Below, piece by piece: positions 1 through 64,000 of a DNA stretch of 64,000 bases (within the stretch, counting starts at the first letter, position 1; each line of letters opens with the position of its first letter). The stretch is from Octopus sinensis (lineage: Eukaryota). Under the pieces are notes generated by a model. That model was given only the letters and a program-made list of their open reading frames with translations, did no database searches and was not told the origin of the DNA. The position numbers and the translations under genes are program-made. The stretch lies in NCBI RefSeq assembly GCF_006345805.1, contig NC_043000.1, positions 89,652,001 to 89,716,000 on the forward strand, written 5' to 3'.

Positions 1-900
1 TTATTGTTCTCACTTTTGAGTATGCATAGAATATACTCATTTGTTTCTTTACTGTTCAATAGGTGTTGTCTGAATTATATAATGCAATATTCAAACACTA
101 TTTTGTCTGACCTTATGCCTCTACCGCCATCACTTTGTCTCACATAAATACCATCAGTTTCACTGGTAATATGGAAGTTGCCAATGGTGGTCAGTACCTA
201 TCTGGTTTTGACGTCCAGACTGTGTATCTCAGCGAATGCCCAGTCCAATATCCTGTGTTGGTACTAGCACTGGTACTGCAAAGGCATTGTGAGATATGAT
301 CTTGTTAAATGCAGACGGCTCTGAATTCCATATTTTCCTGCATTAGTCACAGCACCAATGTATGCAACATTCTCAATGATTCCAAGGTACTGGCACCTTT
401 CATCTTTAGAGATAGGGGAGATAGACAAGCCATTGATCTACATATTCTCTGCCTGGTCAACAATCTTTCCTCGGTTGACTATCATGTATGAGAATTTATC
501 TTACCCAAACTCCATTCCTATATCTCGTGAGCCACTAGTTATAACTGTCTTTGATGTTAGTCATATTACCAGAATAAAACTTTAGTCATCAACACAATGT
601 GTAACATTAATCTTTATTCTTTTCTCCGAATCTTAGCATGTACCCTTGGCATTTTGTTAACAAGTCTGACAAGAGATTCACTGCCAGTACAAACAGTACT
701 ACAGATAAACTATATGAATATGCTTCATGATTGCTTAATTCTAATTATAACAATAGTAGTTGTCAGAGATAACTGTGTGGATCATGTTGCAGTCAGTCTT
801 TCAAGGACATGCACTATAGCAGCTAGTATTTTGGCAAAGTGTAGTAATTCTATCACAAATGAGTGGGGCACAGAGTCGAACGACTTCTTGTAGTCCAACC
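1..900 (-). mobile_element. Decayed R4/Dong-type (RLE-clade) non-LTR retrotransposon, RT and thumb region
   Basis: Minus-strand translation with stops and frameshifts: VLAVNLLSDLLTKCQGY..THCVDD*, DIGMEFG, KIWNSEPSAFNKIISHNAFAVPVL, DGIYVRQSDGGRGI. These match recalled R4-clade RT motifs. Truncated by the window edge. Confidence 0.75.
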
Positions 901-1110
901 CTATCGTTAGGAGATTACGGCGTTAGCTATATTGGTACTTCTGCCGATCTCTGTACTGGCCAGCGGCTTAATAAAGCTTCCATGCTTGAACACAAGCCCT
1001 TTTTCAGCATCCTAGTTGCTTGCTTATGTTCATGAAGGATACATTTTGCTGATGAAGTCACGATCTTTGATCTAGAAACTGGGCTTTCCCATCGCGAATT
1101 AATGTGTAAC
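900..1110 (-). mobile_element. Decayed Tc1-like transposase N-terminal HTH fragment
   Basis: Frameshifted minus-strand reading MGK..SKIV(T)LHQQNVSFMNISKQLGC*KRACVQAWKLY..GQYRDR resembles the Tc1 paired-like DNA-binding domain. Confidence 0.45.
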
Positions 1111-1411
1111 AATGCTCGATTATTAAACAAAACAGTGCAGTACGACCAACCATATGACCACTCGTTTGGTTTATTAATTTGCATAATCTTCGTACGGTCT
1201 TAAACTTATGTTACCGACAATTTCTAATTATTTGAATTAATTGCACTTTAATTATTCGAATTGTAGAAAGCTATGTAACGCCTAAATCATTCGAAAGAGA
1301 AAAAAATCTACATAAACTGTAAAAAGTAAAATGATTTTATAGTTTTGTTAAACATATATTTATGAAAGATTAGAACTGTTATCATCGGTCTTAAAATTAT
1401 TTTGGCCAGTG

Positions 1412-1447
<36 letters not shown>

Positions 1448-1599
1448 AACCACCACATCCTTAAGTGAATTGATTATACTTATATAATTTGAATACTTGT
1501 TGGTTAGCATTTAAATCAAATTTATAAAACGAAAATTGATCAATGATATGCTTTGAGCGGCGGATATTTCAAATTTAAATTGTATGCATTATTTTACAG

Positions 1600-1728
1600 T
1601 TGATCCAGTCATACCATCTAAATGTGTTGACAAAATAAATTGCCAAAAGTTTGGTGTAGCAATTTGTACTGCGCCAGATCTGCAAGATTGGGTTCAGAAA
1701 AACTGTCCTATGTATTGTCATAGTTGCC
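1600..1728 (+). CDS. ShK/VWC mosaic protein, exon 1 in window (ShK domain 1), phase 1-1
   Basis: ttttacag|...|gtaagt, 129 nt. Encodes DPVIPSKCVDKINCQKFGVAICTAPDLQDWVQKNCPMYCHSC, the six-Cys ShKT pattern ending CxxxCxxC. Confidence 0.93.
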
Positions 1729-3554
1729 GTAAGTAATCCTTATCTTCCTCTCTCAACCCAAACTTTTGTTCGTACGATTTTTGGATGTGTGTTTATTTCT
1801 CCCATTTCGCCTTCTTTTTCCCCGTCACTGTCCACAGTATTTTGAGAGTCGCTAACATCTACCGCTAGATTTTTGTTTTCATTCTAAGGAACAAACTTTA
1901 GTGTATTGAGATATGTTTTTGTGTATGTTACTTGAATAATCGAAATTAATTTCATATATTTTTCTTAGTTCATTCTTTGTAATCTCATAAATTATACGGT
2001 ATAGTCAAGGCTATATGCCTTGACTATATGTCTGGTAGGTCAATCGATGAGAACTAACCAGAAACTTAGCAACAATGGTAATGCATCTTTGTCGTTTGAT
2101 ATTGAGGCTTCAGTTGTTTGAACTACTGAATTATTTGTTCCTGGATAAGTGTAAACGGTTGAGTATTCAACAGGCACCTGCACCCTTACTGTAACACTCA
2201 GTATATTCAGTGTAACACAGTATGCGACAAGGATGTATCTTTTTTTTAAGTTACAGGTACGATCCCCACAGTAGGGTCTATCCAGTTTTACTCACCAATA
2301 TGGATTGATGCGATACTATAGAAATTGACATTTGCCCAAGATGGTACGCTCTGAATTCGAGCCCGGAACTAAGTGATTACGAAGCAAGCGCAGTCTTACT
2401 CCCAAAATGTAGATTGGTCCAATACTATAGAAATTGGCATTTGCTTAAGCTTCCAGGATTTGAATTCGAATCCGGAACTTTGTCGTTGCGAAGCCAACTT
2501 TTTAACCATTTACCTTAATATAGTTACATTCAAAGCATTAACAAAATAATGGATACTTGCAATAAGATAAGAGTTATGTCTTATGCTAGCAAGTCGACTC
2601 ACAAATGCAACGTTTCCGGTTCGATCTAACTCTGTGGCAATTATACAACTGTGATCTGACATAATCTCGGATAGACCAGATGGAAACTGAATGACAATGA
2701 ATGGTTTCAATAAGAATTATGAAGAGCTAGTCTGTTAACCCGTTTTTTATACTTACTTCTACCCCAAATATATGTGATGACACGTGGCCTAGTGGCTAGA
2801 GTGTAGCAATCATGATCGCAAGATCGTAGGTTCGATTCCCGGACCGGAAGCCCGTTATGTTCTTGAGCAAGACACTTCAATTCACGTTACTCCAGTTTGC
2901 TCAGCTGTAGACGAGTAACTGCCTGCAACGAACTGGCCTCCCGTTCATGAAGAATTTTGAGAGCTCGTTCATTTATACGCCTTGGAAACCTATAAGTCCT
3001 AGACCTCGAGACAGTAATACCCTACGCTTAGGTGACTGTAGAGGAATCCATTCCGTTGAAGGAATTCGAACCAGGATTTCGGTATAAGATTAGCTGCCTC
3101 TCTAACGCCTCCTACTGCTATCAGTCTTGGACACCATGAAATACTACATGAGAACTACGTTTCTTTTGGGAGGTATGGATGTGTGGTTAATAAACTATTT
3201 TGCAACCACGTGGTTTTGGGTGCAGTCCTACTGCGCGGTATTTTGGGTATGTACCTTCTATTATAGCTCAGAGCCAACCGATGCTTCTTAACTGAATTTC
3301 ATAAAGCAGAAACAATATATATGTATAGAATTACGTTGCATATATATATATATATATATATATTATGGACTCGTCTGTCGTAAGTGTTCAGCATCTTCTT
3401 GCTGAACAACCTTCGTACATCAGATGTCGAAGTGATCCCAGAGTACGAAGAAATAAAGTATGCGCAAGAACACAAGACACCACCCGGTCCGGGGATCGAA
3501 ATCACGAACTTGCGATTGTCAATGCAACTCCCAAACCACGAGGCCTTTCGCTTT

Positions 3555-3598
<44 letters not shown>

Positions 3599-3599
<1 letters not shown>

Positions 3600-4487
3600 T
3601 GGGTCATCCCATAAATAATGCGTTTTTCCAATTGCACGAGGGGGACGGGATAAACTGTCTGTATCAACTTGTTGTAAAAGCAGGTAGTAATTTTACCTTG
3701 TAGTTATTCTTGGTGCAAATTTTGAGGAGAGCAGTACGATTTTAACAGCTATTTTTTCAAACAAAGCTCTAACGAATGTGACAAAGAAGTATATTCGGCA
3801 TATTTTGCTTTATGATTTCAATGAAAGCAATAACGCAACGGAAAGTGCGAGGAATATTAATGCAGTTTATGGGGATCGAATAGTAAGCGTAAGCCAGTGC
3901 CAGTGGTTCCAGAAATTCCGAGCCAGAGAGTACAGCCTAGAAGACGAACCCCGACCTGGAATATCTGTAGAGCTCGATGAGCCCGTCCTGCAAACCCTGG
4001 TGGAACAAAATCCCTTCGTAACTGTTGAGGAACTAGCAGAGAAGCTTGGATTTGGTCATTCAACCAGTCATTGAAGTCTGTCTTTAAGACTTCTGGTTTT
4101 AAGACAGAAGGAGTTCTTCCGTCAGGATAATGCTCGGCCACACAGCAAAGATTCCAAAGGCTGGAGCAGTTTAAATGGGAAACTATACACCACCCATCAT
4201 ATTCACCCAGCATTGCTCCGTCTGATTATCATTTATTCCGCAGTCTTCAAAATCATTTATACGAAAAAATATGCATTCTGTAGACGAGGTCAGAACAGTA
4301 ATGGAGGAGTATTTTTCGTCATGGACAAGTGAATTTTGGAAAACGGGCTTGGCAGGTCTATCAGATAGATGGAAGAGCATTGTAGAAAAGAAAGGAGATT
4401 ATATTTTAGATTAAAAATAATTTTGTTTATCATAATTTTGAAAAATAAAATAAGTATAAATAAAGGCCGCATTATATATAGGATGAC

Positions 4488-4491
<4 letters not shown>
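3599..4491 (+). mobile_element. Internally deleted mariner transposon with both TIRs
   Basis: TIRs TTGGGTCATCCCATAAATAATGCG / CGCATTATATATAGGATGACCCAA, TA-flanked. N-terminal HTH (IRHILLYDF..ARNINAVYG..WFQKFR..LEDEPRPG) and frameshifted QDNARPH / YSPSIAPSDYHLF motifs. Confidence 0.92.
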
Positions 4492-4568
<77 letters not shown>

Positions 4569-4960
4569 AACATGTGTGTTTGTGTTTTTTGCTTCCATCC
4601 CCACTATTTGCATCCCTATAGCTTGGCGGCTTCGGCATAAGAAAGCGAGAGAATAAGTACCAGACTTAAACATAAGTTTTGGGGTTGATTTCCTCGACTA
4701 AACACCTCAAGTTTACGCCCTGTCTTGGTCGCAGTCCCATACTGAGACAAGTAAAGGACAAAAGATTGTATAAACAGATCGGCTCGTTTTTTTTCTTTGA
4801 ATTTTAAAATTAGATCTATTAACATGATATATATATAAAGCAAAGTGATAAACGCTAGCGTTATATTTTGACTTGTTATTGCGCATAAAATAATATATTT
4901 GATTTTACGGTAAAAGTGGTTTCTAACACTAAATCTACATGTTCATTATATACGTACATG

Positions 4961-5033
<73 letters not shown>

Positions 5034-5253
5034 CATACATACATACATACATACGTACATACATACATACATACATACATACATACATACATACATACAT
5101 ACATACATACATACATACACACATACATACATTGACTGACAGAGATATACATATATGTATTATGTTTATATAAATATGTACACATATATAGGCATTTGTA
5201 TTTAAATATATACACACACACACTCGCTTCGACAAACATTCTCACACATACTC

Positions 5254-5289
<36 letters not shown>

Positions 5290-5779
5290 ACTATATATAT
5301 ATATATAGTTATATATACATATATATATAGTTATATATCTGTATAATTTTACATATGTGTATATGTATGTATAGATACATATATATCTATATAGTTTTAT
5401 ATATATATGTGTGTGTGTGTGTATGTGTATGTACGTTGTGTGTGTATGTATGTATATTTATATATATATTGATACGCATATCTATAAAAACATACACATA
5501 CATAATTAAACTTTTGGAAATTGAAGTTAGAATACTTTATTTAATTTCATTTAAATCCTAGTTTCTATTTTTTCTACGTCGTAAGCTTGTTGTTTGGTTT
5601 AGTAATTTATATTCTTTTCGTATATATTCTTTTAGCGTCTGTTAGATTTCTATGATTTTAATATAATTTCATCCTTATCTAATCTTTTCTGTTAACAAAT
5701 AAAAATACAAGAGATTAATTCTTGTTTGGAATCAAATATTTCATACAAATCTAATTCTGACATATCTCAATTATTTCAG

Positions 5780-5803
5780 CAACTCCTTCAGTTCCACAGA
5801 ATG
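5780..5803 (+). CDS. Exon 2, 24-nt linker micro-exon (PTPSVPQNG), phase 1-1
   Basis: ttatttcag|CAACTCCTTCAGTTCCACAGAATG|gtgagt. In frame with exons 1 and 3; Pro/Thr/Ser linker. Confidence 0.7.
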
Positions 5804-6776
5804 GTGAGTATCCTGCTTTCTTTGGAATTGAATTTTCTTCCTTATTTTTTTTCTTTTTTCTTTTTGGCTTTGGTTTTTAAAAGAATGGTCTGGATTTGAA
5901 TATGTTAAAGAAGCAGATTAGAATAACATATGACAGCGAAATATTTCTAAAAATGATAAAATACATGTTTACCAACATCTAAAGAAATGAAAGCTAAAGA
6001 AATTAAGTTTGAATTAAACCGGTGGTCATGTATTTATTAAACAGTTAGAGCTGATCTTCTGCATGAAAGTAAATGCTTAGGATCAAACGCTATAGCAAGT
6101 ACTAAAATGTGTTATCAGTCAAAATACATAACTTACTTTCTGATTTTATGTAGTATTGATGTATAAACATCAAAAATTATATTCACAATAATTAAGAGCG
6201 CAATTAATTACACGTTAAATTCTATTACTTTATTAAAATGCTATAGAATCTGGTAGCGCAAATGTATATGTATATACAGAATTGGCAGATAAAGTTCGTT
6301 GTGAGCAACATATTTAAAATAAAGGGCTGAAAAGCATAAATTTCAAATATGATAATTTAATTGTACTCAACAGCTGTTTCAATGGCTTCATTATTTATAT
6401 AATTACGTAATTAAAACACATTAATAGCTCATTTGAAAGTGGTATGCTATTCATATTGTCGGAGATAGAAAAAAATGGATCATATCACTTTTAAATAAAT
6501 TAATTAACTATGTATTTTAATTATGCAGTTGTATAAATAATGCTAAAAGGGAGTAACATTTCCTTTCGCGCTTGAATGTTTGTGTTCAAAAGACGCCTGT
6601 AGAACTAGACTTTTAAAAGTTCAAGTAAAGATGAATCTTCATAAAACCATCTCGTCCATAGTCTATTCACAAAACCAGCTTGTCCATATGCTATTCCGTT
6701 ATAGATAGAGTCTACAAATTGATTTCATATTATGCCACTCTCTTCTAACTGTTTTATTTCCTAATAAAATTTGCAG

Positions 6777-6891
6777 GAGCTTGCCTGGTTGGTTCAAAAG
6801 TATATAAACCCGGAGAAACGTGGCAGGAATCTTGCTCAATGACATGCGTCTGTGAAGATGGCTTGAGAGGAATTGCCAGATGTTATGACAA
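6777..6891 (+). CDS. Exon 3, VWC-like repeat 1 N-half, phase 1-2
   Basis: ttgcag|...|gtaag, 115 nt. GACLVGSKVYKPGETWQESCSMTCVCEDGLRGIARCYDK. Confidence 0.92.
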
Positions 6892-6964
6892 GTAAGATTA
6901 TTTTCTTTTCCATATATATTATATACGCTGCAGATAACAACAATAATTAGTGATATATCTCTAT

Positions 6965-7320
6965 TCCTTCAAGTGCCATATCTACAGGCATTATTGATCA
7001 TAGACATCGATGTCCTCCTGTCTCCTCACACGATATTGGGTCGGATCTTTTGAAACCATCTTGTAAGGCTATCGGCAATCTTCATTCTCTGTCTTCCCCG
7101 ATTTCTTCTTCCTTTAAGTTTCCTGGTTGTCATCCTGTTCAAGGCTTTTTCCTTTTATATGGCGTCCCAGAAACTCATGGAATGCAGGGTCGTTAGAATC
7201 CTTGCTCCTTCACATAAATATTCTGCAACTGAAACTTGTTTCGGTCATATCATACAAAATTGCTTCTTCGTCAACCAACTGATCTCACGAGCAAGGGACC
7301 ACCCGGAATTTAAGTCTTCG
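6965..7320 (-). mobile_element. RTE-clade LINE 3' end fragment
   Basis: Minus-strand remnant ..MTTRKLKGRRNRGRQRMKIADSLTRW..DR..MINNACRYGT*, a typical RTE ORF C-terminus. Confidence 0.6.
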
Positions 7321-7609
7321 ATATTAAATATTCATTCTTTGATTTGAATTATTGGCATCTCAAATAAAATAAACACCAGTTATTCAAAAAGGGTAACAAA
7401 ATATCGGCTAGCCAGTATTTTGCTACAATGTAAGTGAAGTTTCTAAACATTTCAAAACACTCTTAATAATTTCACGAACAATGAACCTGCCCAGCACGGC
7501 ACGCGACAATGTAAACGACTTTTCGTATTATATCCATAATAACCTTATAGTTTATTTATACAGTTTCTTCTCAATATGTTACTGGTATAATATCTTTAGT
7601 TATTTATCT

Positions 7610-7950
7610 TTCATCTATTACTTGTTCCAGTCATTGTACTGTGGCCATGCTGGGATACCGCTTTCAAGAGTTTTCGTCAGACAAATCGATCCCAGTATTT
7701 ATTATATTCAAGTCTTGAACTTATTCTACCGGTCTTTTTGCTGAACCGCTAATGTTACCTGGATATAAATAAATCAACAGCTGTTATCAAGAGATGGGAG
7801 GATGACAACGCGCGCGCACACACACACACACACACACTCACATACATACATATACACGACGGGCTTCCACTCAAAACGCATTGGTTGAGCAGGGTCTATA
7901 TTAGAAGACACTTGCCTGAGATTATGTCCAATGAGACTAAACACGCAACC
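7610..7950 (-). mobile_element. tRNA-derived SINE family A (octopus-type), diverged copy
   Basis: Reverse complement of the 40034-40469 family (tacttgttccagtcattg..ggccatgctgg..ctgaaccgctaa..atacacgacgggcttcc). Confidence 0.7.
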
Positions 7951-8118
7951 ACGTGAACCACTCAACTATATTTACATCTTTGACAATTCTTCGTGTATTT
8001 AAATGTATGATTGCTAAAAAAAAGTAAAAAATGTGATTGGTGGAGATTTATTTTCACTTATTTCGAGAGAAGAAAAATTTCTAGATTATATATTATCCGT
8101 TTTTATCTTTTATTACAG

Positions 8119-8258
8119 GTGTGCCCAATTTGCCAATTTGCCTCCTAACTGTCAAAAAGTGAATTTAGCAGGGGAATGTTGTCCTAAAATACAATGCGAT
8201 CAAGGGACAATTATTGATTCTGGTGGTTCGTCTAACAAGTCAACCGGTCACTCAATCC
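8119..8258 (+). CDS. Exon 4, VWC-like repeat 1 C-half plus linker, phase 2-1
   Basis: tattacag|...|gtatgt, 140 nt. CAQFANLPPNCQKVNLAGECCPKIQCDQGTIIDSGGSSNKSTGHSI. Confidence 0.92.
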
Positions 8259-8780
8259 GTATGTATTTTAAAATCTATTTACTGTTCATTTCTCAGAAAA
8301 TTTAAAAGTATTTGATTATACAAAAAGTGTAAAACCGAGACAAAACTTGTTCAATGGCGTACATCTGTGAAGATGGTTTAAGATGCCAGACAAATAATCC
8401 TTTCTATTATTGGCTCAAGGCCTGAAATTTGAGGGAAGGTGGTTAGTCTATTTATTACATCAACCCTAGTCTTTGATTGGTGCCTACATCGACCTCAGCG
8501 GCATTTGAACTGTGTACGTAAAACCGGAAGAAATACCGCTACGCATTTTGTCCGGGGCGATAACGATACTTCTCGCTCACAGCCATTACGCTTTCAAATA
8601 TTGACATAACGACTATAATTTGGAGTGGGAGCAAGTCGATTACATCGAGGCTAGTGCTCAACCGGTAGATATTTTATTTCATCGAAAGGATGAAACGCAA
8701 GGTTGACCTCGGTGAAATTTGAACTCAGAAGACCACACAAATAATAAGATTTAATCCGTCTGGTAACTTCCATTTAATCT

Positions 8781-9168
8781 CTATATATATAAAGCTGAAG
8801 TTGTCAGTGTATGGCAGGTTTCGTAGCCGTCAACTAACTATCTCCTCCAAGACCCTGCGGCGCAAGTTGACCAAAATTGAGAGTATGATAGAAGAAGGCT
8901 TGGTCTTCCTTCCGTAGAAGAAAAAATTCAAATCGGACCATGTTAAAACCAAAAATTATTTACATCAAAAAGGTGCATTTTTTCTATGAAAATCCCTATT
9001 TTTTACGATTTTTTGACTGCTGTGTCGCCATTTTTTGGTATATTTCAACCAGAAAAATGTTCACTTAAAGAGAATAATAAGCTACATAATGCAAAATTTT
9101 TACTTTTCAAAAATTCCAATTCTAAAGGGTCGAAACAAACCCGAGCAACGCCGGGCGATGCTGCTAGT
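8781..9168 (-). mobile_element. Non-autonomous Helitron-like element, copy 1
   Basis: About 390 nt, reverse complement of 56219-56612. Begins ACTAGCAG..GCCCGGCGTTGCTCGGG and ends CAGCTTTATATATATAG; no TIR or TSD. Family assignment from the terminal pattern only. Confidence 0.55.
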
Positions 9169-9721
9169 ATCATTTAAAATGATAGATGAAGTTTGTTTAT
9201 TCATCTATCGTAAATAAGAAATATGCATTAACGAATTGTCTTCCTATACTGAGATTAACGGTAGTTATGGAGTTTATGGTATCTCCAAGAGCATTAGTAG
9301 AATAAGTGACATAAATTGAAAAATCAGACAGACTTGTTTGGTTGAGAAATTACTACCATAACACTCACCTATTTCAATTAAAGATAATGTATTTTCTTTT
9401 TATAGTTTAGGATCACTTTATATTAATAACATTACTACTCCACATCTGTTGTTACACTAATTCATTAAGATTTTTTTAAGTTTTTTTTTTTTTTGCTTGT
9501 TTGTTTTATAAATTGATAAGTTTAGCATCTAAATGTAATATCTAGACACATCACTGCTATTCGGAACTCAATGGAAACTGCAATCTGAATCTATCTGGAT
9601 TCTAATGGTTCTCAACGTGTTTCTCTGTCTAATTTTACTGTCGTTTATCGAAACAGTGATGTATTTTCCATTACAAAATTACCCGGATTGAATACAACAG
9701 TAAAGCATTTTATCAATTTGG

Positions 9722-9950
9722 AGGCGCATGGCTTATTGGTTAGGATGTTGGACTTATGATGCGTAAGATTGTGATTTCGATTCCTGGACCGGTTCACGCG
9801 TTGTGTTTTTAAGCAGAACACGTCATTTCTCATTTCTCTAGTCCACTTAGCTGGCAAAAATGAGTAATCCAGCGATGGACTGGCGTCCCGTCCAGGTGAG
9901 GAATATATACGCCATGAAACCGGGAAACCGGCCCTTGTTGGTCAATTTGA
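9722..9950 (+). mobile_element. tRNA-derived SINE family C
   Basis: A-box/B-box-like head (ggcttattggttagg..gtttcgattcctggaccgg) shared with 2780-2990, 26768-26990, 42639-42905 and the minus copy near 57020-57250. Confidence 0.6.
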
Positions 9951-10370
9951 CTGGCTGAGATAAATTTATCTTTATCTGTACTTTATTAATGATTGGTATA
10001 TTAACCACGTCGCGGATATGTTGACCGGTCTCTCGTTACGTCACGTGGCTCCTCCTTTCTTTCACACTCTCTCCCTCTCACTCTCACTCTTTATTTCCCT
10101 CTCTCCCAGTCTTCAACCTCTTGCAAGTCTATAGGCTCTTCCTGGTGCATAACCTCTCCCAGAGGCATTAGCCTGATACAGAGCTGCTATCTTGTAACAT
10201 TGTAAAGAACACACTAATCGAAAAGAGGATTCCCTTATAATGAGATTAACTTCCAGCTTTAATATATAGTGTTTTGTATACACCAGTTGTGTTCATTTCA
10301 TTCTCTTTTTAAAACAATAAACTATAGAGTGGCGCAGCCGTTTCTGTTATATTTTCTTTTCTATTTTCAG

Positions 10371-10485
10371 AGGGTTGCATGTACAAAGGACGTTATTATC
10401 CCAAAGACCAAGTGTGGATTGATGGATGTGATTACTCATGCAAATGTACTGACGCCACTCAAGGAATATACGAATGCACCGAAAG
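10371..10485 (+). CDS. Exon 5, VWC-like repeat 2 N-half, phase 1-2
   Basis: ctattttcag|...|gtaat, 115 nt. QGCMYKGRYYPKDQVWIDGCDYSCKCTDATQGIYECTER. Confidence 0.93.
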
Positions 10486-11399
10486 GTAATAAATAGTGGT
10501 GTTACTCAAGGATCATGAGCTCAAATACACTTATCATTTCCTTGTGTTCAAGTCAAACAGTTAATCGTTCTAAAAACAAAAGTGATTTAGATATCTTTTG
10601 CTTTTCTCTTTTACTTGTTTCAGTCATTTGACTGCGGTCATGCTGGAGCACTGCCTTGACGAGATTGTTTAATTGAACAAATCGAGCCCAGGAATTATGT
10701 TTTCTATCCTGGTTCTTATTCTATCGATTTTTTTTGCCGAACCGCTAAGTTACGGAGGCATAAACACGCGAAAACCGGTTGTCAAGCAGCGTGTTTGTCA
10801 TGAGAACAAAGACAAACACAAAAACACACATACACACACACATGACGGGCTTCTTTCAGTTTCCATCTACCAAATCCACTCAAAAAGCATTAGAGAAAGT
10901 TAATGTTGGTGCCTGTAGAATGATCTGTCCCAAAAAACTAAGATTCCAACACATCCTATAGCAGAAACAGCTGGGGTTATCTTTTCCTGTGCCATCTCCT
11001 TTTTCCTATAACCACTCTAAACTCATCTAACATTGTGTTCTAGACTATATGTATATTGAGTGGTACACGAGGTTATTAGTCTTGCTACGCCTAAGCGAAA
11101 TATATATATGCTAGCCTATCACTTGGGATATCCCAGAAACAGTTGTGAGACTTCAAATTCACCTTACCCTAATTAGATATCCTAAATGATTTGAGATACT
11201 CATCCTGTCTTGGTTTTTATTGTCCTTTTTCCTCTAATATAATATATACCTGCTAATTCAGAAACCTAACGCGGATCCCTAGCTCCAGCCTCAGCTGTGA
11301 ACTTGGAATATAACGCATGACCAATTATAGCACTTACTCAACGTACCTTGTCGGTTAGAAACCCCTCATATTCTTCTATCTCTCTCTCTCTCTCTCTCT

Positions 11400-11466
<67 letters not shown>

Positions 11467-11530
11467 TGTATTTATGTATGTATGTATGTTTTTATCCGTA
11501 TATATATAAGTATGTCTATATTGAACGCAG

Positions 11531-11688
11531 ATGCCCGACCTTCGTAAACTTACCATCAGATTGCCAAATGGTAGATGTTCCCGGAGACACCTGTTGTCAA
11601 ATGCCAGTCTGCAATACCACTCATATCCTTATTCCAAAGTATGGCAAGAAACATATTGGAGGTGGTAAAGTCACTACTCCAGCAAAAG
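11531..11688 (+). CDS. Exon 6, VWC-like repeat 2 C-half plus linker, phase 2-1
   Basis: acgcag|...|gttag, 158 nt. CPTFVNLPSDCQMVDVPGDTCCQMPVCNTTHILIPKYGKKHIGGGKVTTPAK. Confidence 0.92.
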
Positions 11689-11994
11689 GTTAGCGAAAAA
11701 GAAACGTTTTTTTTCTTCTCGTTTATATATATATATATATGCATATCTATTATCTTTTACTTGTTTCAGTCATCAGACTGCGGCCATGCTGGGGCACCGC
11801 CTTGAAGAATTTTTAGTCGAATGAATCGAAACCAGCACCTATTTTTAAGCCTGGTACTTATTCTATCGTACACTTATGCCAATCCGAAGACGTAAACACA
11901 CCAATAATGGTTCTCAAGCGATAGATGAACAAGCACAGACACAGATACACACACACTCACACACACACACACACACGCACACACATATATATAT

Positions 11995-12180
11995 ATAAGA
12001 TAAAAATTCCTGGATCACTACCAAAATTTCATCTGTTCCTTGTGCTATTACCAATTTTTCCTGCTAGTTTCATCAAATACCGTTCACAAATTTTTGAGTT
12101 ATTTTGCACACAGACAGACAGACAGACGGACAAACCAACGCCGATGAAAACATAACTTCCTTCCTTGGCGGAAGTAATAA
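11995..12180 (+). mobile_element. Helentron/HINE-like non-autonomous element end
   Basis: (CAGA)n core followed by AAAACATAACTTCCTTCCTTGGCGGAAGTAAT, a subterminal hairpin end resembling recalled HINE-type repeats. Confidence 0.4.
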
Positions 12181-13044
12181 CTAACGATAGACATATCAAA
12201 TATAGTCATATTTCTTTTATTCTTTTTGACAAGAAAAACAACTCTTTTATAAAGTTTACATATAATTGATGTTAACCTAAGAATAGTAGCATGTGATATT
12301 TCACACCTTTAAATGAATTCAAGGATAATATCGTGCAATACCTAAACAGTCTAACATATAGGTGTTAATTCAATTGTTGAAGACGCTAACAAAAGCAAAC
12401 GACAAAAGTAGTGGCGATAGTAAATGGTGATAAGAAAGGACAGTATTGTAATTGCAGTTGACTTATTGATTACAGGAGAGCGGTAGAGGATAAAATAATA
12501 TAAAGGTTTATATCGAGAAGAATCAACAACACGAACGCGATTAACGAGTAACTCTGGATTGGCGTGTTTTCTGCTATTTAAAATTTAATGGATATATTTC
12601 TGCTAACGATAGGATTGGATATATACGATCTCACATACATGAAACCTTGTGACATGAAAGAGATATAATCTTACTCGTGAAGACTGAATTCAAATCTGAT
12701 TGCAACAATCTACATATAGTATTAAATTCAGTTGAATATTTATCTCTGCATATTAACCGTCCAAAACTAATAGTAGTTATTTTCATACAAAATTATAACA
12801 TTTGATTTTCAGTACTTCCCTGTATATATTTTCAATGTATAAACTTCCCTTTTCCAAACTGCTTTCGGCCGTTTACGGTCTCTATCAGTATTTATGTATA
12901 CAATTATATACGTTGACTCCAGCATCTGAGCACTTTAACTCTTATTTCTAGCATTGTAGTTGTTCTGACACTCTTTGTCATATTTAATGACAATTGTGGT
13001 TTTCCTTTTTTGGTGATACATTGCTAAACAGCTGCATAATTAAA

Positions 13045-13266
13045 TTGTGTGAGCGTGTGTGTGTGTGTGAGCGTGTGTGTGTGTGTGCGTGTGTGTGTTC
13101 GCGTGTGTGTGTGTGTGTGTGTGTGTGCGGTGTGTGTGTGTGTGTGTGCGCGTGTGTGTGTGTGTGTGTGTGTACGTGTGTGTGTGTGTGCGTGTGTGTG
13201 TGTGTGCGTGTGTGTGTGTGTGTGTGCGTGTATGTGTGTGTGTGCGCGTGTGTGTGTGTGTGCGTG

Positions 13267-13307
<41 letters not shown>

Positions 13308-13328
13308 TGTGTGTGTGTGTGTGTGTGC
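13045..13328. repeat. (GT)n microsatellite with CG/GC interruptions
   Basis: Direct observation. Confidence 0.95.
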
Positions 13329-13956
13329 AAGCCTGTAGTCATTTTATTGAAGCTAAAACTGTGAGTTAGTTCCGTGACTCGAGTTTTACGTCATTGCCAT
13401 CTTCAGATGTGAAACTCTCGGTTTCAGTTTTAAAAATTCATATCCTCTGCAACGTTTTGAGCATTCCTCTTTTATTCGGCCACATAAGCTAATATATTAT
13501 TATTATTATTATTATTATATGATGAATAAATAAAAACAAAACAAAACTCAAGAAGGGCAAGTTTTCACAAAGGTGTCATTAATATCAGATTTGAAAATAA
13601 AAAACGAAAAGGGTTTGACGTTTCGGACATAGTACTTTTAATCCAAAAACGAAAAGGAAGGAAGATACAAAAGGAAGTTAGGAGGCATAGGGAAAACGAG
13701 AAAGATAAAATCGGAGGAGGGAAAATGAGAGGGAGGAAGGAAAGAGAACAGAGAAAGATGACCACCAGAGCTCGGGTTCAAGTACAGAGCAGTCACGAAA
13801 TTGCATTTGACCTTCTGGCCAATAACTGATGAGGATTTGGTGACCTGTGTTTGTTTTCCGTATGTTTGTGCATCTATGGCGTTTTTTAACTGATTATTAT
13901 TATTATGTATATCTATATATGCAAGTATGTACGGATATGTACATAAGTATGGATGG

Positions 13957-13987
<31 letters not shown>

Positions 13988-14001
13988 TGTATGTATGTAT
14001 G

Positions 14002-14039
<38 letters not shown>

Positions 14040-14495
14040 CCTATCTATCTATCTATTTATCTATCTATCTATTTACGTACATATATTCGTAGTGGAATCA
14101 GCATGTGTATTATACTCCAAACGGTATAATGCTATTTTTGTTAATCTTTGAACATAGATACGAATTATAAAGATCGAACAACTTTTTTTCCCTGAGATAC
14201 TAGAAGGATACGTTTATCATTCATATATTGATCTAAATACTTTATTATCAATTCTAAAAAATTATTTAAAATATAAAAGAAAGCCTTTTGGGTAAAGAAT
14301 CGGCTTTTCTGTCGCTATTTTTAGTGCAGATATTAACGAAGTTGCATTAGTAGATGATAGCAAATCGGTTGGTTGAACACAAACCATAATTATTACTGAC
14401 TAAATATACTATTGATCAGAATGAATAATAAAATAGTATTGATATATATGTTTATTAATATCATTATTCAGATGGTTGCATATATGTATACATAC

Positions 14496-14554
<59 letters not shown>

Positions 14555-14867
14555 AATATATATATATACAAATATACATACACATACATACACATATAAA
14601 TACATACATATGTTTGTACATGTATGTATATCAGTGTATATGTATAGATATTATATGTGTATATAAATATATATATATATATATATATGCATGTAGGTAC
14701 CTATGTATGTGCGTATACGTAAATGTATTTATATGTGTATTACGTAAATGAATATATGTGCCTGTACATAAATACATGTGTGTGTATGTATATATGTGTG
14801 TGTGCGTGTGTATGTGTGTAAACATATATACATATATATATATTTTCATATTAATATCTTTATACAG

Positions 14868-14982
14868 ATGGTTGCATCTTCGATAGAAAGCATTACAAAG
14901 AGGGTGAGAAATGGAGAGATGGATGCAAATATTTCTGTGAGTGTTCCGATGGAAAGAGAGGAATATATATTTGCAAAGAAAG
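14868..14982 (+). CDS. Exon 7, VWC-like repeat 3 N-half, phase 1-2
   Basis: tatacag|...|gtaaa, 115 nt. DGCIFDRKHYKEGEKWRDGCKYFCECSDGKRGIYICKER. Confidence 0.93.
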
Positions 14983-15204
14983 GTAAATTATATACATAAG
15001 AATTGTTATCCTTCCAATTATTTCCTTTTCTTTCTTCTCTCGAGCTTGTTAGACTTTTTATTAACTTAAAATGATATTGACTACTAGACTATTCTAGTAC
15101 ACAGTGGAAACTTTTTTTAACGTTAAATAACAAACGCCATTCCTACCATTTCACTGATCTATGCACAACTAACAACACTGTACTCATATATTAAATGCTT
15201 TATA

Positions 15205-15251
<47 letters not shown>

Positions 15252-15349
15252 AAAGGTAATAATAGGCACAAAGCCTGGAATTTGGGGCATGGTGGGGGCT
15301 AATGAAGGCAATGCAACCGGTGAAAATGATGAAGGTAATTCAGCTGGTG

Positions 15350-16560
<1,211 letters not shown>

Positions 16561-17039
16561 CGCATGCAAGACTCCAGGAGCTCCAACAAAACCTGCGATA
16601 AAGAGAAAATAATTGGCACAAGGCTTGGAATTTGGGGCAGGGTAGCGGCTAGTCGATTATATTGACTTCAGGACTTGACTGGTACTTATTTCAAAGTTTG
16701 CCTTTACGGAAATAGAAATCAGAACGTATAGAACAACAAGGAAAACCACTAAGTATTTCTGCCAGCTCGCTGCTATGATGACGATGAATGCGATGAGGAG
16801 GAGGAGAAGGAGGGGAGGAGGAGTGGCGAGGAGGAAGAAGGATTTGTACATTGTCAAGATTCCAACTTTAGGTTAAATTTCAGTATTGCATTGTACAAGA
16901 ACGCAAAACATTTCCAATAAAAAACACAATTCGTATTTTGGCTTCTTAATAACAATTGTTTCTTAATTAATATGAATACCTTACTTTAATATGGGATGCA
17001 ATTAGATTATGTGACATTCGTACGAGAATACTAGTAGCA

Positions 17040-17710
17040 GAAGTATAGGGAAATTACTCAAACTATATTTCAAGGTTTGGCAGGGTTCTGCAGCCGAATT
17101 TGGTCTGTTTCTCAATACAAAGAAGACTGAATGTATGACTATCATTGAAGATGAAAGCTGCCAGCCAAATCGCTTCATCATTGACAGACAATTGAAGGAC
17201 ATCAATGAGTTCAAACACTCTGAATCCTATAACGTTGTCAGTATGAAAGACTTCCTTTCACACAACAGATATGCTAGGGCTGCCTGTAACAAGTTTTAAA
17301 GCGTCTGACAATCGAGAATTTCAAAATCAACAAGGCTTGTTTTCTTCAGTGAATCTGTAAGAACATTCTTGTTTATGGAGCAGAAAACTGAACTATGCAG
17401 AAGAAACTGCCTTGGTGGTATATACACCTTCTTACTATCAGGGTTCAAAACATCTCATGGTATAAGCGCCAGTCCAAAGAGATTTGTAAACACATATAAC
17501 TTATTATTATTGCTCAATGCAGGGTAGGCTTTATTGGCCACTACTATCATGCTGAACAGCAGGACATATCGGATGTTATATTTTTAGGCTTCCGCACTGT
17601 AACAGAGATACACAGCAAGAAATTGCGTGTCTACTATAGCTAATGGAGGACAGAGATGCCTGGTACAATGTTGTGAGACATATCCCAAATTCGGCAGCTT
17701 GGAACAAAAG
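17040..17710 (+). mobile_element. Decayed RTE-clade LINE, RT C-terminal part
   Basis: AAEFGLFLNTKKTECM..LKDINEFK.. followed by a degenerate RTE-like 3' region ending ..DRDAWYNVV. Confidence 0.55.
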
Positions 17711-19023
17711 CAGAATGTTAAAAAAGGCGTCCATGTTTTGTTTCTTTGCTTTATTTACTAAGTTAAAATAGCTTCAACTAGAAATGAAAATATGTAAATT
17801 GCGTTAGAGAATTGTTGTGCTTCATGCTCAAAAAGTAATTTAGATTTCTTTTGACTTGGTGCAAATTAAAATTTTGCTCAAGAAGAAGTGGAAGTTACTA
17901 AATCTATTTCAAGTATTTATATGGCTGCTTACCGGCTCTAGAAGGATAAATGACAAAGTTTGATGACCCACACAACAGAATTTTAATGCAGATTTCAGAG
18001 CCACGTGACTAAATATTGTAAAATATTTAACTCGATCATTTATACTGATTATAAAAAGATATTTTTAAGGCAGTATCTGGTTTAAAATCCCAACCAGGTT
18101 CTTAGACGTGACGGTAGATTAGCAGAATCGTTAGCGCACCGGAAAAAATGTCTTACGCTGTTTCGTTACGGCTCTTTACTGTTTGTGCTCAAATTCAAAT
18201 CGGGGACAACTTTGCTTTCGTCCCCCTGGCACCGTTGAAATATAAAAAACATTTACCATCAGCTTTGGTAGATATGTTTCATGTTATGTCTCTCCTCAAA
18301 GCATCAATGTAACTGAGTGATCTTCATCGTTAGCCATATCTAGCAAAGCTAACCGAGCGCTGAACAACAACAGTAAAAACCGATAGAATGAGTCCATAAA
18401 CCGTGTGCTTATTCCACGATGTGTCTTGAGCCCTCATGAGAAACCTAGTGTGTGATTTCGTTTTTGTATTTGGTCTAAAAGATTCTTTATGTGAATTCAT
18501 GTGTTGAAGCATATTTTATTGTCTGGGTTGAGTCATTCTGCTTTAATGCCTTATTAATTAACACAGTCACCTGTTAGATTTCCACTCATTTACTTATTTA
18601 TTTTTACTATAATTTTCATTGCTTCTTGCAACCTCTTCGATAGTTGATGGCTCTTAATGGCTATTGAAGAGGCGCTTGTCTCATCAAACATTAACCTCTC
18701 TCATCCCCTGTTTTAAAATCATCATTACCCTTGCTTGGGTAGATTTAATTAACTAAAACACATGCCCAAAATTTCAGTTCGTGCGTTTAATTTAGAAACA
18801 GTGGCAGTCAGGAGGCAGAGCCGTTCGAGCATCAGAGAAAATGTATTTCGCTATTTGTTCCGGAACCTTACGTACATACAAATATACACTCATTCTTAAA
18901 TCTAGAAAAATCTCCAAAATCCTAAATACTTTCGACCTCAAACATTTTGAATTCATGACTATGAAATGAAAATGTGACGTTATGTTATGATGCCTTACGC
19001 AGTATTTTCTCTTCTGTATACAG

Positions 19024-19151
19024 GTGTACAAATTTGGGAGTGATACCAAGTCACTGTGCTGCAATAAATGATCCTCATGATGACTGCTGCCGACAAATGG
19101 TCTGCACAAACATCACAGACATAATTTCACGAACAACACCAGCGGCTATAG
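19024..19151 (+). CDS. Exon 8, VWC-like repeat 3 C-half plus linker, phase 2-1
   Basis: ctgtatacag|...|gtacg, 128 nt. CTNLGVIPSHCAAINDPHDDCCRQMVCTNITDIISRTTPAAI. Confidence 0.92.
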
Positions 19152-19619
19152 GTACGTTACCGTATTATAAAGCATATTTTCTCTCGCATTACCAGTTATA
19201 TATATAATAATTTAAAGAAATCAGTGCCATTGATCTGGAAAGTTATTATTCAAGCACAAAATTTAACCTGTGTATTATTTCATTTGCTGGCATATTGATA
19301 GAACGGCAACGCTGAGTTTATTCAGAAGGAAAAGAAACTGTGTAAAGCTATTTTTATAAAGCTAATTTTGTAAGGATTTTATATAGAAATTTTTACAGAG
19401 GTTCCTATTATAAAAAGTCACGCTTCTGTTATCATCACACACAACACCAGTAATTGTCGTTTGCTTCATAATATTTGCTTGTTTCATATATTATTAAGCA
19501 AACAGTATCACTTATATGGAAAACTACAAAAGATATTACGGAAGATATAGGTTATCTACATTTCATTTAATGACATAACGTGTAGAGAAGCTTAAAATTT
19601 ACAGACATTTGAGCAATCA

Positions 19620-19940
19620 TGATATATTTATGAAGATTCTATTTATAAAAGATATATTTATGAAAGAGAGTTTTATAAAAAATACTTTTATAGAAGGTAG
19701 TTTTATAGAAGATAACTCTACAGAAGATAACTTTATGAAAAAAATCTGTACAAAATACCTTTTAAAAAATTCCTTTAAAGAAGATAGGTTTATTTTTTTT
19801 TAAAAAGTGCCTTTATAAAAAATAACTTTCCAAAATATAGCTTTATAAAAAAAATACATTTGTAAAAAAAATACCTTTATAGAAGATAACTTTATAAAAA
19901 TATCTTCATAAAAGTTTACTTCACAAATTCTCCTTTATTT
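19620..19940. repeat. Degenerate 15-bp minisatellite (AAAAATACCTTTATA-like)
   Basis: Periodic units such as aaagatatatttatg, gaaggtagttttata, gaagataactttatg, aaaaatacctttata. Confidence 0.7.
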
Positions 19941-20660
19941 TTAAAGTAATACTTTTTGATGTTTTTAATAATCAGAAAGTACAGATTGGAAAAGTCGCTA
20001 GAGCGTTGAATAGAATTCCTCGCGGTTATTTGCTTGACTTTCTGCGCTCAGAGTTCACATCCTGCCGAGGTTGCCCTTACCTTTCATTCTTCCGAATTCG
20101 ATAAAAATAGGTGGTACCTGATCTAGTCCTTTGCGTTCTTGCAGGGACTCCTGCAACGTCATAGTTGCTGAGCTGTATCGGTTTTCAGGTGACGGACTTT
20201 CATTTTGTGTCGTAGGAAAGGAAACACTTGCAAGCAGGGGTAACTGCCAATTGCTAGCATACAAATAGGTAAATAGGCCTGCGCAATGTGTGCCGATACA
20301 TAGCCTTAATAATCATGAAATACGTTGAAAGTATTCTGAAATCAATACTTAGTCTATACATTTGTATACTTGTAGACAGAGAGATCTTCAGGGATTTTAA
20401 AATATAAAACCGTCTAAACTATAAATATAAAAACAGAATCATTAGAACGTCGGATAAAATACATAAAGCGTTTTTGTTTCGGCTCTTTACGCTGAATTGT
20501 TGAAATTCTGCCGAGGCCGACTTTGCCTCTCATCCTTTTCAGGGACGATAAAATAAATACCTATGAAGAACTAGAGTCGATATAGTCGACAAGTTACTTC
20601 TCCCTAATTTTCTGATTTTGTACCTATAATAAAAAGTATGAACATTATTATTACTATTTA

Positions 20661-21090
20661 GTGAGTGATCAGTAAATGCCATCACTCACACTGGGGTGCA
20701 AATATATTAAGCCTATACACCCATCATGACTACCCGTCTGGTAAGGATACACTAGGCACATGCATCACAACCACATGTATATGACATAGTGATCTCAGGT
20801 GATCTCATATAAAGATACAAAGTGCATGACTTTGTAGGTGGAGCCCAGTTAGAATTTTCTTCAGGTCGAGTAGCCCATCCCGCACAAAACGTCCCTGAAT
20901 AAGTTTTGTTTAAGGATATTGAACGAAACACCCATGTTTCCAGGACTGAATGGCTCACATCCCAAAGAATTCCTTTCAACACATGGTTATAATGGTCCCC
21001 CACTACTTCTGTTTGTGATCAGAGATGCACATATCGTTAACCACCAAAGGACATTCTCAATTGGTTAAAGTCAAGCAACTGTACAAAAGT
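20661..21090 (-). mobile_element. Truncated, diverged copy of the ~540-bp (ATT)n-associated element
   Basis: Aligns with 61533-62078 from the GAGTGAG end and stops about 120 nt short of the other end. Flanked by ATT/CAT repeats. Confidence 0.8.
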
Positions 21091-21178
21091 ACATCATCAT
21101 TATTATAATTACTATTATTATTATTAGCAGTGGTGGTGGTTGTGGTGGTGGTGGTGGTGGTGGTAGTAGTAGTAGTAT

Positions 21179-21233
<55 letters not shown>

Positions 21234-21959
21234 TTTTCTTTGAATTTTGTTTTCATTTCTTGCCGAGTGTCTTCCTGACGCCAAGGGCAAAGAAACTCAC
21301 TGCATACATTGGTAGGCCATTAAAATAAACACACAAGATTGTTCATCTGATAGAAGAAAAAGAGAAAAAGAAAAAGGAAAAGGGGAAAGAAAGAAGGAGA
21401 AAAGTAAAAAAGAAAAAAGATAAAAAGGAAACACCAGAAGAAAAAATGAAAAATATCACAGCGACAAAGCTCTTCTCAATACGAGTAACATACTTCTTGC
21501 AGGGATGGTAAACCAGGGATAATTCTCAGATAGTTTTCATTTTCTTTTTTAATTATTCGAATCACTGGTATTGTAACCGCCTTGAGATGTTACATTTTTT
21601 AGAATTATCATCATGATTATTTTTATGTTTGGCTTCTGCTTTGTATTTGTATAAGTTGACTCCAAGTCTTACCCGAAGACCTCAAGAGACAACAAGTTAG
21701 AAGTTCAAGTTAGTGTTATCACTAGAGTGCTATATATTTGATTTTGCAAAGAACATTATTCTTGAGAATGTCTGTCAAAGCATAAATAAATCAGAAATTT
21801 TTTTTGAAGTAATTTGATTATAAGATGATAGTGTGATGTTAAGATGACACGAAAAGGTGTTTGCTATTATGTACATTTAAAAGTATTTTAACACTTTACA
21901 GATTAAAATGTTTTGGGGATTACATAGACAATATTTTACGTAGTAGGATACTATTATAA

Positions 21960-24250
21960 TTATATGTTTGACTTTTGCTTTGTATTTGTACAAGTTAGCT
22001 CCAAGCCTCACCCAGAGACCACAAGAGACAACAAGTTAGAATTTCATGTTAGTGTTATGCCTAGGGTGTCATATATTTGGTTTTGTACATAGTATTATTC
22101 TAGGGAACGGTATTAAGGCTAGATAAAAGAGTAGTGATAGAGTTATCCTGGAAAATGCCACATGAAATTCTTACATCTCCAGCATTAAGAGATTCAGTGT
22201 CACTGTTCAAAGTCAGTCTGGTTCTCCATACTTACAGACAGGAAGTTTTGCAGAGTAGGTGCTATTTTATACATGTCCAGACATTTCTTAATCCAGCTAT
22301 GTGGCAGAATATCAAAAGCATTTTTATGGTCTATCCAGGCTATTGACAAGTATTTGTGTCGTTTGTGACAATCTTCCAAGATCATGTTATTGATGAGTAG
22401 CTGATCTTTACAACCATAGGAACCACGTACGTTTACCTCCTTTTTGCTCATTAGGGAATATGCCACCTTCTATTTAAAAACTATAGGTATATTTAGTCAA
22501 GATAGATCTTAGCATTTTAGACATTGTTATTAAGCAGGTTATGTGTCTATAATTGTTTGGTTCATTTGTTTCTTCACTATTTGGAAGTAGGAATGTTACA
22601 TCATTAACTACCCAAGAGGGAATCATACTAGGTTGCTGCAAAACATTCTTGTAAAGTTTTGTTAGCAGTTCATGGCTCTCTGGGAAGGCATTCAACCAGA
22701 AGTTCGGAATGTTATCCTTTCCTGAAGACCTCCATTTGCTTGACTTCCTGGGAGCAGATCTTGCGTTCTCTGCCTTGATACCCTCCAACTTTTGCTCTTC
22801 TAAGGAGCCTAATTCTGAAGATATTCTATCAATTCAAGGGACTTTTTCATTTTGTGTGCAGCTTTAGCACATACCTTCTGCTTAATGGTTTCTATGGTGA
22901 CATCGATGTCAAATATGGTTTCCATATTAATTTTTTTTTTTTTAATTTTAGGGTCTTTTTTGGTTTGATAGTCTTTTCAAACTTAAGGCTTCTAAACATT
23001 CTGTCAGACCTAAGTAACTGAAATTGGTGTTGAATACATACGTCTTGTCAAGAAGCTTTTTTGTGGGTATGTTGTCGTGTTTTAATCTTTTCCCCCACAT
23101 AGAATCGTTGAGATTTTCGCGGATGCATAGCACAGATGGTTTCGATCTCTAATTTCAACATCATTAGCTGAAATTGTGTTTCTTCTAACATTAGCAAGTT
23201 TGTTACTGTCTATATAGGGTCTTACTTCAAGGTGTTTCTGTCTCCAGTTTGAGTAGGTTTGTGCAGTATTAAATCTATTTATGGGGAAATATATGGCATG
23301 GTAGAAGGCCATAAGAACTTCTTTATTATCTCCCCTAGACCATTTATATTTTTCATTTGGTTATTTGATGACGAGCATGGATGGCCATATGTTGGAATAT
23401 TCCAGTTGTGGGATACTTCCAGCTCGTGTGTTTCAGGAAGATTTGAACCAGAAGCTGATTTTTCGAGTCGAATCTGGTTCATCATTCGAGTACGTGGTCC
23501 TTGGTGTTCCGGTTGACGACAATTTCAGTTTCTATTTTGCTTTATTATCATTGAGGCATGATGAGCTTGGACGTTGACATTAGGGGATAGATCTGTCTGT
23601 TTAGGGTTAATTTTTTGTAGACAACACCGTCTCTGAGTTCTCTGCATGTAAGCATTGCTTGTAACGTAGCTTCTTAAGGCTAGCAGATCTGTAATCGACT
23701 GTATTTTTTTTCTGTTGATAGATTTATCTCCGGGCATAGTTTTTATGTGGTGTTCTTAAACTTATAAATTGTCCACTTATGAATAGTTCGAAAAATAAAA
23801 AAATAGTTTTGTTTTTGTTTTTCTTTTTGCTTCTTTTTTGACACGTGTTTTCATATGCGTTGATGCATGTCCTGTAAATTTCACGTAGTTGTGTAAATAA
23901 TGGGATGTATGTGTAGTCCTATGAGCATCAAAATATATATATGATTGTGTAGACATTCTAGTGTATGCGTAATTACTTAATTTATGTACTTACTGTTTTG
24001 TTCCGTTTATATTTTATAATTTGTAAACTTTCTAATGTTGATTTCGCGTGTGTTTCGCACATATTTCACTGAGACGTCGTGCATAGGAGAAACTGTGCTT
24101 TGTATGGCAGTAAGATTTCGTTTTTGTGATTATTTTCGTTACAAGACCGCTTCCTTCAAGTCTTCCACAGATTCCTTTATCCCATTCCACCGATGTTATT
24201 AGATTAGTTTAGTTTTTGAATGGTGAGTCCGGTGTAGCACATCCATATTG
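21960..24250 (-). mobile_element. R4/Dong-type LINE: 5' region and RT N-half joined to the 3' UTR (internal deletion)
   Basis: KWRSSGKDNIPNFWL..PNNYRHITCL, GCKDQLLIN..AWIDHKNAFDILPHSWI, GIFQ(G)D, then a jump near 22115 to the 3' UTR shared with 21620-21790 and 37330-37560. The 5' boundary is approximate. Confidence 0.85.
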
Positions 24251-24415
24251 TTATTCAGTGCGGGGCTCTTGTTCTTATTCAGCGCGGAGCTCCTATTCTT
24301 ATTCAGCGCAGAGTTCCTGTTCTTATTCAGCATGGAGCTCCTGTTCTTATTCAGTGCGGAGCTCCAGTTCTTATTTGGCGTAGAGCTCCTGTTATTATTC
24401 AGCGCGGAGCTCCTA
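24250..24415. repeat. 24-bp minisatellite, about 7 copies (GCGCGGAGCTCCTGTTCTTATTCA)
   Basis: Direct tandem units with no spacers, followed by a (TTG)n/(CTG)n tract. Confidence 0.9.
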
Positions 24416-24435
24416 TAACAATAATAACAATTATT

Positions 24436-24495
<60 letters not shown>

Positions 24496-25169
24496 GCTGC
24501 TGCTGCTGCTGCTGTTGTTGTTGTTGTTGTTACTACTATTGCTGTTATTATTGCTGTCGTTGGTGGAGCTGGTGTTGTTTTTGTTGTTGAAGATGTGCTG
24601 ATAATGCTTTTATTCCTGTTCTTGTTTATCTTGATGATCATGTTCTTATTTAAAGGGATGTTATTATTTTAGTTATTATTTTCAACCTGATCATCATTAC
24701 CATCATTACCATCATAATAAATCTATATACGGTGGATTGTAGAAACGATAGAGCATCGAAGAAAACATTTTTAATGTACTTGTATATGCAAGATAGTATC
24801 TATAAGAACATGACATTTCTGTAGTTGAAGCACAAGAAAATATACTTGGCTCAGGTGTAAAAAAAAGTAAGCTTTTAAATTCTACAGGGAAAATATTATT
24901 CTTGTTATAAGTTTCGACTTGGCAGCTTTGATGTCATAAAATTTATATACACTCTATTGTCTTTGAATTCCACCTTGTTCCTATACAAACTTATATATCA
25001 ATCTAGTATCTATAATTCAGAGATGTGAATTTGGGAATAGGGATGCGACAATAATTACACAACCCTCTTGTGAATGACATTATAATGTGTTGGAATATAT
25101 GTAACTGTGAGTGCGCTCGTCTCCGTACGTGTGTGTGTATGTATACACACACACAGATACACACACACA

Positions 25170-25221
<52 letters not shown>

Positions 25222-25366
25222 TGAGTAGATACGTGACGAAGTGACTGAGAAAAATTCAACTAGAGATCGGTTCAAACATGAAAATATTCTCCGTAACAAA
25301 CTGCAGTGTAAAGTTTTTTTTTCACATGTTCAAATATCTCTCAAGCATAATTGAAATTGTATTATA

Positions 25367-25585
25367 TACGAGGAGGTGCTGAAAGATTCCTGGCTTTAAG
25401 GGTATCGCGAAAGGCCTGGATGGAAGCCTAACCTTCCGGATTCTTTTACAGGGCTTAGAAAAAGTGAAGGACTGCTGCAATAAGTGTGTGAATCTCAGAG
25501 AGAATTATTTTGAATAAAATAATAATTAACTGATCCTCCTGTATTTCCTTTTACCCAAAACCATAAACTTTTCAGCATCCTCTCC

Positions 25586-25591
<6 letters not shown>
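25367..25591 (+). mobile_element. Mariner-type MITE
   Basis: Imperfect TIRs TACGAGGAGGTGCTGAAAGATTCCTGGCTTT / AAACCATAAACTTTTCAGCATCCTC. A sister copy lies in reverse orientation at 45703-45921. Confidence 0.75.
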
Positions 25592-25640
<49 letters not shown>

Positions 25641-25854
25641 TTATATATGAGGATAATATCGATATTTAAGTGTCGAAATTATCAAGTGGCCAGCATGAAA
25701 GAAATACCTTACAAAGGTAAAAAATTTTTTAACAATTAAAAATGAGGGTGTCTAAAAGACACCAACACATGGTGCGATATGAACATTAACGTGGTACTAT
25801 AGTCAGTGTTTCGACTGCTATTTCGGCATGTTGGTGTCTTTTAGACACCCTCAT

Positions 25855-25933
<79 letters not shown>

Positions 25934-26121
25934 GGTATATATATATATATATATATAGATGAGAAAGTTGGTTTGTGAAAGCACGTGGTTGAATATATAG
26001 AAAATAGTAAAAAGTGAAAAAACCACAGAAGGCTTGTTTTAAAAGGTTAAAAAATATATATTTGAGTCAATATGTCTGAAGAATGTTATCAATTTTTTTC
26101 TTACAATGACACACACACACA

Positions 26122-26197
<76 letters not shown>

Positions 26198-26717
26198 TGC
26201 GTGTGTATAGAAGTTCACCATTTACGCTAAAAACTGTTCATATATATGGGGAACCGCTTTCCTTTAATGCATGTTCCATTAGATACAATGATTATGTTCA
26301 AGTTTTATTATATTTTAAACTTTTCATATTTTCTTATTAGATTTTTACAGTTGGTTTGGAACAGTAGAGTTCCCAAATGTATGCCTGACGTTTCTAGACC
26401 TTGAGAATCTCATTATTAAGAATTCAGCTGAATATGTTAGGCTTTTGTGTTGTTCCTTATATGCTAATCGAATTCATGCAGGCTCTTCAACGGCCAGTCG
26501 TACACTCAAGATCTTTGGCCGTTATTATCGTGTTTCAGCAGTCGCGTATTGATTTGTTAATCGCTGTCAAATTTTGACCGTTAGGTTTATACGTGTATAT
26601 ATGTACGCATGTGTGTTAATAATTATGGCAAAAGTCACATGTTAATATTTTGATGCAAAACACACACTTCAGAACATGAGGCTATTGACATGAAAAATTA
26701 ATAAATCTATTGATTAA

Positions 26718-26764
<47 letters not shown>

Positions 26765-27157
26765 TGAGGACGCATGACCTAGTGGTTATGGTACTGTACA
26801 CACGATCGCGAGGTCGTGGTTCTAATTCTTAGACCGGACTTGAGCAAAACACTTCATCTTATGGTGCGTCCTCTGCGATCACTTCGACACCTGACGTGTG
26901 GAGGCGTCCACCTGTTTAGGCAAATGTCGATTTGGTGGAGGGAATGAGTTAATATAAGTCACATAACCAAATCCTTTGTGCAGCAGGTAGTTCTACAAAA
27001 ACTGAACGCTCATAAGTCATATTCGATGGGACAGTCCATCGTATACATACATACATACATACATACATACATTCATATTCATTCAGTAACTGTATCGTAT
27101 AATGTTTTTGACGTTAAAATACCTTCTGCTCATGGCAATCAATGTTTCTCTGGACAG

Positions 27158-27272
27158 GGAAGTGTTACTACAAAGGCCAGTCGTATACTAAAGGTCAGAC
27201 TTGGGAAGATGGATGCAGTTTGATATGTACATGTGAAGATGACACTACCGGTTATTACAGCTGTATTGACAG
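27158..27272 (+). CDS. Exon 9, VWC-like repeat 4 N-half, phase 1-2
   Basis: ctctggacag|...|gtgagt, 115 nt. GKCYYKGQSYTKGQTWEDGCSLICTCEDDTTGYYSCIDR. Confidence 0.93.
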
Positions 27273-28235
27273 GTGAGTATTCACTGCGTATTTACTGCTT
27301 ACGTTTCTGGACACTACGTAGACTCATATATAAGTGTCTCTACATCACACCGACATCGCCTGTACGAACGATATTTAGAATAAGACACAGTAGAACTAGT
27401 GGTATTATATATATATATTATATATATATATATAATATATATATATTATATATATATACATATATACATATATAAGACACAAACACACACACACATATAT
27501 ATAAGTAATATTTATCGCCACATCAATATTGCTGTTCGATGTCACTTACATGTTTAAGCCCAGGAAGAGCCCCTGTTGAGAACGTGGTAGTAACGTGGAA
27601 CAGCTATATATATATGTGGCGACTAACATTACTTCTCAGCATAGTTACCACTTTCACCTCTTATAGAGGCTCTCTAACTAGCTACTTTGCTTGTCATATA
27701 TACAGGGTGCGATTGGTAAGTATCGCCATTTTATATCTTATATTTTTAATTTTGCGAATGCGCATTGTTTGCTTTTGATTTTATTGACTATACAGTATAG
27801 TAGGGGCAGTTGGGCACAATCTGTGAGAAAAACAGCACAATGACGCTGAAGAGGAAGACTTGTACTTACTATAGGTTGAACAATTCCCACAAGGTGTTCT
27901 ATCTGACGATTGTGCCAAATCACTGCCATGAACTGGTAATATATACAGTCACTTTATCTTCTTTATATTAAAGCTATCCATCAAAGTGTTATCAACCTTA
28001 CTTGAAAGCAGAGAACAATCGATCGTATCGCTCCTATCGTAGAGTGATATTCATTTTAACGGTCCCAGAATAATATAAAATGAATGTCCCTCGGCGGGAT
28101 TTGAACTCAGAAGATAAAGAATTAATCTCTGTAAAGCAATTTTTCTGATATTCTAACGTGGATTCTTAACGATATTTTGCTTTACATTTACGTGTTTGTA
28201 TTATATAATATATAATATTTATATATATCTGGTAT

Positions 28236-28309
<74 letters not shown>

Positions 28310-28804
28310 CATATAAATATTTATATCTGTCACATGATCAACAATATTTATGTGGATTTGCGTAGAGTGCCGAGTCTAAATCATTTCTTTGCCATGACCG
28401 CTGCACAACTGCTAATATTTGCTTAATTTAGAAGATACTGTAGAGATTTGTTCAGTTAAATGGAAAATTTCACCGGAATCTGGACAAGATGCCAATCAAT
28501 ATCTTATCGAAGTCTAAAATGTAAGGAATTATTAGGAAATAATTCATTCAACCTTTTACTATTTAGTCTGGTATGGTTCAAATCTTCAACCATCTTTGAT
28601 CACAATTTATAATTAATTAGTAGTGATTAAGTATAATTTCATTTTATTATTTTCATTGATTAATTATTAATTATCCATGAACCATGTAAACGATAAGAAA
28701 TCTTTTAGTATTAAATAGGTGAATAAATTGTAATAAACATTAATTAATGCATTGACAGTCGGATTTGGATAGGTATTTAGTAGGATAGGAAAACGATAGC
28801 TTCA

Positions 28805-30066
28805 TACGTCAAAAGGTTCTCGGACTAGTTATGTTTAATTTTTAAAATAACTTATTTACCTAAGTTTTAACATCATCTCCTTCGAAAAAGTCACATGGTG
28901 CAGCAATGCACTGGTCCTAGCGTTCCTGAACTTCTGGAATCTGGCCTGGAAGTCATTTTCCGTTAAAACGGCGAACTTTGAGCTGCATTTTCATCTCGGG
29001 AGAGATGGAAGTCCGCTGGTGCTAAGTCTGGCGGATAGGGCGGGTGCGGAAGCGAAACCATGTTGTTTTTGCTGAGAGCCGCAGGAGTGGCTGTGTGATA
29101 AGTAGCTTGCTTACCAACCACCTGGTTCCGGGTTCATTTCCACTGCGTGGCACCTTGGGCAAGTGTCTTCCACTATAGCCTTGGGCCGACCAAAGCCCTG
29201 TGAGTGGATTTGGTAGACGGAAACTGAAAGAAGCCCGTCGTATATCTGTATATATATGTGTATGTGTGTGTATATGTTTGTGTGTCTGTCTTTGTCCCCC
29301 CAACATCTCTTGACAACCGATAGTGGTGTGTTTACGTCCCCGTAACCTAACGGTTCGGCAAAAGAGACCCATAGTATAAGTACTAGGCTTCCAAAGAATA
29401 AGTTCTGGGGTCGATGATTTGCTCGACTAAAGGCGGTGCTCCAGCATAGCCGCAGTCAAATGACTGAAACAAGTAAAAGAGAAAAGAGAAAGAGAGAGAG
29501 AGAGAGAAAAAAACTCACGAGTGCGGAGAGCTCGGTGACAGGATCCACTGTCGTCGTGAACAATTCAATTCTTCACACTCCACAAATCTGGTCGCTTTCG
29601 CCGAATGTCCTCCCTCAAAGCGTCGAAGTAGAACTCTCGATTTACGTTCTAACCCTGAGGGATGAATTCTTGGTGCCCAATACCACATTTCTTAGGGTGA
29701 TGCTCGTGGCAGGTCTTCCAGAAACGTTCTTCCGCCTTCGAAGCGCCTGAGCGACTCGAAACATTGCGTACGACCCATTGCCTCGTCGCTGTAATCCTGC
29801 CAAAGCATGCTCAATGTCTCTGTAGCAGACTTCCCAAGTTTAATGCAAAATTTCACGTTGGCTCGTTGTTCCTGTCCATGACAAAATCGCAGACTACAGA
29901 ATACACGTGATCACAAAAAACACAAATTTCACAACTTGCGAAGTAATGTCACTCATCACACTGCCTCATGAAGGTCACTGCTAGCTCTCACTGCGCACGC
30001 AACAATGTGCTGCCATCTGGTGGCATGCTACAGAACAGTCCGGGAACTTTTTGACGCCACTTCGTA
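28805..30066 (-). mobile_element. Internally deleted mariner transposon interrupted by a SINE
   Basis: TIRs CGTCAAAAGGTTCTCGGACT / AGTCCGGGAACTTTTTGACG. Minus-strand EQRANVKFCIKLGKSATETL..; ALRTREF|LSKNNMVSLPHPPYPPDLAPADF rejoins across the 29078-29510 insertion. Confidence 0.9.
29078..29510 (+). mobile_element. tRNA-derived SINE family A, inserted in mariner
   Basis: GCAGGAGTGGCTGTGTG head, internal (TA)/(GT) microsatellite, GTAAAAGAG tail. Same family as 35686, 40034, 47882 and 53727. Confidence 0.9.
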
Positions 30067-30466
30067 TTATTCGAGATGCACAAGCCTACATGTTTATCAG
30101 CATAAAGACAAACAGATAGATAGGCAAAGATATAGATATATACATATACGCATATATATATATATATATATATATACATACATATATAATATTAATTCGA
30201 GACAAAACCACTATTTTGCAAAACAAACAAGGAAAGAATTAATCAATACATAAAAATTTTTAATATAAAGAAATAAACCGCCACTACACTATTTCTTTAT
30301 ATTAAAAATTTTTATGTATTGATTAATTCTTTCCTTGTTTGTTTTGCAAAATAGTGGTTTTGTCTCGAATTAATATTATATAATATTTTACTATAAAATT
30401 GGATTTAATCCTAAATCTGATTTTTTCCCTGTAAATTTGGATTTATTCCCTAATATTTATTATTAT

Positions 30467-30524
<58 letters not shown>

Positions 30525-31276
30525 ATATAAGTATATATATATATATAATATAAACCAGCATATATATACGTAGAGATATAAATATAAATGCATGCATGTA
30601 TGTATATACACACACACACCATCATATGTGTGATGTTTAATAGACACGCCTATACAAGCATATAAACAGATAGAGAATAGAGTGAAAGAGAGAGCGAGAG
30701 AGAGAGAAAGAAAGAGAAATCAAGTACTGAAAGGTAAGTTAATCTGTTTTTAACGAGCTTTAAGAAATATGGAACTAAGCGGACAGTGCTCGTTCTCATG
30801 TGCCTCTGGGTTATTCACAGGATATATTTTCACGGAGAGATAACGTATTTCTATTAGACATAAAATATATGATTTCTGTAAACGCATATATATTCTGTAA
30901 ACGCATATATATTCTGTAAACGCATATATACATATATATATATAGTCTATTGGTAGCATCGTGTTATAAGATTTTCTTAGACACATTTATCCAAAATAGC
31001 TTTGTGTTGGCGACTACGATGGTATTATTACGTACACGACAGACATATGCTAGTAACAGCTCATTCACATTTTCTGTTTGTCGATAAATTTTTCAGAACT
31101 TCAGTAACTGAGTGGTGAACTTCGACCGTTTGCTCACAAGTTATATTTTTATGTGGTGGCTATTCTATCCAGATCAGGTAGTAACATAGTTCTGGATAGA
31201 GCAGCCACCTTATGTTGACAAACTTTACCGATATATTTTATATTATTTCCAGATAGATAGATACATACATAGATAC

Positions 31277-31311
<35 letters not shown>

Positions 31312-31317
31312 CATACA

Positions 31318-31351
<34 letters not shown>

Positions 31352-31424
31352 CATACATACATACATACATACATACATACATACATACATACATACATAG
31401 ACAGACAGACAGACAGCTAGCTAC

Positions 31425-31516
<92 letters not shown>

Positions 31517-31589
31517 GTAGATGGAGGGGTTTGGGGGGGGTTGGATGGTTGGATGGATGGATGGATAGATAGACAGACAAATAGATAAC

Positions 31590-32966
31590 TTTCTTTATTG
31601 GCCACACAGGGGGGACAAATACAAATGTAGAGCTTTTCTTTTCGAAAATGAAAAAGGGGAAAAAAAGAGAAAAAAGTAAAATTCCGATCACAAGGGATAG
31701 GTGGGGAAGGCGATCAAAAGGGATCGTGTATCACAGAATAAATACTTGAAAAGTAAGAAGCATTATTAGGTTTATCCGTGGAAAGAAAAGCCTACGGAAA
31801 AGTGCACGGTAATCTCAGGCAGGGAGGGAATAAACACATGAGAGCAAAGTGCTCTCTCTCTCTCTCTTTTTACGATTTACAGGATCATGCTCAAAGTGGT
31901 TTCGTCGCTCGCATGCACCATCTTTGCTACATTCACCCACCTTTTTTTTTTTAATTTCACGAGACAAAACCTGCCTCTCAATTCTCACCTTCCTTTTCAA
32001 ATGGTACTTAAAAAAGTTGATGAGCGATTGGCCAGATAGGTAAGTGTTTGTCTCTAATCCTTTCGCTCGAATCCACCACACACATTCTTTCACCACAGCC
32101 ACCAGTATGATGAAGACTGCCTTGCCTTCCCGGTTGAGGGAAGGTGGCGGAGTAATTGTCACGATAGACTCGCAGACAGGCGGACTCGTCCCACTCGTGA
32201 CAGCAGTCGTTCGGCATAAGCCCACAGGTCCGGAACTGTTGGACACTGCACGAGGGCGTGCAGAACGGTTTCGTCGCTCTGACCGCATCTCGGGCAAGTC
32301 GGTCCGGTGTATCTCGAACAGTGCTTGTAGAGCTTATCCCGAACAGGTAATGCTTCTGGATAGCACTTCCCGGCCAGGGATCTTTGGTGATTATCCATAG
32401 GTTCCGGGCGAAAGGTGTCCTGAGCAGGCTTGAGAGCAACGCGACACTCGCGGTGCCATTCGCCTAGCCTCGGTCTCTGTTTGATCCACGACTGTAGTTC
32501 GGCCAAGGAGACGAGCTGCGCGAAAGCGCGCCGCACAAACGGCGACCACACCTGTTCACCGTTGTCTCTAAAGCGCCGGAGATGTCTCAGTCTCGGCGCA
32601 TGTCTGCACATCATCAACCACGGCGTGCCTAGCCTCCATTTAGTGGGTATTGACAGAAAATGGATCGCCTAACCATCGGAACGCTTCCCTTCCACATGAA
32701 GCAGAAGAGTATGCGTTCCAGTTTGGTGATGGTAGGGTCGGAGCAAGGCACGACAGTCAGACGGTACTCGATGACGGATGCGATGTACGCGTTCGCCACC
32801 ACAGCACGACCTTTTAGGGATAGCTTCCTTTCGGCCCATTGCTGGGTGAGAGTGGCCACCCTAGTCGTTATTTCGCCCCAGTTCTTCTTCATTTGGAGGT
32901 CCGGTCCGAACCACACTCCGAACAATTTAACCGATCCGTCGGTCCAGCGTCCCACGATGGAGACGC
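31590..32966 (-). mobile_element. 5'-truncated Tx1/L1-clade LINE (ORF2 3' part and 3' UTR) inside a GATA/GACA microsatellite
   Basis: VKLFGVWFG..WAERKLSLKGRAVVAN..FMWKG..PLNGGLG, LPVRDKL..CPRCGQSDETVLHALVQCP (zinc knuckle), with frameshifts. Confidence 0.88.
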
Positions 32967-33100
<134 letters not shown>

Positions 33101-33765
33101 TGTCCGGTTCATAGGGTTGCCCAAGGTTTCACGTCTATAAAGCGCTTGGTTTTAAATACGTCTCATTAGAACTTAATGGCCTGGTTGGCAAGGTTCTTGA
33201 CGTGAATTCGTATGTTGAAACAAATTTTGCATCCAGTTCCATTTGGAACACCCGAAGCAGCGGTTTTTTGAATTCTTATGTAACGTCAGAAGAAATTAAA
33301 TAAACATGTGTTTAATATTTCCTCTACATTTGTTCTGCATATTGTAACCAGTAACACTACAAAGTATAGTAGTAACTAAACTACTATACTGGAACCAAAC
33401 TGGATGATGATAATCTGCATGTGCAGAGCTCTAAACTCACTAGTAGTAGTCATACATCTCATTTACACACAAGGTATACTAATATACATGCATATAAGTT
33501 GCGCTCAACCGATATATATATATATATATGTAAATGAATGAATACAGAATATATACGTGAGCTCCTTGAAGTTTCATGTTCAGATTGTGTCATAAATTGG
33601 ATGGGTCCGTATAACGTACCAGCGACGATCCAACAACTTTTCAGGCTCAAATAATAGATTAGACTATCCGAGCATAAAACTTGAAGTAATTCATCATGAA
33701 ATGCTATTTGTCTCTCACTGAATTGAGGGCATTTTTGTCTATCTACCTATCAATGTATATTTCAG

Positions 33766-33932
33766 GTGTCCCGGTTATTCAAGTATCCCTACAACTTGTA
33801 AACTAAAACCTGATCCGAAAGATCCTAAATGCTGCAAAATGCCTGATTGTCAATCTTCGAGTAAACTTGTTCCATTACGAAGTCTCAGAAACGGGTTCGG
33901 CAGATCGCCTCGTCCAGTACCTTCTCAACAAA
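33766..33932 (+). CDS. Exon 10, VWC-like repeat 4 C-half plus basic linker, phase 2-1
   Basis: atatttcag|...|gtaagt, 167 nt. CPGYSSIPTTCKLKPDPKDPKCCKMPDCQSSSKLVPLRSLRNGFGRSPRPVPSQQ. Confidence 0.92.
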
Positions 33933-34510
33933 GTAAGTATTTATTTTCATCTAGCATAGTATTCTCTTTCAATCTCATACATAAAATCTCTATTAATTTT
34001 TCCGAACTGTTTCTTTTTTTCTGACTGAGCAGAATTTTTTTTTTTTTTTTTGTCGCATTCATTATTTTCGATCAAACATAATGATACTGGAAGTTAGCAC
34101 TTTGGCTTCTTTATTCTAATTCACCTAATCATGTTCTTTTGAAGCGGCAACTCCAAAACTACATGAATTTATTCTTTCAACTAGTTTCGGGCATTCGATT
34201 GTAGCAAAGTCAGGACATTTCACTCAATACTTTTTAATCGGTTTTAGTAACTTAATGGACTGATTAAGCTAACGTGCGGTACGAACTTTTGTTCACTATG
34301 AACAAAACATTTGTGTAGGCTACTCGGCAAAAGCTGATTACTCATACGTCGTCTTCGATGGGAGAATCCATTGTGTGTGTGTGTGTGTGGTGTGTGTGTG
34401 TGTGTATACAGTATATCCTTTATCCTTTACCTGTTTCAGTCACCAGACTGTGGCCATACTGGGACACCGCCCCGAATACATTTATGCATATAAATATGTG
34501 TGTGTATATG

Positions 34511-34541
<31 letters not shown>

Positions 34542-34866
34542 TATATATATATGTATGTATATATGTATATATATATGTATATGTATGTATGTATATATAT
34601 TTGTGTATGTATGTATACATATGTATATTGTATATATATATATGTGTGTGTGTAAGTATGTATATATGTATATGTATGTATATATTATATATTATATATA
34701 TATCTATATATATATTATATATATAATATATATATATATATATATGTATGTATATATGTATATATATATGTATATGTATGTATGTATATATATTTGTGTA
34801 TGTATGTATACATATGTATATGTTATATATATATTGTGTGTGTGTAAGTATGTATATATGTATATG

Positions 34867-34945
<79 letters not shown>

Positions 34946-35685
34946 ACATATATATATACATATGCATATATCTATATGTGTGTGTGCATTCTCTCGAGAT
35001 AACTTCTGCAGTGAAGCTATTTTGTGCCCCAGTGTACACGAACATTTTAAATACGATTTTAAACGCCTATGTTTCATTCAACGTCACTTCGTGCACTTCT
35101 AATTAATTCCAGCTTTGCAAAGCTTTGTGGACATCAGTAAAGGGCTATTTGCTGTCTGATATGAGAACAATCTCTTCTTAGTTGCTATGAAAGGCTAGCT
35201 ACTCGGTAGCCGTAGCTGAAGATGCACAACGACAAAGAAATGCATGCGGTCAACGGTCTGATGGCATCATTCAGAGTTCAATGGTGTGTTTTTATGAATG
35301 ATGTTTGACTTTCAGTCTTCCGTGTTCGCCAAAATAAGGTACCAGTTAAATATTGGGGTCGATTTCATTAGATGTGCTCTTCTCCACAAGCAGTTGTTGC
35401 CTTCACTTTACTCATAAATCATTATTTCATTTGTTATGTTTCAGGCTGGTCATTTTTTGCTAAATAAACACGTACTATATACTCGTTCTTTACTTCAGCT
35501 TTATTATTATCATCCTTATTTTAGTATCCTATGTCAAAAATCTTTCGTCACAAATTCTGTGACCTCTTCAGTGTCGCCCCATCCCGCATGTCTCCTCCTC
35601 TCCTGAAGCTGAAGTGAATAATGTGTTTATAGTGCGTGTGTTTATTTGGAGAAACAAAAAAAAAAACAAAAAAAATGACCAAGTA

Positions 35686-36088
35686 GGCGTAGGAATGGCT
35701 CTGTGGTAAGTAGCTTGCTTACGAACCACATGTTCCGGGTTCAGTCCCACTGCGTGACACCTTGGGCAAGTGTCTTCTACTATAGCCGCGGGCCGACCCA
35801 AGCCCTGTGAGTGGATTTGGTGGACGGAAACTGAAAGAAGCCTGTCGTATATATGTATGTATGTGTGTGTTTGTGTGTCTGTGTCTGTGTTTGACCCCCC
35901 AACATCGCTTGACAACCGATGCTGGTGTATTCACGTCCCCGTAACTTAGCGGTTCGGCAAAAAGAGACCGATAGAATAAATACTAGGCTTCCAAAGAATA
36001 AGTCCTAGAGTCGATTTGCTCGACTAAAGGCGGTGCTCCAGCATGGCCACAGTCAAATGACTGAAACAAAAGAGTAAAAGAAAGAGTA
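35686..36088 (+). mobile_element. tRNA-derived SINE family A
   Basis: Full-length copy that aligns with 40034-40469. Confidence 0.9.
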
Positions 36089-36205
36089 TCCCGAAAAATA
36101 AAAAATATTTGTTTCGACGCACGATTGAACATCGGGAATCTTACAAAACAAATACATAAACGTTAATATTTTATTTGATTTCTATTTTTTTTTTCTTCCT
36201 GTCAG

Positions 36206-36320
36206 ATGTTTGTTTGTTCAATCAAACAATCTACCATCAAGGAGACAGTTGGAATGTTGGTTGTGAAATGGAATGCGACTGTACAAATGCTAAAAAACAG
36301 CAATTTAAATGTCAATCGAG
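36206..36320 (+). CDS. Exon 11, VWC-like repeat 5 N-half, phase 1-2
   Basis: ttcttcctgtcag|...|gtgagt, 115 nt. NVCLFNQTIYHQGDSWNVGCEMECDCTNAKKQQFKCQSR. Confidence 0.93.
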
Positions 36321-36416
36321 GTGAGTAGATTTAGTTAAAATGAGAGCTGATAAAAAAAATCGAGATGGGATTTTGCATCATTGAGAGTTATATAAAACTG
36401 TCAATTCTTCTTTCAG

Positions 36417-36613
36417 ATGTAACAAATATTTCTCCATTCCTTCCAACTGTCAAAAGACATATGTCAACAACAGCTGTTGTCCACAAGTGCAGTGTTCATC
36501 GAATCCAGTTTGCAAGGATCTTGTAAGTGTATGCCAAAGTGCAGGAGCCCAGATCTGTCAAGGACAATTCAAAGACTTTGCCCTCATCAATTGTCGGAAG
36601 ACTTGTGGATACT
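36417..36613 (+). CDS. Exon 12, VWC-like repeat 5 C-half plus ShK domain 2 (five of six Cys), phase 2-1
   Basis: ttctttcag|...T|gtaagt, 197 nt. CNKYFSIPSNCQKTYVNNSCCPQVQCSSNPVCKDLVSVCQSAGAQICQGQFKDFALINCRKTCGY. Confidence 0.92.
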
Positions 36614-36889
36614 GTAAGTATTTTTATTAGCACGCCGGACAAAATGCTGAACGGCATTTCATCTGTCTTTACATTCTAAGTTCAGTTTCCACTGAGGTCA
36701 ACTTCGCCTTTCATCCTGTTGGATCTCTTGGATCGATATAATTGACTAGACCCCTCCCCCAAAATTTCAGGTCATGTGCCTATAGTAGAAATGATGTCTT
36801 TATGAAGACCCTTAGCTTATTTTGCTGGGTATGATGGAAAGTGTCAGGTGCCCACAGCCAGCAGACTAGAATGACTCTTGTTTACTGAT

Positions 36890-37290
36890 CATGCTTCAGG
36901 AATCCCGCGGAGAACTCTTGCAGGTGTTTTGTCTTCACATTCGTACCAATTTCTTTGAACCACGTTGGTAGTAGAAGGCTGATACTTCCAAGCGCACCAA
37001 TCGCTATTGGTATCACGTCGACTCTCTCCATTGTTCACAACCTGCATATTTCCCACATCAATTCATCATAGTTGTTCACTTTTTCTTCTTTCTCTTCGAT
37101 CCTGTTGTCACCAGGACATGTTATGTCGATTATCGGGCATGTTATTTTCTTCTTTTCTGTTCACTTAAACAATGTCAGGTTTCCAATGTCTAATCTGATA
37201 GCCACACTAAATCATTACATCCCACAGGATTTTGCAATCTTCATTCTCAGTAACTCCCCCTGAGATTTTACCATACCACATCTTTGATTT
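36890..37290 (-). mobile_element. 5'-truncated R4/Dong-type LINE, RLE endonuclease fragment
   Basis: KILWD..KPDIV..ITCPGDNRIEEKEEKVNNYDEL..VIPIAIGALGSI. Abuts (ATT)n at 37292. Confidence 0.8.
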
Positions 37291-37293
37291 TCC

Positions 37294-37329
<36 letters not shown>

Positions 37330-37334
<5 letters not shown>

Positions 37335-37745
37335 TATGTTTGACTTTTGCTTTATATTTGTACAAGTTGGCTCCAAGTCTCACCCAGAGACCTCAAGAGA
37401 CAACAGGGTTGGAAGTTCATGTTGTTGTTATGCCTAGTGTGCCATATATTTGGGGGGTGGGGATGTTGTACTAATGAATGTCTAAAAAAAAAAGTTTTTT
37501 TTTTTTTTTTTTTTTTTAAACCGAAAATTATGGTTGTTTTAAACCCTGAGGTTACATAGAGAGTATTTTGCGTAGGATATGAGCAGTTCCCATGAGCACT
37601 ATCTTTTGAACTTCTGCCATTTTGGGTTTCCTGGTATCTGAGTTAGGTAGCTATCAGCCCCTTTTGCTATCATTCCAGGGCACCTATGACAACAGGTATT
37701 GTTTTAGTCTTCAGCTTCCACATTTTGCTGATTTCTTATTATTGC
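37330..37745 (-). mobile_element. Short 5'-truncated R4/Dong-type LINE 3' end, between two (ATT)n tracts
   Basis: EISKMWKLKTKTIPVVIGAL..VQKIVLMGTAHILRKILSM* plus 3' UTR. (ATT)n at 37292-37330 and 37750-37897. Confidence 0.85.
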
Positions 37746-37747
37746 TG

Positions 37748-37780
<33 letters not shown>

Positions 37781-37833
37781 CATTATTATTATTATTATTA
37801 TTATCATTATTATTATTATTATTGTTATTATTA

Positions 37834-37898
<65 letters not shown>

Positions 37899-39361
37899 CA
37901 TCATCATCATCAAATTTCAATCCATCTTTGATCTGGCTTCATGGATAGAATATAATGTATCAAACATCTTGAAAGATTCAAAATCAATAAACAATACTTC
38001 ATGTTTGAATAAACTGTCAATCTCAACTTCCTATAAAGTATAATTTCAAGATAATCTAAATTTGTACATATTTTATCAATTAAAAGCAAATTTTAAAATT
38101 TCCGTGGCAAATATCCGTTTTTGATTATTAGCTTCTCCGAAACAGAAAGAAAGGCATCTAAGAAGTCAGTTGGCCTCCTAGAAATATCCTCCAAGTCTTC
38201 CTAAAAGCGCATCCTACTGTCTTATATAAAGATAAGGAGCCATTTGATATCAAAGGTAGAATAACCCTAAACCAACCAGTAACTCTTTGATTGACAACCT
38301 CTTTGAACAGTGTCATTCAACAACTGCAATTATTACTGCCACCCTTCATCTGATATATGGTTTGTTCAGAAAGTACATTCATTTTGCTCCTAATTACTTT
38401 CATTTCGCTCTTTGATAGGTTTATTCTGACAACTAAATATTCAGTAGATGACGGTGGTTTGAATAAAGTAAAACCTCAGCCTTAGCTCCCAAATCAATTT
38501 GGTCACTAAATATATTATGTTTATATCATACCTCATTTGTGTATTGATAATTATTTCTATCATGAACTGAAACTAGAATCAATCAATCAATCATATAAGG
38601 TGACGAGCTAGCAGAATCGTTACCGCACTGGTCAAAATGCTTAGCAACATTTCGTTCATCTTTGCCTTTCATCCTTTCAGGGTCTATGAAATAAGTACCT
38701 ATTGAGCATTGGGGTCCATGTAATCGAATTACTCACTCCTCCTAAGTTGCAGGCATTGTGCCAAAATTTGAATCGAATGATTACTTTCGTCCAACATCTA
38801 AACATCGATAAAATTGTCTAAGTGAAGCAGTTTTAACCCTTAAGTATATTTGTCTTCATAGTACCTATCATTTCTCTAATTACAACAAATACGTCCACGT
38901 AAAAGCATATGCTGTGTACAGTTAAGAAGTTTACTTCACACTCTCTGTGTAGTTTTGAAATCCATCCCACAGTCCCCTGAAGAAGGGTTTTCTGATAGCT
39001 TTCTTTCAACGCAATAATTGTCCTTGTTTGTCGAAGAAAACTGTAAGAAAGGACGTCGAATTTACAGTATCTTTTGTTGGGTGATATATTTAATGCATCG
39101 CCTAGATTGACGCCACCACATGTCCCTTGACTGCCCTTGGTGGAGTCCAGCTTTTTGTTATCTTAGTATTTAGTTCGGGTTGGAGAATAAGCTCTTCTTT
39201 CTGTCTATCACTTAGAAACTGACAATGGTTACAGGCGCTACTCATCCTCCTAAATGTTGAAGATAATTTTTTTTATATAATTTTGTCTAAGAAATATGTT
39301 TTGCTTTGAACCGTAAACACAAACACGTAATATTTCGTTCAATTTTTGTCTTTCCCTTTAG

Positions 39362-39397
39362 GTGGTGGTAGTGGTGATGGACCAATGACAACAGCAC
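39362..39397 (+). CDS. Exon 13, 36-nt micro-exon supplying the last Cys of ShK2 and a GS linker, phase 1-1
   Basis: tttccctttag|GTGGTGGTAGTGGTGATGGACCAATGACAACAGCAC|gtgagt. T+GT = Cys, then GGSGDGPMTTA. Confidence 0.8.
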
Positions 39398-39479
39398 GTG
39401 AGTAGTTTTTCTTTTCCTTCGGCAATATCATATATGTATCTGTGTATTCATGTGTGTACGTTTACATATATATATATAT

Positions 39480-39547
<68 letters not shown>

Positions 39548-39700
39548 CAGAGACAGAGAGAGACAGAGAGGAGTGAGAGAGTGTGTTAAGCATTTTCGGT
39601 ATGGAAATTAGAGACTCCTTCATAGAGTAACTGCTGCATTTGGTTAGTATATAAAGAGTCTGGTTGCTTGTTTCTCTGAAGATTGTCAAATGAGGTGGAC

Positions 39701-39743
39701 GCCTCTGATGAGAACCCAATAAGGTTCGAAAATTGATTAAGGT
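39701..39743 (+). ncRNA. Minimal type I hammerhead ribozyme motif
   Basis: GCCT-CTGATGA-GAACC(CAATAA)GGTTC-GAAA-A(TTGA)T-TA^AGGT. All core nucleotides are present, with a 5-bp stem II, a 4-bp stem I and a self-complementary stem III. Confidence 0.7.
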
Positions 39744-40033
39744 TGTTCGTAATTTTTTCAGTCTGCGGATAAATGACTAAAATTTTCCTTGGTTATAATT
39801 ACACCACATGTTAGGTATATATATATATATATATAAATATAAATATATACATGTATGTATGTATGTTTATATGTATATATATATGTATATATATATATAT
39901 GTATATTTATATATATGTATATATATATATTTATATATATATATAGATATGTATATATATATGTATAGATATATGTATAGATATATATATGTATATATAT
40001 ATATATATATATATGTATAGATATATATATATA

Positions 40034-40196
40034 GGCGCAGGAGTGGCTGTGTGGTAAGTAGCTTGTTTACCAACCACATGGTTCCGGGTCCAATCCCACT
40101 GCGTGGCACCTTGGGCAAGTGTTTTCTACTATAGCCTCGGGCCGACCAAAGCCTTGTGAGTGGATTTGGTAGACGGAAACTGAAAAGAAGCCCGTC

Positions 40197-40250
<54 letters not shown>

Positions 40251-40469
40251 CTGTGTGTCTGTGTTTGTCCCCCTAGCATTGCTTGACAACCGATGCTGGT
40301 GTGTTTATGTCCCAGTTACTTAGCGGTTCGGCAAAAGAGACCGATAGAATAAATACTGGGCTTACAAAAGAATAAGTCCCGGGGTTGAGTTGCTCGATTA
40401 AAGGCGGTGCTCCAGCATGGCCGCAGTCAAATGACTGAAACAAGTAAAAGAATAAAAGAGTAAAGAGTA
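40034..40469 (+). mobile_element. tRNA-derived SINE family A, well-preserved copy
   Basis: GGCGCAGGAGTGGCTGTGTGGTAAG..GGTTCCGGGTCCAATCCC head, central (TA)n(GT)n, and GTAAAAGAATAAAAGAGTA tail. Confidence 0.92.
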
Positions 40470-40483
40470 TGTATAGATATATG

Positions 40484-40529
<46 letters not shown>

Positions 40530-40587
40530 GTGTGTGTATTATATGTATATATATATATATGTGTATATATATATATGTATACATATG

Positions 40588-40623
<36 letters not shown>

Positions 40624-41069
40624 CATATATGTATATATATGTATATATGTATATATATATATGTATATATGTGTATATATGTATATATCTACGTATACAT
40701 TTATGTATCCATGTATGCATATATGTATGTATACATGTATATATATATGTCATCTTTGAAACGTTCCTGATTCTTCAGATTATCTCCCTTTCTCGTATGG
40801 TGCTGTTCTTTTTTGTCATTCGGTAATTATGACACATCCTCTAGAGGCGGAGATAATTTGAATATATCAGATTTTTGATATACCTGTATTTCTGTATTTG
40901 TATATGTTATTTCCTTTAGCTGATTGTTTTCATTTATACACACATACACAGGTAAGTGTGTAAGTATATATACACACACACGTTTGTGTGTGTGTGTGTG
41001 CGATACATATATTATTTTATTCGTTTTACCCATTTCAGCCCTAAGGCTGTGGCCATGCTAGTGCACCGC

Positions 41070-41875
41070 CACTCTAATCACCTTTTCAATGGACAATCTG
41101 ATGTGATTGGGTTTCGGTGAAGGGGAGAATTCGGCACTGCTGCTCTCTTTTGAGTCTCCTGTCTTGATATTGGTTCATCTGGGATCTTGGATAGCACGAG
41201 GTCAAGTTGTTTCTTGAAAACATCTACCTCAAATCCGTGAAGATCTCTCAGATGTTTTGGCAAGGCGTTAAATATCTGTGAGTCTTTGAATCCTAAGCTA
41301 ATGCAGTATGCGATCGTCATTCTAGATGGGATAACTGACACCTTTGGAACAGTGCAGTTCGAGCTCTGGTATAGCTTTCATTTCCATAGTTGGTGCCAGC
41401 CCCTCCAGGATTCTCCATCCATATATCACTGCATACCACTCCTATCTTCGCTCCAGGAAGTAGAGTCGTAGCTCTTTCAGTCCCAGTTCCGTCGATGTAA
41501 CATCGCTATTATTCCGCAATTATTCTGACATTTTAGGGTGTCCACAGTTGAGAGCAGTATTCCAGACGGCTGAGGACAAATGTTCTTGTTCGGAAGGTTC
41601 TCAGAATCCATTCGGCCATTCGCTTTGCAAACTGTCACCATTTTGGTGATGTACAGGTGAAACGAGGAATCGTGGCTCATATCAATCCCGATGTATGTGA
41701 TTCTGGGACTGCTTCTCCTTTTGGTCCAAAGTATCGTTGTTGCCGTTTCTGAGCACTAATTATCTGAATGCGGAAGGGCTTGGAATTCGTCTGTATTAAA
41801 TTGCATATTGTGTTCTTCAGGCTATTTATCTATGGCATCTAGATTCCTTGATTGCTTGTACTACTTTTGTGTTAT
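41070..41875 (-). mobile_element. Decayed CR1-group (L2/Crack/Daphne-like) LINE 3' part
   Basis: Remnants of ADDTK..HNMQFN, and SQIFNALPKHLRDLHGFEVDVFKKQLDLVLSKIPDEP. Confidence 0.7.
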
Positions 41876-41907
41876 CGGCATAGCTAGTATGTGTGTGTGT
41901 GTGTGTA

Positions 41908-41944
<37 letters not shown>

Positions 41945-41945
41945 A

Positions 41946-42038
<93 letters not shown>

Positions 42039-43698
42039 GATATTCCTTTTTTATATCAGAAACCTTGTAAGCGTACTTACAAGATGTAACATTGTATTCC
42101 ACGATTTGCGATATAACTAAAAGTGTCTGTGCAACAAAATAATGCAATATCAATAGCTGAAGAAAATATTTAGGAAAGAACTATGTCATATTACTTTACA
42201 GATTCTCGTGCTATTCTACAACTTACCAAGTTTATACTTACTTGTAATTTATTAATGTCTATAAAGATCCGTCTATCTATCAGTCTGTTCCTACCAATTA
42301 TCAATGGGATGGTGAATATTCTTATTACATGCTTTACTGATTCGAAATAATAAGCTAAATCAATACAGGTTACGTGTGATTCAATAGCCACATGGTAATA
42401 CTACATGAATTATTAAGTTACTTTGCTTGTATTTTTTTAAGACACAATTGCGCCAGGTACGTTGTGTATAAATAGCTTATCACTTTCTCTATTTAAATAT
42501 TAGCAGAGTCCATACATCACTATTTTCCTCATTCCATTGTTGACTTACATATGTAACACAATAATTACATCGCCTTGGATAATTTAAACTAGGCTGTTGC
42601 ATGCGTATATTCTTGAGTGTATGTATTTATGTATGTGTGGAGGCGCAATGGCCCAGTGGTTAGGGCAGCGGACTCGCGGTCGGAGGTTCGCGGTTTCGAT
42701 TCCCAAACCGGGCGCTGTGTGTGTTTATTGAGCGAAAACACCTAAAAAGCTCCACGCTGCTCCGGCATGGGGGGTGACCCTTGTTGTACTCTTTAGCCCC
42801 AACTTTCTCTCACTTTTTCTTCCTGTTTCTTGAGCAACGCTGCGATGGACTGGGGGGGGGGCACATACTCCACAGAAACCGGGAAACAGGGCCCATGAGC
42901 TTGAAAAGGGCGCATAAATAAATAAATGTATGTATTTATATATGTACGTATGTGTGTATGTATGTGTAGATAGATAGATACATAAATACATACATACATA
43001 CAAAGATGCATACAAACACACATACATACGTAGTACGTGCATATCTACATATAAACACTCATATGTACAGACGGACGGACGGACGGATGGACAGATGGAC
43101 GGATGGATGGATGGACGGTGGGACGGACGGACGGACGGACGGATGAATGGACGGACGGATGGACGTTGTTTTGTTATTATTATTATTTAAAAAGTCGGTG
43201 AGCTGGAAGAGAGTATATGGCGGAGTATACGTGTATCTGTATTGTTGTAGTGAATGTATAAGTATAGATGTACGCAGGTGTGGAAACTTTCCCTGACGAA
43301 CACAGAAGGTAAACAGAACCTAACAGACGGTAATTTTTAGCAATTCTGGGTGAAAAGGAGAGATAATTTCAAGAACTTAAAATAAATTCACGGTTGAATA
43401 AACATACTCAAGGATAAGGGACAATCTGATCTTCATCCATAGCTGTCACCCGCCTCCAAAACAAAGACTAGATTATCATTTCTGCTTCAGCAAGTTCGTT
43501 CGACCATGAAGTTATTCTTAAATTCTAGAAGTTATCTTCTCTTCAAATGCAGAGATGCTAATAGCTACAAGGTTGCGTTTAGCTCATCTAATTGCCAAGG
43601 AAATTTTCTTAAATTAAAAGTTATGTAACATTCTATAGACTCTCACTAGGAACCTGTTTGTTCCCCTCTTAGCTGGTTTTTAGATTTAATTATGCTTA

Positions 43699-44561
43699 GA
43701 TCAATAAGTATCCGGAGGATTGCCATAGTGACGAAGCTAAAGCATGCAGAGTGAAGCTGCTTGGCACAGATTCATCTTGAAATTTGTTGGGCATGCGCAT
43801 TAAGTTTTAACGTTCTAGCTCACTTCTGTTTACAGCAGTGCTTGGAAGGAATATGTGTAGCGTGTGATCGTCTCATTGACCATGACAGAGAAAGTTGAGC
43901 AGAGAGTCTGCATCAAATTTTGCCAAAAGATTGGCGATACCTGCTCAGAGGCCTGCGCAATTTTTTTTTTTTTTAAGTTTTCATCGTTCTTGACCGCAGT
44001 GCAACTGAAACCCGAGTGTATTTTTGGTCAGCTGAAAGCAGTTTTGGTACAAACTTGGCAGACACGCGTCTCATACCCAAATCTTCAGTGATAATGGACT
44101 GAACTGAACCGTAACTAATCTGCACATCCTCTGATAACTCATGGATGGTGATTCGACGATTTCCCCTCACAGCTGCACACACATCTGCGATGTCTTTCTC
44201 AGTTCTGCTTGTTGTAGATCTCCTCGAACGTTCGTCACTATCGACATTTTTTCGGCCATCTTGGGAACGTCTGAACCACTCGTACACTTGTGTGTGGCTC
44301 ATACGCTCCTCTCCATACATTTTCTGCAATTTTGCGTAGGCCTCTGGAAAAGTATCGCCATGAAAACTTTGTCTGCCAAGGTCAAATGCGAAGATCACAC
44401 GCTACGTACCTTCCTTCCAAACACTACTGTACACAGTGAAAGTGAGATAGAAGGTTAAAACCTAGTGCGCATGCACAGCAGAGTTTAAGCGGTTACACTC
44501 TGCATGCTTTTAACTTCGTTACTGTGGTAACAGTCCGGATACTTATTGACCAGACCTCGTG
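43699..44561. mobile_element. Two convergent 5' halves of one mariner family
   Basis: Plus copy 43699-43960 (MTEKVEQRVCIKFCQKIGD) and minus copy 43975-44561 (EAYAKLQKMYGEERMSHTQVYEW..MRRVSAKFVPKLLS). Each starts with the same TCAATAAGTATCCGGA end. Confidence 0.8.
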
Positions 44562-44596
44562 GGTAGATAGATAGACAGACAGACAGACAGACGAAC

Positions 44597-44672
<76 letters not shown>

Positions 44673-44781
44673 GCACAACCTTACATGTATATATTATGTA
44701 TACATACACACACACACATATATATGTATACTCACAAATACACACACGTGCGTACGCTCTCGCACACAAACACACACACAC

Positions 44782-44841
<60 letters not shown>

Positions 44842-45385
44842 TATATATATATATATATATATATACAATGCCGGTGGTTGTTGAGTTATTTATTGCTCGA
44901 CTATTGATCAATTGTCTCTTTAAAATGAAATAAAAATGGAAATCAGAAATCAATGTCTAGACAATTACGTATTTAACTTTACCATTATTCATAATATATG
45001 ATCACAGTTGCATAACCAATTACATATATATGCGTGTGAGCGATCAAATAAACATATATGCGCCTTTGCATTTATACACGCTTATGCACGCACATACATG
45101 TACACACATTCATCTTTTATCTTTTACATGTTTCAGTCAATGGACTGCGGCCATACTGGGGCACCGCCTTGAAGGGTTTTAAATCTAATAAACTGTTTCA
45201 AGTGTTTTCTTCCTAATCTGGTACTTATTCTATCGGTCTTTTTTGGCCGAAACACTAAATAACAGAGCCTAAACAAACCGACTTCGGTTCTGTAAAGCGG
45301 TAGTGGGGGCGGGGGATATAATGCAAACACAAAGACACGCACACATAGATATATACATGCATGTATACATACATACATACATACA

Positions 45386-45420
<35 letters not shown>

Positions 45421-45421
<1 letters not shown>

Positions 45422-45620
45422 TTTCTTTACTACCCACAAGGGGCTAAACACAGAGGGGACAAACAAGGACAGACAAACGGATTAAGTCGATTACATCGAT
45501 CCCAGTGCGTAACTGGTACTTAATTTATCGACTCCGAAAGGATGAAAGGCAGAACGTAACGGCAGACGAAATACGGCTACGCATTTCGCCCGGCGTGCTA
45601 ACGTTTCTGTCAGCTCGCCG
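45421..45620 (-). mobile_element. tRNA-derived SINE family B with extended 3' tail
   Basis: Reverse complement of the GGCG..GAGCTGGCAGAATCGTTAGCACGCCGGG family, also seen at 38599, 51077, 61316 and 18110. Confidence 0.8.
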
Positions 45621-45702
45621 CTGTATACATATATACATGCATACATACATATGTGTAGGTGTGTATGTATATGTATATGTATATGTATATATATACACAT
45701 AT

Positions 45703-45921
45703 GAGTGTAGGGGATGAAAAGTTCCTGGCTTTGGGTAAAACAAAATACAAGAGGATCAGTTAATTATAACTTTATCCAGCATATCTCCCTCTCAGATTCA
45801 CACACTTATTGCAGCGGTCCTTCACTTTTCCTAAGCAATGTAAAAGAACTCTGAAGGTTGGCCCTCCAACCAGGCTTTTTGTGACACCTAAAAGCCAAGA
45901 ACTTTACAGCGCCGCCTCGTA
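45703..45921 (-). mobile_element. Mariner-type MITE, sister of 25367-25591
   Basis: Aligns in reverse orientation to 25367-25591. Confidence 0.75.
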
Positions 45922-46065
45922 TATACCAGATGAACCAATAAAATTGTCCAAATTTTTGCTTCAACTTCGAAATTTTGTAACTCAGGAATTATTGAATGTA
46001 ACTTAATGGAATTATCAGTGGTTTTTCTAACAATTATGGAAAGTGTTAATTACTCTCCAAATTCA

Positions 46066-46548
46066 CCACTATCGGTGGTGTATTTTTCGTTTGTCACTGT
46101 TATTTATGACATCGTTCGTGCGTTTTTACTGGTTTTAAGGTTTTAGAGTTAGGGTTTTAGGGTTAGGGTTAGGGTTAGGGTGTTAGAGTTAGGATGTTAG
46201 GATTGGGTTTAGAGTTTTAGTGTTAGGGTTTTAGGGTTAGGGCGTTAGGGGTAGGGTTTTAGGGTTAGGGTTGTCATAAATAACAATGACAAACGAAATA
46301 TACATCGCTGGAAGTTCTTGTTGACAACAGCAGTAATTTTATTCAGCTGAATACACGTCATTGATTGGTTGAAATTACCGAAATACGAGAACTTTAACGT
46401 GAAATAACTTTGTAAATATAAGTTTTTCTCAAAGATGCTAAGAGTAAAAGATATTTTATATGACCCATTCTACCAGTGTGCGAAGGTTGAAAGTGTTTAG
46501 TTACAAAAAATTATTTTTTAAATCTGTAGGTCAAAAGGTAAAGATCTA
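46066..46548. mobile_element. Unclassified non-coding element carrying an internal TTAGGG array
   Basis: 33-bp inverted repeats (46079-46111 / 46272-46304, 31/33 match) enclose about 11 TTAGGG plus variants. The outer boundaries are inferred from where the TIGAR-like frame breaks. Confidence 0.5.
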
Positions 46549-46880
46549 ATTTCTTTGCTAGACACATCGTAAGCTGCAGTCGTTATCACTGGTTTTATAT
46601 TTACTGAGCAATCAGTCTGATCAGTTTTAGGCTGTTCATGCTCTTGTTTTGTACTATTGATTGCATCTATATAGCGGCGCTTAATTGGTGCAGGTACATA
46701 ATTGCCATCTTCTACCTGGCTGCTTTTACGTATTTGATCACACAAATCTTTGAAGAATGATTTTGCCCTTTCTTGCATCTGTTGTAGAGTTTCTGCGCCA
46801 GTTGGTGTATAATTGGCCACAGAAGTATTTATTTTTTAGCAGCAGTCACCAGTTCACGATAACCTTTTCCCTCAATGGTT
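46548..46880 (-). pseudogene. TIGAR-like (histidine phosphatase / PGAM family) gene fragment, frameshifted
   Basis: TIEGKGYRELVTAAKK(fs)TSVANYTPTGAETLQQMQERAKSFFKDLCDQI resembles recalled human TIGAR [43 protein letters not shown]. No RHG motif and no start codon. Confidence 0.7.
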
Positions 46881-47149
46881 ATCGTGAACTGGTGACTGCT
46901 GCTAAAAAAAAAAATAAATACTTCTGTGGCCAATTATACACCAACTGGCGCAGAAACTCTACAACAGATGCAAGAAAGGGCAAAATCATTCTTCAAAGAT
47001 TTGTGTGATCAAATACGTAAAAGCAGCCAGGTAGAAGATGGCAATTATGTACCTGCACCAATTAAGCGCCGCTATATATAGATGCAATCAATAGTACAAA
47101 ACAAGAGCTTTGTTGATTTCTAGAGGAACAAATTTACATTCTCTGCCAA

Positions 47150-47640
47150 GCCTCTCAGAAGTGAAAGCTTGCTGATAAGAGAATAATGGATCTCACTCAG
47201 CAGAGCCGCAGTGATGGTTGCTGGGGGTAGACAGAGAGAAAGATTCGAGGAGCTCCAGAACATTGTTTCTAACGGCCGCCTTCATTACCTTAGTGATAAT
47301 TACTAAGGAGAGAGAAATATGAAGCTAGTTGGCTGGGACATAAGGGGTTGCCTTTCATTGGAACGGAATATACTGAGGTGTGTTTCCAAATTTCAGGGTA
47401 TATCTCTGTAAAGAGTAAAAGATTAAAGATTTTTGCGAATATAGGAATAAGTTCAGGAGTGCAGTGTTTGAGTGTAATGGAAGTCAAGGTTAGTGGCCTT
47501 GTTTGAAACAGTTGGAAGTAGTTCCACTCTTGGCGTGTATGTTAGAGGAAGGGGGGAGTTATTGGGGTAAAAGGAGTAGGATATGGATGTGATCGAGGAA
47601 TGTTTAATATGAAAGAGAGTACTCAGTACTAAACGTAGAG
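47150..47640 (-). mobile_element. Decayed CR1/Jockey-group LINE, RT N-terminal fragment
   Basis: LKHCTPELIPIFAKIFNLLL..YPEIWK..VPMKGNP..PS matches the recalled LAKLFN..FP..WK..P.PKKG pattern. Confidence 0.7.
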
Positions 47641-48411
47641 TATTATATTTTATAGGGGACTGAAATTTCACGAATCGTTACCCAAAATTTCTCTCTTCCG
47701 ATTTTCGAAAGATTTTTTTTTAAATAAGAGAGATATTTTTAAAAACTAAATGTAAACTATTACATTTAGTTTACGGTCATAATAGACCGTATATCTAGAT
47801 TTAATAAAAAATTTGTCTAGTTATACAGATATAATTATATTTGTCTACCTAGATAAGTTTTTAGTAAATATTGACCGAATAGGCGTAGGCGTGGCTGTGT
47901 GGTAAGAAGCTTGCTTTCCAACCACATGGCACCTTGAGCAAGTGTCTTCTACTATAGCTTTGGCCCGACCAAAACCTTATGAGTAGATTTGGTAGACGGA
48001 AACTGAAGGAAGACCGTCGTAAATACATGTGTGTGTGTGTGTGTGTTTGTTTGTTCCTTCGTTCCGTAACTTAGCGGTTCGGCAAAAATCCCGATAGGAT
48101 AAGTTCTAGGCTTACAAAGAATAAGTCCTGGGGTCGATTTCTTCGATTAAAGGCGGTGCTCCAGCATTACCGCAGTCCATTAACTGAAACAAGTAAAAGA
48201 ATAAAAGAAAAAAAGAAAAGAATATAACATTGTAAGCAAAATAAGTAGTCTGATGTGTATGAATATTTGCTAACTTGACAAAAGAAATAAAGAAAAGACG
48301 AAATAGAAAAAGATTAACAAAACAGGCAAAATGAGCTGTAAATGAATGTACAGACAAACTGACAGACGGACGGACAGACAGACAGACGGACAGACAGACA
48401 GACAGACAGAA

Positions 48412-48454
<43 letters not shown>

Positions 48455-48463
48455 TAGATAGAC

Positions 48464-48542
<79 letters not shown>

Positions 48543-51288
48543 AGATAGATAGATAGATAACAAACTAGGTGTAACTTTTCTTGAGATTTTATCTTCCAAT
48601 ATGATTTGATAAACGCATTTATTTTCCTGATTGAATAGTCTCTTTTCTTCATCTTCACACTTAAATGCTTGCATACATCTATCATCACCATTTCCGATGA
48701 ACACTGCATGCAGTAGTATACATCTAAGCTGAATACATGACACTGTCTATTATATTTTTCCGTCAAATAAATCTCCATGACATATCAACTACATTACCTG
48801 GCTTCTATTCTCGACAGATTAGAAAACATCAGAAGAATGAAATGGTGCTTTTGTATTTTTCGACAAAGGGACACTTGGGAATTGTACAGACAAAACCTTT
48901 GGAGTTAAATCAATAGATATAAAACAGCAAATAAGTTGAGCTGTTACAAACATATCTTTGTAATTTGATAAATAAAAAAAGTATTTAAGGAAGTCTACAA
49001 CAACATTAAAAACTTTTATATAAGAATTGAAAATGTTTACATTATTCTAGGCTAAATTTCCATTTCTAATCGAGTAAGAACAAAAACGTTTATAGCACTG
49101 ACAAAACCACATACGATAAACTATAATTTAGTAACATAATATTCCCAAAATTCTGGTGCCAACAGCACACTGTTAAACTAGAAGTTAACTATATAACTAT
49201 GACCCATAACATAAACAACAGAACAGAATATTTAACCCTAAGAACATCATAAATTATTCTTAAAAATCACAAATGTAAGTTAAAACTTTAAATATAAAGT
49301 AGTCAACGCCCTCACAATCATATGTAAGATTAATAAGCAACTATATACTAGATTCAAATATATTTAAAGTAAGGAAATCTTATACCCCATAAACCCTTTT
49401 CTGTATGAAAAATTGTATGCCAGTAATAGATGGCTTAGCAATAAACAATTAGTGACAAACAATACTGTAATCTGCCCGCTTCTAAATGTTCATCGGAAAA
49501 GGTAGTGATAGGCGTATGCAAGTGTTTAAGTGTGAAGATGTAAAAAAGAGTATTCAATCATGAAAGTAGATGCGTATATCAAATCATATTACATGATAGA
49601 ACCTCAAGAATAGTTACACTGGGTGTGTCATTTATCTATTTATTTATCTATCTATTATTCATTTTTATCCCTTTCTAACTAAACACCTGTTTCTAAAAAC
49701 TTTAGCCTTCACCAACACCGTTGTGCTAATCAGTGAATCTCTTATTAATATATTTGTGGATTCAAAACTATTTTGTGCCTTCGCTTAAAAGGAAACAGAC
49801 GAATTAATACTGAATTCCATTATGAGAGTATACGATTCAGCGGAATTATTCACAACCATCAGAATTTTATTTTAGAACGTTTGAGGAAATACTCAGGTTT
49901 GTGAGAAGGTTTTTATAGACCATGGACACTTGGTCATGCGCAGTATGTATGGACAAGAATTACATAGAGTCAGAAAATATATAATATAAATATTTAGCAA
50001 AAATGTTGACAATTATTTTACTATAGTAAATTCTGGGTAATAAAATATTGCCTATATCTTGCTTAGATATATCACTTTCATAATTTGGCACGTTAAACTT
50101 AGATGAAATTAAATTCTTTAAAGTCAATAAAAAGTTATTTTTATTAATAACACTTCCTTTCAACGTCCTCAAATTGTACGAAAACAAACTCCTTATTGTT
50201 AATAGAAGTAATTTTTCATTATTCTCTGTTAAAGCCATGTTTTATTAATTCTACCATGCAAATACTTCAGTATAGAGAAGAGAGTATACCATACTGACAG
50301 TAGAAGACCAAAATACTTTTATAAGTTGGATCTTTTAACAACATGATTCTGGGTCTTTCATCTTCGATTCGCAAACAAAATCTGAACGCAATGAAACAAA
50401 GAAACCGTTAAGAAGATTATTTAGAAAACGAAATCAAGAAGAAGCGTTTGAAGGATGCATATGTAAAAATAATATTAAATGAATAATATTTGATTGGGTA
50501 TACTTAAAAAGAAAGTTTTAGGTAAATATGAACAATACCGACTAAATGCCAAATGCAATAATTTAATCAATAAACAATACTAATAAATACATAAAACTAA
50601 TGCTATCTTTCATTAACATGGTTGAATTGTATCTCAGTTCAATCACAAAACGTCATTCATATTCAAATACTACAAAAAAAAAAGAGAAAGGGACAGTTTG
50701 AGTCAATGAAAAAATGAGTTAATGAAACACAAAGAGAGGGAAAACTATTGATTTTCAGAAAATGTTCTAAAGTTGTTTCGTTCATTGAGCCATGTGTGAT
50801 AATAACTAGCAGTTAGGAAAGAGACATAGGAAAAAATTGGTTAACGAAAAATAAAATGAAATTGAAGATGAAAATGTCGGAAAATTCTTGTTGTGAATTC
50901 AAATTTGCCAGTTTGTTGTTTACTGGAAATTCCTCATTAAGCGGTGATACAATGGCAGTGTTTACATGAATTCACCAAAAGATTGTTATCGAATATTATA
51001 TTTTGCTGATGGATTTTAATCGCAACCCCTAAAACTTTGAACGTAATTTAAAAGATATATTTTAAAAGCCTAATAAGGCGGCGAGTTGGCAGAATCGTTA
51101 GTACGCCGAGTAAAATGCTTAGTAGCATTTCGTCCGTCTTTATGTTCTGAGTTCAATTTCCGCCTTACGTTCTTCAGGATCTAGGATCTATGTAATCGAC
51201 TTACCCTCTACTTCAAAATTTCTGGCCTTGTGCCAAAATTTGAAACCAATATATATAATATATATTATATATATATATATATATATAA

Positions 51289-51930
<642 letters not shown>

Positions 51931-51980
51931 ATGTATGTGTGTGTGTGTGTTTATATATATATATTTGTGTGTGTGTGTGG

Positions 51981-52011
<31 letters not shown>

Positions 52012-52272
52012 TGTGTGTGTGTGTGTGTGGTCTGTGTTTGTCTCTCCAATATATATATATATAAATATTTATACATTCTTTATTGGAATAGTGGATCTTC
52101 AGACTCACTGCTTTAAATAACATTATTTAAACATATTGGGTTGAAAATTCCTTTGGGATAGAAAAAGTTGAAGATTGCCCGAGCTCCGAGATCCACTATT
52201 CCAAAATAGCATTTCATCGTGTTCTCTCGAGAGTTTATAAAGTTCTTATGACTATATATTGTATATATATAT

Positions 52273-52309
<37 letters not shown>

Positions 52310-52341
52310 CCATTTCCAATATATATATATATTATATATAC

Positions 52342-52435
<94 letters not shown>

Positions 52436-52493
52436 ATTTCCAAGTATATATATTATATATACATATATATTATATATACATATACATATATAT

Positions 52494-52535
<42 letters not shown>

Positions 52536-53121
52536 ATTAGGGAGTATGGCTCCAAACTTACAGAGAAAAATTAGATTAGGATTAAATCAAATTTCACAGA
52601 ATAAATATATAACATATAAATTAGAGATAAAACCACTATTGGGCAACTCAAACAGCGATAGACATAAACCAATACATAAATAACAAATAATATAAATATA
52701 ATTAATATAATATATAATATATATATGTAAAATTTAAAATTTTAATTTTTAAATTTTTTTATTTATTTTTTTTATTATCTTTAACCTGAATATTGACTAT
52801 AATTTTAGTTAGAATTTATTTCAATTGAATTTAAACTAAATTTTAATTCGAATTTAATTATAGCCATGAAACGTACGTAGTGTTTTCATTTATTATATTA
52901 TACTTATCATTCTTTTTATACTTTTTGGTTATTAAAAAAATGAATACATAAAAAATAGAAAATAAAAAATTAAATTAAATTAAAACATTTAAAAAATTAA
53001 ATTTTATATATATATATTATATATTATATTAATTATATTTATATTATTTGTTATTTATGTATTGGTTTATGTCTATCACTATTTGAGTTGCCTAATAGTG
53101 GTTTTATCTCTAATTCATATT

Positions 53122-53157
<36 letters not shown>

Positions 53158-53726
53158 TATATAAAATGAGATAGGGGTTGAAAATTCAACCCACCATGGG
53201 ATAATATATATCCAGTATACTGCTAGATAGGTACCCAACAAGACTAATACATAGATGTTAAAAATTGCCAAACAATCAGTTCATCTATTGTATTATATGG
53301 GTAAAGGTAATAATATTACCGTAAATTAATACTACAAAATTAGTGAATGGAGAAACATACTTAAATCAATAAAACATCAACTATCAGATGATACCCAATC
53401 AATACTTTAATACACCATTACACATCAGCAAAGGCATTATACAAAATATACAGTAAGAGTAAATAGACAAAGAGATATAAGTATAAAATTTCAAATATAA
53501 TATGTAATTAAATCAAATCTGACAGCTGTTTCGGCAGTGAGGGCAGTCATACCTCATTTAACCTATAAGCCATAAAGGCAGGTATAATGCCTTTGCTGAT
53601 ATGTAATGGTGTATTAAAGTATTGATTGGGTATCATCTGATAGTTGATGTTTTATTGATTTAAGTATGTTTCTCCATTCTCTAATTTTGTATTATATATA
53701 TATATATACTTGGAAATATATATATA

Positions 53727-54258
<532 letters not shown>

Positions 54259-54299
54259 ATATATATATATTATGTGAAGCAATATGAAAGCTGGGTCGT

Positions 54300-55040
54300 T
54301 TTCCTAATTCAAACTTCGTTGAAATAATCCCAGGTCTACATCTACATATAAAAAACTAAGGCTAATAATACATCATTATCTAAATTTGTACAATCTGTCA
54401 TTGATAGTAACACTGAATGTAAAATTGTTTGATCCATCGTATTTAATACACATCCATATAAACGTGGTGGTGGTGCTTAGTGCGGACTGTGTATCTGGTA
54501 TGTTCCATATTACTTGTCTACAATCAACGTAATAAATTAATCATAAGATACAAATATCTTAAGAACAAATCTTTGCTATATGCTAACTATACCCAACCTT
54601 AAAATAACTTACCAGACCGACACCAATAAGCTTTATGTACTTGATTAATGCGATTGACTACTTTCCTATCCAAAAAAAGACCATAAGTCGATTTCCTTTT
54701 TGTAATAGATAATGTAATTGACCATATTCTTAAATTGTATGCCCTAATTACTCGTTTTAAGTTTTACTAAAGTTGTTACTATTTAATTACCGCCTTTGTT
54801 CTGTAATTTTCTTAAAATTTACTCCTGGTTGCTTTATTCTTAGATATATTTATTATTGATGATTTATACTAATTAATTTTCATTATATACAAGGGAAAAG
54901 GTTTATAGTGTCTCAGAGGATAAGCAATACCTGATGATGGCTACTAAGCCGAAACTTCAGAGTCACTGTCAACCTTTTCCGTGTAAAACTTTATAAATAT
55001 GGACTCTACTAAAAAGATAATGTGTAACCTTTCAGTTTGA
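54300..55040 (+). mobile_element. Decayed Penelope-like element 3' end with pLTR
   Basis: CKIV*SIVFNTHPYKRGGGA*CGLC resembles the W..I..PY..G..C.LC tail of the Penelope GIY-YIG region. It is followed by a hammerhead-type core CTGATGA..GAAAC..GTC at 54931-54964. Confidence 0.55.
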
Positions 55041-55097
55041 TGTTAAAATATTTTTACATATATCCTCATATAAACTATTTATGTATGTGTATGTATG

Positions 55098-55133
<36 letters not shown>

Positions 55134-55144
55134 ATATATATATA

Positions 55145-55365
55145 CATCCGATCGTGGCCGTTTGCCAGCCTCGTCTGGCACCTGTGCCGGTGGCACGTAA
55201 AAAGCACCCACTACACTCATGGAGTGGTTGGCGTTAGGAAGGGCATCCAGCCGTAGAAACATTGCCAGATCAGACTGGGCCTGGTGCAGCCTTCTGGCTT
55301 CCCAGACCCCAGTTGCACCGTCCAACCCATGCCAGCATGGAAAGCGGACGCTAAACGATGATGAT
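55145..55365 (+). mobile_element. RTE-associated SINE/LINE 3' tail ending in (GAT)n
   Basis: GAGTGGTTGGCGTTAGGAAGGGCATCCAGCCGTAGAAA..CCAGCATGGAAAGCGGACGCTAAACGATGATGAT, a recalled RTE-type 3' end. Confidence 0.55.
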
Positions 55366-55369
55366 ATAT

Positions 55370-55410
<41 letters not shown>

Positions 55411-55613
55411 TATTTATGTATATATGGTTATATATATATGTATGTGTGCCTGTATATATGTGTGTGTGTGTGTTTGTATGTATATGTGTGTGCGTTAGTG
55501 TGAATGTATGTAGCGAGGAAGAGTAAGTGACGCATTGAGCGCATTGCATGTATTTTATATACTAATGTTAATTTTTCTTTTTCTTTTTTCGTCTCTTCTC
55601 GGTTCTATATTAG

Positions 55614-55733
55614 TCCCCGCTAACTGCGTAGATATAGATCCGAAATGTGCCGATTATACAGGATTTGATGTATGCAGCACTGTCTTGTTCAAATTTGCAG
55701 TGGTCAACTGTCGAAGATTCTGTCGGTATTGTG
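55614..55733 (+). CDS. Exon 14, ShK domain 3, phase 1-1
   Basis: Long polypyrimidine tract..atattag|...|gtaagt, 120 nt. LPANCVDIDPKCADYTGFDVCSTVLFKFAVVNCRRFCRYC. Confidence 0.92.
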
Positions 55734-56218
55734 GTAAGTAGTTTTAGATTTTCTTGTTATTCTTTAGTCCCCTGTCATCCTTGATCAACAACGTCTCAAC
55801 TATATCCATCTCGTCGTATTGTAGACTCCATTACTCAACGCGTCCTTCTATTCGCTAAAGCGGTTGGATATAAGAGTGGAAAACGATTAGACTACTGTTT
55901 CGAGTAAATTGTAGAGGTGCCCCTTTGTTCGTTCGGCCTTTTGCTGTTGCTGTTGCTGTTGTTGTAGGTGATATTTAGGGTGATGATGATAAGAAGCTGG
56001 CCGTGATGATTGCAGTGATGGTACAGTTTACAATCACATGATAGACACGTGATATTGTTTCTGATAAACGGATTATGAACATTTGGTGAGCCTGCGCATC
56101 TTCTTATATGTATGGATGATAACATTCAATTCGATAGTGGTGGAAGGGGATTCTAAACATTCTTTTAACGAATGATACATGCTCATATTGTGAACAATGT
56201 ACACAATTTTATATATAT

Positions 56219-56599
56219 ACTAGCAGTATAGCCCAGCGTTACTCGGGTTTGTTTTCTTTTCAACCCTTTAGAATTGGAATTTTTGAAAAGTAAAACTTTT
56301 GCATTATGTAGCTTGCTATTTCTTTAAGTGAACATTTTTCTGGCTGAGATACACCGAAAAGTAGCCACACAGCAGTAAAAAAAATGGTTAAAAAATAGCG
56401 ATTTTCATAGAAAAAAGCACCTTTTTGATGTAAATAATGTTTGGTCTTAACATGGTCCGATTTGAATTTTTCTTCTACAGAATGAAGAGCAAGCCTTCTT
56501 GTATCATATTTTCAATTTTGGTCAACTTGCACCGCAGGGTCTCGGAGGAGATAGTGTTAGTTGAAGGCTACCAAACCTGCCCTACACAGACAACTTCAG

Positions 56600-56612
<13 letters not shown>
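56219..56612 (+). mobile_element. Non-autonomous Helitron-like element, copy 2
   Basis: Same family as 8781-9168. Confidence 0.55.
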
Positions 56613-56630
<18 letters not shown>

Positions 56631-57648
56631 ACTGTTCTATCTAGCGTGCAAGGAGTCCTATGATGGATGCCTCTTATGCGTTTAAATGTACACTGCATTT
56701 ATATGAATAATATATAGTCTATTGACTAAATTTTTACACGCTAGGCCACTGGTAGTAGAAATTTCTAATATTTCTAATTACCCTTGATATTATTAATTAT
56801 TGATAATTTTGGGGGGATAATTTTTATTTACTGCCGACAAGGAGCTGCGCTTGCGTGGCAAATTTTTAAAAATTAGAATGTATAAGTTGATTTTTGCTCA
56901 CCGCTTGAACATTTTCAGCAATTTCAAATTGTGTTGCGTAATAGAGTGTAAGCAGCTTGAATAACTCCCTTCCTCAATTTTACACCCAAATAAATAAATA
57001 AAAAAGTAATAGTAATGTTACTGTCTCGTTACATGCCACTCATAAGGGCCGTTTTCCCAGTTTCCATAGCGTACAAATTTCCCACCTGAACTGGACGCTG
57101 GTCCTTCGCAGGATTACTTATTTTTGCCAGTTGAGTGGTCTGGAGCAACGTGAAGTGTTTTGCTCAAGGACACAACGCGTCGCCTGATCCAGAAATCGAA
57201 ACTGCAATCTTACAATCATGAGTTCAAAACTCTGAACACCAAACCACGCACCTCCACACCAAAATAAGTATTTCAAGACCGTTACAAAAACTAACGAAAA
57301 TCCTATGAATCAATTTCATATTGCCTCTTTACAACTGAGTAAGTATTTTCAGCTTAGTAGACTGGGGTTATTGAATGTTAAGTGAATACAGCAATAAGTG
57401 AGTCACAGCAGTAATTGGTTTATCTCCCTCCACTATTTCATTGACCTGTGGAACTGTCCATTCTTATAATCAAAATTACGATTCAATATCTGAAATATAT
57501 TTTGTCAGTGAGTTTCTACACGTTTAGAATATAGAGACATCCAAGAGGGTGCATTAGAGGAAATTGCATATAAGTTCTGTATTCTTCTATACGAAATGAG
57601 ATTTATTCTTGCTGCAGGGGTGTACCAATAACAGGTAGTTCAACTTAT

Positions 57649-57714
<66 letters not shown>

Positions 57715-58734
57715 ATAACTGTTCTATCTAGCGTGCAAGGAGTCCTATGATGGATGCCTCTTATGCGTTTAAATGTACACTGCATTTATATGAATAATAT
57801 ATAGTCTATTGACTAAATTTTTACACGCTAGGCCACTGGTAGTAGAAATTTCTAATATTTCTAATTACCCTTGATATTATTAATTATTGATAATTTTGGG
57901 GGGATAATTTTTATTTACTGCCGACAAGGAGCTGCGCTTGCGTGGCAAATTTTTAAAAATTAGAATGTATAAGTTGATTTTTGCTCACCGCTTGAACATT
58001 TTCAGCAATTTCAAATTGTGTTGCGTAATAGAGTGTAAGCAGCTTGAATAAATTCCCTTCCTCAATTTTACACCCAAATAAATAAATAAAAAAGTAATAG
58101 TAATGTTACTGTCTCGTTACATGCCACTCATAAGGGCCGTTTTCCCAGTTTCCATAGCGTACAAATTTCCCACCTGAACTGGACGCTGGTCCTTCGCAGG
58201 ATTACTTATTTTTGCCAGTTGAGTGGTCTGGAGCAACGTGAAGTGTTTTGCTCAAGGACACAACGCGTCGCCTGATCCAGAAATCGAAACTGCAATCTTA
58301 CAATCATGAGTTCAAAACTCTGAACACCAAACCACACACCTCCACACCAAAATAAGTATTTCAAGACCGTTACAAAAACTAACAAAAATCCTATGAATCA
58401 ATTTCATATTGCCTCTTTACAACTGAGTAAGTATTTTCAGCTTAGTAGACTGGGGTTATTGAATGTTAAGTGAATACAGCAATAAGTGAGTTACAGCAGT
58501 AATTGGTTTATCTCCCTCCACTATTTCATTGACCTGTGGAACTGTCCATTCTTATAATCAAAATTACGATTCAATATCTGAAATATATTTTGTCAGTGAG
58601 TTTCTACAACGTTTAGAATATAGAGACATCCAAGAGGGTGCATTAGAGGAAATTGCATATAAGTTCTGTATTCTTCTATACGAAATGAGATTTATTCTTG
58701 CTGCAGGGGTGTACCAATAACAGGTAGTTCAACT

Positions 58735-58735
<1 letters not shown>
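56631..58735. repeat. Near-identical tandem duplication: two ~1015-bp units separated by (TA)n
   Basis: 56631-57646 vs 57718-58735 differ by about 4 substitutions and 2 single-base indels (manual comparison). Confidence 0.95.
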
Positions 58736-58806
<71 letters not shown>

Positions 58807-58947
58807 GAAAAGAAAGTAAATCTCGAATGCGTGATAACTGTAAAGACAAAGTAGAAAATTGGATAAAAAACCTAGAAGACGGGAAAAAGTTGCTAGCAGG
58901 CGACTACAGAGATTCGAACCCTGTACATCGCAGATAAAAATTTTTTC

Positions 58948-58980
<33 letters not shown>

Positions 58981-59606
58981 TGAGTACAAGCACAACTAAA
59001 ATAATATTCAAGGAATCAAACAGAATTCGCAGCAAGTACTATCCGATACTTCATTATGTTACCAGACAAATATGGGTGAATATATGTTTGTAAGGCCTCT
59101 GTAAAGTGTATACAATTCGTATACAATTTATAATTGGCGTCGATGATGTGAATGAACATGAATAATGAAACAGCTGTAAATTTATATATACGTAAATATA
59201 TGTATATATATATATGTATATATATGCATATGTCTATGTTTGTGTATATACATAGACACACACACACTCACACACACACAATAGCACTACTATACTCTAC
59301 ACTTTGATCTCAACCACAGGGCAGGAACCTGAAAGGCCCAACTCGTTAAGGATCAAAAAAATTGAAATCATGTTCATGAATTCAAATCAACTGTATTTTG
59401 CCGCAACTTTCCAGATTTTGCAAATCAATTTGCCAATTAACCATGCAAATCTCCACTGTATACAACTCATCAAATCCAGTAGTCTTCCTATCGAAAAAGA
59501 ATCTTTATTTAATGGTCTGACACCCTCTGATAATATGTTATCATATTTTAAATTCTAAATGTTATTCAGTTTCCTAAAATCATGTTGTTGCTTTTGTTTT
59601 CTCCAG

Positions 59607-59623
59607 ACCGACCAATACCGTAA
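59607..59623 (+). CDS. Probable terminal exon 15 (D-R-P-I-P-stop)
   Basis: cttttgttttctccag| phase-1 acceptor; G+AC CGA CCA ATA CCG TAA; AATAAA at 59667 and 59704. Short, so no homology support. Confidence 0.5.
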
Positions 59624-59814
59624 AAGACCAAAGGAAACAAAGAACCAAAACACCAGAAGCAACCCAAATAAAAACCTAATTGATGATTTAAAACCTTAAT
59701 AATAATAAAATTTAATTTGATGCAAAAATGTCTCATGAATATAAGAGGTTTTTTTTATCATCATCGTCATCATCATCTTCATCATCATCATCAACATTGT
59801 TATTATTATTATTA

Positions 59815-59851
<37 letters not shown>

Positions 59852-61016
59852 GAGTGAGAGAGCAGTGCATACTCTCAAAGTGACACTGGGGTAAAATATA
59901 CAAAGTCCAGTATATCCATCATGACTACCCGTCTGTTAAGGGTACACCAGGCACATGCATCACAACCATATGTGCGCGACATGGTGATCTCATATCAAGA
60001 TAAACAGCACATGACCTTCCAGGTGGGACCCAGTTAGAATTTTCTTTTGGTCGAGTAACCCATCCCGTTGAAAAGGTTGTGAATAAGGGTTGTTTAAGGA
60101 TGTTGGACGAAACATCCATATTTCCACAGATGAATTATTCAAAACCCAAAGAATCCCGCTCAACACATGGCTATGATGCTCCGCCACGACTTCTGCTTGT
60201 GATCAGAGATGCACATATCGTCAGCCACTACGGGACATGCTTAACTGGTTACGGTCAAACAACTGACAAGCAAATCTGTGGTATTGAGCAAAATATTTGC
60301 TATAGTCCATCTTTAATACCAAGACAAAACAATGTACTGGGAAAGTTCGTGCCGATTTTTAAAGGAAAGAAAAAGGTCAATAAATACTTGCCATTACATT
60401 TTTAATCAACCAAATATGAACCATTTTGTTGCACAATGCGTCTCCATCTTTCCTTTAACTTGAAAATGCCCTTTTCCCATAATTGGGATGGTTTCATAGC
60501 AAAGAATTCATCAAGGTATCTTTTTACATCATCCATGGAATTGAATTTTTTACGATTAGCACTATAATGCAGAGACCTGAATAAGAGGAAATCCGAAGAA
60601 GCAATATCTGGTGAATATGGAAGGTGGGGTAACACATACCAGCCGAGCTGCAGCAATTTTTGTCTGGTTCCCAAAGCATCAAGTGCCGTAAATGAACTTA
60701 TCTTCCATTTAAAGGATTACAGAATTAGCACATATAGGAACATAAATCTTCTTCCACGAAAATATAGCTTAAACTATGCTCTAAATGGAGGTGTAGTCAA
60801 ATCCTATTTCATGCACTCAACCATGTTCTAAAATAAGTCGAAAGATAAGCTACTATAAATCGGCACGAACTTTCCGGACAACCCAATGCATGAAAAACTT
60901 CCATTCAGTTAAGACTAGAAGCCACGAGAGCCACTGCCAGGTACTGCATCAGGGCATAGCCACTGCCTGATACTGCATCAGGGCATTAACACTGCCTGGT
61001 ACCGCATCAGGGCATT
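59852..61016 (-). mobile_element. ~540-bp (ATT)n-associated element, copy A, carrying a mariner insertion and a triplicated 30-bp end
   Basis: Aligns with copies B and C outside 60337-60886. CCACTGCCTGGTACTGCATCAGGGCAT-like unit three times at 60930-61016. Strand inferred. Confidence 0.85.
60337..60886 (-). mobile_element. Internally deleted mariner transposon
   Basis: TRQKLLQLGWYVLPHLPYSPDIASSDFLLFRSL..WEKGIFKLKERWRRIVQQNGSY*. TIRs GGAAAGTTCGTGCCGATTT / AAATCGGCACGAACTTTCC, at the host TA site (AATG-TA-CATG in copy B). Confidence 0.9.
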
Positions 61017-61030
61017 TATTATTATTATTA

Positions 61031-61084
<54 letters not shown>

Positions 61085-61300
61085 GTATTATGAAAGACTC
61101 TCGGATAGTTCTTTATTATCGGTTATTCATTATTTGAAAGCAGGCAATAACAAATCACCAAAGGTTCCAAGCGGTGCGTTTTCCTGTGACTCAAAGAAAC
61201 AATACTCTCCTTAGAATGCGAGCTGTACACAACAATGCAGTCTTCTGGATCACCTCGAGCCTGACAGCAGCTCCAGTATTCTTAATATGCTTTTCAAAGC
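61085..61300 (-). mobile_element. Very short 5'-truncated R4/Dong-type LINE 3' end
   Basis: GFEKHIKNTGAAVRLEVIQKTALLCTARILRRVLFL*, then 3' UTR and (TAA)n. Confidence 0.75.
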
Positions 61301-61532
61301 CCTTATTATTATTACGGCGACGACCTGGCAGAATCGTTAGCACGCCGGGCCAAATGCTTAGCAGCGTATCGTCTGTCTTTACGTTCTGGGCTCAAATTCT
61401 GCCGAGGTCGACATTGCCTTTCATCTTTTCGGAGGTCGATGACATAAGTACCAGTTATGCACCGGGGTCGATGTAAAGCGACTAGCCCCCTCCCCAAAAA
61501 TTTCACGCCTTGAGCTTATTATTATTATTATT

Positions 61533-62075
61533 GAGTGAGAGAGCAGTGCATGCCATCAAAGTGACACTGGGGTAAAATATACGAAGCCCAATATACCCAT
61601 CATGACTACCCGTCTGATAAGGGTACACCAGGCACATGCATCATAACCATATGTGCGCGACATGAGGATCTCATATCAAGATAAACAGCACATGACCTCG
61701 TAGGTGGGGCCCAGTTAGAATTTTTTTCTGGTCGAGTAACCCATCCTGCTCAAAAGGTCCTGAGTAAGGGTTGTTTAAGGATGTTGAACGAAACACCCAT
61801 GTTTCCAGAGGCGAATTATTCAAACCCCAAAGAATCCCTCTCAACACATGGCTATGATACTCCCCCACTACTTCTGCTCGTGATCAGAGATGCACATATC
61901 ATCAGCCACTAAGGGACATGCTCAACTGGTTACGGTCAAACAACTGACAAGCAAATCTGTGATATTGAGCAGAATATCTGCTGTAGCCCATCTTTTATAC
62001 CAAGACAAAACAATGTACATGATAACACTTCCAATCAGAAGCCATGAGAACCACTGCCTGGTACTGCATCAGGGC

Positions 62076-62078
<3 letters not shown>
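61533..62078 (-). mobile_element. ~540-bp (ATT)n-associated element, copy B
   Basis: GAGTGAGAGAGCAGTGCATGCCATCAAAG..GCATCAGGGCATT, with (ATT)n on both sides. Confidence 0.88.
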
Positions 62079-62139
<61 letters not shown>

Positions 62140-62671
62140 GAGTGAGAGAACAGTGCATGCCATCAAAGTGACACTGGGTTAATATATACGAAGCCCAGTA
62201 TACCCATCATGACTACCCGTCAGATAAGGGCACACCAGACATATGCATCACAACCATATGTGCGCGCCATGGTGACCTTGCAGATGGGATCCAGTTAGAA
62301 TTTTTTTCAAGTTGAGAAGCCAATCCCGCTCAAAAAGTCCCTGAATAAGGGTTGTTTAAGGATGTTGATCGAAACACCCATGTTTCGAAAGGTGAATTAT
62401 CTAAATCCCAAAGAATCCCTCTCAATACATGGTTGTGATGCTCCCCCACGACTTCTGCTTATGATCAGAGATGCACCATATCATCAGCCACTAAGGGACG
62501 TACTCAACTGCTTAAAGTCAAACAAATGACAAGCAAATCTGTGGTATGGAGCAGAATATTTGCTGTGGGCCACCTTTTTATACCAAGACAAAACAATGTA
62601 TATGATAACACTTCCAATGAGTTATGGTCAAAATCAATGAGAGCCAGTGCCTGGCACTGCATTAGGGCATT
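62140..62671 (-). mobile_element. ~540-bp (ATT)n-associated element, copy C
   Basis: Same termini as copy B; followed by (CAT)n(ATT)n. Confidence 0.88.
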
Positions 62672-62677
62672 TAACAG

Positions 62678-62715
<38 letters not shown>

Positions 62716-62721
62716 CCATCA

Positions 62722-62779
<58 letters not shown>

Positions 62780-62789
62780 CATAGACGTG

Positions 62790-64000
62790 TCAAAGTATAC
62801 AATATTATGAGGTTGTTGTCTGAAGGTATTGTGTCTACGGGGGTTTGTACTGTTTGTCAAGTCACAACAAGGACCTCAGACAGACAGTACTTTACGCAAT
62901 ATGTGTGCAATTCCAAGTAATGCCGACTTTTGCAATACATCTAGATGATTGTAGGGTATTTCTAAAATTTTCGGATGTTTTTTTTTTTTTCAGATTGGGT
63001 CGTATTGAACCCAATGCTCCGATGACAATAGAGATAACCTTTATGCTTGACTCTCGTACCTGCCACATCTTAGCGATCCCAATTCTCAGGTCGCCATGTG
63101 TATCAACCTTTTCTCTTTCTTTCATGATGATACGTTGATCTCCTGGCACTGCCACGTCGATTATTAGGTACTCTTGATAGTCCCTCTTAAAGGTTACTAT
63201 ATCCGGCCTTGGGTGCTCTAACACCTTTTCTGTGTGGAAATCGAAGTCCCAGAGGATTTTTGTCTTCCCCTTTTCGTCCATTATCTTTTCTGGTGTATGC
63301 TGGTACCCAGGACCCACAACCTCAAATCCATACTTACGGCATAGTTGCCAATGGAAGTTTTGCGCTACCTTGTCGTGTCTACGCTTGTACTCTTTCTGCG
63401 CAAGATTTTCAAAATCACTAACAATGTGAGTCACGCTTTCGACCCTTTTCCCACACATTCTGCAGAGGTCCGATGCACTTTTTCACTGAATTGGTATTCA
63501 GTGCCTGGTCCTGGGCAGCGATGATTAGGCTTTCGGTCTTCCTTTTTAGGTTACCCTTATTGACCCACCTCCATGATGCTTCCTGATCTTTTAATTTTTT
63601 GGTTTCACGGTGGAACTGACCATGTAATTCTATACGGACGGAGTAGGGTTTCTTCTCTCTCGTTGACTGTTCTTGATCGGAATTCAGGAGCACTCTCAAG
63701 TCCATTTTTGTTAACGCCTTCTGCACTAGCAGCATACTGTAGCAGGCCTTGTTTGCTGTTAACCAAATATTCTGCCATATTTCTTCTTTCACTGTTGATG
63801 CACTCCTGCATGCTAATCAGCACACGTCCACCTTTACCTCTCTTAATGTAGAGCCTTAGGATGGAGCGCATCATGCATTGTCGTTGTATTTCAGGTAGTG
63901 CGATCGAGTTGGTCAATCTCCGCTTGTGTCCATTTCAGGATGGGTGCACTCTAGCGGACTACAGCAATAGCCCATATGTTGATGGCAGTCTCAAGTTTCC
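62790..64000 (-). mobile_element. R4/Dong-type LINE 3' part (zinc knuckle and restriction-like endonuclease), runs off the window
   Basis: LYIKRGKGGRVLIS, LKRKTESLIIAAQDQALNT, C..CGKRVESVTHIVS, RHDKVA, KILWDF..RPDIV..IIDVAVPGD, IVIGALG, with frameshifts. The 3' end abuts (TAA)n. Confidence 0.92.

What the first reader, a model, noticed from the sequence alone, without database searches (positions are those of the whole stretch)
46640..47108. 225-bp fold-back palindrome made from a host enzyme gene fragment (TIGAR-like)
Seen: arms 46640-46864 and 46877-47108 are exact reverse complements except for an A-run (6 vs 11) and one TA unit, around a 12-nt loop TTTTCCCTCAAT. On the minus strand the loop is in-frame coding sequence (T-I-E-G-K-G), bounded by a native AACC/GGTT 4-bp inverted repeat, which fits microhomology-primed fold-back synthesis. 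Inference: because it lies in an intron of the ShK/VWC gene, transcription would yield ~225 bp of near-perfect dsRNA homologous to TIGAR mRNA. That is a potential hairpin endo-siRNA source or ADAR substrate acting in trans on a metabolic gene.
Basis: partly seen in the sequence, partly recalled or inferred. Interest (0 to 1): 0.7.

Follow-up and report, generated by a model that had tools for sequence, protein, structure and literature searches.

The report
Fold-back copy of a TIGAR exon
About 230 bases of an octopus TIGAR-like exon have been copied backwards right next to themselves, forming a near-perfect hairpin inside another gene's intron; this looks like a break-repair scar (less likely an assembly error), not a demonstrated regulatory RNA.

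Summary
The palindrome is real in the window. Arms 46640-46864 and 46877-47108 have no substitutions and differ only by A6/A11 and (TA)3/(TA)4, around a 12-nt loop. The window comes from an octopod, syntenic with Octopus bimaculoides at 87-91% nt identity. The left arm and loop, read on the minus strand, are TIGAR-like coding sequence. The best solved-structure match is 3dcy; identity to a Sepia esculenta transcript is 75% aa, and by codon position 0.85/0.88/0.48.

The left arm looks instead like an exon with its own flanks. Homology and frame run 35 nt past the arm to a GTAAAT donor. Eleven nt beyond the right arm sits a strong acceptor followed by AAA, where relatives place a phase-0 intron before K-F-G. 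The right arm is therefore an inverted copy inserted about 9 nt inside the exon's 5' end. This fits snap-back priming on a 3-4-nt microhomology with slippage-prone copying.

No other TIGAR exon lies in the 64 kb. The locus sits in a 16.2-kb intron of a plus-strand VWC/ShK gene, so that claim holds.

Trans-acting siRNA is disfavoured, because a published survey found no endo-siRNA pathway in molluscs. ADAR hyper-editing is plausible but untested. An assembly artefact cannot be excluded without reads.

The parts
46640..46864 (-). Left arm, the template arm: TIGAR-like coding sequence read on the minus strand (...GYRELVTAAKK/INTSVANYTPTGAETLQQMQERAKSFFKDLCDQIRKSSQVEDGNYVPAPIKRRYIDAINSTKQE)
   Evidence: Homology to the Sepia transcript and to 3dcy. 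The frame is broken only at the A-run.
46865..46876 (-). 12-nt loop. On the minus strand it reads ATT GAG GGA AAA (I-E-G-K), native coding sequence contiguous with the left arm. It holds the conserved E-G of the ER-x-[FY]-G-x-x-E-G motif.
46877..47108 (+). Right arm, the inverted copy of the left arm. It carries both length expansions (A11, (TA)4), and TIGAR homology stops at its outer end.
46861..46880 (.). Hinge: AACC (46861-46864) and GGTT (46877-46880), a 3-4-nt inverted microhomology separated by the 12-nt loop. GGT is the native Thr codon ACC on the minus strand. Whether the fourth base is native cannot be tested.
   Evidence: The mechanism follows the model in PMC11724301.
46832..46837 (.). 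T6 (A6 on the coding strand) in the template arm. The copy has A11 at 46904-46914. An open frame needs A7 (matching the length of Sepia AAKKSNTSV) or A10.
46668..46673 (.). (TA)3 in the template arm, in frame (R-R-Y-I-D-A). The copy has (TA)4 at 47073-47080, which gives +2 and a stop.
46605..46639 (-). Continuation of the exon beyond the palindrome (HEQPKTDQTDCS), ending at a GTAAAT donor (GT at 46604-46603, phase 0). Only the left arm has this continuation.
   Evidence: The donor was read by eye; splicing was not tested.
47109..47133 (-). Right flank, minus strand: tttgttcctctag|AAATCAACAAA. This is a polypyrimidine tract plus AG (47121-47120), followed by AAA. It is proposed as the native acceptor and first codon (Lys) of the exon.
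   Evidence: such acceptor-like sites occur about 1 per 941 nt per strand, and with AAA following about 1 per 32,000 nt; relatives end the preceding exon at RLRER|GTGAGT or GTAAGA, phase 0.
39398..55613 (+). The 16.2-kb intron of the plus-strand VWC/ShK gene that contains the palindrome. Its flanking exons are 39362-39397 and 55614-55733; the preceding exon is 36417-36613.

Best explanation
This is a very young fold-back (snap-back) inverted duplication at the 5' end of a TIGAR-like exon. The exon lies on the minus strand, antisense inside a 16.2-kb intron of a VWC/ShK gene in an octopod genome.

Proposed sequence of events (inferred). A break or stalled 3' end arose on the plus strand just after ...CAATGGT(T), about 9 nt inside the exon. 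That end folded back and paired with (A)ACC 12 nt upstream on the same strand. It was extended for about 228 nt using the exon as template. The new strand was then joined to the other side of the break, close to the exon's own acceptor. Copying was slippage-prone: both length differences are expansions in the copy (A6 to A11, (TA)3 to (TA)4).

Consequences (inferred). This exon copy is disabled. The K-F-G codons are not recognisable, 232 nt of antisense sequence are inserted, and there is also a -1 frameshift. Any transcript through it, whether host pre-mRNA or a TIGAR transcript, carries a roughly 225-bp near-perfect hairpin. In a coleoid cephalopod the hairpin's likeliest fate is ADAR hyper-editing and turnover with the intron, not dicing into trans-acting siRNAs.
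For: Shown:
- The palindrome's anatomy and its zero substitutions.
- TIGAR identity of the arm.
- The left arm is the parent. Homology and frame continue past its outer end to a GTAAAT donor, whereas the right arm's outer flank is unrelated.
- Codon-position identity to Sepia of 0.85/0.88/0.48, with 30 synonymous and 20 non-synonymous codon differences. The sequence was therefore under purifying selection until recently.
- Two relatives' genomic contigs end the preceding exon at RLRER followed by GTGAGT or GTAAGA. The next exon should therefore start K-F-G-x-[VLI]-E-G-K, three codons upstream of the hinge.
- An acceptor-like site followed by AAA lies 11 nt outside the right arm on the coding strand. 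Such sites with AAA occur about once per 32 kb per strand in this window.
- The flanks are unique in the window and the arms are not a repeat family.
- The host intron is defined by in-frame splicing that matches an O. bimaculoides protein.

From the literature:
- In yeast, fold-back inversions of 2 to about 150 bp arise when one break end primes on a short inverted microhomology and the other end captures the product (PMC11724301).
- Read-level fold-back artefacts mirror the read about its midpoint (PMC12870357). Here a 232-nt arm is followed by at least 17 kb of unique sequence.
Against: - No reads or second assembly could be examined, so the structure rests on one assembly.
- The 11 nt between the acceptor and the arm (AAATCAACAAA) do not encode the universally conserved K-F-G. 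A pure insertion would imply K-S-T-K-T-I-E-G-K. The model therefore needs a small deletion plus about 7 nt of filler, and no template for that filler was found within +/-3 kb.
- A 5-nt difference in one homopolymer is large for a very young duplication.
- No other TIGAR exon was found in the 64 kb, in 33.7 kb of syntenic O. bimaculoides sequence, or in 74 kb of the cuttlefish VWC locus. If the exon is in situ, its introns exceed 17 kb and about 56 kb.
- No O. bimaculoides TIGAR protein surfaced in the searches.
Confidence: 0.5

Rival explanations
1. It is an assembly or sequencing artefact. The right arm does not exist in the animal's genome. A fold-back or chimeric long read, or a mis-join, introduced the inverted copy, and the A-run and TA-run differences are unpolished long-read errors.
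For: The arms differ only at a homopolymer and a dinucleotide run, the classic long-read error sites. The template arm itself has A6 where an open frame needs A7 or A10, which could be a base-calling error. About 0.55-0.6% of ONT gDNA reads show fold-back artefacts, and some recur at the same sites (PMC12870357).
Against: Read-level fold-backs mirror the read to its end. Here the mirror stops after 232 nt at a clean junction and is followed by at least 17 kb of unique, N-free sequence, so two exact chimeric junctions would be required. The hinge uses a 3-4-nt microhomology and a 12-nt native loop with no adapter. Host-gene exons elsewhere in the window are intact and in frame, so the assembly is not grossly unpolished.
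Confidence: 0.25
2. It is a real fold-back, but on a displaced gene fragment. A piece of the TIGAR locus was copied into the VWC/ShK intron. The functional TIGAR gene lies elsewhere, so the hairpin is homologous to an intact target mRNA.
For: Only one TIGAR exon is present in 64 kb, and none in the syntenic or cuttlefish loci examined. The fragment is nearly undecayed, as expected for a recent copy of a live gene.
Against: The piece carries exon-flanking signals on both sides, an acceptor plus AAA and a donor, at the positions expected from relatives. It is therefore at least a DNA-level copy larger than the exon. No insertion boundaries, target-site duplication or poly-A tail are visible. Single-exon DNA transpositions are rarer than long introns in octopus genomes (the last point is my own knowledge).
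Confidence: 0.2
3. It is a functional hairpin-RNA (hpRNA-type) locus. The host pre-mRNA hairpin is diced into 21-23-nt siRNAs that repress TIGAR in trans.
For: The architecture matches Drosophila hpRNAs, which are inverted duplications of a protein-coding gene segment with a short loop (PMC10317233 and PMC10292708, listed). The hairpin is very stable, and its intronic location gives a route to transcription.
Against: A small-RNA survey of molluscs, with O. bimaculoides among the sampled animals, found no dedicated siRNA Dicer/Ago and Dicer-pair signatures at least fivefold below those of siRNA-bearing species. It suggests editing rather than dicing as the fate of dsRNA (PMC12479628). With zero substitutions the structure is too young to show any selection. 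No intact target gene was found, and there is no Rfam match.
Confidence: 0.05
4. It is a foldback transposon or MITE whose terminal inverted repeats happen to resemble TIGAR.
For: Other hairpin-type inverted repeats lie in the same intron (52614-53120 and 53322-53702).
Against: The arms are coding sequence with a purifying-selection signature, and the coding frame runs through the loop and beyond one arm. There are no other copies in the window and no target-site duplication.
Confidence: 0.02

Closest known systems
Fold-back (snap-back) inverted insertions at DNA breaks: SD-MMEJ, the Pol-delta/NHEJ hybrid mechanism and MMBIR-type template switching (PMC11724301; PMC5728401)
   Same: An inverted copy sits directly next to its template. 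The hinge is formed by a few bases of inverted microhomology with a short spacer. The second junction has little or no homology. Length errors sit at simple repeats, consistent with error-prone repair synthesis.
   Different: The copy is 228-232 nt, longer than most experimentally recovered events (mostly under 14 bp, up to about 150 bp in yeast). This is a germline event in an octopod seen only as an end product. No empty allele is available, so the break position and any filler or deletion at the second junction are inferred.
Drosophila hpRNA loci and mouse-oocyte inverted-repeat pseudogenes that yield endo-siRNAs (PMC10317233; PMC10292708; the mouse case is from my own knowledge)
   Same: An inverted duplication of a protein-coding gene segment that would fold into a long, near-perfect hairpin when transcribed.
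   Different: No small-RNA or target evidence exists here. The host clade appears to lack a dedicated siRNA pathway (PMC12479628). The hairpin seems to sit on the parental exon itself rather than at a separate locus. With zero divergence there has been no time for selection.
Intronic inverted repeats as ADAR hyper-editing substrates (for example inverted repeat pairs; PMC9989829)
   Same: A long intramolecular dsRNA formed by nearby inverted copies within a pre-mRNA. Octopus is among the species with abundant clustered editing.
   Different: The arms are a unique coding exon, not a repeat family, and editing at this locus has not been examined.
Fold-back artefacts in long reads (PMC12870357)
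   Same: The two halves map to the same place on opposite strands, and the differences sit at homopolymers.
   Different: The mirror is short (232 nt) and asymmetric, embedded in unique sequence on both sides, with a native 12-nt loop and a microhomology hinge.
TIGAR / histidine phosphatase superfamily branch 1 (PF00300; PDB 3dcy, 3e9c)
   Same: The arm encodes the segment that aligns to residues 100-153 of the 3dcy chain. This includes the E-G of the ER-x-[FY]-G-x-x-E-G motif and the TP(P/T)G(G/A)ETL...FF..LC stretch.
   Different: Only about 92 residues, one exon, are present. There is no RHG motif and no C-terminal SHG region in the window. The frame is broken at the A-run and the conserved F-G is missing.

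Membership tests
TIGAR-like histidine phosphatase (gene or exon) | Sequence is closest to TIGAR among solved structures and relatives | tested here: met
   The fragment's best PDB hit is 3dcy (E 1.3e-4), followed by 3e9e/3e9c. The Sepia relative hits 3dcy at 1e-31. The PF00300 match of the fragment alone is weak (E 0.051, below the curated cutoff).
TIGAR-like histidine phosphatase (gene or exon) | Complete catalytic domain: N-terminal RHGE motif and C-terminal His (SHG) region | tested here: not met
   tblastn with Sepia, human and three invertebrate TIGAR-like proteins finds nothing else in the window or in L004.
TIGAR-like histidine phosphatase (gene or exon) | Open reading frame across the exon | tested here: not met
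   The template arm has A6, giving a TAA stop; an open frame needs A7 or A10. This could be a base-call error.
Fold-back DSB-repair / template-switch inverted duplication | Inverted copy contiguous with its template, with one arm identifiable as the parent | tested here: met
   Homology and frame continue beyond the left arm only.
Fold-back DSB-repair / template-switch inverted duplication | Short inverted microhomology at the hinge with a small spacer | tested here: met
   (A)ACC at 46861-46864 and GGT(T) at 46877-46880, separated by a 12-nt native coding loop. Whether the fourth base is native is unknown.
Fold-back DSB-repair / template-switch inverted duplication | The second junction returns to the sequence on the other side of the break | tested here: inconclusive
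   An acceptor followed by AAA lies 11 nt from the junction, as expected for the exon start. The intervening CAACAAA does not encode F-G, and no template for it was found.
Fold-back DSB-repair / template-switch inverted duplication | An allele or orthologue without the copy (empty site) | not testable with these tools
   The O. bimaculoides locus retrieved (L004) covers only window positions 1-15730. P0014 is not on record as an encoded gene.
hpRNA / endo-siRNA hairpin locus | Long, near-perfect inverted repeat with a short loop, derived from a protein-coding gene | tested here: met
hpRNA / endo-siRNA hairpin locus | The hairpin is transcribed | not testable with these tools
   Transcription is only inferred from the intronic position in the VWC/ShK gene. 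No RNA data could be examined.
hpRNA / endo-siRNA hairpin locus | Dicer-type 20-24-nt duplex small RNAs and repression of the parental gene | not testable with these tools
   No small-RNA data were available here. The published mollusc survey argues against such a pathway (PMC12479628).
Long-read fold-back artefact | The mirror image extends to the end of the read or contig (symmetric about the breakpoint) | tested here: not met
   The mirror ends after 232 nt. Unique sequence follows on both sides and there is no N (criterion from PMC12870357).
Long-read fold-back artefact | No support from independent reads | not testable with these tools
   No read data were available.
Foldback transposon / MITE | Multiple copies and target-site duplication | tested here: not met
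   It is single-copy in the window, the flanks differ at 46639/47109, and there is no duplicated flank.

The most novel reading that the evidence does not exclude
The palindrome is a real, newborn gene-derived hairpin locus in a coleoid cephalopod. It would be transcribed within the VWC/ShK pre-mRNA. Its dsRNA would either be heavily A-to-I edited, with effects on host splicing or innate dsRNA sensing, or be processed into small RNAs that act on a TIGAR mRNA. That would capture the birth of an hpRNA-type regulator in a clade thought to lack endo-siRNAs.
Probability: 0.06. Interest if true: 0.6.

Novelty: new member of a known kind. Interest (0 to 1): 0.3.

Why it matters
If real, this is an unusually clean natural example of a long (about 230 nt) snap-back repair product in an animal germline. 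The template, hinge microhomology, native loop and slippage errors are all still readable because nothing has mutated since. It also marks a disabling lesion, together with a frameshift, in a TIGAR-like exon of an octopod. Since no TIGAR protein surfaced for O. bimaculoides in the searches, this raises the question of whether TIGAR is intact in octopuses. As a regulatory RNA it is only a possibility. In cephalopods the most testable consequence is ADAR hyper-editing of a unique-sequence hairpin of known age. If it is an artefact, it flags a local assembly error inside a gene.

Tried and rejected
- Other TIGAR exons. I searched the window, 33.7 kb of syntenic O. bimaculoides sequence and a 74-kb cuttlefish VWC locus with Sepia, human and three invertebrate probes. 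None were found.
- TIGAR protein from the same or a close species. Two word-indexed searches and one full HMMER scan returned only the Sepia esculenta contig and relatives at 53% identity or less. There is no independent copy of this locus and no O. bimaculoides TIGAR.
- The orthologous O. bimaculoides intron as an empty-site test. P0016 gave only window positions 1-15730. P0014 is not on record as an encoded gene, and its cluster members have no contigs.
- Template for the 7-11 nt between the copy and the acceptor. No match of 8 nt or more explains it within 44-50 kb of the window.
- Rfam. No family matched in the window.
- Transposon origin. Rejected: the flanks are unique, there are no further copies and no target-site duplication.
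- Retrocopy origin. Disfavoured, because splice signals flank the exon on both sides.
- Literature on octopus TIGAR. No papers were found.
- Pfam on retroelement-like ORFs noticed by eye. No hits.

Full report
**1. Observation**

- Arm 46640-46864 aligns to the reverse complement of arm 46877-47108 with no substitutions and two length differences: T6/A11 and (TA)3/(TA)4.
- The loop is TTTTCCCTCAAT, and complementarity ends abruptly at 46639/47109.
- As RNA the 509-nt region folds at -418 kcal/mol against -120 +/- 6.5 for shuffles, z = -46.
- No other inverted repeat in the window is both long and perfect. The window has no N.

**2. Source organism**

- The only close protein relative of the arm is a 140-aa ORF on a Logan contig from run SRR23936173. 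Two papers identify that run as Sepia esculenta larval RNA-seq.
- The cysteine-rich exons elsewhere in the window match O. bimaculoides proteins.
- Window positions 1-15730 are collinear with O. bimaculoides chromosome CM046604.1 at 87-91% nucleotide identity, non-coding DNA included.
- The window is therefore from an octopod related to, but not identical with, O. bimaculoides.

**3. What the arms encode**

- Read on the minus strand, the loop and left arm give T-I-E-G-K-G-Y-R-E-L-V-T-A-A-K-K, then the A-run, then I-N-T-S-V-A-N-Y-T-P-T-G-A-E-T-L-Q-Q-M-Q-E-R-A-K-S-F-F-K-D-L-C-D-Q-I-R-K....
- The best solved-structure matches are 3dcy, aligned to residues 100-153 of that chain, and 3e9c/3e9e. 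I know these entries as human and zebrafish TIGAR.
- The full Sepia N-terminus hits 3dcy at 1e-31.
- Identity to Sepia is 61/81 residues. By codon position it is 0.85/0.88/0.48, with 30 synonymous and 20 non-synonymous codon differences.
- This is the signature of a sequence that evolved under purifying selection until very recently. "TIGAR-like" is confirmed.

**4. Which arm is the original**

- TIGAR homology and the open frame continue past the outer end of the left arm (..K-Q-E-H-E-Q-P-K-T-D-Q-T-D-C-S) as far as TCA|GTAAAT at 46605/46604. Sequence beyond the right arm is unrelated to TIGAR.
- The loop is native coding sequence contiguous with the left arm.
- The left arm plus loop is therefore the template, and the right arm is the copy.
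- Both length differences are expansions in the copy. The (TA)3 of the template is in frame. Its A6 is one short of the A7 that would keep the frame and match the length of Sepia AAKKSNTSV.

**5.

- Two relatives' genomic contigs (P0009 on L002, and P0007) run ...D-K-R-L-R-E-R and then straight into GTGAGT or GTAAGA. This indicates a phase-0 intron after RLRER.
- All full-length invertebrate relatives continue K-F-G-x-[LV]-E-G-K.
- The exon that contains the palindrome should therefore begin only three codons upstream of the ACC at 46879-46877. The hinge lies about 9 nt inside the exon.
- On the coding strand, 11 nt outside the right arm, the sequence reads tttgttcctctag|AAAT.
- Acceptor-like sites of this quality occur about once per 941 nt per strand in the window. 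With AAA following they occur about once per 32 kb.
- I therefore read the right flank as the exon's own upstream intron. The event is local: an inverted copy inserted at the 5' end of an exon that still has its own acceptor and donor.
- Weak point: the 11 nt AAATCAACAAA do not encode K-F-G. A small deletion plus filler must be assumed, or a divergent or degenerate exon start. No nearby template for the filler exists.

**6. Rest of the TIGAR gene**

- No other TIGAR exon was detectable in the 64 kb, in the 33.7-kb O. bimaculoides locus L004, or in a 74-kb cuttlefish VWC locus. Probes were Sepia, human and three invertebrate proteins that include the RHGET and VSHG regions.
- Either the gene has very long introns, over 17 kb upstream and about 56 kb downstream, and interleaves with the VWC/ShK genes, or this is a displaced piece.
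- No O. bimaculoides TIGAR protein appeared in any search, although O. bimaculoides proteins are in the database.

**7. Host gene**

- Plus-strand exons 36417-36613 (VWC C-terminal half plus ShK), 39362-39397 (Gly-rich mini-exon) and 55614-55733 (ShK) have canonical splice sites.
- They join in frame to give ...CRKTCGYCGGSGDGPMTTALPANCVDIDPKC... This matches O. bimaculoides XP_014779000.1...CRKTCGYCGGGGPVSTTLPADCLDIDPRC....
- Pfam confirms ShK, and VWC just below its cutoff.

**8. Mechanism**

- The geometry matches the fold-back model established in yeast. There, a resected 3' end pairs with a short inverted microhomology a few to tens of nt upstream and is extended. The product is then captured by the other break end with 0-5 nt of homology. 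Products range from 2 to about 150 bp (PMC11724301; related SD-MMEJ work is listed).
- Here the primer is GGT(T), the pairing site is (A)ACC, the spacer is 12 nt, and about 228 nt were copied.
- Expansion at exactly the two simple repeats fits slippage during repair synthesis. This is an inference; that break-induced synthesis is frameshift-prone is from my own knowledge.
- A replication-fork template switch would leave the same scar, and the two cannot be told apart here.

**9. Artefact?**

- Long-read fold-back artefacts are real: about 0.6% of ONT gDNA reads, some recurrent. By definition they mirror the read about its midpoint (PMC12870357).
- In this case the mirror is 232 nt long, has two exact junctions, and is followed by unique sequence for many kb. 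That is not what a single fold-back read produces.
- Differences confined to a homopolymer and a dinucleotide run, plus an A6 in the template arm that breaks the frame, are what unpolished long-read consensus looks like.
- Without reads I put the artefact at about one in four.

**10. Function**

- Transcription of the host gene would place a roughly 225-bp hairpin in its pre-mRNA.
- The siRNA reading is disfavoured. A 2025 small-RNA survey of molluscs, with O. bimaculoides among the sampled animals, found no dedicated siRNA machinery and no Dicer signature from long dsRNA. It proposes editing as the fate of such dsRNA (PMC12479628).
- Clustered hyper-editing of long intramolecular dsRNA is the main source of A-to-I sites across metazoans, and octopus was among the species profiled (PMC9989829).
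- The likeliest consequence is therefore passive ADAR hyper-editing and intron turnover.
- With zero divergence between the arms, no selection for any function can have acted yet.
- For the TIGAR-like exon itself the insertion is disabling.

**11. Verdict**

Origin, hinge and intron location hold. "Captured fragment" is probably wrong, and trans-acting small RNA is unlikely.
- The structure is a new example of a known kind of mutation. Its interest is modest unless reads confirm it and RNA data show editing or small RNAs.

Noticed in passing
window 46068-46315: An interstitial telomere-like array (TTAGGG and GTTTTAGGG variants, 46116-46270) is bracketed by a 44-nt inverted repeat (46068-46111 / 46272-46315, 84-94% complementary). 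It lies only about 330 nt from the TIGAR palindrome and is single-copy in the window. It could be a healed break or a hairpin element with a telomeric core.
   Followed up: partly
window 52614-53120 and 53322-53702: Two further hairpin-type inverted repeats lie in the same host intron: 160-nt arms at 88% with a 187-nt spacer, and 121-nt arms at 95% with a 139-nt spacer. They are non-coding, AT-rich, older and MITE-like. They are also potential dsRNA sources.
   Followed up: partly
window 29077-29495, 35670-36083, 40031-40459, 45113-45421, 47866-48216 and others; L004 5738-7035: A SINE-like repeat family of about 350-430 nt has at least 8 copies in the window and copies in O. bimaculoides. Two copies in opposite orientation bracket the unique 2.4-kb block that holds the palindrome.
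   Followed up: partly
window 1578-1733, 6776-36613, 39362-39397, 55614-55733 (+): A modular VWC/ShK gene array is orthologous to O. bimaculoides XP_052823621.1 and XP_014779000.1. The three ShK exons each end with a donor right at or after the last Cys codon (phase 1).
   Followed up: yes
window 3778-4074 (+), 43973-44398 (-), 60402-60674 (-): Mariner/Mos1-like transposase remnants. The HTH_48 domain is confirmed by Pfam for the 43973-44398 ORF only.
   Followed up: partly
window 32159-32955 (-), 51597-51911 (-), 62892-63458 (-): ORFs that look by eye like retroelement (reverse-transcriptase C-terminal) remnants. The three tested (32629-32955, 51597-51911 and 62892-63458) gave no Pfam match; the overlapping 32159-32617 ORF was not tested.
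   Followed up: partly
L001 about 455-465 (Sepia esculenta Logan contig): The cuttlefish TIGAR transcript contig has a 2-nt gap relative to the window (TTCTTC--AGATTTG), which shifts its frame. The cause could be assembly error, a splice variant or a real difference. Its downstream part encodes a long low-complexity insert.
   Followed up: no
protein searches: No Octopus bimaculoides TIGAR protein surfaced, although O. bimaculoides proteomes are in the database. TIGAR may be unannotated, very long, or degenerate in octopods.
   Followed up: partly
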